This document shows, piece by piece, positions 1 to 64,000 of a stretch of 64,000 bases of DNA. The notes beneath the pieces are model-generated. The model was given only the letters and a program-made list of their open reading frames with translations. It was not told the origin of the DNA and made no database searches. Both the position numbers and the translations under genes were made by a program. How positions within the stretch are numbered: position 1 is the stretch's first letter; each line of letters begins with the position of its first letter. The DNA lies in IMG/VR virus record IMGVR_UViG_3300020176_000008, positions 32,608-96,607 of that record, one strand, 5' to 3'. The stretch is from a virus.

Positions 1-269
1 TCGATTTTATGTTTGCTCTTATTTCAACGGAGGAGCTCGAAAACCTGGGTCAACTTATGGTTAAGCAGCTTAAAAATCGTTACAATGATCCTTCTTATTA
101 CAAGCGCTTTGTTATCGGCGTGGATCGTTCTCGGATGAAATTATTCGATGTCGAAGATTCTGCACAAAAGAATATCTCAGATTCTGGACAAGTAAACGAT
201 ACACCAATCTTCGACAAGTCAGATTTTGGACAAAGAATGAAGTCAGTAGGCGAGGGATTTAAATATTAA
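1..269 (+). CDS. 41: Replicative DNA helicase gp41, C-terminal fragment (starts before window)
   Basis: KQLKNRYNDPSYYKRFVIGVDRSRMKLFDVE matches the C-terminal signature of T4-like gp41. Confidence 0.85.
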   Translation, partial: DFMFALISTEELENLGQLMVKQLKNRYNDPSYYKRFVIGVDRSRMKLFDVEDSAQKNISDSGQVNDTPIFDKSDFGQRMKSVGEGFKY

Positions 270-300
270 ATGTGGTATAATATATCTAAAGGAGATTGAT

Positions 301-498
301 ATGGGACCAGTGAGTGGATATTTCTCAGAACCAGGTACGTTAAACAGGACTAGCGAAGTCTTCGATAACATGGATGGTTCATATGTTGTTATGATGTATG
401 AAGGAACTGATCTTCGCGAAGAGCGAATCATTGAAGGACATACATTGGATTATGCAGAAGACTGCGCAGAAAATTGGGTATTAGGAGTTATTAAATGA
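301..498 (+). CDS. Hypothetical protein
   Basis: GGAG RBS upstream, stop overlaps next start. Confidence 0.6.
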   Translation: MGPVSGYFSEPGTLNRTSEVFDNMDGSYVVMMYEGTDLREERIIEGHTLDYAEDCAENWVLGVIK

Positions 499-917
499 GT
501 GTGAATTTGATTGAAGATATGGCGCATATGCACGACCACTATGGAGTACATACTGCAATTGAGAAGTTAACTGCAGAACAGTTAAAAACGTTCCTTAAAT
601 TTCGTATTGACTTTTTGCAAGAAGAGTTGGATGAGATGAATAAGGCTTATAATGAGGGCGGTGAAAGTGCAGCTGATGATACAGTTGATGCTTTGATTGA
701 TTTGGCTGTGGTTGCATTGGGTACACTTGATGCATTCCGAGTGAATGGTTATGAAGCATGGAACCGTGTTTATAAAGCAAATATGTCCAAAGTTGTTGGT
801 ATTAAAGAAAGTCGTCCTAATCCTCTAGGACTTCCAGACTTGATCAAGCCAGAAGGTTGGACTGCTCCGACTCATGTAGATAATGTTGGTTTATTGGAAC
901 AGGTATTTACAAAATGA
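495..917 (+). CDS. MazG-like / all-alpha NTP pyrophosphohydrolase
   Basis: EELDE...VDALIDLAVVALG...AWNRVYKANMSK...KPEGW motifs. Confidence 0.8.
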   Translation: MSVNLIEDMAHMHDHYGVHTAIEKLTAEQLKTFLKFRIDFLQEELDEMNKAYNEGGESAADDTVDALIDLAVVALGTLDAFRVNGYEAWNRVYKANMSKVVGIKESRPNPLGLPDLIKPEGWTAPTHVDNVGLLEQVFTK

Positions 918-1885
918 TTGGTTTCACGGTTTTCAAATCTATCTTTGATAACAAGACTGACGTAAGTGTCGACTTTGATAGCTTCGATAAGTTTGAAACT
1001 GCTTTATACCACTTGGCAACTAAGCCAGGTTATAAAGCACGGAAAGGCGAGTATACCCCGAAAGGGGTTACTCCTTCTCCGCTGATATCTCCTGCAGTTT
1101 ACAAAGAAGGAACCACCCGCGCCAACGCTAATGTAATTAAGTGGGCAGGTTGGGCCGCGGTAGATGTCGACCAAGCAGTGTTTGAGGGAAATCTAAAAGA
1201 CGAGTTGCAGAAACGTTATGGTAACTGGCGTTATGTTTGTTATTCTACCGCCAGTAGTACGAATGAGCATCCTAAGTTTAGACTCGTCTTCCCTCTCTCC
1301 AGAGATATTCAGTCGAATGAAATCCGTCACTTCTGGTTTGCACTCAATACAGAACTTGAGTCAATTGGAGATCTACAAACAAAAGATCTTAGTAGAATGT
1401 ATTATGTTCCTGCTAAGTATCCTAATGCCAATAATTTCATTTTTAGTAATCCTGGCACTAATATTGAAGTAGATAGTCTTTTAGCAAAGCACGAGTATAC
1501 GGAACGTACTGGAGATTCTTTCATGGATCGTCTACCAGAGTCTATGCAGAAAGAAGTGGTTGCATATCGCCAGAATAAACTTCGCGAGAGTTCACGAAGT
1601 TTCCATTGGACTTCATACTCAGATTGCCCATTCATTAATCATCGTTTGATCGGTGATTATAAGGCAATTGCACGTACCGATGGTTCTGGTAGATACTCTA
1701 TGATTTACAAGATCATGACGTCGATTGCATGTAATGCGGTTCGTCAAGGTTATGCAATCACAGAGTCTGAAATCTCCCAATTGATCCTCCAGTTAGATCG
1801 TGAGACCAGTAATATATACCAAAAACGACCATTGACCACAGAAGCTTCCAGAGCCATAGAATACGCATACAAAACTGCAATGTAA
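914..1885 (+). CDS. Primase/polymerase-like (AEP/PrimPol-type) protein
   Basis: AVDVD acidic motif, YSTASSTNEHPKFRLVFPLSR, DLSRMYYVP. Confidence 0.55.
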   Translation: MIGFTVFKSIFDNKTDVSVDFDSFDKFETALYHLATKPGYKARKGEYTPKGVTPSPLISPAVYKEGTTRANANVIKWAGWAAVDVDQAVFEGNLKDELQKRYGNWRYVCYSTASSTNEHPKFRLVFPLSRDIQSNEIRHFWFALNTELESIGDLQTKDLSRMYYVPAKYPNANNFIFSNPGTNIEVDSLLAKHEYTERTGDSFMDRLPESMQKEVVAYRQNKLRESSRSFHWTSYSDCPFINHRLIGDYKAIARTDGSGRYSMIYKIMTSIACNAVRQGYAITESEISQLILQLDRETSNIYQKRPLTTEASRAIEYAYKTAM

Positions 1886-1929
1886 TACTTTAGTACTATA
1901 TGTACAACAATTCGAACTTATAGTATAAT
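1883..1929 (+). promoter_or_regulatory. Early-type promoter with upstream 16-bp palindrome
   Basis: TAATACTTTAGTACTA (1883-1898), TGTACA (1901-1906), 17 nt, TATAAT (1924-1929). Confidence 0.8.
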
Positions 1930-1935
1930 ATACCT

Positions 1936-2199
1936 ATGATTGACCAAAACAAAGCTGAACAAATCCTCCAAGCACTATTCGACCATGAAGTTATGAGTGA
2001 ACACGATTTAGAAAATTTATCGTTTCTATTATCGTCTTCAGAAGAAACTTTATTAGATTGGTATAGCAAAGTGGATGAAGAAGACTTACGCTATGCTAGC
2101 ACTATTTTGAATATTGCCCATAACTTCTTTAGCGACAATGCCGTGGCGATCGATACTACACAAGCAAATCAGATTTTGAAAAAGTATATGTATGATTGA
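1936..2199 (+). CDS. Hypothetical protein
   Basis: First ORF after promoter, overlaps next start. Confidence 0.6.
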   Translation: MIDQNKAEQILQALFDHEVMSEHDLENLSFLLSSSEETLLDWYSKVDEEDLRYASTILNIAHNFFSDNAVAIDTTQANQILKKYMYD

Positions 2200-2746
2200 A
2201 ATTGCGCAAAAGCTAAAAGACTCCGGAACAGTACGGATCCCCAAAGAAGAGATAGAAGACGATATAGCCTCAATGGCTGTGGCGATCTTTAGTCGTGGTG
2301 CAGATTCTAGAACGCAAGAAGAAGTCTTCCGAGACTGTAAACGTATTGCGATCGAGTTTGCTTTAGTAAAAGTTCTAGGCGGTGAACGTAACCCCAAAGA
2401 GTTTAACTTTAGAGACAAAGACTCGTATATTTGGGACGTTAAGGTTGACGGTAAGAAGTTTGAAGTAAAGCGACATAAAACCGGCGCTAAATACTTTACC
2501 TACTCTGGCAAGAAAATCGGCACATACATCAAAAACTGTATGGACATTGATTATCTAGTCACGGCTTATATGGATGAATCGGATGATAACTATATTATCG
2601 ACTTTGCCATGATTGTGGATTCGAAGAAGTTTGAATTCTATTTTCAGAAAAGTCAGTATAATAGTTCATACTATTACGATCATCGTATAGCGACCAAAAC
2701 CGGCGATTGTGTAGCCTTTGGTCTAAGAGATGCAACAATTTATTAA
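2192..2746 (+). CDS. denB: DenB (endonuclease IV)-like dC-specific nuclease
   Basis: QEEVFRDCKRIAIEF...SYIWDV...FEVKRH...KSQYN parallels T4 DenB (recalled as AEVIERCRIAVYAEF...TYAWDV...VEVKTH...KSNYN); similar length. Confidence 0.65.
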   Translation: MIEIAQKLKDSGTVRIPKEEIEDDIASMAVAIFSRGADSRTQEEVFRDCKRIAIEFALVKVLGGERNPKEFNFRDKDSYIWDVKVDGKKFEVKRHKTGAKYFTYSGKKIGTYIKNCMDIDYLVTAYMDESDDNYIIDFAMIVDSKKFEFYFQKSQYNSSYYYDHRIATKTGDCVAFGLRDATIY

Positions 2747-2755
2747 GAGGTGAAC

Positions 2756-3112
2756 ATGACACAATATACACGAGCATCAGCAAATATTCTTCTTGAGGCA
2801 GCAGAACTTCAAGAACGTAAAGGATTAGATTATAATAATCCCAATTCCTCAGTACAACAAGCAGACTATTATCCGCGTGGAGTGTGGTCTGTTATGGATA
2901 TTATTAACGCTAAATATCTTCGCATGGTATCTGTTCTAGAGACTATGGAACAAGGCGGGAAAGCTAACTTTGAATCTATTGAAGATTCTGCATTAGATTT
3001 GATTAATTATGCATCGTTCCTTGCAGCATATATGCGTGGGCAGATTCCAGGTCAAGATGTGTCAAAGAAAGATATATTTGGCCGCAAAGTGATTAAAGGA
3101 GAAAATAAATGA
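2756..3112 (+). CDS. Nucleotide-modification-associated helical domain protein (DUF1599/Nmad-like)
   Basis: ERKGLDY...KYLRM...ESIEDSALDLINYA; abuts the thymidylate-synthase-family gene. Confidence 0.55.
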   Translation: MTQYTRASANILLEAAELQERKGLDYNNPNSSVQQADYYPRGVWSVMDIINAKYLRMVSVLETMEQGGKANFESIEDSALDLINYASFLAAYMRGQIPGQDVSKKDIFGRKVIKGENK

Positions 3113-3786
3113 TTCGAGTAGAAGATATACGTACAGAATTTAATAATGCATTACTTGCAGAACAATTTACAGTAGATCGTAATACAGGAGTTCGAACGAT
3201 TGAGTTGTTGAATGCAACCTTTATTGCAGATGAAGATAAAATTTTTGGTACAGTCAATCAAGAATACGTAGAAAAAGAACTGAGCTGGTATCGTTCAATG
3301 TCTCTCAATGTTAATGACATTGAAGGCGGACCACCTGCCGTATGGGCGCAAGTTGCAGATCCAGACGGATTTATTAATTCTAACTATGGATGGTGTATTT
3401 ACTCTGAAGAGAATGGTTATCAGTTTAAACATGTGTTAGAAGAATTAGCACGTGATCCCAATTCTCGACGTGCTAATATGATCTATACTCGTCCTTCAAT
3501 GCATACTGATTATAATAAGAACGGTATGTCCGATTTCATGTGCACAAATAACGTACAATATGTTCTTCGGAATGGCCAACTGCATGCGATGGTGTATATG
3601 CGCAGTAACGATGCAATTTACGGTTATAAGAATGACTACGCATGGCAAAAGTTTGTACAAGCCCAATTGTTAATCGGACTTAATGCACGAACTTCGTCAT
3701 CATATGGTTTAGGCCGTATTATGTGGAATGCTGGTTCTCTGCACATATATGATCGCCACTGGCACTTGATTAAAAAAGAAGCATGA
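3109..3786 (+). CDS. 42: dCMP hydroxymethylase (thymidylate synthase family)
   Basis: INSNYGW, SRRANMIYTRPSM, GMSDFMCTN, MRSNDAIYGYKNDYAWQ, WNAGSLHIY nearly identical to T4 gp42; Asp in KNDYAW is the dCMP-type residue. Confidence 0.92.
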   Translation: MIRVEDIRTEFNNALLAEQFTVDRNTGVRTIELLNATFIADEDKIFGTVNQEYVEKELSWYRSMSLNVNDIEGGPPAVWAQVADPDGFINSNYGWCIYSEENGYQFKHVLEELARDPNSRRANMIYTRPSMHTDYNKNGMSDFMCTNNVQYVLRNGQLHAMVYMRSNDAIYGYKNDYAWQKFVQAQLLIGLNARTSSSYGLGRIMWNAGSLHIYDRHWHLIKKEA

Positions 3787-4238
3787 ATTCGAAACGACAA
3801 ACAAATAAATGGAATAACAGATATATTTCATTAGCCAAGGAAATTTCTGCTTGGAGTAAAGATCCAAGCAGAAAGATTGGTGCAGTTGCAATTGGAGAAA
3901 AGGGACAAGTTTTGTCTCAGGGATATAACGGATTTCCCCGTGGAATATTTGATTATGAATCTCGGTACTCGAACAGAGAGACTAAATATCAATACGTAGT
4001 TCACGCTGAAATGAATTGCATTTATAATGCAACTTATAACGGAGTATCTTTGGCAGACTCTTCTCTTTTTGTGTGGGGATTGCCTGCATGTTCTGAGTGT
4101 GCTAAAGGGATCATTCAAGTAGGTATTAAGAAAGTTTACTGGTCTACTGATGAAGTGATTCCTGATATATGGGAAAAATCGTTAAAGCTTTCTGAAAATA
4201 TGTTTAAAGAATCAGGCGTAGATATTATTAAGTTATGA
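3783..4238 (+). CDS. cd: dCMP deaminase
   Basis: SKDPSRKIGAV, GYNGFPRG, VVHAEMN, PACSECAK zinc motifs. Confidence 0.93.
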   Translation: MNSKRQTNKWNNRYISLAKEISAWSKDPSRKIGAVAIGEKGQVLSQGYNGFPRGIFDYESRYSNRETKYQYVVHAEMNCIYNATYNGVSLADSSLFVWGLPACSECAKGIIQVGIKKVYWSTDEVIPDIWEKSLKLSENMFKESGVDIIKL

Positions 4239-5386
4239 ACATTGAACCAACCAAACATTATGAAGAGTATCTGCGATACTTTGAGTTAGCCACTAAACAA
4301 CAAGAACTTTGTAACTTTGGTTGGTTACCTCATAGTGAGTCGAACATGGGTGATAGCCTAATGGAAAACGTTGAGCTATACGATGTGGTAGAACGTAAGT
4401 ACGCAGGATTCTCTCAGATCATCAACGATTGCTTTTACGGTTGGACTGAAGAACACCCATACTGGAAAAAGATGGAAAGTGGCAATGCCACCATCCAACG
4501 TCAAATTGTTGCTAAAGACTGGACTGGAAAACATTCAGACTTTAAATTGGCGGAATGGCTCTATCTATTCATTTTACATCGTGTAACTGGTTCTGCAATT
4601 AACTACGCAACTAAACCATCAGGCTATCATAATACTATTATTTTCCATCTTCATGAATGTCGGACCATTGAAGATATGACGAGGATCGTGAGGATCTATC
4701 ACAAGCCTTTCTATACTTCGGTTGGATACCAGTTTCCGGCATTCCCTAAACCACCAGAAGGTGGTGATTACAAACGAGGCGGTGATTACTACCTCTGTGA
4801 ATATGCTCCACGACTTGCACGTGAAATGGCTGAATGGTTGGAAAAAGGTGGTAAGCGAGATCTACGTGAACTAGGTGGGTTTATGCTCGATTGGAATAAG
4901 AAGAATGGTTTGCGCCAATACTTCTTTCAGTACGCAGCAACAGTTGCAGATATTGCCGATTGGTTCCCTCAGTATGTAAATCGCGACTCTATGTTCTACT
5001 ACGGAACCAATGCTCGTGAATGTATTTCTTATTTGGCAACTCCAACCAAGAAGATGAATCAGGACCAATTCCTTGATGAGGTCATGCAACAAATCTACTT
5101 GGATACAGGATCGTTTCCATATAATGCAGAAGACGTGTGTTGTGATTACATCCGATGGGTAGAGAACTATATTCGACCTGGAGCAGCGTATAACCATTTG
5201 GACTTTGATAAGGTGTGGTCTTCATGCAAGATTAAAGATCATCCATTTGGTAGACAAGAGGCTATGTTACAATTAGGATTGGTAGATACATTCAATGGTA
5301 TCACTAAACACCCATCCGATGATTATATTATTAAGAAGGCCGGTTTAACGGTAGAAGAATACAAAGCAAAATGTCAAAGCCTGTAA
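4235..5386 (+). CDS. Putative aGPT-Pplase / amino-acid:DNA transferase-like base-hypermodification enzyme
   Basis: D.L....LYDVVERK, LFILHR and AEDVCCDYIRW resemble the family motifs (DPIL...FCNV.R, ILFR, IEH.LCE..KY); translationally coupled in the modification operon. Confidence 0.5.
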   Translation: MNIEPTKHYEEYLRYFELATKQQELCNFGWLPHSESNMGDSLMENVELYDVVERKYAGFSQIINDCFYGWTEEHPYWKKMESGNATIQRQIVAKDWTGKHSDFKLAEWLYLFILHRVTGSAINYATKPSGYHNTIIFHLHECRTIEDMTRIVRIYHKPFYTSVGYQFPAFPKPPEGGDYKRGGDYYLCEYAPRLAREMAEWLEKGGKRDLRELGGFMLDWNKKNGLRQYFFQYAATVADIADWFPQYVNRDSMFYYGTNARECISYLATPTKKMNQDQFLDEVMQQIYLDTGSFPYNAEDVCCDYIRWVENYIRPGAAYNHLDFDKVWSSCKIKDHPFGRQEAMLQLGLVDTFNGITKHPSDDYIIKKAGLTVEEYKAKCQSL

Positions 5387-6366
5387 TTACAAATCCTATT
5401 AGCAATATTCCCAAGCTTGCAAACTCCCACGTACGGGGATGGTCACAGGTGTGGGCGGAACAGCTTAACGCTGAAGTGGATCATAAGTGTTCCACCAACA
5501 TACTTAACGGATCGTTAGTGTACATCGAGCATGGTGTAAACTTTGGTGGAACACTTAATCTATTTGGCGGTGCGGGCCAAGATATTTTTGAGAAAATCGA
5601 TCGTGTTATGCAATGTAAGAATGTTGTATCACTAGATTTCGACATGCCCAATTGGGGTGAACAACTGCGTAAACGTATCGGAAATGCAACTACATATGAT
5701 GGAATCACTGAAAAGTGGTGTGATATGCTATCTAGTTGGTGTACATCAAACGTACCATCTCTAAAGCAAGAAAATATCGATTGGCTCAATGACATTTCGG
5801 TGGGTGACAGTCATACTCCTGCTTTTTCTCAGGCAAATGATGTGGTGTTACGTACTAACGGCAAAACATTGTTTGGTACATTAAAGAACGGTCTTAAGAA
5901 TGAATTCCGTGGAATGACACCTAAAGGACAGATCACATTTAGTCTTGGTTCCATTGATATCCGTCATCACTTGCTTCGTCATGACGATAATCTAGATAAT
6001 ATGATATCAGAGTATGTTGCACAAGGCCAGGAACTTGAGCGTGAATATGGGGTGGATGTATATTACGGAGCACCAGTGCCTGTCGAATATGAGGATAGGA
6101 AGCTTCCTAAGTCTGGATATTTCAAAGGTACTCCATTTTTTGGATCACGTGATGATCGGATCCGACTTACGCTTAGGTTTATTGAACTACTAAATACACA
6201 TAGTGGAAACAAGGTTATAATGCCCCCAGAGGAGTGGTACCATATGGATGGTGAGAAGTATGCCAAGATGCATATGGAAGCCAGTTCTAGTGTTCATATA
6301 TCGCCAGAGTATTATAGGCGATATAATTGGGGCAAACAAGACTCCCTCGAGGGGTTTTTCAATTAA
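5371..6366 (+). CDS. SGNH/GDSL-like hydrolase or acyltransferase
   Basis: VGDSHT (block I), LGSIDIR (block III-like), SSVHISP (block V-like). Confidence 0.45.
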   Translation: MSKPVITNPISNIPKLANSHVRGWSQVWAEQLNAEVDHKCSTNILNGSLVYIEHGVNFGGTLNLFGGAGQDIFEKIDRVMQCKNVVSLDFDMPNWGEQLRKRIGNATTYDGITEKWCDMLSSWCTSNVPSLKQENIDWLNDISVGDSHTPAFSQANDVVLRTNGKTLFGTLKNGLKNEFRGMTPKGQITFSLGSIDIRHHLLRHDDNLDNMISEYVAQGQELEREYGVDVYYGAPVPVEYEDRKLPKSGYFKGTPFFGSRDDRIRLTLRFIELLNTHSGNKVIMPPEEWYHMDGEKYAKMHMEASSSVHISPEYYRRYNWGKQDSLEGFFN

Positions 6367-6370
6367 ACTC

Positions 6371-6394
6371 AGGGACCACTAGGTCCCTTTTTTT
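6371..6394 (+). terminator. Rho-independent terminator
   Basis: AGGGACC-ACTA-GGTCCCT followed by T tract. Confidence 0.9.
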
Positions 6395-6401
6395 ATAAAT
6401 A
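6394..6401 (+). promoter_or_regulatory. T4-type late promoter
   Basis: TATAAATA in intergenic DNA right after the terminator. Confidence 0.8.
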
Positions 6402-6427
6402 GAATATAGTTATTATCGGAGTAATAT

Positions 6428-7171
6428 ATGGCCGCTCAACAAGGCTTCCAATACGAAATAAATGCAAGTAATATGCTTAAACCAATGGGCTTCGTGCCTA
6501 AATCGTTTAAGCCTGCAGGCGCTGGTCATGACCAGCCTGACTTAATGCTCTTGCATAAAAAGAAAGAAGCCGGGTGTGAGCTTAAGATTACTGCTGCATC
6601 AGCAGGTTCATTGGTCATAAAATACGATTCTAAAGATAAGAGAAACCCTTGGAAGTTCGGTGATATTAAAGCCGACGAGGATGAGAAAAGGTTCATTGCT
6701 GATCTTGCTAAAGAGGTTAAGTTGTTTGACCTTATCAAAAAGCAATGGAAAGAAAAACCGTATAAAAGAGATAAAGACGTTGAATGGAATGCAACTGCTG
6801 GTAAGATGACTCCTAAACAAAGATATGAAAGAGATCGTGATACCTTTGCCGATATCCGTGGTGAAATTCCTGCAACGAAAATAGAGCAGTATTATAATCG
6901 TAAAGATACACACTATGTCAATGTTGGCACGCATGGTTTCTATTTAATGGGAAAGGCAAACCCTCTGAAATTAAAAGGTGTTCCTACATTCGGTGCTTCT
7001 GCAAAGGCTACGTATAGAGCCCGTGTTCAATACAAGGGCTCTGGAAATTATCAGTTTACGTTTGAAATGCAATTTAGTATGAAATCTAAATCTCCATACA
7101 ACATTGCTCCAGTTGATGGAAAGAGCGTTACTATTTTAAAAGATAAATTAAACCTGGGATGTTTTGTATAA
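6428..7171 (+). CDS. PD-(D/E)XK nuclease-like protein
   Basis: QPDLML...GCELK catalytic-type motif with an upstream Glu (FQYE). Confidence 0.5.
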   Translation: MAAQQGFQYEINASNMLKPMGFVPKSFKPAGAGHDQPDLMLLHKKKEAGCELKITAASAGSLVIKYDSKDKRNPWKFGDIKADEDEKRFIADLAKEVKLFDLIKKQWKEKPYKRDKDVEWNATAGKMTPKQRYERDRDTFADIRGEIPATKIEQYYNRKDTHYVNVGTHGFYLMGKANPLKLKGVPTFGASAKATYRARVQYKGSGNYQFTFEMQFSMKSKSPYNIAPVDGKSVTILKDKLNLGCFV

Positions 7172-8122
7172 ATGAAAAACTTTATAGACTTTTTAACTGA
7201 AGCCTCTGGTAGTTCTTCTAATGAACACTTTGGCGTTGCATATGAAACTGCAACAGCGATGCATTTGCATCATATGACTGGTTCTAAGACTAACAACGAT
7301 CCAGAACATAAAAAACGAATGCAAGAGATTGGATCGAAGGGTAAAGCTGCTTTTGACAAGCTTCCTGATCATCTAAAGAGTCGTGCTTTGCAATCAGCTA
7401 AAGCATCCGCCGAGTCTTATATTGAAAGTCTTAAAAAGAATCACAAGATTAATCCTGCTGATATTCATGAAGTTCATCATACTTCAAAGGGAATCGATCA
7501 TTTGATTAATGCTAAAGCTGATCGTATTCAAAACCCGCATGACGTTGTTGTTAAGACTAAAGATGGAAAACTACATGGAGCGTCTTTAAAGGCAACGCAA
7601 GGTACTCTAAGTAATAACGGTATCGGTACTTTCGACAGTCAGAATAAAGGTCATATTAAAACTGAGGTTGGCTCTATATGGGCAAAAGGTAAAAAGAAAG
7701 CCGGCTTAGAAGGCAAGAGCGGAGCAGAAATTAAAGCCGTACGTAATGATCCTAAAGTAAAAGCTGCAAATAAAGAAACACAGGCAGAGGCTGCAGCACA
7801 CCATAGTAAACAGTTCAACAAGGCTTCTATTGAAGATCAACGTAAGCATCTACGTTATATTATGAAATCTGAAAAACCTGCAGTACCATATGACTACGTC
7901 AATGGAGAAAAGAACAAGTCAGTTCCTAGCCATCAACTTGATCACGCTCAAGCTATTGAGAAGTCTAAGAAGTTTGAAATGCGTCATACCGCCGGAAGTA
8001 ATCTAGTTAAGATCCACGACGACGAAGGTAGACACGTGGCAACAGTTGAACACAGACCGACTCATGGTGCATTCTCTGGAGTACAAGTTAATACTAAAAT
8101 TGGTACTATGAAGGCAAGTTAA
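7172..8122 (+). CDS. Putative internal head protein with restriction-endonuclease-like motif
   Basis: N-terminus MKNFIDFLTE (capsid-targeting-like); YETATA...PHDVVV...ASLK. Confidence 0.45.
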   Translation: MKNFIDFLTEASGSSSNEHFGVAYETATAMHLHHMTGSKTNNDPEHKKRMQEIGSKGKAAFDKLPDHLKSRALQSAKASAESYIESLKKNHKINPADIHEVHHTSKGIDHLINAKADRIQNPHDVVVKTKDGKLHGASLKATQGTLSNNGIGTFDSQNKGHIKTEVGSIWAKGKKKAGLEGKSGAEIKAVRNDPKVKAANKETQAEAAAHHSKQFNKASIEDQRKHLRYIMKSEKPAVPYDYVNGEKNKSVPSHQLDHAQAIEKSKKFEMRHTAGSNLVKIHDDEGRHVATVEHRPTHGAFSGVQVNTKIGTMKAS

Positions 8123-8166
8123 TACTTTAGTATTATATGTACAACAAATCGAAGATATGGTATAAT
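8120..8166 (+). promoter_or_regulatory. Early-type promoter with upstream palindrome
   Basis: TAATACTTTAGTATTA, TGTACA (8138-8143), 17 nt, TATAAT (8161-8166). Confidence 0.8.
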
Positions 8167-8174
8167 ATTAATAT

Positions 8175-9407
8175 ATGTTAAAGCTTAAAGAATTCATCGC
8201 CGAAGAAAAGAACACCCACATGGAACACGTTGAGGATATGATCTTCAATGAAGGAGTTGAGGGTGCACGTAAATCTATTTTATTCTTACGCGATCTTCGC
8301 GACATGTTAGCCGGCAGTTCTACATCTAAAGTTACTGCAACGGTAAAATGGGATGGTGCTCCGGCCGTTTTTGCTGGCGTAGATCCAAGAGATGGTAAAT
8401 TCTTTGTTGCAAAGAAAGGCGTATTCAATAAATCGCCTAAGGTATATAAGACTGCGGCAGAAATTGATGCAGATACTTCGGGAGATCTTGCGGCAAAATT
8501 AAAGATCGCATTGATAGAATTCTCAAAGTTGGGCGTAAAAGAAGGTGTGTTCCAAGGTGATTTGATGTTCACCAAGAACGATCTTAAGAAAGAAAATATC
8601 GATGGACAGGATTATATAACCTTCCATCCAAATACTATTGTCTATGCTGTTCCGTATAATAGTGAACTAGGCAAGAAGATTAGAGGTTCAAAGATCGGTG
8701 TTGTTTGGCATACGACGTATTCCGGAAAAACATTCGAGACTATGAAAGCAAGTTTTGGTAAAACTATAGTTGACAAGTTAAACGAGGTCCAATCCGTTTG
8801 GATGGACGATGCTAATTATAGAGATTATTCTGGCACAGCGACGTTCACGAAAGCTGAGACAGATAGAGTCACTGCAGTTTTATCGAGTGCCGGGAAGTTA
8901 TTTGGGTCAATCAGCGCGCAAACCCTAAACGCAATCTCACGAGATGCAGATCTATTAGCTGCTGTGAAGACCTACAATAACTCCAAAGTTCGTAATGCAG
9001 AAAAAATCACAAACACAAAAGCACACGTAGAAGGTCTATACCATTATATCTATGACAGGTATCAGGGTATGATTGACCGTAGAAAGACAGAAGCTGGAAA
9101 AAATAAACAAGAAGACGCTCGCAAGAAAGTTCTTCAGTTCTTTGCCCATCACGACAAGAATCAGATTGTAGCCATATTCGATTTGATGAATCTGATTGTT
9201 GAAGCCAAACAGATGATTATCGATAAGATGAATAAAGCTGGTCACATAAATACTTTCTTAAGGACTGCAAACGGTTTTAAAGTAACTGGAGTCGAAGGAT
9301 TCGTTGCAATAGACCACCTATCTGGCGGTGCAGTTAAAATTGTAGATCGTATGGAATTTAGTAAAGCTAACTTTTCAGCTGATATTATCAAGGGATGGCA
9401 GAGATGA
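8175..9407 (+). CDS. DUF6267-like protein with ligase-type nucleotidyltransferase motifs
   Basis: KNTHMEHVED, TVKWDGAP (KxDG), FQGDLMF, VEGFVA, VKIVDR; N-terminus MLKLKEFIAE. Confidence 0.6.
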   Translation: MLKLKEFIAEEKNTHMEHVEDMIFNEGVEGARKSILFLRDLRDMLAGSSTSKVTATVKWDGAPAVFAGVDPRDGKFFVAKKGVFNKSPKVYKTAAEIDADTSGDLAAKLKIALIEFSKLGVKEGVFQGDLMFTKNDLKKENIDGQDYITFHPNTIVYAVPYNSELGKKIRGSKIGVVWHTTYSGKTFETMKASFGKTIVDKLNEVQSVWMDDANYRDYSGTATFTKAETDRVTAVLSSAGKLFGSISAQTLNAISRDADLLAAVKTYNNSKVRNAEKITNTKAHVEGLYHYIYDRYQGMIDRRKTEAGKNKQEDARKKVLQFFAHHDKNQIVAIFDLMNLIVEAKQMIIDKMNKAGHINTFLRTANGFKVTGVEGFVAIDHLSGGAVKIVDRMEFSKANFSADIIKGWQR

Positions 9408-9664
9408 TTAGGTATGATCAATTTAAACAAAGGCTATCTGAAGCAAAGAATCCCGATGATAAGATTGTTGCTCAATTAGAAACTTTAAGTAAAAATATTT
9501 CAAAATATGCGCACCGTTGGAATGATAATCCAAGTTCGCGTATGTATAAGTGGGTCGATACATATAACGACTTAAAAGAAAAACACAGACACGGCGCTTG
9601 GGTCACGTATTGTAAAAAACATGGATTTTCCTTAGGTCATGACGCTTACGATAACTTAGCATAG
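9404..9664 (+). CDS. Hypothetical protein, putative internal head protein
   Basis: ATGA overlap with upstream stop; MIRYDQFKQRLSE N-terminus. Confidence 0.55.
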   Translation: MIRYDQFKQRLSEAKNPDDKIVAQLETLSKNISKYAHRWNDNPSSRMYKWVDTYNDLKEKHRHGAWVTYCKKHGFSLGHDAYDNLA

Positions 9665-9673
9665 GATATTACG

Positions 9674-10111
9674 ATGATTACATTTAAAGAATATTTACAA
9701 GAAGAAAAAAATGGCCTATGGGCCAATATCCATGCTAAACGCAAACGTATTAAAGCTGGTTCCAATGAAAAGATGCGTAAGCCAGGATCTAAAGGAGCTC
9801 CGACCGATGCCGATTTTAAATCAGCAAACGAGGAATCAGAAATTGGTGAAGCGGCTATCGATGCTAAAGGGCATAAGTCTTCTACCGGTGGATTGACACA
9901 AAAAGGCGTTGATGCTTTTCGTAGAGAGAACCCAGGCAGTAAACTACAAACTGCAGTAACTACGAAACCATCTAAAATGGATCCTGATAGTAAGGATGCT
10001 AAACGTAGAAAATCTTTCTGTGCCCGTATGAGCGGCGTTGAAGGTCCTATGAAGGACGAGAACGGTAAACCAACACGTAAAGCACTTGCTCTTAAGAAGT
10101 GGAATTGTTAA
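9674..10111 (+). CDS. Conserved basic T4-like protein (DUF6321-like), putative internal head protein
   Basis: MITFKEYLQE; GGLT.KG...RKSFCARM...KWNC. Confidence 0.65.
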   Translation: MITFKEYLQEEKNGLWANIHAKRKRIKAGSNEKMRKPGSKGAPTDADFKSANEESEIGEAAIDAKGHKSSTGGLTQKGVDAFRRENPGSKLQTAVTTKPSKMDPDSKDAKRRKSFCARMSGVEGPMKDENGKPTRKALALKKWNC

Positions 10112-11649
10112 TGAGCGAATTAAATGACTTCTTGAAACTGATTTCTGAAGCTAAGGCCCAAGATCCTAAGCATCAGAAAATTAAAGAGATTAAGGAAACT
10201 GTTAGAGAAGACGTTAATGACTTCTTTGCACAGTTGGCTTCTGCGTCTCCAAAACACTTTGAAATTGAAAAAGAAGAAATCGATGAGCTAGTTGAAAAAA
10301 TCGAAGCTATAGAGCAGATCGAACAAGATATTATCCAGGAAGAAATTCCAGAAATTAAAAGTGAAGCTGATAAACAGGCAGAAGTACTTAGCTTGCTTAA
10401 AAAGCAGCCTGATGCTGTACCATTCTCACAGCCCAATCCAGAACCCACATCTAAAGATATTAAAGCTATCACCGATAAAATTAAGTTCATGGAACAATGG
10501 CTAGGAAAAATAACTGCCACTGGTCCAGGTTCAGGCGAAGTTAACTTTAGATATTTGGATGACGTTGAGCGTTCAACGATGACATCTGGTAATGATAATT
10601 GGGTGCTCGAATACGATGCTGCTTCAAAGAAAGTACAATTCACCAAAGATATTGGTCCAATAGATTCTGTTCAATTTGATGTTACTCATGAAGATGATAA
10701 TACACATGGTGAGGGAACTCTCACCTGGAATAATTTTGATCGCACATTAAATTTGCATCATAAAAACAGTGTTAGGCAACAAATTGGTCAAGAACAATAT
10801 TACCCGCCAGTTAAAAACATAACAGGTTCAACCATTACGAATGGTACGTTGGTTATGTTTGCTGGTGCAGAATCTGATAATAATGCAAGACTTCTAATTA
10901 CTCCTATGATTGCCAATGGCACGTACCCAAGTCTTTATGTTATGGGTATAACGACAGAAGACATAGTAAATGGAGAGACTGGGTTTGTAACAGCATTTGG
11001 TTACGTCAATGATGTTGACACTTCCATGTGGGAAGAAGGGGATATTCTTTATGCAAATCCTTTAGTTCCAGGTGGTTTAACAAATATAAAGCCAACAGCG
11101 CCAAATAATGTTATCCCTGTTGCAGCGGTTGTGCATAAAGATGCCGTTATTGGTCGAATCATAGTTCGTCCTACTGTCGAACAGGAGATGCAGTATGCTA
11201 GATTCTCTTCAGAGATCGACCAACATCCATTAACCGTCGATACTGCTTATCCAATTACATTTGGGGTTACTGACATCTCTCGTGGATTCCATGCCGATGG
11301 AGAAACTATTCCTGATTATTCAAAGATTTATACAGAAGAATCAGGTTTCTTTAAGTTTGATGTAACTATTTCTTTGACTTCGACTAACGCGGCTGCTAAG
11401 GCATTCTATGTATGGATGAGAAAGAACGGAGTTGACATTCCTCGTTCAGCAAAGCGTCAGTCTATAACAGGCAACGGAGTATATCAGCTTTTGGCTTATA
11501 CGCTTTCAGTTAGTCTTGCAAAGGATGATTACATTCAAATCATGTATGCAGCTTCTGATACTGCTATTATAATTGATGCACCTGACGTAACAGCATTCAG
11601 TCCTGCTATTCCTTCAGCAACGATAACTTGTACACAGATAGCACTATGA
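10111..11649 (+). CDS. Virion fibre/decoration-like protein (acidic N-terminus, beta-rich C-terminal modules)
   Basis: TAATG overlap gives start 10111; GEVNFRYLDDV motif; cement-like VKNITGSTITNGTLV module; C1q/BclA-like C-terminus with VWMRKNGVDIP. Confidence 0.5.
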   Translation: MSELNDFLKLISEAKAQDPKHQKIKEIKETVREDVNDFFAQLASASPKHFEIEKEEIDELVEKIEAIEQIEQDIIQEEIPEIKSEADKQAEVLSLLKKQPDAVPFSQPNPEPTSKDIKAITDKIKFMEQWLGKITATGPGSGEVNFRYLDDVERSTMTSGNDNWVLEYDAASKKVQFTKDIGPIDSVQFDVTHEDDNTHGEGTLTWNNFDRTLNLHHKNSVRQQIGQEQYYPPVKNITGSTITNGTLVMFAGAESDNNARLLITPMIANGTYPSLYVMGITTEDIVNGETGFVTAFGYVNDVDTSMWEEGDILYANPLVPGGLTNIKPTAPNNVIPVAAVVHKDAVIGRIIVRPTVEQEMQYARFSSEIDQHPLTVDTAYPITFGVTDISRGFHADGETIPDYSKIYTEESGFFKFDVTISLTSTNAAAKAFYVWMRKNGVDIPRSAKRQSITGNGVYQLLAYTLSVSLAKDDYIQIMYAASDTAIIIDAPDVTAFSPAIPSATITCTQIAL

Positions 11650-11661
11650 ATATTTAAGTCA

Positions 11662-11669
11662 TATAAATA
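11662..11669 (+). promoter_or_regulatory. T4-type late promoter
   Basis: Intergenic TATAAATA about 30 nt before the 11700 start. Confidence 0.75.
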
Positions 11670-11699
11670 ATACATATTACTTATTATAGATGGATAAAA

Positions 11700-13343
11700 A
11701 TGAAAAGATATAAGCAACTCATAAAAGAATTGCCGTCAAAAAAGGTTGTGTTCGCATTCGGCAGGTTTCAGCCTCCGACGAATGGTCACGCACTTTTAGT
11801 CAATGCGGTAACTAAGTTGGCATCTGCTCAGAAGGCAGATCATGTCATTTACACATCCCGTACTCAAGACAAAAAATCAAATCCACTTCCAGCTAACCGC
11901 AAGGTATATTATCTTAAGCGGATGTTTCCCCATGCCAAATTCATGGCGGCAACCGATAACATGCGCACATTCATGGAAGTGGCTGCCGAGTTATCTAAGA
12001 AGTATAAGCATCTCGTAATGATTGCTGGCTCGGATAGAGTTGCTGAATATAAGAAACTATTAGATAAGTATAACGGAACCACATTCAACTTTGAAACTAT
12101 CGAAGTTGTTTCTGCCGGAGAGCGTGATCCAGACTCGGATACTGCATCGGGAATGTCTGGTACTAAGATGCGTGAAGCTGCCAAGAAAGGTAACTTTGCC
12201 GCGTTTAAGAAAGGTCTGCCACATGGTATTACTGAGTTAGATGCTAAACGTCTAATGAATGAAATCCGTGAAGGTATGGGTATCGATGCTATTAAAGAAT
12301 CTATCCAGTTCGAAAGAGATACAATTAGAGAATCATACCATTCTGGCAATATCTTCAACGTAGGAGATAAGGTACTATTTGAGGAGCAGGTATGCGAGAT
12401 CGTGAAACGTGGATCTAACCATGTTTTAATCCAATTGCAGGATGGGTCATTGGAAAGTAAATGGCTAAATCAAGTACAAGTATTTGAAGATGTGGCACAA
12501 GAAGTCACCGAGGAAATAAACGAAATGAAATATACCGCATCTGACAAAATTAAAGTCGCAAGAGTAATTGCAATGTCTCTCGGCTTAGAAGAACCTACTA
12601 GTAATAATCCGGAACTTCTTGTCAATACTGCATTACGTAGAATCAAGAATAAGACATTTTCTGCCCGCGGAAAAGAAATCGTTGCCAACATGCTAGATGT
12701 TGCAAAAGAAGCCGGAATCAAATATGATGAGAAGCTTGCCGTGGCATTTAAGCAATCTGAGGTAGATGAAGAAGTTGTTGGAAAGTCATTGCACTGCGGT
12801 GATAATTCAGTGCGCGTCTTGAAAATTAAGCATCATCTTGGAGAAGAAGCAGATGATGATGAAGAAGAGGAAGAAATGTCCGACGATGATTTGGATAAAG
12901 TAGCCGATTCAATGAATGACGATCATATGCTTCACGGATATGACGACGAAGAATTAGATATCATCGATGACGAAACTGGCGAGAAGGTCGACGAACTCAA
13001 AGAAGAAACTTTGAATGAAGTATTAAGCCGTCAAGAAAGAATCAAGTCTAAGATCAGGTTTGCTCGTACCAAGAGTAAGCGTGAACGTAGATTGCGAATC
13101 GCATTAAAAACTAGATCGTCTGTTAAGAAGGTAAATACTAGAGCTAGACGATTAGCAGTTAAAGCTTTAAAGATGCGAATTGCTAAAAGACCTTTAAACA
13201 AATTGTCTGTCGGTGAAAAAGAAAGACTAGAAAAAATAGTACAAAAGCGTAAATCTGTTATCAATAGATTAGCTATGCGTATGGTACCTAAAGTACGCAA
13301 GTATGAAAACGATCGTTTGGTTCATAGTACTTATACTAAATAA
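11700..13343 (+). CDS. Cytidylyltransferase-like (HIGH-superfamily) nucleotidyltransferase with long C-terminal extension
   Basis: FGRFQPPTNGH, IAGSDR, AGERDPD, MSGTKMR; acidic stretch then basic helical tail. Confidence 0.75.
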   Translation: MKRYKQLIKELPSKKVVFAFGRFQPPTNGHALLVNAVTKLASAQKADHVIYTSRTQDKKSNPLPANRKVYYLKRMFPHAKFMAATDNMRTFMEVAAELSKKYKHLVMIAGSDRVAEYKKLLDKYNGTTFNFETIEVVSAGERDPDSDTASGMSGTKMREAAKKGNFAAFKKGLPHGITELDAKRLMNEIREGMGIDAIKESIQFERDTIRESYHSGNIFNVGDKVLFEEQVCEIVKRGSNHVLIQLQDGSLESKWLNQVQVFEDVAQEVTEEINEMKYTASDKIKVARVIAMSLGLEEPTSNNPELLVNTALRRIKNKTFSARGKEIVANMLDVAKEAGIKYDEKLAVAFKQSEVDEEVVGKSLHCGDNSVRVLKIKHHLGEEADDDEEEEEMSDDDLDKVADSMNDDHMLHGYDDEELDIIDDETGEKVDELKEETLNEVLSRQERIKSKIRFARTKSKRERRLRIALKTRSSVKKVNTRARRLAVKALKMRIAKRPLNKLSVGEKERLEKIVQKRKSVINRLAMRMVPKVRKYENDRLVHSTYTK

Positions 13344-13400
13344 GTATCCAGAGATACATTATACCAAACATACAGAATTAAACTTCGATCGGATTAAAAT

Positions 13401-13856
13401 ATGGACGAATTAACAAAATCACTTAACAAATGTCTGGCAAATACGTTCATAATGTATTTCAAAACACATTCATACCATTGGAATGTGGAAGGTATTCACT
13501 TTAGTCAGTATCATAAATTCTTCGGTGATCTATACGAAGAAGTCCATGGTGCCGTAGACACTATTGCAGAAAAGATTCGTATCGAAGGTCCATATGCTCC
13601 AATTAGTCTGAGCGAATTGTATAATAATGCTACACTAGAAGAAGACAAAGAAAAGCCACAGACGTGTTACGCCATGGTTGTTAGCACATATGCTGCAAAT
13701 GCATCTGTTATTGGTTGTTTACAAGAAGCGTTTGATATGGCTAATCAAATGAACAAACAAGGACTTGCTGATTTCTTGGCAGGTCGTTTAGATATCCATA
13801 AGAAGCACGAATGGATGCTTCGTGTTTCAATGAAGTTAAATGAAGGGGAAATGTAA
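13401..13856 (+). CDS. dps: Dps/ferritin-like protein
   Basis: KTHSYHWNVEG...YHKFFGDLYEE...DTIAEKIR...HKKHEWML ferroxidase motifs. Confidence 0.9.
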   Translation: MDELTKSLNKCLANTFIMYFKTHSYHWNVEGIHFSQYHKFFGDLYEEVHGAVDTIAEKIRIEGPYAPISLSELYNNATLEEDKEKPQTCYAMVVSTYAANASVIGCLQEAFDMANQMNKQGLADFLAGRLDIHKKHEWMLRVSMKLNEGEM

Positions 13857-13857
13857 A

Positions 13858-14709
13858 ATGAATTTTAAACAATTTTCAGAACAGAAGTTAAAAGGCAATC
13901 AACATAAGCTTGATAAAAACGGCAATGGTAAACTAGATGCTGATGATTTTAAAAAATTACAAGCTGAAGAAAATGATGAAAACGCCAACGATGTAGTTGA
14001 TACTTCAGATTTTAAATTAGATAAAAACGGTAAAAAATATAAAGCCGGCAAGATCGTTTTTAAGCACGGCGAGGACGACGGCAAGAATAATATGTCTGAA
14101 GCTGCAGAAGAAATGTCTGACGCGGAAATGAAAAAACGTGAAGACTATGTCAAAGGCATGAAAAAGAATTATAAATCATTCGTTGACAAATATGGCAAAG
14201 ATCGTGCAAAAAATATCATGTATGCTACTGCTACCAAGATGGCTATGAAAGAAGATCAGGTAGAAGAAGGCTGGGATGACATGCAAAAGATGGTTAAGAA
14301 GAATGCTGAAAAGCAAAAGACTTCTACCATGACTAAGCATGATATTAAGAAAACAGACACTGGTACCGTTTATACTAAACAACGTGATCCAGATGGCATG
14401 AGCAAAGAGTTCAAGAGAGATAACTCCGAAGTTAAGCGCGGGCGTGGCCGTCCTAAAAAGAACCAATTTGCTGAAGCACTAGAATTTTTAATGGACCTTA
14501 CAGAAGAGCAATTCGACCAGGTAGTTGAAGAAGGACTCGATTCTTTCGTTGAATCATATATCGACGAAGGCAAGGGTTATGCTCCAGGTTGGATGATCAA
14601 CGCCGATCCTGAGCTCAAGAAAAAATTAGATGCCAAAAAAGCTAAACAGAAAGCTATGAAAGCATCTATGGGTAATCCTAACGCTGGTAAACCAGCAAGC
14701 AATAAATAA
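13858..14709 (+). CDS. Putative internal head protein with EF-hand-like loop
   Basis: MNFKQFSE; LDKNGNGKLDADD; repeated xxE sites; AT-hook-like RGRGRPKK. Confidence 0.5.
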   Translation: MNFKQFSEQKLKGNQHKLDKNGNGKLDADDFKKLQAEENDENANDVVDTSDFKLDKNGKKYKAGKIVFKHGEDDGKNNMSEAAEEMSDAEMKKREDYVKGMKKNYKSFVDKYGKDRAKNIMYATATKMAMKEDQVEEGWDDMQKMVKKNAEKQKTSTMTKHDIKKTDTGTVYTKQRDPDGMSKEFKRDNSEVKRGRGRPKKNQFAEALEFLMDLTEEQFDQVVEEGLDSFVESYIDEGKGYAPGWMINADPELKKKLDAKKAKQKAMKASMGNPNAGKPASNK

Positions 14710-14737
14710 GTATAACATTCCAAATAAGGAGAATAAA

Positions 14738-15319
14738 ATGGCACTATGGACAAATAAAGACGAGGAAGCTGGTAAGCCAAAGTACTTGTCAGACGCCGAT
14801 AAGGCAAATACATACGGCGCTGATGCCGCCGAGACTGCCGCCACGCCCGGTGTGACTGCAGGTTGGGTTCTAAAAACTGAAGGTACCGGCGGTCGTGCTG
14901 GTCGTGTTACATATGAAACAATGGTCGCAATGGGTTCAATGAGTACTGATGGTGATTCAGTACTTACTACACAGACACGCACTATTACTATTAGCGGTCA
15001 ACCGGCTAATGTATCTGCCGTTCTAGGCGATGAAGAGACAGTTGCATTCTCAGTAACAGCATCAGTTTCACCTGCAAGTTCTTCAACATTAGTATACGCA
15101 TGGGAATTCTCTGAAAACGGTGGTTCTACATGGGATGATGCACAACCAGAATGGGCAACAGGATTTAATACTGCTGAAATCACCATCGCTAATGCTGATG
15201 TCGATCTAGGCGGCGGCGCTGGCGATCTAAATGGATATCAGTTCCGTTGTGTAGTTTCTACTGACGGCGCCTCTGATGTAACTTCTGATGCTGCTACACT
15301 AACTGTAGCTACACCTTAA
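14738..15319 (+). CDS. Virion structural protein with C-terminal Ig-like domain
   Basis: MALW...AGWV...GGRAGRV.YETMVAM; ITISGQP...YAWEFS...GYQFRCVVS Ig pattern. Confidence 0.65.
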   Translation: MALWTNKDEEAGKPKYLSDADKANTYGADAAETAATPGVTAGWVLKTEGTGGRAGRVTYETMVAMGSMSTDGDSVLTTQTRTITISGQPANVSAVLGDEETVAFSVTASVSPASSSTLVYAWEFSENGGSTWDDAQPEWATGFNTAEITIANADVDLGGGAGDLNGYQFRCVVSTDGASDVTSDAATLTVATP

Positions 15320-15349
15320 TTAAATGCGGGTTAACTACCCGCGTATATT

Positions 15350-15706
15350 ATGAATTTTAAATTGACTGATGACAACTTCATCCTGTATGCTATGAAGCAC
15401 TATGATAATACACAGTGCCATAGTGTACAGGAATTTGAAGAAGATTTACGAAGGTTTCTCTATTTGAAGAAACTTTTCAGGCGGTATTCGGAGGGCGAAC
15501 TTAGAGAGCGATTGATTCTAAACCATCTAATAGTATTGTATAATATTTTTGGAGAGTGTTTAAATGAAATGCTGCTATTCAAAGTCGACAAAGAACACTG
15601 GCCGGCATTAAAGACTTTCATGGTATACTTAGGTAGACTAGAAGAGTCGGAACTAACAGACGTCACTTTAGATCAGAACATAGTAAGTATATTAAGGAAA
15701 ATTTAA
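15350..15706 (+). CDS. Conserved T4-like hypothetical protein
   Basis: NFILYAMKHYDN...EFEEDL...LILNHLIVLYNIFG. Confidence 0.7.
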   Translation: MNFKLTDDNFILYAMKHYDNTQCHSVQEFEEDLRRFLYLKKLFRRYSEGELRERLILNHLIVLYNIFGECLNEMLLFKVDKEHWPALKTFMVYLGRLEESELTDVTLDQNIVSILRKI

Positions 15707-16251
15707 TGAATTCCACAACTGACAATTTAATTGCATTCAGGGTCTTATATATGTTGGTCACTCCATTTGAGAAGACTGATGCGTATAAGTTCGGAATCAT
15801 CGACAAAGATGGTAATGCGTTAAAGAAGGTTAAAGATTTAGATGACTCTGAAGAAAGAGATTCGTATACTGCGTTACATAGATTAGTTTTTAATCTTAAA
15901 AAATTATTAGGTAAAGTTCCAGGTGGAAAAACTAAGTTTGCTTCTGTAATGGCAGCATATTGGTTGATTAAAGAAAATCTAAATGTACGTACATCAATTA
16001 AAGAACATGAGTTGATTGAAACTATTCATGCAATAGAATCTAAAAACTTATGCATGGTTGAAGAAGAATTGGATTTTGCTGATTTAATAAAAAATATTGA
16101 CCCACTTGAAGAAGATGCTGTAGCAGCTATCGCTAATGTGGTTGGTGATGGCACTGCTACATCTGTTGATTATCCAGCAATAAAACCTAAGAAAAAGAAA
16201 ACCCTAAAATTATTCCGCAGACAGAAGGATGGAGAATATGAAAAAGTTTAA
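15706..16251 (+). CDS. Conserved T4-like hypothetical protein
   Basis: TPFEKTDAYKFGIIDKDG...LVFNLKKLL. Confidence 0.7.
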   Translation: MNSTTDNLIAFRVLYMLVTPFEKTDAYKFGIIDKDGNALKKVKDLDDSEERDSYTALHRLVFNLKKLLGKVPGGKTKFASVMAAYWLIKENLNVRTSIKEHELIETIHAIESKNLCMVEEELDFADLIKNIDPLEEDAVAAIANVVGDGTATSVDYPAIKPKKKKTLKLFRRQKDGEYEKV

Positions 16252-17449
16252 TCAATTTATGACAGAAGCTATTGCCGAATCGGATGCTGCGTGGGCTGCC
16301 GCTGAAGCAAAGCGCAAGGAGCAAGAAGCCAAAAAAGCTTTAACTAAAAAGGATGCTAGCACTGTCGACAAGATTCGTGCTATGATGGCTAAAGAGAAAA
16401 TGAAGGAAGAAGTCGAGATTGAAGAAGCAAATACTCCTTCTGATGCTGATTTACATAAGACGCTTGGCCCTACCAAGAATATGCAGCAAGGAGTTGATGC
16501 TTTAAAGAAAAAGCATGGAATGTCTGATGATGAGGCTAAAAAACATGTTCGTAGATTGATGGGTATGAAAGAAGAAGCTGATCAGATTGACGAGTTAAGC
16601 AAAGGTACATTGCGTTCTTACATAGATAAGAAGTCGGATGATCATGAGTCCAATAGACAGGGTGTGATTGATGCACGTGATGCTCTACGCCAGCACAACA
16701 GGAACAGACCTTCCCTTGATGCACCTCTTAAACATCAATTTGACCATGACGCTAAGAAACGTGAACTAGAGAAAGATGTCAATGCTGCATCAAGAACTGC
16801 TACACGTTCAAATGTAAACATTCTTAAAGCAAAGAAACGTTTGAATAAAGAAGAAGTTACAATGAATGAAGCAAAAGACAAACAAGAGTATGGCTACGAA
16901 GGTGCCATGGCTATGACTCAATTAAAGACATTAACCCGTCATGGTGAACATATGATGGGTATGATGAAAGAAGATACAGATCTTCCGGAATGGGTTCAGT
17001 CAAAGATTACTCTAGCAACTGACTATGTTCAAACCGCTCATGATTATTTAATGAGCGAAATGAATGAAGAGCTGTCAAAATCAGCAGAACAAATTGATGA
17101 ATTGAGCAAGTCTACATTAGGTTCATACGTTAGAAAAGCATCCGGCAATGCGGCATCTGCTACTCGTGCTGCTGGCGTAGAAGCTGGTGCACGAGGACCA
17201 AACCGGTTTGCTAATATGGACTCTAAAGAAAAACGTGCTGAAAAGAGACTAAGTGGTGTATCTAAAGCAGTTGATCGTTTGGCTAAAGAAGATATGCATA
17301 CTGATAAGAAGGAAGATCCTCCTTTTGATGGTCCATATTCTAAAAAGAAAGTTGCTACTCCAGGTAAACAGGGTTATGGCATGTCAGCAGCTCGTCATCT
17401 AGCACGTCAAGCTTTACAAAAAGTTGCAGACAAACAAAAGAATAAGTAA
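16238..17449 (+). CDS. Putative internal head protein with repeated IDELSKxTLxSY motif
   Basis: GGAG RBS, MKKFNQFMTE; QIDELSKGTLRSY and QIDELSKSTLGSY. Confidence 0.55.
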   Translation: MKKFNQFMTEAIAESDAAWAAAEAKRKEQEAKKALTKKDASTVDKIRAMMAKEKMKEEVEIEEANTPSDADLHKTLGPTKNMQQGVDALKKKHGMSDDEAKKHVRRLMGMKEEADQIDELSKGTLRSYIDKKSDDHESNRQGVIDARDALRQHNRNRPSLDAPLKHQFDHDAKKRELEKDVNAASRTATRSNVNILKAKKRLNKEEVTMNEAKDKQEYGYEGAMAMTQLKTLTRHGEHMMGMMKEDTDLPEWVQSKITLATDYVQTAHDYLMSEMNEELSKSAEQIDELSKSTLGSYVRKASGNAASATRAAGVEAGARGPNRFANMDSKEKRAEKRLSGVSKAVDRLAKEDMHTDKKEDPPFDGPYSKKKVATPGKQGYGMSAARHLARQALQKVADKQKNK

Positions 17450-17919
17450 TGGGAATCACTGCAGCTATCCGTGCTATCGCTATTCTTGTAATAGTCGTTA
17501 TCATAGCGGCGGCAGGTTGGTATGTAACATCTCTCAAGGCCGATCTTGCGGTTAGCCTTGAGAATACCAAGAAAATGACCGATGCCGTTCAGGCACAACA
17601 AGAGTTAATCACGCAAATACGTATAGAGCAAGAAGCTATTAGTAAGATTAATAGTGAACTAACCGGCGTGATTAAAGCACAACAAGAAGATATGAATTCC
17701 TTACGTGATAGGTTCAACACCTCTGCGGATGGAAGCAAGCGTGATTTTGGAAAACTAGCTGCAGAAAAACCTGCACTGGTAGAAAAATCTATTAATACTG
17801 GAACCAAGAATGCTTTACGATGTATAGAGTTAGCATCTGGTTCACCTTTGACTGAAGGCGAGAAAAATGGCACTGAGACTAATAAGGAATGTCCTTCTTT
17901 ACTCACTAGTAGTAACTAG
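17449..17919 (+). CDS. Inner-membrane spanin (Rz-like)
   Basis: N-terminal TM helix, coiled coil, C-terminal Cys; overlaps a lipoprotein gene. Confidence 0.65.
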   Translation: MGITAAIRAIAILVIVVIIAAAGWYVTSLKADLAVSLENTKKMTDAVQAQQELITQIRIEQEAISKINSELTGVIKAQQEDMNSLRDRFNTSADGSKRDFGKLAAEKPALVEKSINTGTKNALRCIELASGSPLTEGEKNGTETNKECPSLLTSSN

Positions 17920-18262
17920 CAGCGGTTGTGCATTCTTGCCATCTTTTGGTAAAGAAAATATTAAACCGGTAGAGATACAAACTAAGGCAGTCGATAAGAC
18001 TCCTCTCAACATTGATAATCCTTTACCTATAAATACTAATACAATCAAGTGGTTGATTGTAACACCTGACAATGTAAATGAAGCTTTTGCTAATTTAGAA
18101 GGCAATAAAGTATTATTCGCTATAACGGATGACGGTTATCAGGATCTATCGATGTTGATGGCAGAAATTAGAAATTTCATTAACGCTCAACGCGTTATAA
18201 TAATCAAGTATAAAGAATACTACGAGCCTAAAGCGGGGATTCAAGATGGCGTTGGAAACTGA
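17867..18262 (+). CDS. Outer-membrane spanin lipoprotein (Rz1-like)
   Basis: Signal peptide with lipobox SSG-C; Pro-rich; overlaps Rz-like gene. Confidence 0.65.
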   Translation: MALRLIRNVLLYSLVVTSSGCAFLPSFGKENIKPVEIQTKAVDKTPLNIDNPLPINTNTIKWLIVTPDNVNEAFANLEGNKVLFAITDDGYQDLSMLMAEIRNFINAQRVIIIKYKEYYEPKAGIQDGVGN

Positions 18263-18680
18263 ACTAGAAGTACTTAAGAGTGTGGTTGGAAAACTAGACT
18301 CCTCTTTAGAAAAGATATCTGAAGTATCCAATAGTATTGGGAAACTCCTAGCAGTCCATGACGAACGCCTAAATTCTTTAGAAAAGGTCAGTGACAAACG
18401 CGATCGTGAAATCGATGAATTACACTCACGTATCACCACGCAAACACGAGAAATCCTGGAAAAATTGGAATCCATGGAAAAGCGTATCGAAGAACGTATG
18501 AAGCACGCTGCAGTGGTATCAACACAACAACATAATGATATCAAAAATGAAATCCAAGGTGATATGAAAGAAATGGAAGATCGAATTCGTACACTAGAAA
18601 AATGGAAATGGTATATAATGGGTGCTGGAGCAGCCATTGGTTATGCCCTATCCAATCTGATACCCTTAATAAAACCTTAA
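18246..18680 (+). CDS. Coiled-coil protein with C-terminal TM helix (holin-like candidate)
   Basis: Heptads then LEKWKWYIMGAGAAIGYALS. Confidence 0.45.
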   Translation: MALETELEVLKSVVGKLDSSLEKISEVSNSIGKLLAVHDERLNSLEKVSDKRDREIDELHSRITTQTREILEKLESMEKRIEERMKHAAVVSTQQHNDIKNEIQGDMKEMEDRIRTLEKWKWYIMGAGAAIGYALSNLIPLIKP

Positions 18681-18706
18681 AAGTTTATTAAAGAAATATA
18701 TTTTTG

Positions 18707-18730
18707 AATGGGCTTGAAAAAGCCCATTTT
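18707..18730 (+). terminator. Probable terminator
   Basis: AATGGGCT-TGAAAA-AGCCCATT-TT. Confidence 0.6.
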
Positions 18731-18786
18731 CGTCACCAGTTGTCTATATATAGTAGACCACTTGAATACATTTATGGAGAAGCGCA

Positions 18787-19458
18787 GTGCAAGTACGTCT
18801 TATTTCTTATACAAAACCCTCACGTGAACTTATTGAAGAGGGATTATACGATGTTCAGGAACTAGTGGCATATTGTGCCCGTGTTTCTAACCCAGCAAAT
18901 CAGTTTAACACTGAAACCTCAGAAAAATTAATCGGATATCTAATCAAACATGCTCATTGGTCACCTCTTGAGATGGCAAATGCATGTATTGAAATTGATA
19001 CGACACGTGACATTGCTCACCAGATCGTAAGACATCGCTCTTTCTCGTTTCAAGAATTCTCACAGCGTTATGCTAATGTGGGAGAACTTGGTGATATGTT
19101 TACATTTCGTGAAGCTCGTTTACAAGATGCTAAGAATCGCCAAAATTCCGTAGAGACCGAAGACTCAGAATTGAAGCGTGAATGGATGATTCAGCAGAGA
19201 AAAGTTATTGAAGCCGCAGAGAGTGCTTATAAATGGGCAATCGATAACGGTGTTGCAAAAGAACAGGCTCGTGCAGTTCTACCAGAAGGTCTAACGAAAA
19301 CACGAGTATATATGAATGGTACTATTCGCAGCTGGATTCACTATATTCAGTTACGTGCAGCAAATGGTACACAAAAAGAACATATGGAAATTGCTAAGGC
19401 CTGTGCTAAGGTAATTGCCGATATTTTCCCGTTAACCAATACTCTTCTAGAAGAATAA
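18787..19458 (+). CDS. thyX: Flavin-dependent thymidylate synthase
   Basis: HWSPLE, RHRSFSFQEFSQRY, EQARAVLP. Confidence 0.95.
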   Translation: MQVRLISYTKPSRELIEEGLYDVQELVAYCARVSNPANQFNTETSEKLIGYLIKHAHWSPLEMANACIEIDTTRDIAHQIVRHRSFSFQEFSQRYANVGELGDMFTFREARLQDAKNRQNSVETEDSELKREWMIQQRKVIEAAESAYKWAIDNGVAKEQARAVLPEGLTKTRVYMNGTIRSWIHYIQLRAANGTQKEHMEIAKACAKVIADIFPLTNTLLEE

Positions 19459-19459
19459 T

Positions 19460-20020
19460 ATGGCACAACCTAAGTATAATAATACTGCAGACGACTTCGT
19501 TGGCATATATGATAATGCACTAGACGAAGCGGTTATAGAGCATTATGAAAAGATGTTTGCTGAATATGAAAATAGTCAAGGTTGGTATAGACCAGAAGAT
19601 AGACATATTAAAGATGATTTGTCTATCAGCCTAGATCGAAGTCAAGCTGAAGTATTCTTAAATAATTTTTGGCCTAAGTGGGATGATTATGCAAACCAGT
19701 ATTCTACATTAAAAGATTTTGGTCCGCCTATTGTACATGGAGTTAAAATTCAGCGCACTAGACCGGGAGAAGGGTATCATATTTGGCATACTGAGCAAGG
19801 TTCTATCGACTCTGGTAATAGATTCGGAGTCTTTCTTTGGTATATGAATGATGTTGAACAGGGCGGAGAGACTGAATTCTTATACTTAAAAAAGAGAATT
19901 CATGCTATTCGCAATAGATTGGTTATTTGGCCGGCGGGTTATACGCACACGCATAGGGGCAATCCACCACTTAGCAATGATAAGTATATAATCACCGGTT
20001 GGGTTGAATTTTCAAGATAA
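19460..20020 (+). CDS. 2OG-Fe(II) oxygenase
   Basis: YHIWHTE, YMNDVEQGGETEF, WPAGYTHTHRG, KYIITGW. Confidence 0.85.
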   Translation: MAQPKYNNTADDFVGIYDNALDEAVIEHYEKMFAEYENSQGWYRPEDRHIKDDLSISLDRSQAEVFLNNFWPKWDDYANQYSTLKDFGPPIVHGVKIQRTRPGEGYHIWHTEQGSIDSGNRFGVFLWYMNDVEQGGETEFLYLKKRIHAIRNRLVIWPAGYTHTHRGNPPLSNDKYIITGWVEFSR

Positions 20021-20022
20021 TA

Positions 20023-21834
20023 ATGGAGAAAAGCATGACGAATATTGTTCATGGAATTAAAGTAGATTACAGTAGAGATAGTCTGTTCGATAGTTTGGGT
20101 ATTACTCGCCTTAAAGAGTCATATATGAAAGAGGACGAAACTTCTCCTCAGGAAAGGTTTGCCTATGTTAGTTCGAAGTTTGGTAGCAATCCTGAGCATG
20201 CTCAGCGGTTGTATGATTATGCTAGCAAGCATTGGCTTAGCTATTCTACTCCTATTCTATCTTTCGGCCGTAGTAAGCGTGGCTTACCTATCTCATGTTT
20301 TCTCAATTACATCGAAGATACCGCCGAGGGCTTAGTAGAAAACTTGTCGGAAACGAACTGGCTTAGTATGCTAGGAGGCGGTGTTGGTGTAGGATTTGGC
20401 ATTCGTTCTGCTGATGATAAATCCACTGGAGTCATGCCACACCTTAAGATGTATGATGCATCATCTTTGGCATATCGTCAAGGCCGCACTCGTCGTGGAT
20501 CTTACGCTGCATATCTAGATATCGATCATCCAGACATTATCAACTTCTTGGAAATGCGTAAGCCAACAGGTGATCAGAACATGCGTTGTTTGAATATGCA
20601 CCATGGTATTAATATTCCAGATCGATTCATGGAAATTATTGAACGAGCCATGTTGGATGATAATGTGGATGACTCATGGGACTTAGTAGATCCAGCTTCC
20701 AATGAAGTTCGTGAAACAGTATCGGCAAAAGAACTATGGCAGCGTATCCTGGAAATGCGTATGCAGACAGGTGAACCGTATATCCACTTCATCGATGCAA
20801 GTAACCGTGCAATGCCGCAATGGTTAAAGGATCGAGGCCTACGCATTAATCAATCAAACTTGTGTTCTGAAATTATCCTACCAACCAATGAGAAACGTAC
20901 AGCTGTATGTTGCCTATCTTCATTGAACTTGGAACACTATGATGATTGGAAAAAGAACAAGATGTTCCTAAAAGACGTGGCAGAAATGCTCGATAACGTA
21001 TTGCAGTACTTCATTGATAATGCCCCTAAGCAAATTAAACGTGCAAAGTACTCTGCTATGCGTGAGCGTTCTATTGGTATCGGTGCATTAGGTTGGCATG
21101 CACTATTGCAAAAACAGAATCTACCATGGGAAAACCCAATGGCGGTTGGATTGAACAAGAAAATATTTTCACATGTGAGGAAGCACTTAGATGAGGCTAA
21201 TAAATTATTGGGGATGGAGAGAGGTGAAGCTCCAGATGCAGAGGGTACTGGTAATCGTTTTAGTCATCTCATGGCTATTGCTCCCAATGCTTCTTCTTCC
21301 ATTATCATGGGCAATACTAGCCCTTCTATTGAACCTTATCGCGCCAATGCTTATCGCCAAGACACTCTATCGGGTTCTTCGCTAAATAAGAATCGCCATC
21401 TAGATAAGATCATTCAAAAGGAAGCAGAAAATCATCCAGATGCTTGGGCTCAAGAACAGTGGTCTTCTATCATTGCTCATGATGGTTCAGTTCAGCATTT
21501 AGCATGGATGAACGATTGGGATAAAGATGTATATAAGACTGGTATGGAAATCAATCAGCAGTGGGTTATTCAACATGCAGCAGATCGCCAAGAATATATC
21601 GATCAAGCACAATCTTTGAATGTGTTCTTTAGACCTGACTCACATATTAAGTATATCCATGCAGTCCACTTCCAAGCTTGGAAGCAAGGTTTGAAGACTA
21701 TGTACTATTGTCGTTCTGATAAAATTGCAAAAGCTGATAGAGTTTCGAAACGTATTGAGCGAGAAGTCATTAATGAACTTGACTTGTCTGCATTAACCGG
21801 TGATGGTGATGTATGTATCGCTTGCGAAGGTTAA
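20023..21834 (+). CDS. nrdA: Ribonucleotide reductase class I alpha subunit
   Basis: PISCF, GGGVG, SNLCSE, AIAPNASSS, KTMYYCR, C-terminal CIACEG. Confidence 0.96.
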   Translation: MEKSMTNIVHGIKVDYSRDSLFDSLGITRLKESYMKEDETSPQERFAYVSSKFGSNPEHAQRLYDYASKHWLSYSTPILSFGRSKRGLPISCFLNYIEDTAEGLVENLSETNWLSMLGGGVGVGFGIRSADDKSTGVMPHLKMYDASSLAYRQGRTRRGSYAAYLDIDHPDIINFLEMRKPTGDQNMRCLNMHHGINIPDRFMEIIERAMLDDNVDDSWDLVDPASNEVRETVSAKELWQRILEMRMQTGEPYIHFIDASNRAMPQWLKDRGLRINQSNLCSEIILPTNEKRTAVCCLSSLNLEHYDDWKKNKMFLKDVAEMLDNVLQYFIDNAPKQIKRAKYSAMRERSIGIGALGWHALLQKQNLPWENPMAVGLNKKIFSHVRKHLDEANKLLGMERGEAPDAEGTGNRFSHLMAIAPNASSSIIMGNTSPSIEPYRANAYRQDTLSGSSLNKNRHLDKIIQKEAENHPDAWAQEQWSSIIAHDGSVQHLAWMNDWDKDVYKTGMEINQQWVIQHAADRQEYIDQAQSLNVFFRPDSHIKYIHAVHFQAWKQGLKTMYYCRSDKIAKADRVSKRIEREVINELDLSALTGDGDVCIACEG

Positions 21835-21989
21835 GGAAATTCTGGAGACTTTGGGCAAGAGCGATTGGTGAGAAATCAGGAAAGAACGTACAAGAAGCTG
21901 ATACCATCGCTCTAATTAGAACATTAATAATATTATGCTATGTTGTAACAAATATGTTCATCATGGCTGGTGTTATCAGACATTGGTAA
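21813..21989 (+). CDS. Small membrane protein (58 aa, not in ORF track)
   Basis: Read manually: MYRLRRLRKFWRLWARAIGEKSGKNVQEADTIALIRTLIILCYVVTNMFIMAGVIRHW; fills the gap exactly. Confidence 0.65.
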   Translation: MYRLRRLRKFWRLWARAIGEKSGKNVQEADTIALIRTLIILCYVVTNMFIMAGVIRHW

Positions 21990-21993
21990 AAAT

Positions 21994-22647
21994 ATGTTAG
22001 AAACTATATGTGACACAATGATGGAAGCGTACAAGCGCAATTGGATTACTAGTAGGGATGGAAACGTCTCTATCCGCCATCACGATCGAAATCATTTTTA
22101 TATTACACCAAGCGGTGTACGTAAACAAACACTACAGCCAGATCAATTTAAAAAGATCGATATTATCGCTGGTATCAATAGTGGAGTAGGTAGTGCGTCG
22201 TTATTATATTGTTGGCAAGAAGCCGAATATACTGATATTAGCAAGAACTTAAAACCTAGTGGAGAGATTCCTCTTCATTTTGGTTTACAGAAAGAATTAC
22301 CACAAGGTTTGGATGTTCGTGTAGTGATGCACTTTCATCCTACCTATTGTGTTGCAGCTATGCATGCTGGAATCGATTTATCGAATGTCTGCAAGGACTT
22401 TCCAGAGTTGAATAGATATACAAGAGTTGCAAAGAATGTACCAGATGTTCCACCTATTAGTCAAGAGTTGGCAGATAACTGTTTCGAAAACCTCGGACTT
22501 AATAGGAACGGAAATATTGAATATGATATAATTGGTATTAAAGGACACGGCGTCGTTGCCATTGATTCTTCGCCATGGCGTGCTTATGAGCACATAGAGA
22601 GATTAGAGCATATTTGTAAAATCGTATTAGCATCAGGAAAACTATAA
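21994..22647 (+). CDS. Class II aldolase/adducin family protein
   Basis: SRDGNVS, YITPSG, PSGEIPLH, HFHPTY, KGHGVV. Confidence 0.85.
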   Translation: MLETICDTMMEAYKRNWITSRDGNVSIRHHDRNHFYITPSGVRKQTLQPDQFKKIDIIAGINSGVGSASLLYCWQEAEYTDISKNLKPSGEIPLHFGLQKELPQGLDVRVVMHFHPTYCVAAMHAGIDLSNVCKDFPELNRYTRVAKNVPDVPPISQELADNCFENLGLNRNGNIEYDIIGIKGHGVVAIDSSPWRAYEHIERLEHICKIVLASGKL

Positions 22648-22907
22648 TGAAACTATTAAAATTCGAAGCATCATGGTGTCAACCATGTAAGCAATTGGGA
22701 GAAACTTTAAAGACGATGAACTTGCCATGGCCGGTTGAAGCAATCGATATCGATGAAGAAGAAAACCGTAATGAAGTTGTGAACCGTGGTGTTCGCAGTG
22801 TTCCTACTTTGATTCTGTTGGATAACAATAACAAAGTAATACGTCGCATTACTGGTAACGGTATGACTCGTTCACAACTACTAGAAGCTTTTGGCTTGAA
22901 AGAATAA
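22647..22907 (+). CDS. Thioredoxin/glutaredoxin-like protein
   Basis: WCQPC, VRSVPT; between nrdA and nrdB. Confidence 0.9.
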   Translation: MKLLKFEASWCQPCKQLGETLKTMNLPWPVEAIDIDEEENRNEVVNRGVRSVPTLILLDNNNKVIRRITGNGMTRSQLLEAFGLKE

Positions 22908-22908
22908 T

Positions 22909-23895
22909 ATGGTAAAATCTAAAACTAGACTCACGGACGAGCGTAATTACTTCAAACCATTTGCCTATCCTTGGGCATACGATGCGTGGTTGAAGCATGA
23001 ACAAGCACATTGGTTACATACAGAAGTTCCAATGATGGAAGATTCCAAAGATTGGAAAAAGAAACTAACTGCTGAAGAGAAGTTGTTCCTTACAAATATC
23101 TTTAGATTCTTCACGCAGGGAGATATCGATGTTGCTGGTGGTTATGTTAAAAACTATCTGCCGTACTTCCCACAGCCTGAAGTTCGTATGATGTTATCAG
23201 GTTTTGCCGCCCGTGAAGCACTACACATTGCTGCTTACTCTCACTTGATTGAAACCTTGGGAATGCCTGAGTCAACATATCAAGAATTCTTGGAATACCA
23301 AGAAATGAAAGACAAGCACGATTACGTGTTAGAGTTATCATCCAACAACGGTACGATTCAATCTACCGCTGAACATATTGCGGTATTCTCTGCCTTTACT
23401 GAAGGTATGCAATTATTCTCATCATTCATTATGTTATTGAACTTTCCTCGCCATGGTGTGATGAAGGGTATGGGTCAGATTGTCACGTGGTCTATTGTTG
23501 ATGAGACTATGCACGCAGAGTCAATGATCCAATTGTTTAAGACTTATGTTAAAGAAAATCCAGAGATTTGGAATGACCAACTCAAAGGTCGTATTTATTC
23601 CATTGCAGAAAAGATGGTTGAACTAGAAGATAAGTTCATCGATTTATCATTCGCAAGTAGTGATATGCGAGAGTTGAGTGCACACGATGTTAAGGAATAT
23701 ATCCGTTATATTGCTGACCGCCGTTTGATCTCCATGGGTATGAAAGGTATCTTCAAACGTAAGAAGAATCCATTGCCATGGGTTGAAGAAATGATTAACG
23801 CGCCAGTTCATGGCAACTTCTTTGAGAACCGTGTTACTGACTACGCAAAGGGAGCTTTGTCTGGTACATGGAATGATGTTTGGGGGAAAGCCTAA
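22909..23895 (+). CDS. nrdB: Ribonucleotide reductase class I beta subunit
   Basis: FFTQGD, EALHIAAY, EGMQLFSSF, DETMH, NFFE. Confidence 0.96.
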   Translation: MVKSKTRLTDERNYFKPFAYPWAYDAWLKHEQAHWLHTEVPMMEDSKDWKKKLTAEEKLFLTNIFRFFTQGDIDVAGGYVKNYLPYFPQPEVRMMLSGFAAREALHIAAYSHLIETLGMPESTYQEFLEYQEMKDKHDYVLELSSNNGTIQSTAEHIAVFSAFTEGMQLFSSFIMLLNFPRHGVMKGMGQIVTWSIVDETMHAESMIQLFKTYVKENPEIWNDQLKGRIYSIAEKMVELEDKFIDLSFASSDMRELSAHDVKEYIRYIADRRLISMGMKGIFKRKKNPLPWVEEMINAPVHGNFFENRVTDYAKGALSGTWNDVWGKA

Positions 23896-24059
23896 TGATA
23901 CGACATTTTGATTGTGATTCATGTGGAGCCCACGGCAAAATCACTTTTAAAGAGCAAAGCGGTATTGCAACCAGTGAGGTTGCGTACTGCCCGTTTTGTG
24001 GTGGAGACATTTATGAAGATGAACGTTATGACCAAGATGAGTCGGACTCAGAGGATTAA
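23895..24059 (+). CDS. Small zinc-ribbon protein with acidic tail (54 aa, not in ORF track)
   Basis: MIRHFDCDSCGAHG...AYCPFCGGDIYEDE...; TAATG overlap with nrdB. Confidence 0.7.
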   Translation: MIRHFDCDSCGAHGKITFKEQSGIATSEVAYCPFCGGDIYEDERYDQDESDSED

Positions 24060-24144
24060 GTTGATCATACATCGCCTCAATACTATTAGGGGGTTGATGA
24101 AACTCTTTGAATAAATACTATATCTAAACAAAAATGGGTATAGT

Positions 24145-24543
24145 ATGTGGTTATATAAAGATGTAGAATTTGATGAAGGCTTGATTGAAAAAAATATCGG
24201 ATTCGTTTATCTTATAGTCAATAAGACAACCAATCGGCGTTACATTGGAAAGAAGCTTTTTTGGTTTAGCAAGACTCGTCAAGTTAAAGGAAAAAAGAAG
24301 AAAGAAAAGGTACCGTCTGATTGGAAGACCTATTGGTCATCTTCGGATGATGTCAAGAAAGATGTTGCAGAACTTGGGGAAAATAATTTTACACGTGAAA
24401 TATTGCATCTTTGTATCAATAAAGGTACGATGACTTACCTAGAAGCTAAACTTCAATTTCATTATGAAGTATTAGAAAAACCAGCTGAATGGTATAACGG
24501 CCAAATTCAGTGCAGAATTCATAGGACTCACGTAAAGTTATGA
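24145..24543 (+). CDS. GIY-YIG family nuclease-like protein
   Basis: GFVYLIVNKTTNRRYIGKK...YWSSS. Confidence 0.75.
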   Translation: MWLYKDVEFDEGLIEKNIGFVYLIVNKTTNRRYIGKKLFWFSKTRQVKGKKKKEKVPSDWKTYWSSSDDVKKDVAELGENNFTREILHLCINKGTMTYLEAKLQFHYEVLEKPAEWYNGQIQCRIHRTHVKL

Positions 24544-25466
24544 CAACTCTACTTTTCTTGTCGGCTGTATCGTTATCAACGATTGCTGCATATTACGCCA
24601 TCATGGGGTTGATGGCAATCTTTTCTGGTGCTGCAATGTCCATAGCAATTATGGGCGGCGCATTGGAATTATCGAAGCTTGTTGTCGCTTCTTGGTTATA
24701 CAGAAACTGGAAAGAGACTTCAATTTTATTAAAAACTTATTTTGTCACAGCCATTATCGTATTGATGTGTTTGACCAGTATGGGAATCTTTGGATATCTT
24801 TCAAAGGCTCATAGTGATCAGGGAATGATTACTGGTGATGTTCTGTCTAAGATAGAACTGATTGACGGAAAAATTAAGTATCAAAGGGAGATTATTAATG
24901 ACGCTCGTGCAACGCTTGATCAACTGGATCAACAAATTGAAAAATACACCGAGCTCGGTGCCGTTACAAAAGGAGTTAAAGCAAGAGACTCCCAAAGAGA
25001 TGAACGAGCCGCAGCCTACAAAACCATCGAGGAAGCGCAAGCCAAAGTCAGTGAGTACACCAACCAGCGAATCCCCCTTGCCCAAGAAGCGCGCAAGGTC
25101 GAAGCGGAAATCGGACCAATCAGGTACATCGCAGCCTTAATTTACGGCGAACAGACTGATCCTAGCTTCTTAGAAAAGGCTGTACGTATTGTCACACTGA
25201 TGATCGTAGGAGTATTTGATCCATTAGCTGTACTGATGTTCATAGGATACAATCAGACGGTAATGCGGTCTAAAGAAAAAGAACAGTCTATTCCTGAAGT
25301 AGTTCAAACTACAACGGAACCGGAACCAGAGTCTATAGAACCAACTCTAGAGACTATTCTGGAACCGGTGTTAGTAGAAGAAAAAAAAACTAAAGATGCC
25401 GGCACTCGGTTAAAAATGAGTGAACGTATCCGATGTGGTGAAAACTTCAAAATCGAAAAATTATAA
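24540..25466 (+). CDS. Conserved multi-pass membrane protein with coiled coil
   Basis: Three N-terminal TM helices, GIFGYLSKAH, C-terminal VFDPLAV TM. Confidence 0.7.
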   Translation: MTTLLFLSAVSLSTIAAYYAIMGLMAIFSGAAMSIAIMGGALELSKLVVASWLYRNWKETSILLKTYFVTAIIVLMCLTSMGIFGYLSKAHSDQGMITGDVLSKIELIDGKIKYQREIINDARATLDQLDQQIEKYTELGAVTKGVKARDSQRDERAAAYKTIEEAQAKVSEYTNQRIPLAQEARKVEAEIGPIRYIAALIYGEQTDPSFLEKAVRIVTLMIVGVFDPLAVLMFIGYNQTVMRSKEKEQSIPEVVQTTTEPEPESIEPTLETILEPVLVEEKKTKDAGTRLKMSERIRCGENFKIEKL

Positions 25467-25513
25467 TTCTTTACTATGATACAATGATATCATGTTTGTT
25501 AATGAGGTGTGAT

Positions 25514-25741
25514 ATGGAAGGAGTACGACAAGTGCCTGCACTGTTTAAAGCAAAAGTAGCTACTACCGATGAAGCTACTATATCGGTCCAGATTGGATAT
25601 CGATTTGGATATATTGTATACTCGGATTTGGGATCCCTCAATCAACGTACATGTAGAATCTATCCCACTGAAGCTGTCGCAAAAGCTTCAAATGGAGATC
25701 AGAAGATTGTTAAAGTGAAAGTTGAGGTTATTAATGATTGA
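25514..25741 (+). CDS. Hypothetical protein
   Basis: GAGG RBS, overlaps next start. Confidence 0.5.
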   Translation: MEGVRQVPALFKAKVATTDEATISVQIGYRFGYIVYSDLGSLNQRTCRIYPTEAVAKASNGDQKIVKVKVEVIND

Positions 25742-26048
25742 TATTACTGAAAACGATAATATATTTGAAAATCGTCAAGAATTCTTAAAAACCCAAGAAT
25801 TCCGAGATTGGCTAAATGGATTACTAATGGAAGAAACACCTACATTAGTTACATTTACCAAAAAAGATGGTTCTACTCGTGTAATGAAATGTACTAAAAA
25901 TCTATCTAAGATTCCTGTTACTATGCATCCTTCCGGCGAAAAGGAAATTAAAGAAGGAAGTGCATTTCGTGTATTTGATTTGGAAAACAACGGTTGGCGT
26001 TCATTCAACGCCGAATCTGTAAAAACTATTGAATTTAATATTGGATAA
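25734..26048 (+). CDS. WYL-like SH3-fold protein
   Basis: VTFTKKDGSTRVMKCT...VFDLENNGWRSF. Confidence 0.75.
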   Translation: MIDITENDNIFENRQEFLKTQEFRDWLNGLLMEETPTLVTFTKKDGSTRVMKCTKNLSKIPVTMHPSGEKEIKEGSAFRVFDLENNGWRSFNAESVKTIEFNIG

Positions 26049-26051
26049 TAT

Positions 26052-26312
26052 ATGATTAGCTCACCCGCAGACCGCAAAAAAATTAAAGATGCCATGGAAG
26101 AAATCTCCAACTCGATGACTCGTGTTGATGCAGAAAAAGACTTCCAAAAAGAAGCAATTGCTGAATTAAATGATCAGTTTAAAATCTCTAAGAAAATCCT
26201 TTCTAAGATGGCACGTACATACCACAAACAGAATTTCCAGAATGAGCAACAGTCTCATGAGGAATTTGAGACCCTCTATACTGAGGTGGTGGAACTTAAA
26301 TCCGGGGAATAA
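26052..26312 (+). CDS. dsbA: Double-stranded DNA-binding protein
   Basis: KILSKMARTYHKQNF...EFETLY pattern. Confidence 0.7.
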   Translation: MISSPADRKKIKDAMEEISNSMTRVDAEKDFQKEAIAELNDQFKISKKILSKMARTYHKQNFQNEQQSHEEFETLYTEVVELKSGE

Positions 26313-26314
26313 AG

Positions 26315-26361
26315 TAATACTTTAGTACTATATGTACGAATATTCCCGATTAGTGTATAAT
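26315..26361 (+). promoter_or_regulatory. Early-type promoter with upstream palindrome
   Basis: TAATACTTTAGTACTA, TGTACG, 17 nt, TATAAT. Confidence 0.75.
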
Positions 26362-26401
26362 AGGTACCATACTGAGTACCTATTTTCATTTGGAGAACCA
26401 T

Positions 26402-27514
26402 ATGGCGTTGACTAAAAAAGAAGTTGCATTGAAGAACAAGCGCGAGAAACTTAAAGCCTTGGGCAATGGATACGGATCAGATGAACCTATTATTAACAAG
26501 GATGCTTACGTTGAATCGCTGATGAGTGCCTTGAATTTCTACAACGCATCAAATGACAACAAAGAAAAACGCCGTTGGTTTATGGAGTATGTCGGCAAGA
26601 AGGAAGCTGCAAAGTTTTCCAATGTTGCCAGCGATCTAGAATTCCGATCTGCCGGTACTATTGCACGTTTGAAAATGCGTGATCAGTACTTGGCGGATCG
26701 TGAACTCGACTATCTAGAGTCTGAAGTCAAGCGATTGAGCTCATTTATCCCCAAACGAGCAGTTGTTGTTGTGGATACGGCACCGGCAAAACCTGTAGTG
26801 ACTATTCAAGATCGAATGGCGGAAGCCGCTAGTTCGCACATTGCTGAATTCAATGCAATGATCGATGATTTCATTACATCTGATGAACAACCAAACTTCA
26901 GTGGATATCTAGAAGCTAACAACGTTAGTGCTCCTGTTGCAAAACTTATTCCAGCAGCCTTTGTTAACTTTTGGAATGAACTTCAAGATCTTATTGAAGG
27001 AACCGATAAGCAACTAGTTGAAGGTTACTCCAATATTAAAAAGGTCAAGATCAAAAAGATCTGTAAACTAATTGAAGAGATTGAAGGTGCATGCGCTCAA
27101 CGTGCTGTGGCTGCCAAATCAGCACGTAAACCACGTGCTCGTAAGGAGAAACCACCATCAGTCTTGGCTGCAAAAGTTAAGTTCATGAAGCAATTCGATG
27201 AATTATCTATCGTATCTGAGCGTCCAGAGAAAATCGTAGGTGCAAAAGAAGTATTAGTGTATAATACAAAGTATAAGAAAGCTATGGTGTACCGTGCTTT
27301 CGGTGATGGAGCATTAAGTGTGAAAGGTACCAGTATCGTTAACTATGATGTTGCGTCTTCTGGTTCTAAAACAATGCGCAAGCCGGAGCAAATCAAAGAC
27401 TTTGCCGCCATGACCAAGCGAACACTTGCATCAGCATTTAAGAGTCTAACGACTAAAGAAGCTGCAGTGAATGGTCGCTTGAATGAAGAATGTATTATTG
27501 TAAAGGTATTTTAA
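26402..27514 (+). CDS. Conserved T4-like hypothetical protein upstream of rnh
   Basis: VYNTKYKK...LSVKGTSI...KTMRKP...NGRLNEECII. Confidence 0.7.
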   Translation: MALTKKEVALKNKREKLKALGNGYGSDEPIINKDAYVESLMSALNFYNASNDNKEKRRWFMEYVGKKEAAKFSNVASDLEFRSAGTIARLKMRDQYLADRELDYLESEVKRLSSFIPKRAVVVVDTAPAKPVVTIQDRMAEAASSHIAEFNAMIDDFITSDEQPNFSGYLEANNVSAPVAKLIPAAFVNFWNELQDLIEGTDKQLVEGYSNIKKVKIKKICKLIEEIEGACAQRAVAAKSARKPRARKEKPPSVLAAKVKFMKQFDELSIVSERPEKIVGAKEVLVYNTKYKKAMVYRAFGDGALSVKGTSIVNYDVASSGSKTMRKPEQIKDFAAMTKRTLASAFKSLTTKEAAVNGRLNEECIIVKVF

Positions 27515-27515
27515 C

Positions 27516-28385
27516 GTGATTTTAATTGACTTCAACCAAGTGTGTCTTGCATCTATCATGACGATGCAAAGTGAACTGAAAACTGACGATGCCGCCAAGA
27601 AAAAAGATCTAATTCGTCATATTGCTCTATCATCCATCAAGTCATACAAGAAAAAGTATGCCAAGGATTACGGACAAATCGTAATCGCATCTGACGGACG
27701 TGGATACTGGCGCAAAGATTTCTTTCCCAATTATAAAGCTAGTCGTAAAAAGAATCGTGACAAGTCTGATTTAGATTGGAAATTTATCTTCGACACTTTG
27801 GGCGAGATTCGTGATGACTTACGACAGCACTTTCCATATAAGGTAGTATGCCTAGACAAGTGTGAAGCCGATGATGTAATTGCAGTATTAGCTCTTCAAA
27901 CTCAGGAGTTCGGTCAGCACGAAAATGTAATGATTATTTCTTCTGATAAAGACTTTAAGCAATTGCAGAAGTATGACAATGTAGCACAGTTCAGTCCTAT
28001 GCTTAAAAAGCAAATGAAAGTGTCAAAGAAAGAATTGCGTGAATGGATGATTGAACATATTGTTAAGGGAGATTCCGGTGACGGTGTTCCTAATATTATG
28101 TCTGCCGATGATGTATTCATTATAGAAGAGCGCCAAAAATCAGTAAGCTCTAAGCGTTTAACTGAGTTTATGGATAAAGGATTTGATGCTTGTCAAAATG
28201 ATACTGAACGCCGTAACTGGCATCGCAATTCTACCCTTGTAGATTTTGAATATATACCTGAGGAAGTCAAAACTTCTATCATTACGGAATATGAAAAACC
28301 AGCACAAGGCGACATGAATTCTATCATGAATTACTTGATTAAAAACAAGTGTCGTTTGCTGCTAAATGAAATTGAGGATTTTTAA
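27516..28385 (+). CDS. rnh: RNase H / 5'-3' exonuclease
   Basis: ILIDFNQ, WRKDFFPNYKASR, EADDVIA, ISSDKDFKQLQ, KGDSGDGVPN. Confidence 0.95.
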   Translation: MILIDFNQVCLASIMTMQSELKTDDAAKKKDLIRHIALSSIKSYKKKYAKDYGQIVIASDGRGYWRKDFFPNYKASRKKNRDKSDLDWKFIFDTLGEIRDDLRQHFPYKVVCLDKCEADDVIAVLALQTQEFGQHENVMIISSDKDFKQLQKYDNVAQFSPMLKKQMKVSKKELREWMIEHIVKGDSGDGVPNIMSADDVFIIEERQKSVSSKRLTEFMDKGFDACQNDTERRNWHRNSTLVDFEYIPEEVKTSIITEYEKPAQGDMNSIMNYLIKNKCRLLLNEIEDF

Positions 28386-28386
28386 A

Positions 28387-28830
28387 ATGTCAAGAGAATA
28401 TGTAGTAGAAATTTTAGATACGGTCAACAAAGACCCATCTAAATTAGCAGAGTTTAGAGATAATCCCGCATTGAAATATTTGTTCCAATACGCCTTTATC
28501 CCAGAACAAAAATTTGAATTGCCTGAAGGTGATCCTCCATTTAAAAAGGATGACGGCCCGCTTGGAATGTCTCCTGCAAGTTTTAATCAGGAACTTCGTA
28601 GGTTGTATATCTTCACCAAGTCTCAGCCATTGGCTCAACTTCGTCGCGAAGCATTGTTTATCGAACTATTGGAAAGTGTGCATCCATCTGAGGCAAAAGT
28701 ACTATGTGCTATTAAAGACCAGAAGTTAGATAAACTATACAAGAATATTACTGCAGATCTTGCAGCAGATTACGGTTTCATTGCAAGGCAGGTAAAGGAA
28801 AAAAAGCGTGGAAGACCAAGATCAAAATAA
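28387..28830 (+). CDS. Conserved hypothetical protein (DUF6433-like)
   Basis: LPEGDPPFK...REALFIELLESVHPSEA. Confidence 0.7.
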   Translation: MSREYVVEILDTVNKDPSKLAEFRDNPALKYLFQYAFIPEQKFELPEGDPPFKKDDGPLGMSPASFNQELRRLYIFTKSQPLAQLRREALFIELLESVHPSEAKVLCAIKDQKLDKLYKNITADLAADYGFIARQVKEKKRGRPRSK

Positions 28831-29029
28831 CTTTGAGTTCATTCTATCAATGGGTGACAATGAACTCAAAGCATGGTTGGAAGATTTACCAGAAGAATAC
28901 ATGACGTATGTAGAGATACTATTGGAAAAGGTTGAATTTCAGATGGACAAATTGCTGATGTTAACCTCTGACTATGTAGACTCCGCTGAAGTGATTAGAA
29001 AGATTAAAGATGGTATATCAAATTCTTAA
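28808..29029 (+). CDS. Hypothetical protein
   Basis: Fills gap, overlaps ligase start. Confidence 0.5.
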   Translation: MEDQDQNNFEFILSMGDNELKAWLEDLPEEYMTYVEILLEKVEFQMDKLLMLTSDYVDSAEVIRKIKDGISNS

Positions 29030-30311
29030 GGATATTGAAGCTACTCCTTCTCGATTGGAGAAGGAAGCTATCCTAAAAGCCAACAGTATGAATAATATTT
29101 TGAAAGAAGTCTTTCGTCTCGCTTACGATCCCTTCACCCAGTTTTATATTCGTAAGATTCCACAATACAAGCAAATTGAAAACGTCAATATTGGTTTACC
29201 TGAAGCTTTAAATCAACTTAGTCTGTTGTCTATGAGGAAAGTGACGGGTAATGCTGGTATAGAGCATTTACGTAATATTTTATGTAATGTACCAGAAACC
29301 ACTGCAAAAGTTATTGAATTAGTTATAGGTAAAGATTTACGTTGCGGTGCATCAGCATCTACAGCAAATAAGATCTGGCCTAAACTAATTCATGAATACC
29401 CATGCATGTTATGTTCTCCGGCCGATGAGAAAACACTTGGAAAGATGAAGTGGCCTGCAATGGTCCAACTTAAAATGGATGGCATGAGATTTAACGCTAT
29501 TGTAAAAGATGGCTTAGTAGATTATCGTAGTCGCAATGGAAAAGAAATCCAAGGGATTTCACATCTAGACGAATTCTTTATTGCATTATCCGGATATAAG
29601 AATAAAGTATACGATGGCGAACTTTTAATTGAAGCAGATGATGGCGCAGTATGTGACCGTCAAACTGGTAATGGCATCCTCAACAAAGCAGTGAAAGGCA
29701 CGATTACTGCATCAGAAGCTAAATTAGTTCGTGCGACTATTTGGGATGTGATTGACTATGAAGATTTTATTAGTGGTTATAGTAGTGTTCCTTACAGGAA
29801 TCGTATTGCGTATCTTAAGAGCTTTATTCATGGTAGCTCCGTCAGGTTGGTGGAACATGAAATTGTCTCAGAGATTGCTGATGCTCGAGCGGCGTTTGAC
29901 CGTTATCTTGCTGACGGCCAAGAGGGAATTATACTCAAGGACATAGACAGTCCATGGGAAGATAAACGAGTTAAGCATCAGCTAAAATTCAAAGCCGAAC
30001 TTGACTGTGATTTGGAGATAATTGGCTATGAAGAAGGCACTGGAAAATATGTTGGAAAGCTTGGCGCACTTATATGTAGCTCCAGACAATCGGACACTAT
30101 CCCTATCACCGTCTCTATTGGTTCTGGGTTTAGCGATAGTCTTAGAGATAGTCTTTGGATCGACCGCGATAATCTCATTGGTAGGATTGTGGCAGTAGTA
30201 TATAATGCCAAGATTGAGAATAAACAAGGTGGGAAGTCGCTATTCCTTCCTAGGTTTATTGAGATTCGAGAAGATAAAACGATCCCGGATACAGAGTCAG
30301 ATATAAAATGA
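29010..30311 (+). CDS. 30: ATP-dependent DNA ligase
   Basis: QLKMDGMR, VYDGEL, EGIILKD, KFK, SLFLPRF. Confidence 0.95.
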   Translation: MVYQILKDIEATPSRLEKEAILKANSMNNILKEVFRLAYDPFTQFYIRKIPQYKQIENVNIGLPEALNQLSLLSMRKVTGNAGIEHLRNILCNVPETTAKVIELVIGKDLRCGASASTANKIWPKLIHEYPCMLCSPADEKTLGKMKWPAMVQLKMDGMRFNAIVKDGLVDYRSRNGKEIQGISHLDEFFIALSGYKNKVYDGELLIEADDGAVCDRQTGNGILNKAVKGTITASEAKLVRATIWDVIDYEDFISGYSSVPYRNRIAYLKSFIHGSSVRLVEHEIVSEIADARAAFDRYLADGQEGIILKDIDSPWEDKRVKHQLKFKAELDCDLEIIGYEEGTGKYVGKLGALICSSRQSDTIPITVSIGSGFSDSLRDSLWIDRDNLIGRIVAVVYNAKIENKQGGKSLFLPRFIEIREDKTIPDTESDIK

Positions 30312-30514
30312 AAAGAAAAAGTAAAATATTCAAAGACGGCAAAGAGGTCGGTTGGGCCAAGTCTGACTATGGTGCAATTAACAATGTGATTAATTCATGT
30401 TTTCAACACAAGTTTGATATAACTTTATTTGAAGTCCGAGATTATTTTACTGATGAAGTACTCTGGAAGGGTGCAGATTATATAAATAGTATGAAGGCAC
30501 AGGAACAGCCTTAA
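30308..30514 (+). CDS. Hypothetical protein
   Basis: Overlaps ligase stop. Confidence 0.5.
   Translation: MKRKSKIFKDGKEVGWAKSDYGAINNVINSCFQHKFDITLFEVRDYFTDEVLWKGADYINSMKAQEQP
30481..30488 (+). promoter_or_regulatory. T4-type late promoter
   Basis: TATAAATA upstream of a small-ORF operon. Confidence 0.6.
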
Positions 30515-30544
30515 TGTTCCATACACACACACAAGGAGGTACAT

Positions 30545-30757
30545 ATGTACACATTAAAAGCTGTGGCGCAGCACAATGCCGAATTCATCAATTCATTTGT
30601 TGATCTTAAAGTAGAAGGCTGGAAAGCTTTCGAAAAAGCATTCAACGCATATACCTACTCTTTCTATAAAGATCAGATTGCTAAAGGCGGAGAAGTTGTT
30701 CAAAAAACAGCTGATATCGTTAAGCAAATCAATAAAGGAGTAGTCGATCATGTCTAA
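30545..30757 (+). CDS. Small amphipathic helical protein
   Basis: Strong AAGGAGG RBS. Confidence 0.65.
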   Translation: MYTLKAVAQHNAEFINSFVDLKVEGWKAFEKAFNAYTYSFYKDQIAKGGEVVQKTADIVKQINKGVVDHV

Positions 30758-30968
30758 AAATCCCTTCGAAATCCGCTCTGAAATGCTTCATATGGCTAAA
30801 GACTACATGGACAAACAGTGGGAAATGAACTATGTGTTCACCCAGCAAATGTTTGAACAAGGTAAGAAAACAGCCGAAGAAATGCAGGCTGCTTTGGCAC
30901 CTTATTCGACCGATGAATTGATGAAAAAGGCTACGGAATTTTATTCTTTCGTATCTAAGAAAGACTAA
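30750..30968 (+). CDS. Conserved small hypothetical protein
   Basis: MSKNPFEIRSEML...A.EFYSFVS. Confidence 0.65.
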   Translation: MSKNPFEIRSEMLHMAKDYMDKQWEMNYVFTQQMFEQGKKTAEEMQAALAPYSTDELMKKATEFYSFVSKKD

Positions 30969-31106
30969 TCATGTGGCCCGTTTCCGACGAGGAATGGGAA
31001 ACTTGGTTTAATCAGCCTACAGGTCCCATCTACAAATAAGAAATCGCCGCCTGGGTGAGTGATCCTTGCCCAGGCATTTTCGCGTGTAAAATCTCAAAAG
31101 GATTAT

Positions 31107-31262
31107 ATGAAAACAATAATTAAAAAAATTATGGCGGCACTAACGCCGACACCCCACTATCAATTTGAAGCATTCATTATCAGTAAAAACCCACAGTCTT
31201 CTGCAGAAGTAGAATATTGGGCTCGTATATACGAGCGCAAAAATGGAGGGTTCATCGTATGA
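31107..31262 (+). CDS. Small hypothetical protein
   Basis: AAGGA RBS; FIISKNPQSSAEVEYWARIY. Confidence 0.55.
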   Translation: MKTIIKKIMAALTPTPHYQFEAFIISKNPQSSAEVEYWARIYERKNGGFIV

Positions 31263-31378
31263 AGATTCTACGTAATGTTCAAACGTTTTTTGCGTCTATC
31301 GGTAAAGCTAGAGCTGCCGCTGAACTAACCAGACTAGGTCGTCGCGACTTAGCTCTGTTGATACTTAAAAATGATTAA
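31259..31378 (+). CDS. Small protein, loosely DUF1127-like (39 aa, not in ORF track)
   Basis: MKILRNVQTFFASIGKARAAAELTRLGRRDLALLILKND; ATGA overlap. Confidence 0.5.
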   Translation: MKILRNVQTFFASIGKARAAAELTRLGRRDLALLILKND

Positions 31379-31403
31379 TATAATACTAGGGTATTAAATT
31401 TTT

Positions 31404-31425
31404 AGGGGTCTTCGGACCCCTTTTT
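31404..31425 (+). terminator. Rho-independent terminator
   Basis: AGGGGTC-TTCG-GACCCCT-TTTT. Confidence 0.92.
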
Positions 31426-31472
31426 AGTACCTAAGTATTACAAAAATAGTATACTTTTTTAGTGTACTACTA

Positions 31473-31501
31473 TGTACAAGAATTCGATATTTTGTTATAA
31501 T
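31473..31501 (+). promoter_or_regulatory. Early-type promoter
   Basis: TGTACA, 17 nt, TATAAT. Confidence 0.8.
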
Positions 31502-31531
31502 TAATCCATAGACAAACAGAGGACTATTAAC

Positions 31532-31825
31532 ATGATTCGTCAATCCACATCTTATCGTTTTACCGCCGATATAATGTCTGCTTCTGATATGATTCAAATC
31601 GGTGAATTGAGAAAAAATATTTCTGCTTTAAATAAAATTTCAAAGAAAAAATACCGTGTTGTACTGCGCGGCCGCAAACCTTTTTTTAAAAAGTCTGTCA
31701 ACGTATATCCTTATGGCACTGGAATGCGCAAAAATGCTTTGCGCTCTCACGACTATTTTGGTAATATTGTTGGCGGCCTTGCAAATGCATCACGTGTCGA
31801 TGTGTATGTATACGAACGTTATTAA
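31532..31825 (+). CDS. Conserved hypothetical protein
   Basis: GAGG RBS; YRVVLRGRKP...DVYVY. Confidence 0.6.
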   Translation: MIRQSTSYRFTADIMSASDMIQIGELRKNISALNKISKKKYRVVLRGRKPFFKKSVNVYPYGTGMRKNALRSHDYFGNIVGGLANASRVDVYVYERY

Positions 31826-31836
31826 GGAGAAATCAA

Positions 31837-32166
31837 ATGTCTAAATTGTTGATTGCTACTCAGTACTGCGAGAATTATGGTTCACCTAACGATCCATATT
31901 GGAAGATGAAGGGCGGATCCGAATACGTGGTCGAGGGTCTAGATTTTGATGCCGACTACGAATGGGCAGAAGTTCGTGTTGATCAAATCCTGACCAAGAT
32001 TCGGGATCAAGTTGAAATCTCCAACCCTATGTGTGAGGAATACATCCTCGGTTGGTCTATTGTTGCCGACGACTATTTGACCGATTACGAACGCAGTCAA
32101 CTCGAGTTCGACGGCAAGATTGATTTTCCTGCGAAAATTATTGTTATCGATGAAATGTGTGTATAA
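31837..32166 (+). CDS. Conserved hypothetical protein
   Basis: AAGGAG RBS; TQYCENYG...YWKMKGGSEY. Confidence 0.65.
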   Translation: MSKLLIATQYCENYGSPNDPYWKMKGGSEYVVEGLDFDADYEWAEVRVDQILTKIRDQVEISNPMCEEYILGWSIVADDYLTDYERSQLEFDGKIDFPAKIIVIDEMCV

Positions 32167-32232
32167 ATATTTCGCGCGTTGAAGAATGCATTATCTATAA
32201 AATAATAAAAAGTGTATAATTGATTTTGATTA

Positions 32233-32307
32233 GCCGGATTAGCTCAGTGGTAGAGCAACCGCCTTGTAAGCGGTAGGTCGTCAGTTCGAACCCGACATCC
32301 GGCACCA
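32233..32307 (+). tRNA. tRNA-Thr(UGU)
   Basis: Cloverleaf, ACCGC-CTTGTAA-GCGGT, GTTCGAA, encoded CCA. Confidence 0.95.
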
Positions 32308-32308
32308 T

Positions 32309-32384
32309 TCCTCGATAGCTCAGTTGGTAGAGCAGCAGACTGTTAATCTGTTGGTCGTAGGTTCGAGCCCTACTCGAGGAGCCA
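32309..32384 (+). tRNA. tRNA-Asn(GUU)
   Basis: TCCTCGA/TCGAGGA acceptor, GCAGA-CTGTTAA-TCTGT, CCA. Confidence 0.95.
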
Positions 32385-32389
32385 TTTTT

Positions 32390-32474
32390 GGAAGTGCCGC
32401 CGTAATGGTATGGCAGCGGACTGTAACTCCGCCGACGTAAGTCACAATAGGTTCGATCCCTATCACTTCCACCA
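32390..32474 (+). tRNA. tRNA-Tyr(GUA)
   Basis: GGAAGTG/CACTTCC, GCGGA-CTGTAAC-TCCGC, long variable arm, CCA. Confidence 0.93.
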
Positions 32475-32529
32475 AAGATGTATATAATACAAATTGTGTT
32501 ATAATAAGAAAGAACCCATGCAAGTGCCT

Positions 32530-32607
32530 CGGAGATTAGGAGAGTCTGGTTAATCCGCTCGGTTTGGGACCGAGAAATCGTAGGTTCGAATCCTACATCT
32601 CCGACCA
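32530..32607 (+). tRNA. tRNA-Pro(UGG)
   Basis: CGGAGAT/ATCTCCG, CTCGG-TTTGGGA-CCGAG, CCA. Confidence 0.95.
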
Positions 32608-32614
32608 TTATTAC

Positions 32615-32722
32615 ACGCCTCGCAGCGTAATTCAACGAAAGTTGAACGTGCAAATCGAGTTGACTCTAGTCAATTTTTACGGTGATTACGATAAAATCAC
32701 GACGGAAGTTCGTAACCGTCAC
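32615..32722 (+). ncRNA. Candidate structured RNA between tRNA-Pro and tRNA-Leu
   Basis: Four consecutive hairpins, one with a GAAA tetraloop; no plausible ORF on +. Confidence 0.45.
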
Positions 32723-32730
32723 TAACAAAA

Positions 32731-32815
32731 GCGGGTGTGGCGTAATTGGTAGCCGCACTAGATTTAGGTTCTAGCGTTGAAAGACGTGGGGGTTCGAGTC
32801 CCTTCACCCGCACCA
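32731..32815 (+). tRNA. tRNA-Leu(UAG)
   Basis: GCGGGTG/CACCCGC, CTAGA-TTTAGGT-TCTAG, long variable arm, CCA. Confidence 0.95.
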
Positions 32816-32842
32816 TACATTTTTATTAAGGAGTATGTTATA

Positions 32843-32971
32843 ATGGCAGCTGTAAAAGGAAAAGAAGTACGCCGCAAGGTGCATAAAGGAACTTGCCAAA
32901 ATGGTAGTAAAACTGCCAGTGCAAATAAATGTCGTAAAGATCACAAAAAATATCGCGGTCAAGGCCGTTAA
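32843..32971 (+). CDS. Small basic protein
   Basis: AAGGAG RBS; ends KKYRGQGR. Confidence 0.6.
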   Translation: MAAVKGKEVRRKVHKGTCQNGSKTASANKCRKDHKKYRGQGR

Positions 32972-32979
32972 TTAACAAT

Positions 32980-33064
32980 GCGACTGTGGTGAAATTGGTA
33001 TACACAACAGACTTAAAATCTGTCGACGCAAGTCATGCCAGTTCGATTCTGGCCAGTCGCACCA
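32980..33064 (+). tRNA. tRNA-Leu(UAA)
   Basis: GCGACTG/CAGTCGC, ACAGA-CTTAAAA-TCTGT, CCA. Confidence 0.95.
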
Positions 33065-33077
33065 TTTGGAGAATATA

Positions 33078-33617
33078 ATGAGTTTGAAATTTGTGCCTGA
33101 CACGACATTTTATATGCGTGTTCGTGATGAGAGTATCGGAGGAGATAATCCTTTCCGATGGGAATTGCAAACAAGTAAAGACTTGTTTTTAAATAAGCGC
33201 GTAGTAATCTTTTCACTTCCAGGAGCATTTACTCCTACATGTTCTACATTCCAGGTTCCTGGGTTTGAGGCGGCATACGAGGAGATTCGTTCTCTTGGCA
33301 TTGACGAAGTTTATGTCGTATCTGTTAATGATGCATTCGTTATGCGTAAATGGATGATCGACCAAAAAGTAGAAAAGCTGAAAGCGCTACCGGATGGTAA
33401 TGGCGAATTTACTACCGGAATGGGAATGCTTGTTAGCAAAAAGAATCTCGGCTTTGGTTACCGCTCATGGCGTTATGCGGCAGTCATCAAAGATTGCATC
33501 GTAGAACGTACGTTTGTGGAACCAGGTATTATGGATCTTGCACCAGGTGATCCATATGGAGAGACACATCCAGATACAGTTGTTAACTATCTAAAAGCTG
33601 TAGCAAATCTAGTATAA
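33078..33617 (+). CDS. Peroxiredoxin (Prx5-like)
   Basis: SLPGAFTPTCS, VSVNDAFVM, DGNGEF, RSWRYA. Confidence 0.93.
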   Translation: MSLKFVPDTTFYMRVRDESIGGDNPFRWELQTSKDLFLNKRVVIFSLPGAFTPTCSTFQVPGFEAAYEEIRSLGIDEVYVVSVNDAFVMRKWMIDQKVEKLKALPDGNGEFTTGMGMLVSKKNLGFGYRSWRYAAVIKDCIVERTFVEPGIMDLAPGDPYGETHPDTVVNYLKAVANLV

Positions 33618-33689
33618 GATACTGCCGTGTGAAGGCACGGGGAGTCTACGGACTCCCCACCTATACTTCAATAATCCCTGAATTATATT

Positions 33690-33797
33690 ATGAAAAATGT
33701 TATAATAATTTTTATTAGTCTTATGATGGCTTCTTGTGCAGTCACTAGATATTCTGTGGATGTTAGATTTCCTTCAGGTAACATAAGTATAAGGTAG
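33690..33797 (+). CDS. Small lipoprotein (35 aa, not in ORF track)
   Basis: MKNVIIIFISLMMAS-CAVTRY... lipobox. Confidence 0.5.
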   Translation: MKNVIIIFISLMMASCAVTRYSVDVRFPSGNISIR

Positions 33798-33801
33798 ATT
33801 C

Positions 33802-33878
33802 CTGCCCTTAGCTCAGTTGGATAGAGCAACAGCCTTCTAAGCTGTGGGTCGGGAGTTCGAACCTCTCAGGGCAGGCCA
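33802..33878 (+). tRNA. tRNA-Arg(UCU)
   Basis: CTGCCCT/AGGGCAG, ACAGC-CTTCTAA-GCTGT, CCA. Confidence 0.95.
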
Positions 33879-33879
33879 T

Positions 33880-33953
33880 GCGGGATTAGTTTAATGGGAA
33901 AACTGTAGATTTCCAATCTTCCGTTAGGAGTTCGATTCTCCTATCCCGCTCCA
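33880..33953 (+). tRNA. tRNA-Gly(UCC)
   Basis: GCGGGAT/ATCCCGC, anticodon loop TTTCCAA (one U-U mismatch in stem), U discriminator, CCA. Confidence 0.88.
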
Positions 33954-33971
33954 TTTATAAAAGGTAGAATT

Positions 33972-34943
33972 ATGGGTAAAGCTTTATACCAAGTTACGCA
34001 GAGTGAAACTAACAAAGATTTATATTTAGGTATGGATCGTGCAGATGGGCGCGACTACTACCTCGATATGTGGGGTACATATAAATCTAGGTTTGGTACA
34101 CCAGTAGTAGAAGAGTATGAAGACAAATATATTCTACGTGCAGATCTTGCACCAGGCGGACTAAAAGCTTTCGGCGGTGAGCGCGTGATATCTGATTCTC
34201 CTCGCGATACATTTGTATACGTAGCTCCACGTCAAGGTCACGCTCCCGACGCAATCGCTGCTATTGCTCGTGAATACGGCAAGAAGGTTGTATTCTTTAT
34301 GCCAGCATCTAAGCAAGTATCAGATCACCAAGGATCTGTATTTGCTTATGAGAACGTTGAAGTTCGGTTCTTTAAGACAGCAGCAATGCCTATGTTAAAT
34401 GGTTATGCAAAGAAGTGGGCTATCCAACGCGGATATGGATACATTCCATTTGGATTTAAAGAGACTCCAATTGTTACCGCTGGACTCATCAACATGTGTC
34501 GAACAGTGTCCAACGATCTTGGCAAGGATCCTGCAGAAATCTATTGCGCAGTATCAACTGGTACGATGATTCGCGCACTTCAACTCGGTTGGCCGAATGC
34601 CACTCCAAGAGGCGTTGCGGTTGCTCGCAATATTAAAGATGGCGAGAAGGGTGAAGCTATTATAGAGTCCGCAACAATCCCCTTTCTCACAAAGACCCCT
34701 GACGCAGATACCATGCCATTTCCCACGACTGGTGCTTATGATGCAAAAGCTTGGTATCTATTTAAGCGTGACGCAAAGCCAGGATCGATATTTATTAATG
34801 TTGGATCCGATGCACAGATCAATAGGAACCTAAAATACGTCAATACAGAATCTATAAATTCTCAAAGAGAATGGAACGATCTTGGCGATTGGGAAGTTAA
34901 TAGAAGTCTTAAAGACGGATATACTAGTCATTTAATCACATAA
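33972..34943 (+). CDS. PLP-dependent fold-type II enzyme (D-cysteine desulfhydrase/ACC deaminase-like)
   Basis: LRADLAPGGLKA (PLP Lys), VSTGTM phosphate loop, YDAKA, FINVG. Confidence 0.75.
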   Translation: MGKALYQVTQSETNKDLYLGMDRADGRDYYLDMWGTYKSRFGTPVVEEYEDKYILRADLAPGGLKAFGGERVISDSPRDTFVYVAPRQGHAPDAIAAIAREYGKKVVFFMPASKQVSDHQGSVFAYENVEVRFFKTAAMPMLNGYAKKWAIQRGYGYIPFGFKETPIVTAGLINMCRTVSNDLGKDPAEIYCAVSTGTMIRALQLGWPNATPRGVAVARNIKDGEKGEAIIESATIPFLTKTPDADTMPFPTTGAYDAKAWYLFKRDAKPGSIFINVGSDAQINRNLKYVNTESINSQREWNDLGDWEVNRSLKDGYTSHLIT

Positions 34944-34952
34944 GGAATCGAT

Positions 34953-35258
34953 ATGAAAAAACTATTATTAACAATTGCTCTTGCCGTGACTGCAACTGTA
35001 TCTATGGCAGATACCCGTGCTCTTGCACAAAAAAATATGTGTTTAGCTTGTCATGCTGTGGACAAGAAACTGGTTGGGCCAGCATATAAAGATGTGGCTG
35101 CTAAATACGCAGGACGCAAAGACGCAGTTGAATATTTGACTAAGAAAATTAAATCAGGAGGTAGTGGTGTATGGGGTGTAATTCCTATGCCTGCACAACC
35201 TCAATTAACTGATGCCCAGGTTAAAGAATTGGCAGAATGGGTACTTAAAACAAAATGA
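34953..35258 (+). CDS. Periplasmic cytochrome c (c551/c552-type)
   Basis: Sec signal peptide, CLACH heme motif, VGPAYKDVAAKY, WGVIPMP axial Met. Confidence 0.93.
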   Translation: MKKLLLTIALAVTATVSMADTRALAQKNMCLACHAVDKKLVGPAYKDVAAKYAGRKDAVEYLTKKIKSGGSGVWGVIPMPAQPQLTDAQVKELAEWVLKTK

Positions 35259-36400
35259 TTGATCCACGAATTAAACTAATTGTTGCCGACGAAGGTGTTA
35301 GACAACAGGATACAATCGAACTTATTGCCAGCGAAAACTTCACTAGCGATGCAGTAATGGAACTATGCGGTAGTATTCTTACCAATAAGTACGCCGAAGG
35401 TCTTCCTGGAAAACGTTATTACAATGGATGCGAAGAAGTTGATAAGGTTGAAGAACTTGCGATTGAATACGCTACTGAGTTGTTTGGTTGTAAATACGCA
35501 AACGTCCAACCTCATTCTGGTGCCAATGCTAACCTAGCAGTGTTCAAAGCATTCTTGAGTCCAGGCGATGTTATCCTTGGTATGGACTTGGCAAGTGGTG
35601 GACATTTATCACATGGTGCTGGTGTCAACGTTAGCGGCAGATGGTTTACGTCTTATAGCTATGGTGTTGATAGTAACGGGCGTCTTGATTACCAAGACAT
35701 TGCTGATAAAGCAAATTTGTATCAACCCAAAATGATTATTGCTGGTGCCAGTGCATACAGTCAAGTCATTGATTGGGAAGCATTCCGTGCAATTGCTGAT
35801 TCAGTTGGTGCTATTCTACTTGCAGACGTCAGTCACTACTCAGGATTGGTTGCCGGTGGCGAATACCCAAGTCCATTCCCATATGCAGATGTAGTGACTA
35901 CAACAACACATAAGACATTGCGAGGTCCTCGTGGTGGTATGATTATGTGGGATGAAGAAGACTTTAGCAAGAAGATCAACGGCGCAGTATTTCCTGGAAC
36001 TCAAGGTGGTCCATTGATGCATATTATTGCTGCCAAAGCACAATGTTTCTATGAAGCACTCCAGCCTGAGTTTAAGCTATATGCTAAACGTATACGTATC
36101 AATGCACATGCAATGGCACAAACATTTATGGATGCCGGTGTTGATGTTGTATCAGGTGGAACACAATGCCACATGATGACAATCAACTTGAACAAAGAGA
36201 AATATAGTGGTCGTCAGTTTGCTGACTTATTGGAAGCAAACGGTATTACCGCAAATAAGAATGGTGTACCTGGTGATACTCGCGGCTTTGTTGAAACCAG
36301 TGGTGTACGTATTGGAGTTGCTGCAGAGACAACTCGTGGACATGACGAAGCATGGTTCAAAGCACTGGCCGAACGAATGATTAAACTTCTGAGGGATTAA
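35255..36400 (+). CDS. glyA: Serine hydroxymethyltransferase
   Basis: LIASENF, YAEGLPGKRYY, NVQPHSGA, GGHLSHG, TTTTHKTLRGPRGG. Confidence 0.97.
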   Translation: MIDPRIKLIVADEGVRQQDTIELIASENFTSDAVMELCGSILTNKYAEGLPGKRYYNGCEEVDKVEELAIEYATELFGCKYANVQPHSGANANLAVFKAFLSPGDVILGMDLASGGHLSHGAGVNVSGRWFTSYSYGVDSNGRLDYQDIADKANLYQPKMIIAGASAYSQVIDWEAFRAIADSVGAILLADVSHYSGLVAGGEYPSPFPYADVVTTTTHKTLRGPRGGMIMWDEEDFSKKINGAVFPGTQGGPLMHIIAAKAQCFYEALQPEFKLYAKRIRINAHAMAQTFMDAGVDVVSGGTQCHMMTINLNKEKYSGRQFADLLEANGITANKNGVPGDTRGFVETSGVRIGVAAETTRGHDEAWFKALAERMIKLLRD

Positions 36401-36406
36401 TACAGT

Positions 36407-36483
36407 ACACCTATAGCTCAGTTGGTTAGAGCAGTGGACTCATAATCCATTGGTCCTAGGTTCAAGTCCTAGTGGGTGTACCA
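36407..36483 (+). tRNA. tRNA with CAU anticodon (Ile2-like or Met)
   Basis: ACACCTA/TGGGTGT, GTGGA-CTCATAA-TCCAT, GTTCAAGT, CCA; layout resembles lysidine-type tRNA-Ile2. Confidence 0.88.
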
Positions 36484-36496
36484 ATAATATTAAAGC

Positions 36497-36706
36497 ATGG
36501 ATGCAAAATACGTAAATATATTTGTTCAATGGGAACATGGATTTGAATACACAACAAAAATGATGTTCCCATCTAATCAACGTATAAATAGTTGGGCAAA
36601 ACACTTACATGGCATTAGTCAGATTAAAGATTTTGAAATTACAGATGATAAGAATAAACTAATTTTAAATAAAAAAAGTTATGTTGTTCCAACTAAAATA
36701 TATTAA
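36497..36706 (+). CDS. Hypothetical protein
   Basis: ORF fills gap. Confidence 0.5.
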   Translation: MDAKYVNIFVQWEHGFEYTTKMMFPSNQRINSWAKHLHGISQIKDFEITDDKNKLILNKKSYVVPTKIY

Positions 36707-36720
36707 AGGATGAATATACG

Positions 36721-37473
36721 ATGTTTTGGTTTAAACGCAAAAAAGTAGTAGTAGATTGGTATACTACAGATAAGGCTGTGTACACATTCCACCAGATTAG
36801 AAAGTTTGGCAAAGATGATTATCCTGGTTGGTGGAAACGTCTTCCAGCAACTTTGACGCAACCTATATCTGGAACTTCACTTGTTTCAAAAACTTCATCC
36901 ATCAAAAAGTGCGAAGGCATCAATACGATGTTTGCAAATACTTGGATTTTTCCATTTTGGGCAGATGTCGCAATCGCAACAAATGAAACAGGACTAGAGG
37001 TTTCAGATGGTCAGGGCAATACTCATGGTGTTTCGCATCCGGAATTGCAGTATGATATTATCGATAAACCTTATTTTGGATCTAAAAAACATCATAAATT
37101 TACATCACCGTGGTTAGCTTCTTCTAAAAGTAAAACATATTTTACAATGCTACCAGCAACGTATCATACAATGAATATTTGGAACAAGATGACTATTCTT
37201 CCAGGTACATTGAATTTCTACTATCAGAATGCAACAAATATTAACGTATTCGTTGAGAATGACATTCCGCAATTTAATATTATTGCTGGAACGCCGATGT
37301 ATTATATAATTCCTCAGACGGAAGACGAAGTCGAAATGCGGTGTCATCTAGTAGACAGCCTAGAATATTCTAGGATAACGACCATGATGAATACATTTGG
37401 TGGCACATATAATAGGTCTAAAAAAGCAAAAATTGCAATGGAATCTAAAAGCAAGTGCCCATTTCATTTTTGA
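36721..37473 (+). CDS. Hypothetical protein, possible dUTPase-like beta fold (DUF6065-like)
   Basis: WWKRLP...IKKCEG...KFTSPW...PG.LNF...AGTPM. Confidence 0.5.
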   Translation: MFWFKRKKVVVDWYTTDKAVYTFHQIRKFGKDDYPGWWKRLPATLTQPISGTSLVSKTSSIKKCEGINTMFANTWIFPFWADVAIATNETGLEVSDGQGNTHGVSHPELQYDIIDKPYFGSKKHHKFTSPWLASSKSKTYFTMLPATYHTMNIWNKMTILPGTLNFYYQNATNINVFVENDIPQFNIIAGTPMYYIIPQTEDEVEMRCHLVDSLEYSRITTMMNTFGGTYNRSKKAKIAMESKSKCPFHF

Positions 37474-37507
37474 TATATAATAAGTCTATATTTTAAAGGA
37501 GAATACT

Positions 37508-37690
37508 ATGTCAGATGGTGGAAAAGGTTCAGCACCTCGACCATTCAGTGTAAGTAATCAGGAATATGCTGAACGATGGGACGCAATATTTGGTCGCGAT
37601 GGTAACGAAACTAAAAAGAACGGACAACCGTTGCCTCAAACATTAAAGGATAACGTTGAGGATTATCTGGAATCCCAGAAAAAACAATAA
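37508..37690 (+). CDS. Conserved small protein
   Basis: AAGGAG RBS; MSDGGKGSAPRP...WDAIFG. Confidence 0.6.
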   Translation: MSDGGKGSAPRPFSVSNQEYAERWDAIFGRDGNETKKNGQPLPQTLKDNVEDYLESQKKQ

Positions 37691-37715
37691 AAGGAACCTT
37701 AAGGTTCCTTTTTTT
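37691..37715. terminator. Bidirectional-type terminator
   Basis: AAAGGAACC-TTAA-GGTTCCTTT-TTT. Confidence 0.85.
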
Positions 37716-37722
37716 ATAAATA
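37715..37722 (+). promoter_or_regulatory. T4-type late promoter
   Basis: TATAAATA abutting the terminator, same layout as 6394. Confidence 0.8.
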
Positions 37723-37761
37723 AGATGAACCCTATATTTTATTTGCATTAAAGGAAACATA

Positions 37762-38295
37762 ATGTACAAGAAGCTAGCAATTGCTGTTAGCTTTATTATT
37801 TCTACATCCATCACGATTGCTCAACCAATCGTCACTGATTCGACTTCAAGCAGCACAGTAAATTCGACATCAAAGGCCGAGACTACCGTCAAGTCTCCGC
37901 CACCAAGTGCAATATCACCATCAATAAATGCTAGTAACACTGACCTATGTACGGTCGGTGTATCAGGCGCAGTACAGACTCAGATACTAGGTATCTCGGG
38001 TGCCACTACTGTGCGTGATATGAATTGCGAACGATTAAAGTTATCCAAGACCCTTTACGATATGGGTATGAAGGTTGCTGCCATTTCTACATTATGCCAA
38101 GACCCAAGAGTCTTTGATGCAATGTTGATGGCAGGAACGCCATGTCCGTACGAAGGTAAGATTGGTCCTGAAGCTAAAGAAGCCTGGAAGCAAGCAGGCA
38201 AGACTAGTAGCGTAGAACCAGTTGTTGAGGATAAGAATGAAAATACTGCGTATATTGGCTGGGGTATTGTTACTCTCCTGCTTATCGGTCTCTAA
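37762..38295 (+). CDS. Exported/membrane protein with four Cys
   Basis: Signal peptide; PPPSAISP, DLC...NCERLKLSK.LYDMGMKVAA...CQD...GTPCP; C-terminal TM. Confidence 0.7.
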   Translation: MYKKLAIAVSFIISTSITIAQPIVTDSTSSSTVNSTSKAETTVKSPPPSAISPSINASNTDLCTVGVSGAVQTQILGISGATTVRDMNCERLKLSKTLYDMGMKVAAISTLCQDPRVFDAMLMAGTPCPYEGKIGPEAKEAWKQAGKTSSVEPVVEDKNENTAYIGWGIVTLLLIGL

Positions 38296-40315
38296 AGCAG
38301 ATACCAGCCAAAACCTCATAGATCAACAAGCTTGGGAAGGTATCACTTATGGTGCCGATCCAGGCGGCTGTTGTGCGTCTATCTCTGGCAGTGGTCCTCT
38401 ATTTGATACTACGACCAATACGATTATGTTTTCGTATGGCAATGCATTGGTGTCACAGACTATTGCTATTAATCAAGCATTGAAAGCAACTGGTATTCAA
38501 GTTGATGGATACCAATACCACTGGCATTATAAGTTGATGCCAAACAATGGTGGTGGAACTGACACATTGACATTTGAAGTATCTGTAAAAGATTCTGCAG
38601 GTCAAGTGGTCGAAACTTACACATACGATTACTCAGGTCCAGCCGATGGGTTGGATGTACATCAAGATGGTGTGCAACTGTTCAATCAATCGTATACGGA
38701 TCCTCAAAGTATTGCATTGAAAATACGTGGTAAGGATGGTGGATTTTGGGGTGGTTACTATGGGCCTGAAATTACGTATACTGATTTACGATTGATTTAC
38801 TCTGTAGATCCATGCGCCGGCAACCCATTATTTGATCCAAGTTGTGCTGGTTATGCAGAAGCATTTGCCAAACAATTGTATGACCAAAATTGTGCTGCAA
38901 ATCCATTGTATGACTCTGGATGTCCTGGATATACAACAGCGTATTTCAATCAGCAATGTAGTTTCAGTCCTTTATACAATCAAGCATGTCCTGGTTATAC
39001 TGAGGCGTATTACGATCAACAATGTTCGGCAAACCCATTATACGATTCGCAGTGCCCTGGATATGCTCAGGCATATGAAGACCAACAGTGTTCGATTAAC
39101 CCCCTTTTTTCAACCAACTGCTCGGGATATCAAGAAGCTTACCACGCCCAACAATGTGGTTTAAATGCGCTATACGCTTCTGATTGTCCTGGTTATGCTG
39201 AGGCATATTACGATCAACAATGTAAAAGTAATCCACTGTATGATACCGGATGTCCAGGATATGCACCAGCATTCTATAGTCAACAATGTTCCATAACTGC
39301 ATTGTATGATACAGGATGCCCAGGATATGCTGCTGCATATTATGATCAACAATGTTCGTTGAACCCTCTTTACGATAGCGGTTGTACTGGATATGACACT
39401 GCGTACTTTAATCAACAGTGTTCGTTGAACTCATTGTATGATGCCAATTGCCCAGATTATGCTACTGCATACTACAATCAACAATGTACAGCAGATCCGT
39501 TGTATGACTCAGGATGCCCAGGATACTCAACAGCGTATTTCAATCAGCAATGTTCGCTGAATCCACTATACGATGCAACATGCCCAGGATATGCTACCGC
39601 ATACTATAATCAACAATGTACTATAACCGCACTGTATGATACCGGATGTCCAGGATATCAAGAGGCATATGCAACCAAGATGTTATTAGAACGACAACAG
39701 GAGGAAACTTCCAATCCTGTAGTAGAAACTGAAACAGCATCTATTGTTTATGTCGATCCAGTTGCATCATTGACCACAATTAGTTCAACGGGTGATGCCG
39801 TCGTTGATAGTGTAATATCGGCACCAGTAACAATAATAATGGAGGTAGCAGTTAATGAACCAATACAGGACACCAGTAGTACTGTGGACGAGCCATTGGA
39901 AGAAGCTGGGGGAGGAGACAGTGGTGGATCGGAAGGGGAATCAGAAAGTGGTGGAGACTCTAGTTCTAATGGGGACTCCAAATCTGAATCATCCTCTAAA
40001 TCAAAATCTACTAGAGAAAAAGTAAAAGAAGCTATGACTGAGAAAGCTCAGAACTTAGCTAACGAGATGAGCGGTGCTGCGTCACTTCAAGCGCAACAAG
40101 CTATACAGGCACAGTTAACTGCGATTATGAACTATAATCCTGGATTTGCAGCATACGGACAGTTCCGTATTCCTGGTGTAGATTTTTATGCATCAGAGGA
40201 AATATACGTCAACGCCATTGTTCCAGAAACCAAAAGGGGTTTACGGAATGGTTTGGCCCAACAAATTCTTCATAATAAAATGGTAGAATCACAATATAAC
40301 AATAATAAGGAGTGA
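38237..40315 (+). CDS. Large exported protein with Cys-rich tandem repeats
   Basis: Signal peptide, beta-rich domain, 13 CxxNPLYDxxCPGY repeats, Ser/Gly/Glu linker, helical C-terminus. Confidence 0.8.
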   Translation: MKILRILAGVLLLSCLSVSKADTSQNLIDQQAWEGITYGADPGGCCASISGSGPLFDTTTNTIMFSYGNALVSQTIAINQALKATGIQVDGYQYHWHYKLMPNNGGGTDTLTFEVSVKDSAGQVVETYTYDYSGPADGLDVHQDGVQLFNQSYTDPQSIALKIRGKDGGFWGGYYGPEITYTDLRLIYSVDPCAGNPLFDPSCAGYAEAFAKQLYDQNCAANPLYDSGCPGYTTAYFNQQCSFSPLYNQACPGYTEAYYDQQCSANPLYDSQCPGYAQAYEDQQCSINPLFSTNCSGYQEAYHAQQCGLNALYASDCPGYAEAYYDQQCKSNPLYDTGCPGYAPAFYSQQCSITALYDTGCPGYAAAYYDQQCSLNPLYDSGCTGYDTAYFNQQCSLNSLYDANCPDYATAYYNQQCTADPLYDSGCPGYSTAYFNQQCSLNPLYDATCPGYATAYYNQQCTITALYDTGCPGYQEAYATKMLLERQQEETSNPVVETETASIVYVDPVASLTTISSTGDAVVDSVISAPVTIIMEVAVNEPIQDTSSTVDEPLEEAGGGDSGGSEGESESGGDSSSNGDSKSESSSKSKSTREKVKEAMTEKAQNLANEMSGAASLQAQQAIQAQLTAIMNYNPGFAAYGQFRIPGVDFYASEEIYVNAIVPETKRGLRNGLAQQILHNKMVESQYNNNKE
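38813..39670 (+). repeat. Coding tandem repeat, 66-nt (22-aa) unit, 13 copies
   Basis: Counted from translation: C-x2-NPLYD-x2-CPGY-x2-AYYxQQ. Confidence 0.9.
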
Positions 40316-40321
40316 TAACAT

Positions 40322-40756
40322 ATGTATGAATATAGAGCAAAGATTAATAGGGTCGTTGATGGGGATACCGTTGACGTCGATATTGAATTGGGTTTCGATA
40401 TTGTATTAACAGGCCAAAGAGTTAGAATTATGGGTATTGATACTCCTGAGTCTAGAACTAGTGACGCAGTCGAAAAGGTATTCGGTCTTGCCGCCAAGAA
40501 TCGTTTGAAGGAGTTACTAGGTGAAACCGGCATTCTCAGAACGCAAGTTGAAAAAGACGGTGACGATGCCAAAGGAAAGTTTGGTCGTATTCTCGGTGAC
40601 TTCGTTGCGCCTGATGGTCGTATGGTTACTGAGATTATGATCGAAGAAGGACATTGCGTTCCGTACTTCGGTGGATCCAAAGAAGAAGTACAAGCACAAC
40701 ACGCAGTCAATAGACAAAGATTGATAGCTGAGGGCATAGTTACTTTACCAAAGTAA
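40322..40756 (+). CDS. Thermonuclease (SNase-like)
   Basis: RVVDGDTVD, VRIMGIDTPESR, GKFGRILG. Confidence 0.88.
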   Translation: MYEYRAKINRVVDGDTVDVDIELGFDIVLTGQRVRIMGIDTPESRTSDAVEKVFGLAAKNRLKELLGETGILRTQVEKDGDDAKGKFGRILGDFVAPDGRMVTEIMIEEGHCVPYFGGSKEEVQAQHAVNRQRLIAEGIVTLPK

Positions 40757-40766
40757 AGGAATAATC

Positions 40767-41210
40767 ATGCTTGCTGAACTTGCCGCCGCCAATGCTGCCT
40801 TTGATGTCATTAAGCAAACACTAGTTAATGGAAGAGAGATCTACGAAGCTGGTGAAGCTATGGCTCAGTATTTTGGTTTAAAAACTGAGATACAAAAGAA
40901 GGCTCATCAACATGGCTATAAGAGTGACATTGCTGCTTTTATGGCTTCAGAGCAGTTAGCTGCACAAGAAGAAGAGTTAAAACAAATGATGATTTACCAG
41001 GGTCGACCAGGTATGTGGGATGATTGGTTGAAGTTCCAAGCTGAAATAAAACGTAGCAAGGAACAAGAAGAGAAGGAACAACGAACAGCAAAAGCTAAAC
41101 GTAGACGAATGATTTTTAACATATTCAATTGGACAGCATTAGGTGTCTTGTTGACAATGTTAGCAATCAGTGCAGTGTATATGACACTGGCAATTTTAAA
41201 ATATAATTAA
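40767..41210 (+). CDS. Membrane-anchored coiled-coil protein
   Basis: AAGGA RBS; C-terminal TM helix. Confidence 0.65.
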   Translation: MLAELAAANAAFDVIKQTLVNGREIYEAGEAMAQYFGLKTEIQKKAHQHGYKSDIAAFMASEQLAAQEEELKQMMIYQGRPGMWDDWLKFQAEIKRSKEQEEKEQRTAKAKRRRMIFNIFNWTALGVLLTMLAISAVYMTLAILKYN

Positions 41211-41220
41211 GGAGACTTAA

Positions 41221-41562
41221 ATGGCTGAACAAAAAGAACTTACAATAGAAGCCGGAAGCGGATTAGAAGGTGCAGACACCAATGGTGACGGCCATATTAG
41301 TAAAGAAGAATTAAATATGCACCTAGAATTCAAGCGCAGAGAACTAGAAGATGCGGATGCTCAAAGAGATGCGATGCGCAAGATGACATGGTTTGCATTG
41401 TTTGGTATGTTACTGTACCCAACAACAATCATGTTTACTTCATGGTTGGGTTTGGACAAAGCCGCTGGCATTATTGGTGATATTGCACCAACATATTTTG
41501 TTGCCATTTCTGCTTTGGTTGCTGCCTTCTTTGGTGCTAATGCTTACGCTAACAAGAAGTAA
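41221..41562 (+). CDS. EF-hand plus two-TM protein (holin-like candidate)
   Basis: DTNGDGHISKEE canonical 12-residue loop; two hydrophobic segments. Confidence 0.6.
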   Translation: MAEQKELTIEAGSGLEGADTNGDGHISKEELNMHLEFKRRELEDADAQRDAMRKMTWFALFGMLLYPTTIMFTSWLGLDKAAGIIGDIAPTYFVAISALVAAFFGANAYANKK

Positions 41563-41571
41563 GGAAGCAAA

Positions 41572-42075
41572 ATGTCAGACGAAAAAACAGAAATCGAATT
41601 TGGTGGAATGAAATTCTCCGGCGGTAAGATGTTTGCGCTCCTAACTGCACTATCTACTTTAGGTGGTGCAGCTTGGGGTGGTTTTGAAATATACAAAGAC
41701 TATATGGATATGAAAGAGATTATCCAGAATATCGACACAACTGAAATTGAAAATCGCAATAAGATAATCGAGCAGAAGTTGGATGATGCTATTGAGTATA
41801 CACGTGATATTAAATCTGGTTTAAGAGATGATATCTTGGGTATTGAAAAGCAAGGTGATAGAGTTGAAGATATGGTCCGTGCCTCGGAAGAGAAAGTGCG
41901 TGAACAGATCCAGATTGCAGAAGGTCGTTTTGAAAATAAACGTGACCAATTGCAAAATGATTATGATCAAAAGGCAAATGCATTGAGAGATGCAACTGAC
42001 CAGAAGATTAAAGATGTTGAGGATAGATTGAATAAGAAACTACAACGTGCATTAGATAATCCATTAGCTAATTAA
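41572..42075 (+). CDS. Membrane-anchored coiled-coil protein
   Basis: N-terminal TM (LLTALSTLGGAAWGGF), long heptads. Confidence 0.65.
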   Translation: MSDEKTEIEFGGMKFSGGKMFALLTALSTLGGAAWGGFEIYKDYMDMKEIIQNIDTTEIENRNKIIEQKLDDAIEYTRDIKSGLRDDILGIEKQGDRVEDMVRASEEKVREQIQIAEGRFENKRDQLQNDYDQKANALRDATDQKIKDVEDRLNKKLQRALDNPLAN

Positions 42076-42084
42076 GGAACCGAT

Positions 42085-42465
42085 ATGAAATACATCATAG
42101 CCATATTTGCAGTAATGACATTAACCGGATGTGCAACTATTAGTGATATCGTCCCAAGTTTCTGGGATGATAATCAATCGAAGGTAGCAATCGATATTAA
42201 ATATAATATTAGTATAATCGATTGTACATCAGACAATATTAATACTAAGCAAATATTGAGAGATGTCAATTGGTTTATTTCATATTCGGAATCTAAACAA
42301 ACTAAAGACGTAATTAAAATCATCAATCCGTTAAAAGAAACATTAGTCACTTTCGACAAGAAAGTAGAAACTAATAAGATGACAAATACATATTGCGAAT
42401 TAAAAAAGAAGATACTAATTACGCAATCTAATAGATTTGCCGAATCAGTATTAGGGAGATATTAA
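42085..42465 (+). CDS. Lipoprotein
   Basis: Lipobox LTG-C; two further Cys. Confidence 0.7.
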   Translation: MKYIIAIFAVMTLTGCATISDIVPSFWDDNQSKVAIDIKYNISIIDCTSDNINTKQILRDVNWFISYSESKQTKDVIKIINPLKETLVTFDKKVETNKMTNTYCELKKKILITQSNRFAESVLGRY

Positions 42466-42696
42466 ATGGAAGAAATTCAAAACTTAATTAATTCAGATGA
42501 TGAATGGTTAATTAATAAAGGTTTATTATTAAAGCAGATCGTCGATTCATATGCATCCGGACTTCTCACTGTTGAGGAATACGTAGAGCTTCTGCAGGAC
42601 ATCGAGCACTCTGATGATATGAATGAGGAAGCTACTAGCTTAGAAAATAAAACCTTGGTATTAAATATTGCATCAGCTCTGAGCTCTGTGATGTAA
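42466..42696 (+). CDS. Small acidic protein
   Basis: Start directly follows upstream stop. Confidence 0.55.
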   Translation: MEEIQNLINSDDEWLINKGLLLKQIVDSYASGLLTVEEYVELLQDIEHSDDMNEEATSLENKTLVLNIASALSSVM

Positions 42697-42698
42697 AA

Positions 42699-42822
42699 AA
42701 CTAATACTTTAGTACTAATTTTGGGGACTTCGGTCCCCATTTTTGTTTCTGTGGTAGAATACCTATCTGAGTTGATGAAGATCCGATGTGGTGCATTTTT
42801 AACTAATACTTTAGTACTAATT
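42699..42822. repeat. Exact 22-bp direct repeat containing the palindromic element
   Basis: AACTAATACTTTAGTACTAATT at 42699-42720 and 42801-42822. Confidence 0.9.
42722..42744 (+). terminator. Rho-independent terminator
   Basis: TGGGGAC-TTCG-GTCCCCA-TTTTT. Confidence 0.92.
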
Positions 42823-42863
42823 GACATAATAGACACACAACCGGGTATACTATTAAAAAAGTG

Positions 42864-42892
42864 TGTACAGTATTTGCGAAAATGCGTATAAT
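42864..42892 (+). promoter_or_regulatory. Early-type promoter
   Basis: TGTACA, 17 nt, TATAAT. Confidence 0.8.
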
Positions 42893-42898
42893 ACACCT

Positions 42899-43810
42899 AT
42901 GAACACACAAAATACCATCACCTTCGACAAGTCCTCAGGCAAATACGTTTGTAGCATTGAGGGCCAAACTTTCTCAACCAAGAATGCTTACCGTGTAGAG
43001 TACATGCATAAGCAGATCACAGGCGTCAAGAAGTCCATCAACGAGCTGATGAACGTCAAGTCTGAGCCTAAGTCTGAAAAGTTTGGCATCAACAAGCGTT
43101 TTGACTTCGTGGAAAAGCTTGTAAAAATGGTTGCGACTGGGGTTCAACCTTCCGCAGTCATTACAGGTCAGGGCGGTTTGGGTAAAACCTACACTGTTCT
43201 GAAAACCCTCAAGGACTCAGGTCTAAACGACGTTACCTGTTTGGATGAATTCGAGATTGGTATGTCAGTTGCCCGTTCACGTAGTTTTGCGATCGTAAAA
43301 GGCTACTCTACTCCTAAAGGTCTGTACCGTACTTTGTTCGAAAATAACGGTTCAGTGATCGTGTTTGATGACTGTGATTCAGTATTAAAGGACCCAGTTG
43401 CCCTGAACCTTCTCAAAGGTGCCTTAGACTCATACGATCGTCGTTTTATCAGCTGGAATGCCGATATGCGTGATGATGACTTGCCAAAGTCTTTTGAGTT
43501 CACCGGCCGTATCGTGTTTATCTCTAACATGGGACAAGAAAAGATCGATCAGGCTATCCGCTCACGTTCAATGATGATCGATTTGAGCATGACTGATGAT
43601 CAAAAAGTAGAGCGTATGGAAGCCATTGCGTCATCAGATGAATTTATGCCTGAGTACGATACAAAAGCCAAGAGTGATGCGATTCAGTTTATTAAGAAAA
43701 TCCAATCTGATGTTAAAGAGTTATCTTTGCGCAGTTTGATCAGTGTTACTAAGATTGCTTCAACCAATGAGAATTGGGAAGAACTTGCCGAATACATGCT
43801 GTGTAACTAA
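42899..43810 (+). CDS. AAA+ ATPase
   Basis: Walker A GQGGLGKT, Walker B VFDDCD, FISN sensor, IRSRS Arg finger. Confidence 0.85.
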   Translation: MNTQNTITFDKSSGKYVCSIEGQTFSTKNAYRVEYMHKQITGVKKSINELMNVKSEPKSEKFGINKRFDFVEKLVKMVATGVQPSAVITGQGGLGKTYTVLKTLKDSGLNDVTCLDEFEIGMSVARSRSFAIVKGYSTPKGLYRTLFENNGSVIVFDDCDSVLKDPVALNLLKGALDSYDRRFISWNADMRDDDLPKSFEFTGRIVFISNMGQEKIDQAIRSRSMMIDLSMTDDQKVERMEAIASSDEFMPEYDTKAKSDAIQFIKKIQSDVKELSLRSLISVTKIASTNENWEELAEYMLCN

Positions 43811-43825
43811 TAATTTGGTACCATA

Positions 43826-43854
43826 TGTACAAATATGGTAGATTAGTGTATAAT
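43826..43854 (+). promoter_or_regulatory. Early-type promoter
   Basis: TGTACA, 17 nt, TATAAT. Confidence 0.75.
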
Positions 43855-43993
43855 GGTCTTGAGGAGCAAGTTATGAGATATATTCTAATATTGAAAAACA
43901 ATTCCGTGATGGTATTTAAGATTAAGGCCTGCGCAGAGCTCTATTCCACCGTGTATGGTGGTAAAATAACAGAAACTGAAATTGGAGTATGAT

Positions 43994-44185
43994 ATGAAAT
44001 ACAAAGATACAACTTTCACCGACGCCTCAGGCGTTAAGGTTACAATGTGCGAATACCGAGCTCCTAAAAAAGCTCAAAAGACATTTGACGTCGATAAGTC
44101 TAAATACACAGCATGGACTCAAGGCGTTTCAAATTATACTCGTGGTACAAATGGAGTACTTGGAACTATGGAGAATGTAAAATGA
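43994..44185 (+). CDS. Hypothetical early protein
   Basis: GGAG RBS, coupled ORF chain. Confidence 0.55.
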   Translation: MKYKDTTFTDASGVKVTMCEYRAPKKAQKTFDVDKSKYTAWTQGVSNYTRGTNGVLGTMENVK

Positions 44186-44325
44186 AATGCTGCAATAATG
44201 ATTGTAATCAGGGACGAGATTGCCCAAATAGAACAGAAATGAATATTTCATATATTGATTGGAATGCAATTGCATATACCATCATTATTATTGCATTAAT
44301 TGCTATTCCATTTATAACTAAGTAG
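44182..44325 (+). CDS. Small Cys-rich membrane protein
   Basis: MKCCNNDCNQGRDCP then TM helix. Confidence 0.55.
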   Translation: MKCCNNDCNQGRDCPNRTEMNISYIDWNAIAYTIIIIALIAIPFITK

Positions 44326-44446
44326 AGGTAAATATGAGTAATGAAAAAATTCAATTTCTAGCAGATGTAGCTGATTTGATTATCGAATTGACTGTATCAC
44401 TTGTAGTTATTGTTGCCGGAGTTAAATATATTTTCTGGGGATAAAA

Positions 44447-44827
44447 ATGATGATTACATACTCTACTAACTGGATGGGTCCGGTCAACACGGATTGGTAT
44501 CGTAGTCGAAACCTTACCATGATAAAGACTGTGGTTCAGGAAGAAGATTCTAAGTTCACCAGCCGTAAGAAAGGTGACGTCTACGAGGTAGAGGAAATAA
44601 CTCAGCATTGGGCTGGTGGCCGGATCGATATTCGTGGCGAGGGTCTTGGTCCTTATGGTGACGAGATGGGCTTGCCAATTATGCGAGATGACTGTTATAT
44701 TAGATTCAGTGATTGGTTGCATACCGTTAAGACGGATGATGTATGGACTCTTGCTCAGTTGGTCGAGTTGTACGAAAAAGACAACTCTAAGATAATCTGG
44801 GCTAATGATGTATTTGGAGATGTATAA
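44447..44827 (+). CDS. Hypothetical protein
   Basis: YSTNWMGP; coupled to next ORF. Confidence 0.6.
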   Translation: MMITYSTNWMGPVNTDWYRSRNLTMIKTVVQEEDSKFTSRKKGDVYEVEEITQHWAGGRIDIRGEGLGPYGDEMGLPIMRDDCYIRFSDWLHTVKTDDVWTLAQLVELYEKDNSKIIWANDVFGDV

Positions 44828-45051
44828 TGAACCAACAAATTAAAAACCTTGCTAAACAATGCTGGGATACTCGATTAGATGGTGTACATTTTGACCAAGA
44901 AAAGTTCGCCGAGTTGATTGTTCGCGGATGTATTGACTGTGTTCGGGGTGCCGTCCTTGCTGATGATGTTGCCTTAAGAAACAATCTTGGATTCAACGAT
45001 GGTATAGCCGAAGGCGTAGTTCATATCCAAAAACATTTCGGAGTTGAATGA
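44827..45051 (+). CDS. Hypothetical protein
   Basis: EKFAELIVRGC motif; coupled. Confidence 0.55.
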   Translation: MNQQIKNLAKQCWDTRLDGVHFDQEKFAELIVRGCIDCVRGAVLADDVALRNNLGFNDGIAEGVVHIQKHFGVE

Positions 45052-45395
45052 TGGAAGATAAACATGAACCTCTGAATCCAGAGAATGAAAAACTCATGGA
45101 TGATAAGATGGCAGAATACATGGAAGCTAATGAAGCTTTAGCAAAATCATTTGAAGAAGCTAGGATTGCGGATGAAAAAAACGCTAACGATTTTTGGGAT
45201 TCTTTATCGTATGATGATAGGTGTAATGCTTTCCATGCTGTTGTTTCTCGTCTTTTCGATGGTGATATAAAGCAGAGAGGTTCATATCGCTACGTACTAT
45301 ATGATGTCTTTAAGTTTGGTCCAGACATGTATACTCGTGGTATGGATTGTGGTTACATGGCATTGCATAATAGTATTTGCACTGACAAAATTTGA
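45048..45395 (+). CDS. Hypothetical protein
   Basis: GSYRYVLYDVF; coupled. Confidence 0.6.
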   Translation: MMEDKHEPLNPENEKLMDDKMAEYMEANEALAKSFEEARIADEKNANDFWDSLSYDDRCNAFHAVVSRLFDGDIKQRGSYRYVLYDVFKFGPDMYTRGMDCGYMALHNSICTDKI

Positions 45396-45406
45396 GGAAA
45401 AATCAT

Positions 45407-45721
45407 ATGAGCAATATTGAAGGAATTGGAGAAGTAATCTTAATTAGAGAAAATGAAGACGGTAGTGCAGATTACCAATTTATATTTCCGCCAGAGGTTT
45501 TAGATGCATTGACTAGGCTTGGGATCATGACTGCTATTAAAGCAGGTATCGATGAAGCTAAACAACTAAATCCAGAAGAATTCTTAAATGAGACCGACAC
45601 ACAAGCACGACGTGAATGGGTTGGGCTGACTGATGAGGAAAAAGGCTGGTGTGCTGCGCCTACATATGCAGAAACAATTGAACGTGTAGAAGCAAAGCTC
45701 AAGGAAAAGAACGAGTCATGA
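45407..45721 (+). CDS. Hypothetical protein
   Basis: GAGG RBS; REWVGLTDEE...EAKLKEKN. Confidence 0.55.
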   Translation: MSNIEGIGEVILIRENEDGSADYQFIFPPEVLDALTRLGIMTAIKAGIDEAKQLNPEEFLNETDTQARREWVGLTDEEKGWCAAPTYAETIERVEAKLKEKNES

Positions 45722-45948
45722 CTCCCCAAGAAATTTTTGAATATAAATTAAAGTGGGCGCCTGGTTATATCGTGTCTATTCATTCTGATTTGGATTGGGA
45801 AGCCAAAAAGTGGTGTCGTGCACATTTAGGACAATGGCAATGGGTTCATGAATCATATACTGATGTTTACGAGCACACTTATAGATTTGAACATCAGTAT
45901 CACGCAGATGAATTTGTAAATCAATTTAAGAACTGGATTACGAAATGA
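45718..45948 (+). CDS. Hypothetical protein
   Basis: YTDVYEHT.RFE motif; ATGA overlap. Confidence 0.6.
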   Translation: MTPQEIFEYKLKWAPGYIVSIHSDLDWEAKKWCRAHLGQWQWVHESYTDVYEHTYRFEHQYHADEFVNQFKNWITK

Positions 45949-46011
45949 TAGAATTATTAATATTGCTTTGGATTGGTGGAATCATTCTAGCAATTACAAC
46001 TGGAGATTGAT

Positions 46012-46194
46012 ATGGCAACATGGATTTTAATTTATACGTTTACGATACCCGAGAATCATTATTTTAATAGACCTGTTATCATGGATAATTTTACAACCCA
46101 AGCGCAATGCGAGTTAGCATTAGATTATATTAAAATGTCCTATGATCGTGTTAATATTACAGGTACCGGGCATTGCTGGGGAGAGGAAAAATGA
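46012..46194 (+). CDS. Hypothetical protein
   Basis: GGAG RBS. Confidence 0.5.
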   Translation: MATWILIYTFTIPENHYFNRPVIMDNFTTQAQCELALDYIKMSYDRVNITGTGHCWGEEK

Positions 46195-46856
46195 AAGTCG
46201 AAATCGGACCATATAAGAATTGGTTTGGACCATATCATCTAGCAGAGAAGATTTGTTTTTGGGCAAAGAAATCTGTAGTCGATAAATACGGATATAAGGA
46301 CTATCCCGAATACGTTTTTAAGCTAGGTGAATGGCTTGCGTGCGGCAAATGGCGTGGTATCGACGAGATTCCAACAAGCAAAAATAATTTATTTGCTGTG
46401 GACGAAGAAAAGAAAACTTTGTTATATAAGTTCCTTCTTTGGCGCGAAAAGAAACGTTCTAGGAAAATTAATATCCATATTGATAAATGGGATACTTGGT
46501 CAATGGATACTACATTGGCAAAAATAGTATATCCTATGTTATTGCAATTAAAAGCAACTAATCATGGATATTCAAATTGCATTGATTTGGAAGATGTTCC
46601 GGAAAATCTTAGATTTATTGATAAAAGAAATGATTATGATTATTATGGTCAACAATCATTATTTGATTATCAAGAAGAGTGTAATCCGGAATATATCAGT
46701 ATTGAAGAAGAGCGTTGGAATTGGGTTTTAGATGAGATGATATATGCATTTAGTATTTTGAATGACGAAGATAAAGTCTGGGTATCCGATGATAATGATC
46801 GTGTAAATAATGGATGTAGACTATTTGGTAAATATTACCGAGCATTATGGGATTAA
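46191..46856 (+). CDS. Conserved hypothetical protein
   Basis: IDKWDTWSMDTTLA...WNWVLDEMIYAF...LFGKYYRALWD. Confidence 0.7.
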   Translation: MKVEIGPYKNWFGPYHLAEKICFWAKKSVVDKYGYKDYPEYVFKLGEWLACGKWRGIDEIPTSKNNLFAVDEEKKTLLYKFLLWREKKRSRKINIHIDKWDTWSMDTTLAKIVYPMLLQLKATNHGYSNCIDLEDVPENLRFIDKRNDYDYYGQQSLFDYQEECNPEYISIEEERWNWVLDEMIYAFSILNDEDKVWVSDDNDRVNNGCRLFGKYYRALWD

Positions 46857-46860
46857 TATA

Positions 46861-46884
46861 AGGCAACTTCGGTTGCCTTTTTTT
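46861..46884 (+). terminator. Rho-independent terminator
   Basis: AGGCAAC-TTCG-GTTGCCT-TTTTTT. Confidence 0.92.
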
Positions 46885-46904
46885 GCCTAAAACTTCCAAA
46901 ATAG

Positions 46905-46934
46905 TGTACAAAAATACCACACATGTGGTATAAT
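46905..46934 (+). promoter_or_regulatory. Early-type promoter
   Basis: TGTACA, 18 nt, TATAAT. Confidence 0.7.
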
Positions 46935-47087
46935 GTATCTCTGGATACAAACAAAGAATATATGTCACCACAAGATCAATATGAAGCTTTTCTAAAGTAT
47001 TACGATTACAATGTTCCTAATCCAGAACAGTATCCTAAAGTATTTAAGTATTTGGTTACTATATGGAAATTATATGGAATGAAAAAG

Positions 47088-47164
47088 TAATACTTTAGTA
47101 CTACAATAATAGACACACAAAACAGTATACTATTATGTACAACAATTCGATATTTTGGTATAAT
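47088..47164 (+). promoter_or_regulatory. Palindrome plus early-type promoter
   Basis: TAATACTTTAGTACTA (47088-47103); TGTACA (47136-47141), 17 nt, TATAAT. Confidence 0.8.
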
Positions 47165-47194
47165 AGTACCATACCAACCAAACAGGACAAAATA

Positions 47195-47458
47195 ATGACT
47201 GAATTCGAATCAAAGTGCTATGGTATGTCAGAAGCCGATATCCGCGAAGAGTACATGGAATCGATCACTGCTAAGTGCGGTGGCTTGGAAATGGTCGTTA
47301 TGAGCATTTTGTCAGATGCTCAAGAGATCTTGGCTTTCCAAAGTCCTGATGGTTGGTTGAAGCCGGTAAGTCCTCGCGACGCTGACACGGCTCGCAAGCA
47401 GATGAACATTGCTAAGTTCATCCTCTCTGAAATGATCAAATCTAAGGTGGCTGCATAG
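47195..47458 (+). CDS. Hypothetical early protein
   Basis: CAGGA RBS after promoter. Confidence 0.6.
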   Translation: MTEFESKCYGMSEADIREEYMESITAKCGGLEMVVMSILSDAQEILAFQSPDGWLKPVSPRDADTARKQMNIAKFILSEMIKSKVAA

Positions 47459-47487
47459 TGTACAAGAATTCGATATTTTGGTATAAT
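47459..47487 (+). promoter_or_regulatory. Early-type promoter
   Basis: TGTACA, 17 nt, TATAAT; near-duplicate of 47136. Confidence 0.8.
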
Positions 47488-47517
47488 AGTACTGTACTGA
47501 CCAAATAGGACAAAATA

Positions 47518-47709
47518 ATGTCAAACGAAACAACCCACACTTTCGATGTCTCTTACGATTGCCCACTTCAAATTTTCCTTCAATTCCTCCACGACAACAA
47601 TCTAAAATTGGAATCTTTCATCCCAATGGGTCCAGGGGGCGGAAATCCCGAAATTACCGTTTCCGGATCTTTCGATCAAATTCAATCAATACGTTCTTTC
47701 AAATTTTGA
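47518..47709 (+). CDS. Hypothetical early protein
   Basis: TAGGA RBS; GPGGGNPEITV. Confidence 0.6.
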   Translation: MSNETTHTFDVSYDCPLQIFLQFLHDNNLKLESFIPMGPGGGNPEITVSGSFDQIQSIRSFKF

Positions 47710-47739
47710 TTGACTTTCACTAAAAAAAGAAACTATATT

Positions 47740-47895
47740 ATGTACGAAGTAACTATTAAAACAAATACCGGTGAATTGAATTTGATTGCACGTTCGCATA
47801 CTGCAATTAATAATTTAATGGACATGTTTAAAGGTTGTGAGATTGATATTAAAGCAATCTCTGCAGTTGAAGTTAATACTACAATGGAACAGTAA
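47740..47895 (+). CDS. Hypothetical protein
   Basis: Small ORF in early chain. Confidence 0.45.
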   Translation: MYEVTIKTNTGELNLIARSHTAINNLMDMFKGCEIDIKAISAVEVNTTMEQ

Positions 47896-48025
47896 TGGTA
47901 ATACTCATTTATTCATTAGCCATCATTTTTTCTATTATTGGCGCAATTACAAATGATCCATCGCCAATATTGGCTGCATTTATCATGATCGCGCTCGTAT
48001 CAATAAACGATTGGATATTTAAAAA

Positions 48026-48253
48026 ATGAAAGAGTTTAACGGTAAACTATACAATAATCGTCACGGCGGTCCGTTCGATCGTGGTTCAGCTGACAGTTGG
48101 TATAATCGTGGCGTTTATCCTCACTATTATCTTGGTGCTACATATGACTCAGTTCGAATTGAAGAGGTCGATATGAGCGAGAAGGAAGTTGCTGACTATA
48201 TGGCAGGTTATGAGTATAATGAACTGTATGGCGATAAAAAGGAATACGTATGA
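48026..48253 (+). CDS. Conserved hypothetical protein
   Basis: RHGGPFDRGSADSWY...YMAGY. Confidence 0.7.
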   Translation: MKEFNGKLYNNRHGGPFDRGSADSWYNRGVYPHYYLGATYDSVRIEEVDMSEKEVADYMAGYEYNELYGDKKEYV

Positions 48254-48525
48254 AAAAATCAGAAAAGTCATCAACTGGCGGTAAAATTGTTTATATTGAA
48301 ACCGGCCTAATTCATATTCCGCACTCAGGTGCTTACTCCGGCCGTGCGGCTGAGGAAGGCGTCGAAGTTAAGGCATATGACGCACCAAAGCGTGGTCGTG
48401 GCCGTCCTCGTCTAGACTCGTATGCAAAATACGATTTTAGTGCTTTTACTACTGACGTGAAGGTTCCTACATGGAAAGGCCAATCGCGTGTTTACGTAAA
48501 GTTGACTGATGATGATCACGCATAA
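48250..48525 (+). CDS. Hypothetical protein with AT-hook-like motif
   Basis: KRGRGRPR. Confidence 0.55.
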   Translation: MKKSEKSSTGGKIVYIETGLIHIPHSGAYSGRAAEEGVEVKAYDAPKRGRGRPRLDSYAKYDFSAFTTDVKVPTWKGQSRVYVKLTDDDHA

Positions 48526-48916
48526 TCCAACGACGGATGTCGAAGCCGTAATTAAACATTACGGGAATAAAGACGGCGTAAATATCAAGTATTGTTGTAC
48601 TACAGAGCTTAATGTAAGCGATCAGGTATTTGATATTTTTTATAGGGAGACGCCACATCCTGAATTCGGTAATAGGTATTTCGGTTTACACGTCACGCCT
48701 TCTAAAGCTGTCTACATAACTAATGCTGATATTGTGGAAAGCTTTGATTTTGGGATGATTAAAGATGCAAAAGGAAACTATCATTATAGTAGATCTCATC
48801 ACGACTTTGTTACTATAGATCGAAGCATGGTTGATGGTGGTAGAAAGTATATTCGATCTGGAGGTAGATTGACTTATTTTAAGTTAATTAATGGAATTTT
48901 GGAGAAATCAGAATGA
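48509..48916 (+). CDS. Conserved hypothetical protein
   Basis: YSRSHHDF...VDGGRKYIR. Confidence 0.65.
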   Translation: MMITHNPTTDVEAVIKHYGNKDGVNIKYCCTTELNVSDQVFDIFYRETPHPEFGNRYFGLHVTPSKAVYITNADIVESFDFGMIKDAKGNYHYSRSHHDFVTIDRSMVDGGRKYIRSGGRLTYFKLINGILEKSE

Positions 48917-49353
48917 AAAAACTAATCTTTACGACATTATTAATTAGTACAGCCGCTGTCGCACAGGCCCAAGAAATATTGGACCACTATCGCACAGTCA
49001 CGCGACGAGTTCCTAATACTCAACTAGTTTGTCAGCAAGTAAGCGTCCCAGTTTACGGTCATACGTCAGAGCCTGGTCCGGGAGGCATGATACTAGGTGC
49101 AATCGTAGGTAATGCAATTGGTCGTGCTGCGGGAGTGAGTGGAGGTCAGACTGCTGGAACTATTATCGGCGGTATTGCTGGCAATGAAATATCTCGTGGG
49201 CAACAACGTGCACGAGTTACTGAATACCGCACTGAAGAACGTTGCACGAATCAAACTACGTACAGCATAGTTAGTGAGGAAGTATACTCCCATTCAACTA
49301 TCACGTTTACTGATAGAGATGGCCGTCGACGTATTGCACGATTTAACCGTTAA
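48913..49353 (+). CDS. Exported glycine-zipper protein
   Basis: Signal peptide; GAIVGNAIG...GTIIGGIAG. Confidence 0.75.
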   Translation: MKKLIFTTLLISTAAVAQAQEILDHYRTVTRRVPNTQLVCQQVSVPVYGHTSEPGPGGMILGAIVGNAIGRAAGVSGGQTAGTIIGGIAGNEISRGQQRARVTEYRTEERCTNQTTYSIVSEEVYSHSTITFTDRDGRRRIARFNR

Positions 49354-49658
49354 TAAGGAAATATTATGTCAGACTTCGAAACACATGAAATTGGAACCGC
49401 AACTGAGTTGCGTCTATCACGCGCTTTGGCGAGAGAGATTGAATCGACAATACAACAATATGGTTTAGTGATTCCTGGAAACGTGTTACAATGTTATTAT
49501 GCATTAATGAATCACTACGCCAAGGCGTTACAAAATGCGTAACTTAGTAATTTGCCGTATAATTAAAATCCTGAAAGAATATCCAGATCTGGATACAGAG
49601 GTTTCTATGCAATACGGTAATATTAATTCTTTATCAAATATAGAGCTACTAAATCTCT

Positions 49659-49913
49659 ATGAATCGTTATTATGTGAGGATGATTATGAAAATTAAATCT
49701 ATTGGTGGTATGATAAGTGTATTTGTTATAGCTGTTGTATTGTATATAATTTTTGCATTGATCATGGGTGCTGTTGTGGCTATGTTGTGGAATGTCTCCA
49801 TTGCTGTCGCCGTTTCTGGAATCGCAGAACTAACCTGGGCACAAGGAGCTGCAATTCTTATCCTATGCAATCTTCTATTCAATTCTTCAGCAGCAGCATT
49901 CAATAAAAAGTAA
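49659..49913 (+). CDS. Small membrane protein
   Basis: Two hydrophobic segments. Confidence 0.5.
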   Translation: MNRYYVRMIMKIKSIGGMISVFVIAVVLYIIFALIMGAVVAMLWNVSIAVAVSGIAELTWAQGAAILILCNLLFNSSAAAFNKK

Positions 49914-49931
49914 CTGTGGTATAATAGGTCT

Positions 49932-50474
49932 ATGAAAATCTACTTAGATATGGACGGAGTACTGGCTGACTTTGAAAGCCGGTTTGAAAAGATGTTCGGC
50001 AAGCGTCCTGAAAACAAAGCCGATAAGCTTGATCACTTCAACAAGAACTGGAAGCAGTTTGTAAATACCGCCCAATTCATGGACCTAGATCTTATGCCAG
50101 GTGCATTAGAACTAATTCAAGAATGTAAATCTTTGAATGTTCCGATCGAGATACTATCATCAACAAGTAACATAGATGACCACCGGGCAGTTAGTTGTCA
50201 AAAAGCTTTTTGGCTTGGACGCAATAACATTGCTTTCAAAAGTAATTTTGTGCCCGGTGGTGATAAAAAGGCTGAGTTTGCTGCACCATGGAATATATTG
50301 ATTGACGATTCTACGTATGTGACGGAGTTGTATAGAGCTGCTGGCGGAACTACTATATTACACACCGATTTAAATACAACAGTTAAAAAGTTACACGAAC
50401 TGCATTTGGAATGGAATTCACATGAACATTTTTTATCTACACCAATCACCGCGCGAATGCGCAGAACAACATAA
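49932..50474 (+). CDS. HAD-family 5'(3')-deoxyribonucleotidase
   Basis: IYLDMDGVLADF, ILSS, ILIDDS. Confidence 0.85.
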   Translation: MKIYLDMDGVLADFESRFEKMFGKRPENKADKLDHFNKNWKQFVNTAQFMDLDLMPGALELIQECKSLNVPIEILSSTSNIDDHRAVSCQKAFWLGRNNIAFKSNFVPGGDKKAEFAAPWNILIDDSTYVTELYRAAGGTTILHTDLNTTVKKLHELHLEWNSHEHFLSTPITARMRRTT

Positions 50475-51039
50475 TGACAAACATGTCGTTAAAATGATTT
50501 TAGAATATGCTCAACTTCTCTCTACCGCTCATCGTATTCTTGATGGCACTCCTTCTGTGATTCTCAGTAACAAAGGACGACGCAAAACAGTTCATACTTT
50601 GCCTGATCATCGTGACGTTTTACTCTATAGTGCTACTCACGCAAATCATCCGTCTGCTATTTGGGCAAGACAGTCAGATAAAAACTACGATTGGCTGTTT
50701 TCCTTATTCCAAGAATTGATGTCTGAGTATACTTACCGTTATGGTAAGGTCCACGCATCTTCTCGTTTAGAAATTGCACTATCTAGATTGCCAACCAATA
50801 TTCCTCAAGCAGAATTTACCGGTCCTACTCCGGCGATGCCTGATGAATATAAGGTATATGGTAATTCTATTGAGTCATATCACAATTACTACGTAGGATC
50901 TAAGCATGAAATGTCGCGATGGACTAACAGACCTATGCCAGAGTGGTTCGCTGAAGGTATAAATAAAAAGTACGATCATGATTGCTACATTTTTATGAAA
51001 AATAATCGTACAATATCAACCTCAACAATCCATATTTGA
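50422..51039 (+). CDS. Pyrimidine-dimer DNA glycosylase (DenV-family)-like protein
   Basis: MNIFYL...DKHVVKMILEYAQLLSTAH...NHPSAIWAR. Confidence 0.75.
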   Translation: MNIFYLHQSPRECAEQHNDKHVVKMILEYAQLLSTAHRILDGTPSVILSNKGRRKTVHTLPDHRDVLLYSATHANHPSAIWARQSDKNYDWLFSLFQELMSEYTYRYGKVHASSRLEIALSRLPTNIPQAEFTGPTPAMPDEYKVYGNSIESYHNYYVGSKHEMSRWTNRPMPEWFAEGINKKYDHDCYIFMKNNRTISTSTIHI

Positions 51040-51272
51040 CTATGCCTACATATAAATTTTATGATACTGTGACCAATGAAGAATTTGAGAAGTTCATGAG
51101 TATCTCATCACGAGACAAATACCTGAGCGAAAACCCACATATAGAATCTCGAATCAATGGTTCGCCCATGATCGGAGACCCAATTAGGTTAGGCCGGGGC
51201 GACGTCGGAGGATTTAAAGAAGTATTACAGAACATTCATCGAAGGAATCCAGGCAGCAAAATGGATATTTAA
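51036..51272 (+). CDS. Small conserved protein (FmdB-like ribbon)
   Basis: MPTYKF...EFEKFMSIS...GFKEVL. Confidence 0.65.
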   Translation: MTMPTYKFYDTVTNEEFEKFMSISSRDKYLSENPHIESRINGSPMIGDPIRLGRGDVGGFKEVLQNIHRRNPGSKMDI

Positions 51273-51291
51273 ACGTAAATTAAGGATTTTC

Positions 51292-52059
51292 ATGGTAACA
51301 AAAAGAAAAACTACAGTTGATAGTGGAGCCGATGATGGCACCGCAAAGCCAAAAGTCAATCATAGTTTAAAAATTCGAATTGATGATCTTAAAACTTTTG
51401 AGCCATTGACCGATAATCAAAGGTTATTTTATGATGCTTATAAACAAGGAGACTACTTTATTGCGTTACATGGAGTAGCTGGTACAGGTAAAACTTTTAT
51501 TGCCCTTTATAAGGCATTGGAAGAAGTGTTGGATAAATCAAATCCATTTGATAAAATAATCATTGTACGTTCAGCTGTTCCATCAAGGGAAGTCGGTCAT
51601 TTGCCAGGTGACCTAAATGAGAAAACTGAAATTTATCGCCAACCATATCAACAGATTTGTACAACACTGTTTGGTCGTCCAGATGCATATCAGCGTCTAG
51701 AAGAACAAAAGCATATCGAATTTATTTCCACTTCGTTTATTCGCGGTATGAGTTTCGATGATGCAATCATTATTGTTGATGAGATGCAAAACTTAACGTA
51801 CGAAGAAATTGATACAGTTATGACTCGAGTTGGTTACCGTTCCAAGATTATTTGGTGTGGAGACTATCGTCAGACTGACTTGAATAAAAAGAAAAATGAC
51901 ATGTCAGGCATTTTAAAGTTCTTTGATATTGCAATGCACATGAGAGCATTCACTAGAATTGAATTTACGCCTGCTGACATTGTGCGTAGTTCCTTGGTTA
52001 AGGACTACATTTTAGCTAAACTTAAATACGAAGACCACGTAGAAGGAGTACACGAATGA
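51292..52059 (+). CDS. phoH: PhoH family ATPase
   Basis: GVAGTGKT, GHLPG, FIRGMSF, IVDEMQN, GDYRQTD, DIVRS. Confidence 0.95.
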   Translation: MVTKRKTTVDSGADDGTAKPKVNHSLKIRIDDLKTFEPLTDNQRLFYDAYKQGDYFIALHGVAGTGKTFIALYKALEEVLDKSNPFDKIIIVRSAVPSREVGHLPGDLNEKTEIYRQPYQQICTTLFGRPDAYQRLEEQKHIEFISTSFIRGMSFDDAIIIVDEMQNLTYEEIDTVMTRVGYRSKIIWCGDYRQTDLNKKKNDMSGILKFFDIAMHMRAFTRIEFTPADIVRSSLVKDYILAKLKYEDHVEGVHE

Positions 52060-52520
52060 AACTATCCCCAAATTTTTCCCTAGCGGAAATGACGAAGAGC
52101 GACACCGCCCTTCGTTTAGATATGGACAATACACCGGCCGATGAAGAAATCGCCAATATGACTGCGCTTGCAGAAAACGTCTTGCAAAAAGTGCGTGATC
52201 ACTTTGGTAAAGGTGTTAAGGTCAATTCTGGATTCCGTCACCCCGATGTGAACGGTGCAGTTGGAGGTTCTAAGACTTCTGATCACTGTAAAGGTATGGC
52301 TGCTGATATTGAGATCCCAGGCGTTGCTAATGCCGATCTTGCTGAATGGATTGTTGAAAACTGCGACTTCCGTCAAGTGATCCTCGAGTTCTACACACCA
52401 GGTATTCCTGATTCTGGTTGGGTACATGTATCATATAATCCGGATGATAATAAGAAGCAAGTGTTGACTGCCATGAAAGAAAATGGCAAAACTGTATATA
52501 AGACTGGATTGATTGCTTAA
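52056..52520 (+). CDS. Peptidase M15 endolysin
   Basis: NSGFR, SDHCKGMAADI, WVHVSY. Confidence 0.9.
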   Translation: MKLSPNFSLAEMTKSDTALRLDMDNTPADEEIANMTALAENVLQKVRDHFGKGVKVNSGFRHPDVNGAVGGSKTSDHCKGMAADIEIPGVANADLAEWIVENCDFRQVILEFYTPGIPDSGWVHVSYNPDDNKKQVLTAMKENGKTVYKTGLIA

Positions 52521-53173
52521 TGTTCACTCATATTTCCCATGATATCGCTAAACTTAAACGTGTGGATTCCCCGGCTGGTAGAGTATATCAGACCCCGGAA
52601 GGTAAATCCTATCCATCCGTCACAGCCGTTACGGGACTTCATGGGAAACAAGCAATCCTCGAATGGAGGAAACGGGTCGGAGAAGAGGAAGCAAACCGAA
52701 TCTCTGCCCGTGCTGCCAACAGAGGAACTCGTATACACACGCTCTGCGAAGATTATCTATCAAACAAAACCCCCGAAGTTTCAATGTTTGATTTAGAAGC
52801 GTATACTTCAATCCGAAAAGAGCTAGATAATATTGATAACATTCATTGCCTCGAAACTAAGCTATATTCAGACTATCTCCAGGTTGCTGGAACAGTTGAT
52901 TGTATTGCCGAATATAAAGGTAAAATGTCGGTGATCGACTTTAAGACTTCTAAGCGAGTTAAGTCTCGTGAAGATATTCATAATTATTTCATGCAAACTG
53001 CTGCTTATGCAGTAATGTTTGAAGAAAGAACTAAAATACCTGTCTCTAAGTTGATCGTCTTAATGGCAGTAGATGATGAGAAAGATCCAATAGTATTTGT
53101 TGAAAATAGAGATGATTGGATTAATGGATTCATCGATCTTAGAGAGGAATATAAATCATGGAAAAATATCTAA
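52520..53173 (+). CDS. Cas4-like PD-(D/E)XK exonuclease
   Basis: YPSVT, RGTRIH, AGTVDCIA, IDFKTS, QTAAYA. Confidence 0.88.
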   Translation: MFTHISHDIAKLKRVDSPAGRVYQTPEGKSYPSVTAVTGLHGKQAILEWRKRVGEEEANRISARAANRGTRIHTLCEDYLSNKTPEVSMFDLEAYTSIRKELDNIDNIHCLETKLYSDYLQVAGTVDCIAEYKGKMSVIDFKTSKRVKSREDIHNYFMQTAAYAVMFEERTKIPVSKLIVLMAVDDEKDPIVFVENRDDWINGFIDLREEYKSWKNI

Positions 53174-53490
53174 TAGGATTATTTGCTGCTTTCGCGTTAA
53201 GCTTTTCGCATGCAGCCAATGATGATATTAAAATTCTTAAGCAAGAGTCACAGTGCGCAACGTCAGAACTAGCACTGAGACTTTTAGATGAGTTTGAAGA
53301 ATACGCGACTATCAAGGGTATGACCATTCGTAATGAAGGTGAGTACTCTATGGTGATTTTTGTTAATCCAGAATCTGGTACCTGGACCATGCTCGAAAAT
53401 CATTCTGACTATTACTGTATTATTGCTAGCGGAGAAAATTTCGGAATAAATATAGATGCTATTAACCCTTCTTTAGACCCGAAGTGGTAA
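53158..53490 (+). CDS. Exported hypothetical protein
   Basis: Signal peptide; NPESGTWT...CIIASG. Confidence 0.6.
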   Translation: MEKYLIGLFAAFALSFSHAANDDIKILKQESQCATSELALRLLDEFEEYATIKGMTIRNEGEYSMVIFVNPESGTWTMLENHSDYYCIIASGENFGINIDAINPSLDPKW

Positions 53491-53653
53491 TATGCAAATC
53501 GTGATATAATGAGAGGATATCTTATCATTATGTTCAATGATTGGATTAGGTATAATTCAATAGATGATGTAAGCACATTCGTTGCTCTTGCGGCGAATGC
53601 ATTAAATCGTTCTCGAGAAGAAATACTTGAGTGCATAGAAGGAGAAATGGCTG

Positions 53654-54136
53654 ATGAAAAAGCTAATAGTATCGATGGCGCTAATAATGGCAACTCTGAC
53701 GAAGGCTGAAGCTTTACCAGAATTTCCACAGTACTCAGTATATACTGAAGAAGATATTACCTGGTTGACCAAGAATATATATTTCGAGGCGGCAAATCAA
53801 GCTACTGCAGGAAGAATTGCAGTAATGATGGTAACTCTTAATAGGGTCTCTCACGATAGGTTTCCGGATAATATTAAAGACGTCGTCACACAAGGAGGCA
53901 CTAGGTTAAATCGATGCCAATTCTCTTGGTATTGTGACGGTAAGTCTGATAAGGTTAGAGATTGGGAAGCATTCAACGAGATCAAAGTATTAGTATATAC
54001 ATATATGCAGATAGCTAGCAAAATGACTGATATTACTAGTGGTGCAATATATTACCATGCGACGTATGTAAACCCTAAATGGGCTTCAGAAAAGAAAAAG
54101 ATAATCAGAATCGGTGACCACATATTTTACAAGTGA
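53654..54136 (+). CDS. Cell wall hydrolase (SleB/Hydrolase_2)
   Basis: NIYFEA...V.LNRV...CQFSWYCDG...YYHA...IGDHIFY. Confidence 0.9.
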   Translation: MKKLIVSMALIMATLTKAEALPEFPQYSVYTEEDITWLTKNIYFEAANQATAGRIAVMMVTLNRVSHDRFPDNIKDVVTQGGTRLNRCQFSWYCDGKSDKVRDWEAFNEIKVLVYTYMQIASKMTDITSGAIYYHATYVNPKWASEKKKIIRIGDHIFYK

Positions 54137-54143
54137 GGATTTT

Positions 54144-54821
54144 ATGAAAAAAACTGCGATGTCAGCTGAGGAAAAAACAGTATTTAATATGCTGAATACA
54201 GGTTATATACAACCAAAACCTATTGCACAATTCTACGAGTTGTATATTACCGGCGATATTGAAGAGGCTTCCGCGTACATCCCATGGTTCGATATGATTC
54301 GTCATGCGGATGAGGGTGATGTTGTTAAGTTGTACATCAATTCGTATGGTGGTGATTTATTCACTGCGATTCAATTCTTGCGAGTACTATCCGAGACTAA
54401 CGCGACAGTGATTGCTTCAGTAGAAGGTGCTTGTATGAGTGCCGCAACAATGATTTTCTTAGGATGTTCACAATTTGAAGTGACTCCTCATTCAGTCTTT
54501 ATGTTCCATAATTACTCAGGTGGAACATTTGGTAAGGGTGGTGAGATGATCGATCAGTTGCAACATGAACGTAAATGGTCCGAAGGCCTTATGAATGAGA
54601 TCTACCGCGATTTCTTGTCACCGGAAGAGATCCAGAACATGTTAAATAACCGTGATTACTGGATGGATGGTATTGAGGTAGCCAAACGGTTAACTCGAAG
54701 GAATGACATCCTGAACGGAAAAACGAAAGCTACTGAAGTGAAAGCTAAGGAAAAACGTAAACCTGCCACCAAAACCGCACCTAAACCTCCGGTTACACCA
54801 GTAGATAGTACTAAAAAGTAA
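54144..54821 (+). CDS. ClpP-like serine protease
   Basis: YINSYGGD, CMSAAT (Ser), MFHN (His), DYWM (Asp). Confidence 0.85.
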   Translation: MKKTAMSAEEKTVFNMLNTGYIQPKPIAQFYELYITGDIEEASAYIPWFDMIRHADEGDVVKLYINSYGGDLFTAIQFLRVLSETNATVIASVEGACMSAATMIFLGCSQFEVTPHSVFMFHNYSGGTFGKGGEMIDQLQHERKWSEGLMNEIYRDFLSPEEIQNMLNNRDYWMDGIEVAKRLTRRNDILNGKTKATEVKAKEKRKPATKTAPKPPVTPVDSTKK

Positions 54822-54865
54822 TACTTTAGTACTATATGTACATTAATCGTATATTGTGGTATAAT
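54819..54865 (+). promoter_or_regulatory. Early-type promoter with upstream palindrome
   Basis: TAATACTTTAGTACTA, TGTACA (54837-54842), 17 nt, TATAAT. Confidence 0.8.
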
Positions 54866-54891
54866 AGTACCATCACAACGATTAATGTACT

Positions 54892-55125
54892 ATGGCAAAT
54901 ATACACTTCCTTAGAAAGATAGCAGTAGACGAGTTATGGGATACCATGTTCTTTGCTACCGGTCAACGTCCGGTCAAAGAAAAAACCCCTAACTTTTATA
55001 TCCTGAAAGCCGATAACCTTGAGCTGAAGATTCATTCTACTCGCAAGGTTATCGTCAACGGTGACACATGTCGTTCGGTACATGAAGCAAAGTATGTTGT
55101 AGCGGAGATCCTTTCATTATGTTAA
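54892..55125 (+). CDS. Hypothetical protein
   Basis: First ORF after promoter. Confidence 0.55.
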   Translation: MANIHFLRKIAVDELWDTMFFATGQRPVKEKTPNFYILKADNLELKIHSTRKVIVNGDTCRSVHEAKYVVAEILSLC

Positions 55126-55460
55126 TTTACACGCATCAACGTTCTAAGAAAAAAGCACGTAAACCCACCGCAGCTCAACGCGAGCTAGCAGCTTCTTGGG
55201 ATGCTATCATGAATACGCATAAGCCCAAAAAACAAGTGGTATCAAAATCCGACTCATGGTCGTATTCTCTAGCGGCACCTCCAGGACGAGCCGCAACTAC
55301 TAAGCACAAATCCGTCGATACTGGTGGATTTGCAGCTAAAAAAGAATCTCCAAAATACACGGGCAGTAAAATGATTGGTATTGGAACTTTGCATAAGTCC
55401 AACGCCGTACCAGTATTTTGTGACGAAGAAGCCAAAGCAATGGCTAACATGCGCCGATAA
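55119..55460 (+). CDS. Conserved basic hypothetical protein
   Basis: YTG..MIGIGTLHKSNAVPVF. Confidence 0.7.
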   Translation: MLIYTHQRSKKKARKPTAAQRELAASWDAIMNTHKPKKQVVSKSDSWSYSLAAPPGRAATTKHKSVDTGGFAAKKESPKYTGSKMIGIGTLHKSNAVPVFCDEEAKAMANMRR

Positions 55461-55484
55461 ATCTTATTTGTGATATAATACACT

Positions 55485-55742
55485 ATGAACTACCGTAAAG
55501 AACTATCCGAAGCATTCATTGACCGTGATGCAGTTACATTAACCGAACTTAAGAACAAGCTTGTTGAAGATACCATCTTTTTAGATCAGTGGTTCGATGT
55601 CTTCATTGACAAGTTCTCAGATCTTATGGATACAGAAAAGCAAACTGCTCCAGTATGGAAAAAGTACTACCAACGATTTGATGAGTATAGTGATCTTAAG
55701 ATTCAATTAAACACAGTGGAATATTATTTACAAAATGTCTGA
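55485..55742 (+). CDS. Hypothetical protein
   Basis: Coupled to gene 33. Confidence 0.6.
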   Translation: MNYRKELSEAFIDRDAVTLTELKNKLVEDTIFLDQWFDVFIDKFSDLMDTEKQTAPVWKKYYQRFDEYSDLKIQLNTVEYYLQNV

Positions 55743-55989
55743 AAATCTAGAAACAGAAGCCGAACAACCATTGTTTAAGAGTGCATCACAGTTTTCAATG
55801 TATATTGAGAAGTCTGCGATAGCAAACCGAATGAGTCACATGGATGCAGTAATACAATATTGTGCTGACAACTATGTTGACCCAGATGATATTAAACACC
55901 TAATCAACAAGTCTCTAAAAGACAAGATTGAAGTTGATATGATTAATGAGAACATGCTACCAAAGCGTGCAACACTAGATATTGAATAA
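55735..55989 (+). CDS. 33: Late-transcription co-activator gp33
   Basis: FSMYIE...HMDAVIQYC...LINKSLKDKIE; position before 59 and 32. Confidence 0.85.
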   Translation: MSENLETEAEQPLFKSASQFSMYIEKSAIANRMSHMDAVIQYCADNYVDPDDIKHLINKSLKDKIEVDMINENMLPKRATLDIE

Positions 55990-56609
55990 TGGACGGATTT
56001 AAAGCATACAAATACTTTATGGCGGTGAGGTTACACTTCACTACTGATAAGTATGACGTATTCGAAAGTGGTGGAAGAGTAATGGGCTCTCGATCCACAT
56101 TCGATAAAAGAAGGGATCGAGGATTGTTTGAGAAGCTTGCAGAAAAGTTTTCATCAGACAAAGACTTGATTCAGTTCTTTGTTGCTAACTTTGCATACGG
56201 TAATAATGGAGTCGTTTACTCAAGCGAATCACATGACCTATACGAATCTTGGCAAAACAGAAAGCAGTCTATCACACGTAGTTTTGAGGTCGATCTGATC
56301 GCACTATCACGAGTATTGGAGACTGAACGCAAACCATATGAATATTTGTTCGACACGGAAGATTGCTCTCCTCCTTTGTTGAATCTATATTTGAGTAAGG
56401 CAATATCATTGGAGACTATGTCTATCATCAATGATCTAGATCCTTATCTTGACAAATGGGAACCGTTAATCATGTTATGGAAAGACGAATTTAGAATCAT
56501 TCGAAAAGTTCGAAAGTTCGTAAAATATAATGAAAATGTGATACAATCAAAATATCAATCATTTAAAGAGGAGTTTTTGGAGCCAGATCATGGGACGCAC
56601 ATACACTAA
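55989..56609 (+). CDS. 59: Helicase loader gp59
   Basis: AYKYFMAVRLHF...YD...FVANF...ISLET. Confidence 0.88.
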   Translation: MDGFKAYKYFMAVRLHFTTDKYDVFESGGRVMGSRSTFDKRRDRGLFEKLAEKFSSDKDLIQFFVANFAYGNNGVVYSSESHDLYESWQNRKQSITRSFEVDLIALSRVLETERKPYEYLFDTEDCSPPLLNLYLSKAISLETMSIINDLDPYLDKWEPLIMLWKDEFRIIRKVRKFVKYNENVIQSKYQSFKEEFLEPDHGTHIH

Positions 56610-56790
56610 TCAACGCGAATACGATGACCGCGATGCCCCGCGTAAAATTAAGGCAAAGCCACCAAAGCATTCGCGAAATATTTCAGGCAAAGGCATGCGT
56701 GTTATAAATAGTATGTCAGATGATGATTTCGATTTACAAGAATCAAATGAAACTAATGACAAATACGACGAATATACATCGACAACATAA
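56590..56790 (+). CDS. Small hypothetical protein
   Basis: GGAG RBS; between 59 and 32. Confidence 0.5.
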   Translation: MGRTYTNQREYDDRDAPRKIKAKPPKHSRNISGKGMRVINSMSDDDFDLQESNETNDKYDEYTSTT

Positions 56791-56812
56791 CGTTAATACA
56801 AAGGAAAATAAA

Positions 56813-57718
56813 ATGGATATCAATACACTTCGCAAAATGCGCAATTCAGACTTCGGTAAAATTGCTACAGCATTTGATAATGACTCTGGACCAGGCGGTG
56901 AAAAGAAGTCATATAAAGACGATCGCTTCTGGAAACTGGAAGCCGATAAAGCAGGTAACGCAACAGCCGTTATCCGATTCCTGCCTCGTCACCAGGAAGA
57001 TGAACTACCTTGGGTTAAAGTTTGGAACCACGGTTTCCAAGGACCTACAGGCAAATGGTACATCGAAAATTCCCTTACAACCATTGGTAAAGATGATCCA
57101 GTATCAGAGTTGAATTCACGTCTGTGGAATTCAGGTATTGATTCTGACAAGGATGTTGCACGCAAGCAAAAGCGTCGTTTGCAATATACCGCCAATATCT
57201 TGGTTATCTCTGATCCTAAGCATCCAGAGAATGAGGGTCAAGTGTTCTTGTTTAAGTTTGGTAAAAAGATCTTCGATAAGCTCATGGATAAAGCTAAACC
57301 AACTTTTGAAGATGAAGATCCAATCAACGTGTTTGATTTGTGGGAAGGCGCTAACTTTAAATTGCGTATGCGCAAGGTTGAAGGTTATCCTAACTACGAT
57401 CAATCCACATTCTCAGAGCCTTGTCCAGTTGCTGATAACGATGAGGATATTCTAGCTGTTGTTAACAAGCAATATGCTCTGAAAGAATTCTTGGATCCAG
57501 CAAACTTCAAGTCTTACGACGAACTATCTAAGAAGTTGCAATCGGTTCTTAATGCCGCTCCTGCTCCAGCAATGACTGCTGAAAGTATGGATGAGGATGA
57601 AGCACCATGGACTGAGCCTAAGTCTGCACCTATTAATAAGGTCGTGGCTAGTTCTTCCGCTGATGATGACGATGAGGATGCGATGAGCTTCTTTAAGAAG
57701 ATTGCTCAAGAAGACTAA
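56813..57718 (+). CDS. 32: Single-stranded DNA-binding protein gp32
   Basis: DDRFWK, AVIRFLP, HGFQGPTGKWYIENS, FGKKIFDK, NYDQSTF, acidic tail. Confidence 0.96.
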   Translation: MDINTLRKMRNSDFGKIATAFDNDSGPGGEKKSYKDDRFWKLEADKAGNATAVIRFLPRHQEDELPWVKVWNHGFQGPTGKWYIENSLTTIGKDDPVSELNSRLWNSGIDSDKDVARKQKRRLQYTANILVISDPKHPENEGQVFLFKFGKKIFDKLMDKAKPTFEDEDPINVFDLWEGANFKLRMRKVEGYPNYDQSTFSEPCPVADNDEDILAVVNKQYALKEFLDPANFKSYDELSKKLQSVLNAAPAPAMTAESMDEDEAPWTEPKSAPINKVVASSSADDDDEDAMSFFKKIAQED

Positions 57719-57746
57719 AAAAAAGGGGCCGCAAGGCCCCTTTTTT
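57719..57746. terminator. Bidirectional terminator between convergent blocks
   Basis: A tract-GGGGCC-GCAA-GGCCCC-T tract. Confidence 0.92.
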
Positions 57747-57747
57747 A

Positions 57748-60441
57748 TTACCAAGCAGCTTTAGTAATATACTTACCAAACGACTTGTCTTGATTGCGCG
57801 TGGTCTTTGACATACCAACATTCGTGCTACTATTATTGTTTTGTACATTAGTCGGAGCACTAACTACCACTGCTTGTTGCTGCTTTTTACCTGAAGCTTC
57901 AGCATTCTGAGCTGACGGGGTTGATATATCTGCACCAGGTACTGATGATCTAGACTTGAGTGCATTATCACGTGACCTATCTGCAATATCAGATTGCATT
58001 ACTTTACTTGGTGGCTTGATTTCTCCACTTCCCACCTTATCACGATATAACATGTGCGCACGGCTTCTAGCTGCACGTTTGCTAGCTAGTGTAGCACCCT
58101 TCTTCTGTTCTTTATAAAGCTTCTGCCATTCTGGAGTCTTTTCTGCTTCACTTGCGATATACCCAGACATACCAAATGTTTTCGGCCTATTCAGGGTAGA
58201 AGTACTTTTTGAAGCATCACTTGGAGCCGGCTGGACCGCTTCTCGTGTTTCCATTGCGCTATCGGCCTTAGCTTCTTTTTGCATTGAAACTGACTCGTCG
58301 CTTTTCTCTTGAGAGCTTACTGCCTTTTCTGCAGCCTTCTTACCTTTGTACTTAGCCATTGCTTCAGCCCAAGCTTCAGCTTCAGCTTCTCGCGCAATAT
58401 TCTTGCGTGCTATGGTAGACATTCTACCCTTATATTTCTTTGCCTTCTCGTTGATAAGCTCGTTTTTACGCTTCTGGAATTCTTCGTAAGCTTTAGGATC
58501 ATTTTTACGCATGTCAATCGACATTTCAGCGTCACTCATTTCTCCAGATGCGTTAGGCTTCCAGCCAACAGTCTTAGTTCTGCCAGATCCGCCAGACTTA
58601 CTAACAGCACCACCGCTAGCATCAGTTCTAGCAGAGCCAATGGCTTTGCCTAATGCAACGATCTTTTCATTTGGTAATTTGCTGATTGCCTTTAATTGAT
58701 CTTCGTCAATATCTTTAAACTGACGCAATCCTTCTGCAAGAACTGTAATACCTTCACCAGCAGCCTGAACACCTGGACCAACTCTACCGATCTCGATCAG
58801 CTGTTCTACTGGTGATTTCTGACCACCGATTGCAGACAACAATCCGGATACTAAGTTAGTGACGCCTCCCACAGCATTTGCTGCACCAAATGCAACCATT
58901 GCAGCTGATAGTGCAGTCAATCCACCTGCCACGCTAAATAGATTAGATCCATCTACATCATTTAATTTTAGTATATTAGTTGCGAACGTTTCAAAAGCGT
59001 CGGCCGCTAGGTTTGCTGCGTATCCAAATGGTACTAGCGCAACACCTAATGCTCCAATAGCAAGAGCACCGGTAAACATTAATGGAGCTAGTGATCCCAT
59101 GATAGCTCCTGCGGCACCTAATGCAGTAATAGATATTGCCGCCTTGCCAAGATCTTCCCATGATAAATCACTGAATGTCTTAAGTGCGGCACCAACTCCA
59201 TACAAAGCTAAAGCCATTGCACCAAGTCCTAATGCACCTTTCAGCATCGTACCAATATTTCTACCCATCAGCTCGCCGACAGCAACTAATCCTGCTAATG
59301 CAATAGTCGCTTTTCCAATCGATCCCCAATCGACTTCGTTAAATCCCTTAAGAGCTTTTGATAATACCCATAAAGCACCGGCAAATGCAGCGATACCTGC
59401 TGCCGCCTTTAGCATATTTTTAAAACCACCTTTATCAAAGAAATTATTGAAGCTAGATCCAAAGCCGCCGCCAGATCCACCAGCTCCACCACCCGCTGTG
59501 CCCTTTCCACCAGAACCTCCGCCTTTGGAAATTTCTTCTCCATTAGCAGTCGCGCGAGTATTCTCTTCGATCTTTCCTAACAATGTAATTTGTTCATTGC
59601 GCCAGTCAGCATGTTCTCTTTCGGCTTCTGCTGCAGACGTCCCCTTTGGACGATCTGTGCCGGGTCCTTTCCAACCTGGTTCAAGACCTCCAGTTTTATT
59701 TTCAGTTCCTGTTTTGTCGCCACGATCAATAAGATCCTTCATTCTAGGATCTGCATTGCTCATCGTATTTGCCAACTCCTGGCGTATTGCTAGGAGTCCA
59801 GTCTTACCAATATCTTCGTCATTATATCCACGATCCTTTAGCGCTTTAATCTTCTTTTCATTGGCACGCATCTTGCGCGATGTTGCCTGTTGTATTCTAA
59901 ATTCGCTAGCCGCTTCAGCTTCTGATTTTGAAGGATCGATCATTTTCTGATCTTTGATGTAATCCAATTTAGACTGTCTACGGTTAAGGGCCGTAGAAAT
60001 AATACCACCTGAATCTCCCTTTACCATGCCGGTTTTATTTGCAAAACCTTTTAGCGTGAAAAAGTCTTTTACATTATCTTTAATTCCGCCAATACGTTCA
60101 CCAATGGTTTTATATTGATCACGACCAAGTGCCGTGCTAGTAATGTTGGCGGCACTACCACTAGTAAGAGCTTTGCCTAAAAACCCAGACTGCTTCTGTG
60201 TTTCATTAAGAAGCTTTCCCATGTTGGTATTGACTTTGTCGAATAAGCCAACTAGTTTTTCCATCTTCGAATTCATGGATATGCTAACCGCAACACCCGC
60301 CTGAGTGCTAAGAAGGCTTTCCCGCTGTTTATTCTCCTGAGCAGAGGTTAGAATGGAATTAGTTTTTGCGGCACGTTGGATGCCGGCAGATCTATCCACA
60401 GCAGACAAGCTTGTTCTTTGCTTTTCTAATAAGGCTTTCAT
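57748..60441 (-). CDS. Tape-measure/baseplate hub protein (gp29-like)
   Basis: Long Ala/Gly-rich helical protein with periodic aromatics, downstream of 26/51. Confidence 0.6.
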   Translation of the reverse strand: MKALLEKQRTSLSAVDRSAGIQRAAKTNSILTSAQENKQRESLLSTQAGVAVSISMNSKMEKLVGLFDKVNTNMGKLLNETQKQSGFLGKALTSGSAANITSTALGRDQYKTIGERIGGIKDNVKDFFTLKGFANKTGMVKGDSGGIISTALNRRQSKLDYIKDQKMIDPSKSEAEAASEFRIQQATSRKMRANEKKIKALKDRGYNDEDIGKTGLLAIRQELANTMSNADPRMKDLIDRGDKTGTENKTGGLEPGWKGPGTDRPKGTSAAEAEREHADWRNEQITLLGKIEENTRATANGEEISKGGGSGGKGTAGGGAGGSGGGFGSSFNNFFDKGGFKNMLKAAAGIAAFAGALWVLSKALKGFNEVDWGSIGKATIALAGLVAVGELMGRNIGTMLKGALGLGAMALALYGVGAALKTFSDLSWEDLGKAAISITALGAAGAIMGSLAPLMFTGALAIGALGVALVPFGYAANLAADAFETFATNILKLNDVDGSNLFSVAGGLTALSAAMVAFGAANAVGGVTNLVSGLLSAIGGQKSPVEQLIEIGRVGPGVQAAGEGITVLAEGLRQFKDIDEDQLKAISKLPNEKIVALGKAIGSARTDASGGAVSKSGGSGRTKTVGWKPNASGEMSDAEMSIDMRKNDPKAYEEFQKRKNELINEKAKKYKGRMSTIARKNIAREAEAEAWAEAMAKYKGKKAAEKAVSSQEKSDESVSMQKEAKADSAMETREAVQPAPSDASKSTSTLNRPKTFGMSGYIASEAEKTPEWQKLYKEQKKGATLASKRAARSRAHMLYRDKVGSGEIKPPSKVMQSDIADRSRDNALKSRSSVPGADISTPSAQNAEASGKKQQQAVVVSAPTNVQNNNSSTNVGMSKTTRNQDKSFGKYITKAAW

Positions 60442-60632
60442 TGATTTTGTCTTTCTAGTCGTAGTCGTTCTTCCTCCAGATACTGTAATAATAAGCTTAC
60501 GTAAATCTCACGTTCAAAGGGTATCATAGATTCTAATTCTTCCAAACTATATTTATGATACTGCATCATGGCAAACGTACTTTTATAATAGCTTGCCAGC
60601 GTTTCATGATAAAGGTTTATTAAAAAAAACTG
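60438..60632 (-). CDS. 51: gp51-like baseplate hub assembly protein frame (no ATG before the conserved region; not in ORF track)
   Basis: LYHETLASYYKSTFAMMQYHKYSLEELESMIPFEREIYVSLLLQYLEEE; first ATG only at 60569. Confidence 0.8.
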   Translation of the reverse strand, partial: QFFLINLYHETLASYYKSTFAMMQYHKYSLEELESMIPFEREIYVSLLLQYLEEERLRLERQNQ

Positions 60633-61333
60633 TCGAGCCCTTTTATTACTAGTTCATGGTGGTGATTACATACTGGGCAATCAAATTTGATGTCTTGCTC
60701 CAGTTTAGGCATGGTTTCAAAGAAACTTTGAATTTTTGCAAACTGATCTTGTGTTAAATTCTCAATGAACTGAACTAGATCCTCTTTTGATTGTTCTTTA
60801 GATGCATACACTGTATCTGAATCATAAATGTATTCGATAGAATCTACGATAATGTCAAAAATTAATTCAACATTTCCTGCATTAAAGTCTTCTGTCTTCT
60901 TTAGCATCGCTAAACCTGGATAGTTCATCTTAACGCCAACACTATCAGATAGCTTAATTAAGCTGACGTGATCGGGATCAAACTTCACGTTTAACTTGGT
61001 TAAGTCAATTGGTATCTGAACCTTGGCTTTGTCATCGTTACATTCGGTGCATGAAAACACCGGTTCAACAACCTCACCAACAGATCTTGCACGTAGTTGG
61101 CAAAAGATATATTCAATATCAAATACTGCTAAAGTGTCTACATCGAGCTTTTCAAATGTACATGCCCTAATGACAGACTTAATAGTCTCGAGCATAGTAC
61201 TTGCTTCTTCGCTCTCTTGAGCAATAAGCAAAGCTTTTTCTTCCTTCACAAGGAAAGGTCTGAATTTAATCTTTTCCTTTGTGGATGGTACAGTCAATTC
61301 GTACGTTGGGGTGTTTATAATAGGTAAAGCCAC
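60620..61333 (-). CDS. 26: Baseplate hub assembly protein gp26
   Basis: MALP..TPTYEL..PS...FRPFLVKEEK.LL, LRARSVGE, CxxC pairs, GLDSFF end. Confidence 0.9.
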   Translation of the reverse strand: MALPIINTPTYELTVPSTKEKIKFRPFLVKEEKALLIAQESEEASTMLETIKSVIRACTFEKLDVDTLAVFDIEYIFCQLRARSVGEVVEPVFSCTECNDDKAKVQIPIDLTKLNVKFDPDHVSLIKLSDSVGVKMNYPGLAMLKKTEDFNAGNVELIFDIIVDSIEYIYDSDTVYASKEQSKEDLVQFIENLTQDQFAKIQSFFETMPKLEQDIKFDCPVCNHHHELVIKGLDSFF

Positions 61334-61334
61334 A

Positions 61335-61775
61335 TCAATCTCCTCTTCTCATATTTTCGATCATTTTACTAAGTTCAGTTGTACTTCCAACAAATATAGC
61401 ATTATTAGTTACATTTCCACCTGCTTGCGCTGTGGTTTGTTCTGTTTTCCCTCTAGATTCTAACTCCTGTCTCTTCGTATGAAGATCCACAAGTTGGTGA
61501 TTAATATCGGATAGTTGTTTCATTAAACCTCCGACCACTTCGAACGCCCTAGGATGCTCAGAGCTCTGAGCAACTTCCAATGCATGTTCTAATGCAGTTT
61601 TTCCCTTGTTAAGAAGGGCATAAAGATTATTACGAGTATTCTCATAATCATCATCTATCTTGGTTTCTTTAACGACCTCTGGAGTCGTTTCAGTATAATC
61701 AACGATCTCCGTATTCTTACCTTGTATAGGTTCAACGTCAAAGACGCTACTCAAATTTTTATCAAGTTTACTCAT
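61335..61775 (-). CDS. 16: Terminase small subunit gp16
   Basis: DDYENTRNNL...EHPRAFEV...NNAIFVGST.EL. Confidence 0.85.
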   Translation of the reverse strand: MSKLDKNLSSVFDVEPIQGKNTEIVDYTETTPEVVKETKIDDDYENTRNNLYALLNKGKTALEHALEVAQSSEHPRAFEVVGGLMKQLSDINHQLVDLHTKRQELESRGKTEQTTAQAGGNVTNNAIFVGSTTELSKMIENMRRGD

Positions 61776-61790
61776 ATTTAAAAACCATAG

Positions 61791-62525
61791 TTATGGGGCA
61801 ATAGATAACGGATCAGTCCAAAGAGGTTCTAGTCTCTGTGGTGCGGTGTAGAATGAAGATACTATCTGTTCTGGTTTAGCACTAGTACTATATATTGTAG
61901 ATTGATAATCCACGAAATTGTTAACGAATGCGTCTTTGCCTAAAGCTGGTAGTGTATCAACAACAGTAGCATTTCCCACGGAAGTTGATGCACTATTGGC
62001 TGATTCAAACCATTCGTATTGCATAGTAACACTTAACTTCATGATATCCCTGTTTGCATAGTCCAATTGAACTGCACCAATATTTTTTGGAAATGCATTA
62101 AACAATGTGGTAGTATAAACAGGAGCATTAGATGTGTCATACACATGGATAGACATCTGAGGACATATGTAATCAGATGGATAGTTAAAATCACGAGTAG
62201 TAATTGACTGTACAGATTCAACCCATACGTCAAACATTCTCTTGATTAACAAATCTTTATCCATATAAAATGTCAATGTGACAGGTTCAAATATTCTCTC
62301 ATAGGCAACTTCTCTGGTTTCTCCATATGAACGAACCGGGTTAGTTCCGAAAGATGTTCCTGGTAATTGCGCAGTATCACACATCAACCTAATCATTCGA
62401 AGATTTGATAGGAACGGTTCTTGCCTTGAATTTAGTGTTGGAGGAGCATTTAACTCGACCAAGAATCGATTCGATTTAGACAGACCGCTAGCGCGGATGT
62501 TGCTTTTAAATTCTTGTATACTCAT
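61791..62525 (-). CDS. 54: Baseplate tail-tube initiator (gp54/gp19 fold)
   Basis: GL...NRFLV...CDTAQLPG...LFNAFP...L.VTMQYEW. Confidence 0.75.
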   Translation of the reverse strand: MSIQEFKSNIRASGLSKSNRFLVELNAPPTLNSRQEPFLSNLRMIRLMCDTAQLPGTSFGTNPVRSYGETREVAYERIFEPVTLTFYMDKDLLIKRMFDVWVESVQSITTRDFNYPSDYICPQMSIHVYDTSNAPVYTTTLFNAFPKNIGAVQLDYANRDIMKLSVTMQYEWFESANSASTSVGNATVVDTLPALGKDAFVNNFVDYQSTIYSTSAKPEQIVSSFYTAPQRLEPLWTDPLSIAP

Positions 62526-63103
62526 CTCTTAATAGACTCCGTCCAAATTTTGTTTTTATTATTTCCCACAAATCTTTCAACTGGCAGCATCATTGCTGTA
62601 TGCCAATCTGATGGTGCAACTTCAATAAATTGCGATTCTACGTGACCCATCAAATAGTGTTTAACACATGGAGCAGCAAACTTAAACTTAGAGGCTCCTG
62701 ATATTAAGTTCCACGAGTATTTAATCTTGGTGGTCTCATCAAAATTTTTATTATTGGCAAACTGCATCAATCTAGTCATTAGTTGAACTCTATGCCAATG
62801 CGGCAAATAGTGCATATTCAATCCCATGAAACCATCCTTTGATTTCTGGTATGGAAATACTAATGGGAAAGTGTCGTAATGCGCTAGAGTGTCCTTTGTT
62901 TTAGGATCATAATAAAACATATACAACTTACCAGGCATAACTCTAGAAGTCAATCTTTGCTCTGAGAAAAGCTTTCTCTCTTGTAATCGTTTAACACCCA
63001 ATACTCTGGCCTGTTGCTGAAACCAAGTCTTGGAATTGTCAGCGATACTCCTATCGTATTGGTACTTTACGAAATAAGAATTTAAATCTTGTGGATTCTT
63101 CAT
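62522..63103 (-). CDS. 2: DNA end protector gp2
   Basis: GKLYMFYYDPK...YDTFPLV...GLNMHYLP...CVKHYL. Confidence 0.92.
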   Translation of the reverse strand: MKNPQDLNSYFVKYQYDRSIADNSKTWFQQQARVLGVKRLQERKLFSEQRLTSRVMPGKLYMFYYDPKTKDTLAHYDTFPLVFPYQKSKDGFMGLNMHYLPHWHRVQLMTRLMQFANNKNFDETTKIKYSWNLISGASKFKFAAPCVKHYLMGHVESQFIEVAPSDWHTAMMLPVERFVGNNKNKIWTESIKR

Positions 63104-63522
63104 TTAATACCTAGTTCTCTTTCGGTTATAATAATAAATTCCCAGCCCCTACGCTCTGCGTAATCTCTTGCATATTGCCATTTGGCTTGGTTTACCAAAT
63201 ACGTTTGAGCTTCGGCCAGAAACCTTTTTGTACGTTTAGTACTTTCCGGCTTCCGGGTCTGGGCTTCAGGTTTAATCTCAACAAGGAACGTTTTACCTCC
63301 CTTGGTCTGTATTCTAAAGTCAACAAAATAACGATGTGGTTTGTTATCTATTGGAGAGATATACGGAACAATAGTTTCTTCTGATGACCATTTAACTATA
63401 TCTGGATTCTTGTCACACCAAAGCGCAAAGCGCGTTTCCCAACTAGATCGCATAACGATGTTGGTATAATCCCCTGCGTATTTCTCGGGGTATAATGGTT
63501 TGTATATCCGCTTGTGGTACAT
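63100..63522 (-). CDS. 4: Head completion nuclease gp4
   Basis: PEKYAGD...RSSWE...WSSEE...HRYFVDF...VEIKP...NQAKW; probable start 63522. Confidence 0.93.
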   Translation of the reverse strand: MYHKRIYKPLYPEKYAGDYTNIVMRSSWETRFALWCDKNPDIVKWSSEETIVPYISPIDNKPHRYFVDFRIQTKGGKTFLVEIKPEAQTRKPESTKRTKRFLAEAQTYLVNQAKWQYARDYAERRGWEFIIITERELGIK

Positions 63523-63556
63523 ATAAATAGATATAGTCTTACTACTCTTATTTATA
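63522..63556. promoter_or_regulatory. Divergent, overlapping T4-type late promoters
   Basis: TATAAATA on + (63522-63529) and on - (63549-63556). Confidence 0.8.
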
Positions 63557-63563
63557 TACTCCA

Positions 63564-64000
63564 ATGGCATACACTTTCGACCCCTACAACGCAGAAGGAT
63601 TGGGACTAACCATGGGAAGTGGTTACGGAATGACTTCAGCCGTACCATCTTTCACATATAAAGCCACGACTTTTAGCCCCGAATATTCAGTTCAGGGTTT
63701 AACCTATCCGGAAGACTTGGATTCAAGTAAATATGGTGGGAATAAAGTTGTGTTTTATATTAATGTCTCCGTAGATTCCAAAGTCCTGCGTAACGATGCT
63801 GGCGCTCTTGCTACAGTTGAGAATGTCCAACGCGATATGCGTGGAACATTAATTGGAGAAAAAATCGGATCAAATACCGCTAGTACGGTTGCCACGGCTG
63901 TGGGCGGTGGCGTTGCAGTTGGTGCTGCAGGTAGTGCAATCGGAAGTGCGGTTGGATTAGGAAGTGGTGTTGGAATAGCTGGAGGACTTGCAACTGGAGC
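63564..64000 (+). CDS. 48: Baseplate tail-tube cap gp48-like, 5' part (runs off window; not in ORF track)
   Basis: MAYTFDPY...LTYPEDL...GNKVVFYIN; divergent from gene 4. Confidence 0.65.
   Translation, partial: MAYTFDPYNAEGLGLTMGSGYGMTSAVPSFTYKATTFSPEYSVQGLTYPEDLDSSKYGGNKVVFYINVSVDSKVLRNDAGALATVENVQRDMRGTLIGEKIGSNTASTVATAVGGGVAVGAAGSAIGSAVGLGSGVGIAGGLATG

What the first reader, a model, noticed from the sequence alone, without database searches (positions are those of the whole stretch)
495..6366. Cytosine-hypermodification operon with no glucosyltransferase in view
Seen: a coupled run of MazG-like pyrophosphatase, DenB-like nuclease, Nmad-like domain, gp42, dCMP deaminase, an aGPT-Pplase/AADT-like gene and an SGNH-like gene, closed by a terminator. 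Established: T4 uses gp42, dCTPase gp56 and DenB to replace C with hmC and then glucosylates it; AADT enzymes of phiW-14, ViI, M6 and PaMx11 act on hydroxymethyl-uracil. Inference: this phage pairs the T4 cytosine chassis with thymine-type hypermodification enzymes and may make an undescribed amino-acyl or amine-substituted cytosine.
Basis: partly seen in the sequence, partly recalled or inferred. Interest (0 to 1): 0.88.

Follow-up and report, generated by a model that had tools for sequence, protein, structure and literature searches.

The report
Kinase-less hydroxymethylcytosine hypermodification gene cassette
An uncultured T4-like phage carries the genes that replace cytosine with 5-hydroxymethylcytosine, followed not by a sugar transferase but by relatives of the enzymes that decorate thymine in other phages, so its DNA probably carries a cytosine modification that nobody has described.

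Summary
Window 495-6366 is one start/stop-coupled run closed by a hairpin terminator at 6371-6388.

- **The TS homologue** is a T4-type 5-hydroxymethyl-dCMP synthase. It is 55% identical to T4 gp42 and keeps the catalytic Cys and all three diagnostic Asp residues, so it is not the RB69-type 5-hydroxy-dCMP enzyme.
- **The 383-aa protein** folds confidently into the HhH, glycosylase-like fold. Its best solved match is PaMx11 gp46 glycinyltransferase. It keeps an invariant Glu-x3-Cys like the essential pair of amino-acid:DNA transferases.
- **The 331-aa protein** has an SGNH-fold C-domain (GDSH) and an N-domain faintly like the T4 beta-glucosyltransferase N-half.
- **Linkage:** these two genes occur as one fused protein in other phages. 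In about 30 related loci they travel with a third gene, a PLP enzyme homologous to the M6 gp52 decarboxylase. Here that gene sits 28 kb away (33972-34943), next to a phage SHMT.
- **Absent:** no DNA kinase was detected. No over-threshold match to four glycosyltransferase families was found in the 102.5 kb held.

Best reading: post-replicative, kinase-less conversion of 5hmC to an amino-acid-derived base. The chemistry is unproven. This scan has reached the same reading on related phages before.

The parts
495..917 (+). MazG-like all-alpha NTP pyrophosphatase (140 aa). It is the candidate dCTPase/dUTPase standing in for T4 gp56.
   Evidence: PF01503 E 1.6e-5 and phrog_671 E 5.8e-19. It is conserved at the head of the cassette in related loci. 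Its specificity was not tested.
914..1885 (+). 323-aa primase-like protein. It lies in the coupled run but is probably a replication gene; it follows the gp41-like helicase.
   Evidence: phrog_9765 'DNA primase' E 2.3e-53, with no Pfam hit. The gp41-like helicase ends at window 269. It is syntenic in many relatives and replaced by DenB in others.
1901..1929 (+). Promoter-like site TGTACA-N17-TATAAT inside the run.
   Evidence: It is a consensus match only.
1936..2199 (+). 87-aa ORF of unknown function.
   Evidence: There were no family hits above threshold.
2192..2746 (+). DenB-like endonuclease IV homologue (184 aa).
   Evidence: phrog_1360 E 7.5e-9. Homologues sit at the same place in L019-L021 and L025.
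2750..3112 (+). 120-aa Nmad1/DUF1599-like protein, a second NTP-pyrophosphatase-like module.
   Evidence: phrog_18404 residues 164-252, E 4.5e-16. The N-half of that PHROG matches the MazG-like gene. DUF1599 E 0.021.
3109..3786 (+). gp42-type dCMP hydroxymethylase (225 aa). Residues: C145 nucleophile, D142, D168, D176.
   Evidence: E 9.2e-80 to T4 dCMP hydroxymethylase 1B49/1B5E. 54.8% identity to T4 gp42. Residues read. Diagnostic rules come from PMC13326640.
3783..4238 (+). dCMP deaminase (151 aa).
   Evidence: PF00383 E 1.1e-16 and phrog_174 E 1e-39.
4235..5386 (+). 383-aa HhH-superfamily protein of the HMUDK_hel / amino-acid:DNA-transferase (aGPT-Pplase) kind, with invariant E299 and C303.
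5371..6366 (+). 331-aa two-domain protein. The N-domain (about 1-135) has faint T4 beta-glucosyltransferase N-half similarity. The C-domain (about 136-322) has the SGNH/GDSL fold with invariant G145-D-S147-H148, D196, E239, E303 and H309.
6371..6388 (+). Intrinsic-terminator-like hairpin (7 bp, 5 G-C pairs) followed by T7; it closes the operon.
33972..34943 (+). 323-aa fold-type II PLP enzyme, homologue of the M6 gp52 decarboxylase. It is the displaced third member of the conserved trio; K65 is the predicted PLP lysine.
   Evidence: PALP E 7.4e-5. It lies adjacent to or overlaps the SGNH-like or AADT-like gene in about 25 related loci. 38% identity to the neighbour of the fusion gene in L027. 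hhalign to M6 gp52 gives probability 90%, E 1.4e-6. K65 aligns with gp52 K36 and is invariant.
35255..36400 (+). Phage serine hydroxymethyltransferase. It is a likely supplier of methylene-THF for gp42 and ThyX and links the Ser and Gly pools. Its membership of the pathway is inferred.
   Evidence: SHMT E 1e-145 among the ORFs of 31532-47458. The TTTHKTLRG PLP motif is in this ORF.

Best explanation
The phage is T4-like and makes 5hmC DNA pre-replicatively. A MazG-like NTPase clears dCTP, gp42 converts dCMP to 5hm-dCMP, a DenB-like nuclease attacks cytosine DNA, and dCMP deaminase feeds dTMP synthesis.

Instead of glucosylating 5hmC, a conserved three-protein module then rewrites it on the DNA polymer:

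1. The two-domain protein (beta-glucosyltransferase-like N-half plus an SGNH-fold domain with a Ser/His site) stands where thymine pathways have the 5-hmU DNA kinase. It most likely activates or acylates the 5-hydroxymethyl oxygen.
2. The HhH AADT-like protein flips the base. It uses Cys303 and Glu299 to form the exocyclic methylene intermediate and adds a nucleophile, most likely an amino acid joined through its side chain.
3. The gp52-like PLP enzyme then decarboxylates or otherwise trims the appended amino acid, leaving an amine-bearing cytosine.

Shown here: gene identities, folds, motifs, fusion and co-occurrence. Inferred: every chemical step, the order of steps, the donor and the product.
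For: - **T4-like core**.
- **gp42 homologue:** 55% identical to T4 gp42, with C145, D142, D168 and D176. By the published rule, Asp at the ThyA-169 position means it is not a 5hoC synthase.
- **AADT-like protein:** confident model. Its top hit in a scan of 48,161 PDB chains is the PaMx11 gp46 5-PmdU glycinyltransferase, followed by HhH glycosylases. Neighbouring BFVD and Atlas clusters carry AADT / HMUDK_hel names. E299 and C303 are invariant in 51 sequences down to 22% identity. This parallels the essential Glu/Cys of M6 gp51 and ViI gp247, and the local motif resembles the gp51 one.
- **Rosetta stone:** P0158 and P0170 are single proteins carrying the SGNH-like part at the N-terminus and the AADT-like part at the C-terminus.
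- **Conserved trio:** AADT-like, SGNH-like and PLP genes occur in about 30 loci in at least four different gene orders.
- **PLP enzyme:** homologous to M6 gp52 (probability 90%, E 1.4e-6), with the lysine aligned.
- **Distant copies:** the TS homologues next to very distant copies (L028, L039) also have the dCMP-type Asp.
- **No kinase:** no homologue of the M6 gp54 kinase and no small Walker-A [AG]x4GK[STG] protein in the cassette.
- **No glycosyltransferase:** none of four searched families scores over threshold in the record.
Against: - Nothing is biochemical.
- The structural equivalence of E299/C303 to the AADT catalytic pair was not tested.
- No precedent exists for an SGNH enzyme acting on DNA bases, and no acyl donor is identified.
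- The record is 62% complete, and a complete relative has a GT-B gene elsewhere. Glycosylation, or a kinase encoded elsewhere, cannot be excluded.
- In this window the PLP gene is 28 kb away, and the second AADT-like paralogue present in most relatives is missing. This copy could be a reduced or partly decayed version.
Confidence: 0.6

Rival explanations
1. The DNA carries plain or glycosylated 5hmC, as in T4. A glycosyltransferase is encoded in the missing 38% of the genome, or the two-domain protein is itself a divergent glycosyltransferase. The AADT-like, SGNH-like and PLP proteins do something else.
For: The record is 62% complete. The complete relative G001 has a Glycos_transf_1 gene at 38451-38783. 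The N-domain of the two-domain protein faintly resembles the T4 beta-glucosyltransferase N-half, and the gene sits downstream of gene 42, as b-gt does in T4.
Against: The C-domain has the SGNH fold, not a nucleotide-sugar-binding Rossmann domain, by three search engines. The protein is fused to an AADT-like domain and tied to a gp52-like PLP enzyme, which has no role in glycosylation. The G001 GT gene is more than 100 kb from the cassette. PF11440 and PF00535 are absent from both records.
Confidence: 0.15
2. The trio modifies thymidine precursors (5hmU), as in M6 and ViI, and its linkage to gp42 is incidental.
For: All characterised AADT and gp52-type enzymes act on 5hmU derivatives (PMC8989533). 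dCMP deaminase, which makes dUMP, is in the operon.
Against: The only ThyA-fold enzyme here is dCMP-specific (D176). ThyX is the dTMP source. No dUMP hydroxymethylase or 5-HMUDK was found. TS homologues beside three very divergent copies all carry the dCMP-type Asp. T4 itself encodes dCMP deaminase.
Confidence: 0.05
3. The AADT-like protein needs no prior activation. It dehydrates 5hmC directly through Cys303 and Glu299 and adds the nucleophile. The SGNH-fold protein is a late tailoring enzyme, for example an acyl transfer to, or ester hydrolysis on, the appended group.
For: No kinase was found. The exocyclic-methylene chemistry is the reverse of the gp42 hydration step. In PaMx11 an acetyltransferase tailors the product.
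Against: The fusion of the SGNH-like and AADT-like parts mirrors the kinase-plus-helical-domain architecture of 5-HMUDK, which favours an activation role. Hydroxide is a poor leaving group.
Confidence: 0.15
4. The HhH protein is a DNA glycosylase or an anti-defence DNA-binding protein, and the cassette makes no new base.
For: Fold scores to AGOG, Ogg and DUF2419 glycosylase-fold proteins lie within about 1 Z unit of gp46.
Against: The invariant Glu-x3-Cys motif, the fusion, the linkage to a PLP enzyme and the constant position after gp42 and dCMP deaminase are not expected of a repair or defence glycosylase.
Confidence: 0.05

Closest known systems
Thymidine hypermodification pathways of phages M6, ViI, PaMx11, phiW-14 and SP10 (5-HMUDK kinase, clade-2 aGPT-Pplase = AADT, PLP decarboxylase; Lee et al., NAR 2021, PMC8989533; gp46 structure 8z2m, PMC11472151)
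   Same: Both have an HhH-fold transferase-like protein with a conserved Glu/Cys pair. Both have a fold-type II PLP enzyme homologous to M6 gp52. Both are clustered with a ThyA-fold hydroxymethylase, an NTP pyrophosphatase and dCMP deaminase. Post-replicative logic is inferred for this cassette.
   Different: The hydroxymethylase is dCMP-specific, so the substrate base should be 5hmC rather than 5hmU. No P-loop DNA kinase is present; a BGT-half/SGNH-fold protein takes its place and is fused to the AADT-like domain in some phages. The 383-aa protein matches no Pfam AADT or HMUDK_hel model. There is no radical-SAM, FAD or acetyltransferase tailoring gene.
Phage T4 hmC pathway (gp56, gp42, gp1, DenB, cd, alpha- and beta-glucosyltransferases)
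   Same: The virion and replication core is T4-like. gp42 is 55% identical to T4 gp42 with the same active-site residues. A DenB-like nuclease and dCMP deaminase are present. The modification gene lies downstream of gene 42, as b-gt does in T4.
   Different: A MazG-like enzyme replaces gp56. No alpha-GT or beta-GT is present. The only beta-GT trace is a sub-threshold N-half similarity inside the two-domain protein.
RB69/DLP3 5-hydroxycytosine arabinosylation (Lee et al., NAR 2026, PMC13326640)
   Same: A T4-like phage with a gp42 homologue and a non-glucose modification.
   Different: Those enzymes carry Asn at the ThyA-169 position and make 5ho-dCMP. This one has Asp (D168), like T4. No arabinosyltransferase or NDP-sugar genes were seen.
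TET/C5-MT metavirome clusters with a P-loop kinase and aG/PT-PPlase (Burke et al., PNAS 2021, PMC8256090)
   Same: Those authors proposed phosphorylation and further modification of 5hmC by thymine-type enzymes, but did not demonstrate it.
   Different: There, 5hmC is made post-replicatively by a methyltransferase plus TET, and a kinase is present. Here it is made by gp42 pre-replicatively, and no kinase is present.

Membership tests
T4-type dCMP hydroxymethylase (gp42) | ThyA fold with a catalytic Cys and high similarity to T4 gp42. | tested here: met
   E 9.2e-80 to 1B49/1B5E. 54.8% identity over 221 residues. C145 lies in the DFMCTN motif.
T4-type dCMP hydroxymethylase (gp42) | Asp at the ThyA N177 position (dCMP specificity), an acidic residue at the L143 position (hydroxymethyl product), and Asp rather than Asn at the D169 position (not a 5hoC synthase). 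| tested here: met
   D176 (KNDYAW), D142 (SDFMC) and D168 (RSND). The rules come from PMC13326640.
T4 hmC pathway | DNA alpha- or beta-glucosyltransferase. | tested here: not met
   PF11440 gave nothing, though its control genomes also gave nothing, so that search is uninformative. PF09198 gave only sub-threshold hits (13-15 bits) inside the SGNH-like gene of relatives. The own record is 62% complete.
T4 hmC pathway | dCTPase (gp56) and hm-dCMP kinase (gp1). | tested here: inconclusive
   MazG-like and other NTP-pyrophosphatase-like genes are present, but their specificity is unknown. No gp1 search was run.
Amino-acid:DNA transferase (clade-2 aGPT-Pplase, PF18724) | Helical HhH / DNA-glycosylase-like fold shared with gp46 (8z2m). 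| tested here: met
Amino-acid:DNA transferase (clade-2 aGPT-Pplase, PF18724) | Match to the family's sequence model. | tested here: not met
   No Pfam hit at E up to 10. The A2 profile finds no PDB sequence. hhalign to M6 gp51 is not significant.
Amino-acid:DNA transferase (clade-2 aGPT-Pplase, PF18724) | Essential conserved Cys with a neighbouring Glu. | tested here: inconclusive
   E299 and C303 are invariant in 51 sequences. They are also present in the 328-aa paralogue and resemble the gp51 E-x3-C motif. Structural superposition on the gp46 or gp51 site was not done.
Amino-acid:DNA transferase (clade-2 aGPT-Pplase, PF18724) | Works with a 5-hmU DNA kinase that supplies the phosphorylated substrate. 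| tested here: not met
   There is no M6 gp54 homologue in the genome ORFs or the related loci. There is no small Walker-A protein in the cassette. One distant fused locus, L028, has a 178-aa P-loop kinase-like gene.
M6 gp52 / ViI gp226 PLP-dependent DNA-adduct decarboxylase | Homology and conserved PLP lysine. | tested here: met
   hhalign probability 90.4%, E 1.4e-6 over 196 columns. K65 aligns with gp52 K36 and is invariant in 17 sequences.
M6 gp52 / ViI gp226 PLP-dependent DNA-adduct decarboxylase | Decarboxylates an amino acid attached to a base in DNA. | not testable with these tools
   This needs an enzyme assay.
SGNH/GDSL hydrolase-acyltransferase superfamily | Flavodoxin-like SGNH fold with the block I GDS(x) serine. 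| tested here: met
SGNH/GDSL hydrolase-acyltransferase superfamily | Block III Asn, block V Asp-x-x-His, and a match to the Pfam Lipase_GDSL models. | tested here: inconclusive
   H309 and E303 are invariant, but the DxxH Asp is Ser here. No clear GxND block is present (G193-x-x-D196 instead). There is no Pfam hit.
T4 beta-glucosyltransferase (PF09198) | GT-B enzyme: an N-domain plus a UDP-glucose-binding C-domain. | tested here: inconclusive
   N-half only. PF09198 gave 13-15 bits in two relatives of one subfamily (E 0.002 and 0.0009 per genome; 0.057 and 0.087 per Pfam scan). BLASTP E 0.014 aligns NLFGG with INFFGG. hhalign P 0.004, probability 9%. The C-domain is SGNH, not Rossmann. BGT is absent from the top structural hits.

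The most novel reading that the evidence does not exclude
Abundant freshwater T4-like phages make an undescribed amino-acid-derived cytosine, for example an aminoethoxymethyl- or other amine-bearing 5-substituted cytosine. The route dispenses with the DNA kinase of all known pathways. A chimera of a glucosyltransferase acceptor half and an SGNH acyl-transfer domain activates 5hmC in DNA for an AADT-like Cys/Glu enzyme, and a gp52-like PLP enzyme finishes the base.
Probability: 0.45. Interest if true: 0.85.

Novelty: new variant of a known kind. Interest (0 to 1): 0.78.

Why it matters
All known amino-acid or polyamine hypermodifications of phage DNA are on thymine and start with a DNA kinase. 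All known elaborations of phage 5hmC and 5hoC are sugars.

A cytosine version built with a different activating enzyme would add a new natural DNA base and a new enzyme class acting on DNA, an SGNH-fold enzyme. It would also add new tools for labelling 5hmC, and a new target or evasion route for type IV restriction and glycosylase defences.

The family is large: more than 950 clusters at 90% identity and about 140 at 50%. It sits in environmentally abundant T4-like phages, so the base could be common in freshwater viromes and could bias sequencing and restriction-based methods.

Tried and rejected
- **Similarity to cultured phages.** Megablast of the cluster and tblastn of the 383-aa protein against 50,697 phage records gave no match, so no deposited cultured phage carries a close AADT-like homologue.
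- **Sequence links of the 383-aa protein.** phmmer and a profile search against PDB sequences gave nothing. hhalign of the family profile to M6 gp51 was not significant.
- **Aeromonas ORF233c.** hhalign of the AADT-like profile to the C-terminal 456 aa gave no similarity. That fusion partner is something else.
- **Swiss-Prot fold search with the 331-aa model.** It returned low-TM RimO rows and one GDSL esterase. T4 BGT was not listed.
- **ESM Atlas feature search on the N-domain.** No usable hit.
- **Complex prediction on the AADT-like and SGNH-like pair.** No verdict (score 0.00). This is not evidence for or against binding.
- **Z-base idea.** It was raised by a PF18909 hit upstream. No PurZ/adenylosuccinate-synthetase homologue is present in this record or in the complete relative, so it was dropped.
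- **RB69-type 5-hydroxycytosine chemistry.** Rejected on the Asp168 diagnostic.
- **Pfam survey of the upstream 32 kb.** Only the best 25 of 52 matched families were listed, so weaker hits there were not seen.

Full report
**What is there.**

The window is part of a 102.5-kb IMG/VR virus record estimated to be 62% complete. The upstream 32 kb encodes a T4-like core: gp20 portal, gp23, gp21, gp15, RegA, gp43, UvsX/Y/W, gp45, clamp loader and large terminase.

The region 495-6366 holds nine + strand ORFs. Each overlaps or nearly abuts the next: overlaps of 4, 8, 4, 4, 4 and 16 nt, and one 3-nt spacer. The single 50-nt gap carries a TGTACA-N17-TATAAT promoter-like site. A G+C-rich hairpin plus T7 at 6371-6388 closes the run.

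In order, the genes are:

| Coordinates | Size | Identity | Evidence |
|---|---|---|---|
| 495-917 | 140 aa | MazG-like NTP pyrophosphatase | PF01503, phrog_671 |
| 914-1885 | 323 aa | primase-like; follows the gp41-like helicase | phrog_9765 E 2e-53; helicase |
| 1936-2199 | 87 aa | unknown | |
| 2192-2746 | 184 aa | DenB-like nuclease | phrog_1360 E 7.5e-9 |
| 2750-3112 | 120 aa | C-half of phrog_18404, whose N-half matches the MazG-like gene; only weakly DUF1599/Nmad1 | (E 0.021) |
| 3109-3786 | 225 aa | ThyA-fold enzyme (gp42 homologue) | |
| 3783-4238 | 151 aa | dCMP deaminase | |
| 4235-5386 | 383 aa | Pfam-less protein (AADT-like) | see below |
| 5371-6366 | 331 aa | Pfam-less protein (SGNH-like) | see below |

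**The chassis makes 5hmC.**

The ThyA-fold protein matches the T4 dCMP hydroxymethylase structures at E 9e-80. It is 54.8% identical to T4 gp42 and 57-59% identical to gp42 of many Straboviridae.

A 2026 paper shows that some 'gp42' homologues (RB69, DLP3) make 5-hydroxy-dCMP instead. It gives diagnostics in E. coli ThyA numbering: N177D for dCMP, L143D/E for a non-methyl product, and D169N for 5hoC synthases (PMC13326640).

This protein has C145, D142, D168 and D176. That is Asp, not Asn, at the 169 position, as in T4. It is therefore a hydroxymethylase by every available sequence criterion.

ThyX supplies dTMP. dCMP deaminase is also part of the T4 scheme, so its presence does not point to uracil chemistry.

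**The 383-aa protein.**

It belongs to a large, strongly conserved metagenomic family. There are 954 clusters at E up to 1e-3, the best 120 being at least 70% identical, and 141 representatives at the 50% level.

Other support:

- BFVD holds a 68%-identical protein that UniProt names 'Amino acid:DNA transferase domain-containing'. More distant rows are named 5-hmdU DNA kinase helical domain and Pplase1.
- ESM-Atlas neighbours carry PF18723 HMUDK_hel and PF18724 ADDT in part of their members.
- Across 51 sequences down to 22% identity only nine residues are invariant. Among them are E299 and C303, in the motif EDVxCD.
- In clade-2 aGPT-Pplases a conserved Cys and a neighbouring Glu are essential. 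The Cys is proposed to attack C6 to form an exocyclic methylene (PMC8989533). M6 gp51 has a similar E-x3-C motif near its C-terminus.

No Pfam model and no profile search links the family to characterised AADTs by sequence. Membership is therefore at superfamily level only.

**The 331-aa protein.**

AF2 gives pLDDT 89 and predicts two alpha/beta domains. Residues about 136-322 match SGNH/GDSL enzymes consistently:

- Foldseek probability 1.00.
- Atlas SGNH clusters.

In a 23-sequence alignment that includes very divergent and fused members, the invariant residues are H20, G66, G67, G145-D146-S147-H148, L167, G193, D196, R198, P237, E239, G258, R263, E303 and H309. A Ser/His site with an acidic partner is therefore plausible, although the canonical GxND and DxxH blocks are not intact.

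The N-domain has no confident structural assignment. Several weak signals point to the N-half of T4 beta-glucosyltransferase:

- When the complete relative G001 and another relative G004 were searched with PF09198, the only hit in each fell inside the N-domain of this gene (E 0.002 and 0.0009 per genome).
- PF09198 was also the only Pfam family reported for those two proteins (E 0.057 and 0.087).
- BLASTP and hhalign place the family's NLFGG motif on the BGT motif INFFGG.

These signals are weak and come from one subfamily. I treat the N-half similarity as suggestive only. In T4, b-gt lies immediately downstream of gene 42.

**Linkage evidence.**

- *Fusion.* Two representatives of the AADT-like family are 790 and 719 aa long. 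Their N-terminal ~350 residues are 31% and 28% identical to the 331-aa protein (E 2e-37 and 6e-39). Their C-terminal parts match the 383-aa protein.
- *A conserved trio.* I called ORFs in 35 fetched loci and searched them with the cassette proteins. The same block appears repeatedly: MazG, then primase-like or DenB, then Nmad-like, gp42, dCMP deaminase and AADT-like. A third gene almost always accompanies the AADT-like and SGNH-like genes, in at least four arrangements:
  - AADT-like, a 328-aa gene, SGNH-like, PLP;
  - AADT-like, PLP, SGNH-like;
  - SGNH-like, AADT-like;
  - the fusion gene next to PLP.
- *The PLP gene here.* In this window that third gene lies at 33972-34943. It is 38% identical (E 2e-60) to the gene beside the fusion gene in L027.
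- *What the PLP gene is.* It is a fold-type II PLP enzyme (PALP E 7e-5). Its family profile aligns with M6 gp52, the characterised decarboxylase of DNA-bound C-alpha-glycinylthymine, at probability 90% and E 1.4e-6 over 196 columns. K65 falls on gp52 K36, the predicted aldimine lysine, and is invariant.
- *SHMT.* The PLP gene is followed by a small gene that a first-stage note calls a cytochrome c, and then by a genuine SHMT.
- *A missing paralogue.* The 328-aa gene inserted in most relatives is a paralogue of the AADT-like family (probability 92%, E 6e-7, with the ED-x2-C motif aligned). It is absent from this genome. This cassette is therefore a reduced, rearranged variant.
- *Distant copies.* TS homologues next to two very distant copies (L028, L039) also have Asp at the N177 position. 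The association with cytosine chemistry is thus not confined to one clade.

**What is missing.**

- *Kinase.* No P-loop 5-hmU-DNA-kinase-like gene was detected. No cassette protein has a Walker A motif. The Walker-A proteins found in the genome are replication, packaging or PhoH-type proteins or are unassigned, and none lies in or next to the cassette. M6 gp54 finds nothing in the genome or the loci. Only the distant fused locus L028 has a small P-loop kinase-like gene, which could equally be a dNMP kinase.
- *Glycosyltransferases.*
  - PF11440 and PF00535 are absent from this record and from the 99%-complete relative.
  - PF00534 hits one gene in that relative, more than 100 kb from the cassette.
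  - PF09198 gives only the sub-threshold hits described above.
  - Pfam surveys of the remaining ORFs showed no glycosyltransferase, but the upstream survey was truncated.

**Mechanism.**

The set parallels the M6/ViI logic: hydroxymethylase, then activation, then AADT, then PLP decarboxylase. It differs in two ways: the base is cytosine, and the activator is not a kinase.

5-HMUDK is itself a catalytic domain joined to an HMUDK_hel helical domain. The SGNH-like plus AADT-like fusions mirror that architecture. I therefore favour the two-domain protein as the enzyme that makes the hydroxymethyl oxygen a leaving group (for example by O-acylation), or that otherwise transfers a group onto it.

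The AADT-like protein would then perform Cys/Glu-assisted substitution by an amino acid. A gp52-type PLP enzyme needs a free alpha-amine, and no radical-SAM isomerase is present. A side-chain-linked amino acid (serine-like, as in ViI) followed by decarboxylation to an aminoalkyl ether is therefore the most economical guess.

All of this is inference.

**Novelty and context.**

Literature searches found no paper linking 5hmC hypermodification to an SGNH-fold enzyme. The papers read describe no amino-acid-type adduct on gp42-made 5hmC.

The nearest published idea is the untested suggestion that kinase plus aG/PT-PPlase genes in TET contigs might act on 5hmC (PMC8256090).

Within this scan, earlier agents working on related phage genomes reached the same reading, including the 'glucosyltransferase-half/esterase chimera in place of the kinase'. 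My BGT and SGNH result was obtained before I read those notes, and it agrees with them.

**Verdict.**

This is a new variant of the known phage pyrimidine-hypermodification systems. Interest is high, pending chemistry.

Noticed in passing
L001:5998-8385 (Aeromonas phage 44RR2.8t ORF233c); also Aeromonas phages 31 and 25, and Tenacibaculum and Stenotrophomonas phages: Cultured T4-like Aeromonas phages encode a 795-aa protein whose N-terminal ~330 aa is homologous to the BGT-half/SGNH protein (31% identity, E about 1e-33). Its C-terminal 456 aa does not match the AADT-like profile. The gene sits next to a Na+/solute-symporter-like gene. These phages could give an experimental handle on the two-domain enzyme.
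   Followed up: partly
L005:6555-7541 and its equivalents in L003, L006-L018, L022 and L026: Most relatives carry a second, 328-aa AADT-like paralogue (hhalign probability 92%) between the AADT-like and SGNH-like genes. It is absent from this genome, where the PLP gene has also moved 28 kb away.
   Followed up: yes
window 33972-36400: The PLP enzyme is followed by a small gene (34953-35258) that a first-stage note calls a periplasmic cytochrome c. One Cytochrom_C Pfam hit falls among the ORFs of this region. A full-length phage SHMT with the TTTHKTLRG motif comes next.
   Followed up: partly
G000:C1:22553-22951 (about 10 kb upstream of the window) and G000:C1:31187-31531: There are two further all-alpha NTP-pyrophosphatase-like genes: PF18909 dGTP_diPhyd_N at E 1e-35, and a weak MazG hit. 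The phage therefore has at least four such genes. No PurZ homologue is present in this record or in the complete relative, so there is no sign of a Z-base pathway.
   Followed up: yes
L028 (Logan contig holding P0170): This is a distant fused variant of the cassette. Its order is dCMP deaminase, dUTPase_2, the SGNH-AADT fusion, the PLP enzyme, a 178-aa P-loop kinase-like protein, and a 272-aa TS homologue with the dCMP-type Asp.
   Followed up: partly
G001:C1:38451-38783 (L042): The 99%-complete relative has one Glycos_transf_1 (GT-B) gene far from the cassette. Whether it acts on DNA or on envelope sugars is unknown.
   Followed up: no
window 8175-9407, 11700-13343 and 13401-13856: Downstream of the terminator lie a DUF6267 protein (E 5e-109), a 547-aa protein with a cytidylyltransferase-like N-terminus (E 1.7e-5) and a ferritin-like protein.
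   Followed up: no
window 15350-30311: This region holds a nucleotide-metabolism block: both RNR subunits, ThyX, thioredoxin/glutaredoxin, a 2OG-Fe(II) oxygenase, a class II aldolase, DNA ligase, RNase H and a SegE-like GIY-YIG endonuclease (Pfam hits, not assigned to single ORFs).
   Followed up: no
window 495-917 and 2750-3112: The MazG-like protein and the 120-aa Nmad1-like protein match the N-half and the C-half of one PHROG (phrog_18404, 264 positions). They are therefore fused in other phages and probably work together.
   Followed up: partly

Follow-up and report, generated by a model that had tools for sequence, protein, structure and literature searches.

Seven of the twelve consecutive genes at 7172–17449 of a viral genome fragment, all on the plus strand, encode proteins that start with a T4 head-loading tag, which makes it probable that these proteins are loaded into the virion beforehand and enter the host along with the DNA. 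The likely explanation, drawn from comparison with T4, is that the decapeptide acts as a capsid-targeting sequence, and that the basic cargo is freed in the head and delivered at the next infection. The seven genes lie close together, and their products are basic and mutually unrelated; three count as enzymes by fold or family. The N-termini follow the pattern M-x-x-[F/Y/L]-x-x-[F/Y/L]-[I/L/M]-x-E. The fragment derives from an uncultured marine T4-like myovirus, a distant Kyanoviridae-like relative of T4 whose nearest isolate is the OM43 phage Melnitz. A literature search turned up neither virion proteomics nor N-terminal sequencing nor injection experiments on this phage or its relatives, and no paper describing tagged sets of this kind.

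Organization of the gene cluster

Cluster coordinates refer to the window, the whole stretch of 64,000 nucleotides that was analysed, and all cluster features lie on its plus strand. The cluster opens with a strong intrinsic terminator (6371–6388; a 7-bp GC-rich stem followed by a T run), which ends the upstream cytosine-modification operon. It is directly followed by TATAAATA (6394–6401), a candidate late promoter by match to the T4 consensus only, 27 nt 5' of the first gene of the cluster. This gene (6428–7171) encodes an untagged basic protein of 247 aa with a pI of 9.6, whose homologues in other phages begin MTVRFKSFITE; a language-model search offers an R.HinP1I-like nuclease as a lead only.

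The tagged series starts with the protein at 7172–8122, MKNFIDFLTE/A (the slash marks the predicted cleavage site; mature form 33.5 kDa, pI 9.7), followed by the DUF6267 protein at 8175–9407 (MLKLKEFIAE/E; mature 44.5 kDa, pI 9.3). The third, at 9404–9664, carries the 13-residue variant MIRYDQFKQRLSE/A (mature 8.6 kDa, pI 9.1) and matched no known family, and the fourth, at 9674–10111, is a DUF6321 protein (MITFKEYLQE/E; mature 14.7 kDa, pI 10.0). The fifth, at 11700–13343, is a nucleotidyltransferase with a HIGH signature (MKRYKQLIKE/L; mature 61 kDa, pI 9.0). The sixth, at 13858–14709, has an 8-residue variant with Phe at P3 (MNFKQFSE/Q; 31 kDa, pI 8.9) and is highly charged, with a weak AT-hook match. 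The seventh, at 16238–17449 (MKKFNQFMTE/A; 44 kDa, pI 9.2), is also charged, and its central module is found again in other tagged and fused proteins. Interspersed with these are an acidic, untagged Dps/ferritin-like protein (13401–13856), which is a cluster member outside the tagged set, an untagged acidic protein at 14738–15319 matching the head protein phrog_613, whose counterpart in S-RSM4 is annotated 'Structural protein', and two untagged genes (15350–15706 and 15706–16251) that are kept in Melnitz, HTVC008M and cyanophages.

The eight N-termini quoted in the sequence-only reading were all found exactly, each at its coordinate on the plus strand. Its count of at least seven tagged proteins holds for the strong cases; the eighth, MSELNDFLKLISE/A at 10111–11649, is doubtful, with a longer and weaker leader on an acidic protein (512 aa, pI 4.7). 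For three genes an in-frame ATG also lies upstream, at 9395, 13840 and 16229; Shine-Dalgarno spacing favours 9404, 13858 and 16238, respectively, as the starts. The second Met as the start of the 9404 protein is further supported because an orthologue reads MAE-MKTFKEHITE, in which the canonical MKTFKEHITE is present.

The description of these genes as late is borne out in part. A second TATAAATA (11662–11669), likewise a consensus match, lies 31 nt 5' of the 11700 gene and joins that at 6394–6401, but TATAAATA is not significantly enriched over the whole window, with 11 copies against an expectation of 6.8. Of the sigma-70-like promoters in this region, the best (8138–8166) reads TGTACA-N17-TATAAT, has an extended TG and precedes the DUF6267 gene, which may thus be expressed before late times as well. 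A purely virion-destined DUF6267 product sits oddly with so good a promoter.

The tag is enriched at the start of clustered genes

The rule ^M..[FYWL]..[FYWL][IL].E, derived from published T4 work independently of the window, was run on the 150 ORFs of the 102.5-kb genome. It matches four ORFs against 0.042 expected, and all four lie inside the cluster. A looser, post hoc pattern matches 9 of the 150 (about 1.4 expected), eight of them within the 12 consecutive genes. In 85 related IMG/VR loci, the tag pattern stands at 139 of 1215 ORF starts, compared with 7 of 6014 Met positions inside ORFs. The proteins that bear the tag in these contigs form at least 25 unrelated clusters; the majority of the 25 have no Pfam family, and the others include a zeta/AAA_33 kinase, a PAP2 phosphatase and an AAA ATPase. 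Syntenic genes of Melnitz, HTVC008M and DLP6 also carry it. The tags of the pelagiphage HTVC008M are degenerate, and its nucleotidyltransferase lacks the Glu at the expected place, which counts against a capsid-targeting role.

The conserved residues are those that function in T4

In the T4 tag, positions 4 and 7 serve capsid targeting, and positions 8 and 10 serve processing and gp21 cleavage (PMC9026906). The same four positions are conserved in this phage. When the N-terminal residues of 84 homologues of the protein at 7172 are taken unfiltered, Phe is found at position 4 in 61, Phe, Tyr or Leu at position 7 in 69, Leu or Ile at position 8 in 61 and Glu at position 10 in 53, with positions 2, 3, 5, 6 and 9 freely variable; 120 close DUF6267 homologues show the same positional conservation. 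The end of the 7172 tag, FLTE/A, is identical to the T4 gp23 cleavage site, and the 8175 tag shares EFIAE with T4, whose ipII and ipIII read MKTYQEFIAE/A in the T4 record (ipI begins MKTFKEF). Counting against capsid targeting, the P3 residue breaks the Ile/Leu rule in two tags, being Met in 16238 and Phe in 13858, and two tags are not ten residues long (8 in 13858, 13 in 9404).

An N-terminus unrelated to the capsid, whether it serves translation initiation or the mRNA at AT-rich starts or forms a generic amphipathic helix that contacts membranes, drives oligomerisation or is recognised by a different protease, would account for the AT-rich codons (AAA, TTT, GAA), which are expected where highly expressed genes start, and for the several unrelated ORFs elsewhere in the genome that match loose versions of the pattern. 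This explanation is distinctly unlikely, given that conservation is specific to residues 4, 7, 8 and 10 and is achieved with differing codons, synonymous and non-synonymous alike: at least seven occur at position 8, and both synonymous ones at positions 4, 7 and 10. The pattern is moreover restricted to a single cluster of genes and to proteins that are basic, its residues equal those mapped experimentally in T4 (PMC9026906), its end is the gp21 cleavage consensus and the genome encodes gp21, and orthologues function without it. The codon usage suggests that the tag is maintained at the peptide level.

The protease in question is a Peptidase_S77 homologue of T4 gp21 (8845–9498 of G000, E 1.5e-39). 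Its gene sits between the portal/core genes and those of gp22 and gp23, and the GELGHP and GVSSR blocks are retained in the alignment to T4 gp21. The likeness to T4 capsid targeting that had been read from the N-termini thus extends to four positions, a gp21-type protease, a separable tag on unrelated proteins and a basic cargo.

The tag is a separable add-on

The tag region is disordered in AlphaFold2 (AF2) models, which have a mean pLDDT of 94, yet fall below 50 at residues 1–9 and 1–12. The linker from Glu10 to the conserved core spans 7 to 36 residues. In cyanophages, the orthologues of DUF6267 and the nucleotidyltransferase have no tag and begin directly at the domain; among 150 diverse DUF6267 representatives, 40 carry the strict tag, 58 another N-terminal extension and 24 start with the domain.

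Across phages, the slot 5' of DUF6267 is occupied by at least four unrelated families, and DUF6267, nucleotidyltransferase, DUF6321 and DUF5824 modules are fused in many combinations. Both observations would suit a leader that works mainly at the DNA level, as a recombination site for the exchange of cargo cassettes between phages, with no peptide function; such a role has been proposed for the T-even IP locus. The 30-nt tag-coding regions, however, comprise 116 distinct 30-mers in which each conserved residue is encoded by many codons, and DNA this diverse would serve homologous recombination poorly and fits selection on the peptide. As the sole explanation it is highly improbable, although it is compatible with capsid targeting and both can be true together.

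Proposed cargo and its route into the host

The nuclease-like, ligase-like and HIGH-family assignments made earlier are supported at the level of fold or family. The 7172 protein displays a HinP1I/MspI-type restriction-endonuclease fold with invariant D124 and S138-L-K140. DUF6267 (8175) has the nucleotidyltransferase fold of RNA/DNA ligases, with an invariant K58 in KWDG (the KxDG lysine). The 11700 protein matches Pfam CTP_transf_like, has the HIGH signature GRFQPPTNGH and carries a long tail, acidic first and then basic. All seven tagged proteins have pI values of 8.9–10.0, and a pI of at least 8.9 is found in 16.5% of the other ORFs (Fisher p = 9e-6). The internal proteins of T4 are likewise basic. 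The enzyme-fold cargo, at 33 to 61 kDa, exceeds them in size, which counts against a shared route; T4 Alt, at 76 kDa, is nevertheless packaged and injected.

Late in infection, the tagged proteins would attach through the tag to the prohead's scaffolding core during assembly, chiefly via the aromatic residues 4 and 7. The gp21-type protease would then cleave after Glu10, with Ile, Leu or Met at P3, and the released basic proteins would remain in the head among the DNA and exit with it when the next cell is infected. The cargo would include the restriction-endonuclease-fold protein (7172), the ligase-fold DUF6267 protein (8175) and the HIGH nucleotidyltransferase (11700); that such a kit would serve counter-defence or takeover is a conjecture of the sequence-only reading. 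The four non-enzymatic basic proteins (9404, 9674, 13858 and 16238) may act like T4 IPII and IPIII.

Alternatively, the tag might direct proteins to the prohead core for cleavage, with the proteins being only parts of the core or of assembly that are degraded or expelled during maturation, or left in the head after ejection, so that no enzyme reaches the next host. T4 gp22, gp67 and gp68 are gp21 substrates degraded in maturation (T4 annotation; PMC9026906), and the cluster includes untagged structural genes, such as that of the phrog_613 head protein at 14738. Such a scaffold-only role is unlikely; it would be pointless for the two tagged proteins that are confidently predicted to form compact enzyme domains with invariant catalytic-type residues. 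The basic charge fits co-packing with DNA, and the T4 tag-loaded proteins tested, foreign ones included, were all ejected into the cell (PMC9026906).

Comparison with known systems

The proposed packaging and delivery of tagged cargo is closest in plan to T4 IPI, IPII and IPIII, which, in the account of Mullaney and Black (1996) given in PMC9026906, share the aromatic residues 4 and 7, Ile or Leu at 8 and Glu at 10. In both phages the tag stands on otherwise unrelated basic proteins and a gp21-type protease is encoded. The T4 proteins are small (~8–21 kDa), non-enzymatic and scattered in the genome, whereas three of the seven putative cargo proteins here are enzyme-fold proteins of 33–61 kDa, and the seven lie in one operon-like cluster. 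At the polymorphic IP locus of T-even phages, unrelated proteins interchange and only the tag is kept, as far as Repoila et al. (1994) is reported in PMC3012670 and PMC9026906. That locus concerns small basic proteins of close T4 relatives infecting enterobacteria, in contrast to the at least 25 clusters, enzymes among them, of the uncultured aquatic phages studied here.

The giant phages SPN3US and phiKZ-like deliver many head-internal proteins, including enzymes, to the host, and these are cut after Glu by a T4-related, gp21-related prohead protease (PMC5694885, PMC7411985). They differ in having other propeptides and cleavage motifs and in forming an inner body. To our knowledge, they have not been described as sharing a ten-residue tag of the T4 type.

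T4 Alt, an ADP-ribosyltransferase that is loaded in the head, trimmed of its propeptides by gp21 and injected, is an earlier example of an enzyme carried in a head of this type. It differs in being a single enzyme of another family with the leader MELITELFDE, which is not an IP-type tag. The 10111 leader is closer to this propeptide than to the IP tag, and nearer to it than the other seven are; it is of a different, longer type and should be separated from them. The C-terminal part of the 10111 protein resembles phage cement, Mtd or fibre-type modules.

Source genome and nearest relatives

The window corresponds to bases 32608-96607 of a 102.5-kb IMG/VR record with an estimated completeness of 62%, and the source virus is a T4-like myovirus. 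Genes for the portal, small core proteins, a gp21-type prohead protease, the gp22 scaffold and the gp23 capsid protein follow one another in this order upstream of the window, which itself contains genes for a ribonucleotide reductase, a ligase, gp32 and the baseplate. The protease, encoded at positions 8845-9498 of the whole record, belongs to the Peptidase_S77 family (PF03420; E 1.5e-39, 131 bits, cut-off 27). Both components required by a T4-type capsid-targeting tag, a gp21-type (Peptidase_S77) protease and a gp22-type core, are encoded in the genome. When the capsid protein, also encoded outside the window (record positions 10490-11734), is aligned with T4 gp23, its ...AQALFE|TSS lines up with the site at which T4 gp23 is cleaved, ...SFLTE|AEIGG, and its own propeptide therefore probably ends in L-F-E.

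A megablast search of the region against isolate phages gave no nucleotide match. At the protein level, the OM43 phage Melnitz (Kyanoviridae) is the closest isolate, the DUF6267 proteins sharing 52% identity; hundreds of cyanomyoviruses and Pelagibacter phage HTVC008M come next.

Conservation of the N-terminal tag

Direct reading of the window confirmed all eight peptides listed in the sequence-only reading, the seven strong cases at 7172, 8175, 9404, 9674, 11700, 13858 and 16238 and the doubtful one at 10111. The starts at 9404, 13858 and 16238 are backed by Shine-Dalgarno spacing, and an orthologue of the 9404 protein reads MAE-MKTFKEHITE. With the Glu as the anchor for aligning the variants of 8 and 13 residues, positions 4 and 7 are aromatic or large hydrophobic in all seven strong cases. 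A T4-derived rule taken from published work (aromatic or Leu at 4 and 7, then I/L at 8 and Glu at 10) picks out 4 of 150 ORFs where 0.042 would be expected, all four inside the tagged cluster; of the nine ORFs matched by a looser pattern, eight belong to a run of twelve consecutive genes. In five cases the tag ends in the consensus for gp21 cleavage, with I/L at P3 and Glu at P1 (L-T-E, I-A-E, L-S-E, L-Q-E and I-K-E), and near variants are found at 16238 (M-T-E) and 13858 (F-S-E).

In the T4 record, IPII and IPIII start with MKTYQEFIAE|A and IPI with MKTFKEF..., and gp23 is cleaved at FLTE|A. The 8175 protein has ...KEFIAE|E and the 7172 protein ...DFLTE|A, sharing EFIAE with T4 IPII/IPIII and FLTE|A with T4 gp23, respectively. 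Amber-suppression work in T4 is reported in a review to have assigned targeting chiefly to residues 4 and 7 and processing to residues 8 and 10 (PMC9026906). These four functional positions are the ones conserved here, in agreement with the likeness to the T4 capsid-targeting peptide proposed at the outset. For the 7172 protein, the N-terminal ten residues of 84 homologues (40-90% identity) were compared without filtering: position 4 is Phe in 61, position 7 is F/Y/L in 69, position 8 is L/I in 61 and position 10 is Glu in 53, while the entropy at positions 2, 3, 5, 6 and 9 is above 2.8 bits. The same position pattern is displayed by 120 close DUF6267 homologues, with E10 in 112 of them. A rival explanation, that the stretch is an N-terminal feature unrelated to the capsid, has to be weighed against this coincidence with the T4 positions.

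The nucleotide sequences bear on another rival, in which the repeated stretch is a recombination device. Across 116 distinct 30-mers, at least seven codons are used at position 8 and both synonymous codons at positions 4, 7 and 10; the tag is conserved at the peptide level. Enrichment of the motif across homologues, a check suggested in the sequence-only reading, was also found: in 85 related IMG/VR loci, it is present at 139 of 1215 ORF starts and at 7 of 6014 internal Met positions.

The idea of phage-specific flavours of the tag arose from the related locus L098 and was rejected, as identity at the variable positions between tags of unrelated proteins is 0.222 within a phage and 0.218 across phages (permutation p = 0.42). 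In this locus (10975-12176 and 12793-13065), DUF6267 is split into two ORFs, and a near-identical tag (MKTFL-x-Y/F-...-E) is carried by three consecutive unrelated genes, after which comes a PAAR-motif protein.

The tag as a separable add-on

The tag is a separable add-on that is portable between unrelated proteins. The 7172 and 8175 proteins gave confident AF2 models (pLDDT 93.7 and 94.0), in which the first 12 and the first 9 residues, respectively, are below 50, and the linker between E10 and the beginning of the conserved core varies in length (7 to 36 residues). In cyanophages, the orthologues of both DUF6267 and the nucleotidyltransferase start at the conserved domain itself (e.g. MAKNTHLEHLEDD, MALDGKVCYFTFGRFQPPT), leaving no space upstream for a tag. 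Among 150 DUF6267 representatives, obtained by clustering at 50%, 24 begin at the domain start, 40 carry a strict tag and 58 another short extension.

Tagged proteins in the 85 related loci fall into 25 unrelated sequence clusters. Most of these have no Pfam family, and the others include a zeta/AAA_33-type P-loop kinase, a PAP2 phosphatase, an AAA ATPase and large fusions. The tag is found on six syntenic genes in Melnitz, whose host is OM43 H5P1 and whose tags have ends such as ...FLSE, ...YITE and ...TMSE, and in a weaker form in HTVC008M and in the soil Stenotrophomonas phage DLP6. The family that occupies the slot directly upstream of DUF6267 differs between phages, and the family encoded at 6428 is tagged in other phages and untagged in the window. 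The protein at 6428-7171 is basic (247 aa), contains a QPD...ELK stretch that reads like a PD-(D/E)xK motif, and is tagged MTVRFKSFITE in three related contigs. Its neighbours in a language-model search include R.HinP1I-domain proteins (score 0.92), which we take as a lead only; a relationship to the 7172 family was discarded, as none was found by hhalign.

In the cyanophages S-RSM4 and S-CAM9 the enzymes are untagged, yet neighbouring small ORFs (59-114 aa) start with MKTFKQFREE, MKDFKKLREE, MKTFKQFQDLIE and MKTFRQFVNDITE, as read at the N-termini of 8597-8938 and 7769-8023 in cyanophage locus L003 and of 10465-10644 and 10876-11220 in cyanophage locus L004. Judging by these starts, the tag may serve cyanomyoviruses for small proteins of the T4-IP kind.

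Folds of the tagged proteins

Fold assignments for the 7172 and 8175 proteins are based on VIA-align comparisons together with conserved motifs; a Foldseek search against the PDB gave no match at E <= 0.001 for either model, and PDB sequence searches with the 7172, 8175 and 10111 proteins returned nothing useful. The 7172 protein, previously described as nuclease-like, matches the HinP1I/MspI-type fold, and the description holds at the fold level only. VIA-align places HinP1I first (1ynm; Z 8.2, 198 of 241 residues, rmsd 3.9), then MspI (1sa3; Z 7.4, 207 residues), with the next row at 5.6. Independently, Foldseek ranks MspI first (probability 0.75) and HinP1I third (0.47). Residues D124 and S138-L139-K140, candidates for the catalytic D...(D/E/N/Q)-x-K motif, do not vary among 61 homologues, although a Ser at the middle position is unusual. 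Because the protein has no Pfam family even at E values up to 10 and no match in the PDB sequence search, it is a relative of the HinP1I/MspI fold and not a member of the family, with a putative nuclease activity. A tblastn search with the 7172 protein against isolate phages found no match, and its family is therefore known from metagenomes only.

The window phage has a cytosine-modification operon upstream of the cluster. A link between the 7172 nuclease and cytosine hypermodification is attractive but unsupported, since three other contigs with the 7172 family have no cytosine-modification cassette within 10 kb. Gene 5 of Melnitz (positions 1-947 of the Melnitz locus), about 8 kb upstream of the Melnitz tagged cluster, is a methylase annotated as M.HhaI (GCGC). 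HinP1I cuts at GCGC, the same site, and the encounter of this annotation with the HinP1I/MspI-type fold of 7172 may be a coincidence or may reflect self-protection.

The ligase-like character proposed for the DUF6267 protein (8175-9407) is supported by the fold match and by motif I (KxDG, here KWDG), in which K58 and D60 are invariant and G61 nearly so among 81 sequences of 34-56% identity. The best 13 rows of VIA-align are all ATP-dependent ligases, headed by the Trl1 ligase (6n0t; Z 8.4, 201 residues aligned, rmsd 4.3) and including NgrRnl (5cot; 8.3), REL1 (1xdn; 8.0), T4 Rnl2 (2hvq; 7.8) and T4 Rnl1 (6.8). Z values near 8 are middling, and the case is carried by the consistency of the list and by motif I; the top Foldseek matches are DNA ligases, and weak (E 0.07). 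The model is that of a ligase-type nucleotidyltransferase fold with an inserted helical bundle, and its activity is predicted.

The protein at 11700-13343 proved to be a HIGH-family nucleotidyltransferase, as had been supposed: CTP_transf_like (PF01467) is matched at 25.5 bits (cut-off 21), phrog_3041 'cytidyltransferase' is matched at E 6.8e-74, and the HxGH motif is present in GRFQPPTNGH. An assignment as an NMN adenylyltransferase of the NadM/NadR type was rejected, the best NCBIfam equivalog scores being 17.8 bits (cut-off 127) and 16.4 bits (cut-off 341). The DUF6267 and nucleotidyltransferase genes lie side by side in cyanophages, and many metagenomic proteins are fusions of the two; the two proteins therefore probably act together. 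The remaining four tagged proteins, DUF6321 among them, are charged and without a known fold.

Fusions in many different orders combine DUF6267, the HIGH nucleotidyltransferase, DUF6321, DUF5824 and the central module of the 16238 protein; the fused proteins reach 1379 aa and have a single tag (L027:8674-12813, L073:3985-7071, L089:12295-13842, L021:11383-14133 and L016:15381-17372, all in related loci). These fusions suggest functional linkage or a polyprotein-like cargo.

Charge of the tagged proteins

With the tag removed, the seven strongly tagged proteins have pI values of 8.9-10.0 and their untagged neighbours 4.1-6.3; genome-wide, a pI of at least 8.9 occurs in 16.5% of the other ORFs (Fisher p = 9e-6). 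T4 internal proteins are located among the packaged DNA, and the basic charge fits proteins lodged there. In a less probable rival view, the tagged proteins are core components that are not delivered.

The protein at 10111 is acidic (pI 4.7), the C-terminal part resembles cement or fibre modules, and the leader is closer to the T4 Alt propeptide than to the IP tag. The eighth peptide is present as quoted, but we place the protein outside the tagged set, as a possible protease substrate. An untagged Dps/ferritin-like gene is situated within the tagged cluster (13401-13856), and likewise in a distant 168-kb relative (L096:15573-16010).

Probable T4-type loading of the tagged proteins

The most likely reading is T4-type loading, in which we hold targeting plus cleavage to be probable. 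The tag would bind the prohead core, the gp21 homologue would cleave after Glu10, and the basic mature proteins would stay with the DNA and leave the head with it. Delivery to the host appears likely as well, with somewhat less confidence. The mechanism is already known from T4, and reviews mention that T4-like phages may load various proteins by the tag (PMC9026906). Our literature search found no report of the tag for marine Kyanoviridae-like phages, cyanophages or pelagiphages, nothing on DUF6267, Melnitz virion proteins or restriction-fold/ligase-fold cargo, and no virion N-terminus or host-ejection data for the tagged proteins.

We assign a low probability to the further proposal that the tagged enzymes constitute a pre-loaded 'first-minute' nucleic-acid kit of abundant marine T4-like phages (Melnitz and pelagimyophage types). 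The head-borne nuclease would then travel on phage DNA that is shielded by cytosine hypermodification and, upon release into the cell, cleave the unmodified DNA of the host. Repair or modification of nucleic acids, of the phage or of the host, would fall to the ligase-fold enzyme and the often-fused HIGH nucleotidyltransferase ahead of any phage gene expression, and the untagged cyanophage orthologues would be made only after infection.

The T4 capsid-targeting tag has so far mostly been regarded as an oddity of the internal proteins of T-even phages and as a tool for engineering. If T4-type loading is correct, highly abundant phages of the streamlined heterotrophs of the ocean (SAR11, OM43) use it for varied proteins, including enzymes, sent before gene expression. 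The cargo slot would be a fast-changing arsenal, and many 'hypothetical' genes of marine phages would come under one question, namely what is needed in the first minute of infection. Presence or absence of the tag alone is predicted to switch the same enzymes between pre-packaged and expressed forms in evolution. The reading is directly testable because Melnitz and HTVC008M are in culture.

Transcription of the cluster

A strong terminator (6371-6388) closes the upstream cytosine-modification operon and is followed by TATAAATA at 6394-6401; a second TATAAATA is located at 11662. As consensus matches only, the two copies fit the late expression that had been claimed for these genes; a good sigma-70-like promoter lies before 8175. 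This promoter, TGTACA-N17-TATAAT with an extended TG (8138-8166), is positioned directly before the DUF6267 gene, inside an otherwise late-looking unit.

Follow-up and report, generated by a model that had tools for sequence, protein, structure and literature searches.

Cytochromes of the c551/c552 family (c8, class ID, COG4654) are known from Pseudomonas aeruginosa (351c), Hydrogenobacter thermophilus (1ayg, 1ynr) and N. europaea (1a56, 3zow). As c8-type cytochromes, they pass electrons from bc1 on to a terminal oxidase, to nitrite reductase or to peroxidase. In Betaproteobacteria c8 cytochromes are soluble periplasmic donors (PMC8954225), and a c8-type soluble periplasmic carrier is described from Allochromatium (PMC3368242). 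The phage protein described here is like the family in length, fold, N-terminal CXXCH, His/Met ligation, WG-x-x-PMP loop and basic surface; it differs in being encoded by a lytic-type phage, in having Gln64, Tyr34 and Tyr43 (P. aeruginosa numbering) and, relative to the Pseudomonas and Hydrogenobacter proteins, in a loop after the Met that is one residue longer. Its closest cellular homologues are the ilvD-linked c551 proteins of Burkholderiales (Acidovorax, Rhodoferax, Hydrogenophaga and small-genome Burkholderiaceae), which have the same 101-aa precursor layout and are up to 64% identical over the full length and 67% over the mature part, but which mostly use GC-rich codons and mostly carry Asn64 and Lys43.

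Phage-borne electron carriers are themselves not new, cyanophage plastocyanin PetE being one of them. Phages also carry SoxD, SoxYZ and DsrC (PMC8190135), a NapC/NirT multihaem protein in amoC-phages (10.64898/2026.06.18.733297), nrfH (PMC13243649) and ccm/cbb genes (PMC13547368), and in sulfur pathways they are reported to favour small carriers over enzymes (Kieft et al., PMC8190135). The phage c551 resembles all of these as a host-derived electron-transfer gene of the kind thought to relieve an energy bottleneck. However, none of them is a free soluble monohaem c551, and the phage c551, unlike those carriers, has no fixed link to a single lithotrophic or photosynthetic gene cluster. We found no paper describing a phage-borne c551 in the literature searched, which covered few subscription journals. 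Genes of this type are already present in an automated viral protein catalogue, where PHROG 36206, labelled 'unknown function', matches residues 8-98 of the phage cytochrome (E 3.6e-26).

Genomic setting of the cytochrome gene

The gene lies in a stretch of 64,000 nucleotides, here called the window, taken from a 102,519-base IMG/VR virus record that is 62% complete. Translations of the record include T4-like terminase, sheath, portal, capsid, gp55 and gp43, with capsid and polymerase confirmed by homology. T4-like RNase H, ligase and tRNA genes precede the block that holds the cytochrome (Table 1). With T4-like viral genes flanking the cytochrome, and capsid, terminase and gp43 on the same record, the gene is phage-encoded, as the initial annotation had proposed. 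The other features named there (signal peptide, CXXCH, axial Met motif, AAGGA ribosome-binding site and a stop overlapping the glyA start) are likewise all present, and the gene is confirmed as an intact ORF. Its ribosome-binding site shares bases with the TAA stop that ends the PLP-enzyme gene before it and is ordinary for this genome, AGGA or GGAG standing upstream of 36 of 89 ORFs; at the other end, the cytochrome TGA stop and the glyA ATG share the ATGA at 35255-35258.

Table 1. Features of the cytochrome locus, in window coordinates.
Feature	Position	Strand	Basis or remark
T4-type late promoter motif TATAAATA	32162..32169	+	upstream of the tRNA/cytochrome block; next site 36583
Block of 9 tRNA genes	32233..36483	+	ARAGORN; encloses peroxiredoxin, PLP enzyme, cytochrome and glyA
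Peroxiredoxin (Redoxin family)	33066..33617	+	also in this block; no demonstrated link to the cytochrome
PLP-dependent (PALP-like) enzyme gene	33972..34943	+	PHROG 7093, E 3e-55; Pfam PALP below cut-off
Shine-Dalgarno AAGGA	34942..34946	+	6 nt 5' of the cytochrome ATG; sequence
Cytochrome c551/c552 gene (c8-type, class I monohaem)	34953..35258	+	ATG start, 101-aa precursor
Sec/SPase I-type signal peptide, aa 1-19	34953..35009	+	predicted from sequence pattern, hydropathy and invariant A19/D20
Haem-binding motif C30-L-A-C33-H34 (CXXCH)	35040..35054	+	invariant in 74 aligned homologues
W74-G-x-x-P-M79-P loop with axial Met	35172..35192	+	W74, G75, P78, M79 and P80 invariant; aligned to PDB c551/c552
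glyA, serine hydroxymethyltransferase, 381 aa	35255..36400	+	Pfam SHMT, E 1e-145; NCBIfam NF000586 above cut-off

The same PLP enzyme-cytochrome-glyA order recurs in another phage locus (L235), and a homologue search with glyA returned phage-type proteins only. For the PLP enzyme, a pattern scan found one IMG/VR relative (77%, L315), on a record without the cytochrome.

The late promoter motif at 32162 may drive the cytochrome gene, and its position before the block hints at late expression; in a scan of the genome this motif occurs at 16 sites on the plus (coding) strand and 1 on the minus strand. Scans for sigma-70 promoters and terminators gave matches at chance level. RNA contigs from two runs cover parts of the block and none is listed over the cytochrome gene, these contigs being scattered, short, of low depth and of a kind that cannot show absence. 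Elsewhere in the window, two small genes at 30481-30968 (70 and 72 aa, without a Pfam or PHROG family) follow the TATAAATA motif and lie under RNA contigs in both metatranscriptome runs (30542-30969, X15; 30567-30873, X17); the impression they give is vaguely phasin-like.

Three other regions of the window deserve mention. The genes at 3109-3786 and 18787-19458 encode a ThyA-like protein, which may be a base-modifying hydroxymethylase, and ThyX; with a dCMP-deaminase-like gene and ORFs of no assigned family beside them, they hint at modified DNA bases. A 697-aa secreted-looking protein with many Cys-rich repeats (C..NPLY..CPGY) is encoded at 38222-40315 and has no Pfam or NCBIfam match. At 21970-22647 there is a class II aldolase-family gene, copies of which, 72-79% identical, adjoin the cytochrome or glyA in numerous further phages (L001, L037, L136, L139, L145, L212-L216 and L225).

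The window was found in 13 salt-marsh runs of 2018 (92-99% of sampled words), 11 of them a possible source; runs holding a small share of its words were left out of the habitat reading. In two samples a single contig spans the PLP gene, cytochrome and glyA at phage-level depth: X1 (33822-36439) at 46, against 29-52 for flanking phage DNA, and X12 (33849-35521) at 14, against 11-20. Neither contig shows a differing letter, and one of the two runs is not marked as a possible source. The assembly chimera that the initial annotation had asked to be considered is therefore not what we find. Chimera and contamination of the locus are excluded because of these bridging contigs together with the phage-like GC3, the dN/dS and the conservation of the junction in independent phages, described below.

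Fold, haem ligands and export

Matches of the ORF to Pfam Cytochrom_C (PF00034; E 3.5e-10, 41.5 bits against a cut-off of 21.3, profile positions 5-89 of 90) and to PDB c551/c552 entries (E 1e-30 to 1e-21) are far beyond chance, and the best solved relatives are all c551/c552. Two other c-type families were tried and rejected, the Firmicute lipoprotein c551 (NF045774; 20.7 against 118 bits) and the membrane c550 (NF045773; 19.2 against 125 bits). With an AlphaFold model of the phage cytochrome (pLDDT 78), the best 21 Foldseek matches are again all c551/c552, and the model superposes on P. aeruginosa c551, H. thermophilus c552 and N. europaea c552 with an rmsd of 1.6-2.0 A (TM 0.84-0.89 by target); identity to the three is 51-62%. 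The mature protein is 82 aa long, with the c551 fold and a Pro-flanked Met loop. By all features testable from sequence and model, it is a predicted member of the c551/c552 (c8) family.

The single CXXCH, at mature positions 11-15 near the N-terminus, is the only one among ORFs of at least 60 aa in the 102.5-kb genome. About 45 residues after its His, the axial Met M79 (codon 35187-35189) stands in the local sequence W-G-V-I-P-M-P and in sequence alignment falls on Met61 of the PDB c551/c552 proteins. Residues C30, C33, H34, W74 and M79 correspond to Cys12, Cys15, His16, Trp56 and Met61 in the numbering of P. aeruginosa c551.

At the start of the precursor two Lys precede a hydrophobic segment (hydropathy up to 3.0 over 9 residues), after which comes S-M-A/D, and the A19-D20 cleavage site is invariant in 30 members of the clade described below. 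No lipobox Cys, twin-Arg or second hydrophobic segment occurs in the sequence. The protein is thus predicted to be soluble and periplasmic, exported by a Sec signal peptide. The mature part is basic (pI 9.5), and because its net charge of about +6 is like that of host c551, its docking surface and partners would seem to be unchanged relative to the host protein. The best structural match is 1dvv, a quintuple mutant of P. aeruginosa c551; the phage clade has Tyr at both 34 and 43, substitutions that are stabilising in that mutant, and the stability of the phage c551 may exceed that of the host protein.

Origin and spread among phages

The initial annotation had noticed neither the large, phage-associated clade of which the gene is part nor the apparent repeated capture of c551 by phages. 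The best 51 protein clusters that match it are 67-93% identical and, after identical mature sequences were collapsed, a 46-row clade unites the query with them (SH-aLRT 98; in a careful tree a subset has support of 100/96). An identical protein is encoded on a contig of 156.7 kb. All 14 genomic contexts read for clade members, the window included, are phage-like, with 36-43% GC and phage-type neighbours. In about half (8 of 14) glyA follows the cytochrome directly, mostly with the same ATGA overlap, and in the remainder an AhpD/CMD, DHFR-thyA, endolysin or baseplate-type gene stands beside it. The surroundings are T4-like in some phages and jumbo-phage-like in others, and because neighbouring genes differ so much, the c551 gene has probably moved between phage groups.

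Several other features of these loci were observed. A 77-aa ORF of no known family (L136:1818-2051) lies directly upstream of the cytochrome in L136, L137, L139, L145, L236 and L237 and beside glyA in eight further viral loci, and is absent from the record of the window. Host-like gene islands occur in cytochrome-bearing phages (L145:3630-13646, L134:2737-7632, L136:524-6474), with genes for ferredoxin (DUF3470), Bax-inhibitor/YccA, IscU, a D-amino acid dehydrogenase-like protein, GMP reductase/IMPDH, AhpD/CMD, ribosomal S21, FolE and QueD. On phage contig L003 (7595-10120) a c551 gene lies near tripartite tricarboxylate transporter-like genes, with a TctA/TctC look judged from translations only, and in another T4-like phage (L034:2251-2640) a c551 gene and, after it, an ORF with a twin-arginine-like signal stand between the genes for sliding clamp and clamp loader.

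The phage gene is under purifying selection, with a median dN/dS of 0.11 over the mature part (range 0.07-0.19, 52 pairs). Its GC3 of 0.23 compares with 0.33 +/- 0.05 for the phage genome and with 0.56-0.99 in all but two bacterial homologues; this phage-like codon usage indicates that the gene is long resident in phages.

More distant c551 genes occur on other IMG/VR contigs (28 loci including duplicates, one of which, L007, looks bacterial). Of these, two join a Methylophilaceae protein (98/91), and a third falls within a small-genome Burkholderiaceae genus (99/89). With only 82 columns and some long branches, the tree test rejects a single clade of all viral c551 (p-AU 0.024, with no fewer than 9 state changes). 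Because viral c551 do not form one clade, phages have probably captured the gene several times, the evidence for which is moderate. The 50,697 deposited phage records contain no match to the phage c551, and a search of 15 related records, T4-like or carrying glyA and in 3 cases 90% complete or more, gave none either. That the gene is uncommon in phages, as first described, is borne out by these counts: c551 is an accessory gene, widespread but patchy.

The leading cellular matches are from Burkholderiales (Acidovorax, Rhodoferax, Hydrogenophaga and others; 55-64% over the full length). A c551 gene is present in 344 of 401 Burkholderiales genomes, a tally that takes in one unpublished genome (G299), at no more than 67% identity in the mature part; among 301 genomes drawn from the whole class, only 5 reach E 1e-27. 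A betaproteobacterial donor, which the initial annotation had read from sequence style, is accordingly supported at the level of this order, and a donor within Burkholderiales is likely. The identity margin is thin, Hydrogenobacter c552 being 62% identical against 67% for Burkholderiales. The phage clade takes in none of the bacterial sequences sampled, and its sister group is unstable, three usable trees (82 columns) giving different or open sisters. We therefore reject any assignment of the donor below order level. A small-genome Burkholderiaceae genus (the G178 group) shares a D-A-V-x-Y-L-T-K-K-I-K motif with the phage clade; as its sister it is not rejected (p-AU 0.52), and no tree supports it. 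The phage itself most likely infects a Burkholderiales bacterium. Cultured relatives of its capsid (best match 61%) and polymerase (49%) are too distant to be informative about the host.

Bacterial c551 adjoins ilvD in 88 of 144 loci and never adjoins glyA in the loci read. Because the bacterial gene is usually beside ilvD and never beside glyA, the cytochrome-glyA pair was assembled in phages.

Function and significance

We consider the gene to be, more likely than not, a functional host-derived accessory gene that would add a soluble carrier to the periplasmic electron transfer of the host. The precursor would be exported by the host Sec system and cut by signal peptidase I, and haem c would be attached by the host's own maturation system. 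The resulting basic His/Met cytochrome of about 9 kDa could then enter the host pool of soluble carriers, carrying electrons one at a time from the bc1 complex, or from dehydrogenases of the periplasm, to a terminal oxidase or other c551-dependent acceptor. Quinol re-oxidation and proton-motive force might thereby be maintained during the shutdown of host gene expression, as is thought for cyanophage plastocyanin and the phage SoxYZ/DsrC carriers, to which we liken this role. The support of host electron transport put forward in the initial annotation is plausible. No Ccm/Ccs gene (PF01578) or oxidase subunit I gene (PF00115) was found in the 62% complete record or in the other records searched, which are fragments. 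Because neither these nor a peroxidase gene was found in the record, maturation and partner enzymes probably come from the host, where they should exist, since most Burkholderiales genomes carry c551. Against this reading, the host already has a c551 and the gain from a second copy is assumed; moreover, the 15 related T4-like phage records lack the gene, and the lead of Burkholderiales in identity over Hydrogenobacter is small.

It is unlikely, in our judgement, that the cytochrome instead serves one specific host branch, as acceptor for Sox or other periplasmic dehydrogenases, as reaction-centre donor in aerobic anoxygenic phototrophs or as nitrite reductase donor. In Rubrivivax and Rhodocyclus c8 does donate to the reaction centre (PMC8954225), and one careful tree joins the phage clade with accessory c551 paralogues (83/88, not starred), among them one inside a sox cluster of Pandoraea (soxCD-cytc-soxYZ-soxA, L103) and one in L074 that lies downstream of two genes, gph-like and fba-like. 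Gln at position 64 is common to the phage clade and these paralogues, whereas the main ilvD-linked host copy has Asn (72/78). However, the grouping is lost once more paralogues are added, mean identity to the accessory paralogues (0.61-0.63) is no higher than to Acidovorax/Rhodoferax c551 (0.64-0.67), and no SoxY (PF13501) was found in the record of the window (62% complete) or in 15 cytochrome-bearing virus records, all fragments.

Defence against peroxide or oxidative stress, by passing electrons to a host periplasmic cytochrome c peroxidase, is very unlikely. Cytochrome c peroxidase can take electrons from P. aeruginosa c551, a peroxiredoxin gene lies 1.3 kb upstream of the cytochrome, the genome has a Dps/ferritin gene, and two relatives (L014, L136) carry an AhpD/CMD gene directly downstream of c551. 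Yet peroxiredoxin and AhpD, both thiol enzymes of the cytoplasm, make no use of a periplasmic cytochrome c, peroxiredoxin is near c551 in only one other locus checked (L049), and CCP_MauG (PF03150) was not found in the 62% complete record or in four other records, which are fragments. With no cytochrome c peroxidase gene found and neighbours that change between phages, the peroxide detoxification suggested in the initial annotation finds little support.

Still more improbable is a dedicated glycine/serine oxidation or one-carbon module of cytochrome and glyA (with or without dadA) that drains electrons during nucleotide synthesis. The frequent cytochrome-glyA adjacency noted above speaks for it, as do dadA adjacent or near in 4 contexts and DHFR-thyA next to the cytochrome in 2. 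However, 6 of the 14 contexts have no glyA next door, and only 1 of 24 IMG/VR glyA loci has a cytochrome within 3 kb, which rules out an obligate partnership; GlyA is cytoplasmic and needs no cytochrome, glyA is accounted for by the phage's ThyX, and the record contains no match to dadA. The pair looks like a co-mobile cassette.

That the gene is a neutral passenger, recent host contamination or an assembly chimera is barely credible: the record is metagenomic and one IMG/VR match (L007, 65% GC) looks bacterial, but the dN/dS contradicts neutrality, the GC3 is that of a phage gene, bacterial homologues are all at most 67% identical, single contigs bridge the locus in two samples and the cytochrome-glyA junction is conserved in independent phages.

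Nothing in the protein chemistry is new, and phages with other c-type cytochromes have been recorded before, so that this one is less surprising. Support of the host energy chain by phage genes is well established in photosynthesis and in the oxidation of sulfur, methane and ammonia, but far less has been documented on a general respiratory carrier of heterotrophs. Here about 50 protein clusters (90% identity) represent an intact, selected c551 gene that shows signs of having been captured several times independently. The phage c551 is a possible host marker for uncultured Burkholderiales phages and, as a small and easily expressed protein, offers a test of whether phages prop up host respiration. 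We suggest tentatively, as something quite possible, that large aquatic Burkholderiales phages repeatedly took the host bc1-to-oxidase shuttle, and that one phage-specific c551 lineage then spread between unrelated phage genera. If true, soluble cytochrome c would be a common, previously undescribed respiratory counterpart of cyanophage plastocyanin, and periplasmic electron carriage would be an infection bottleneck in heterotrophic plankton.
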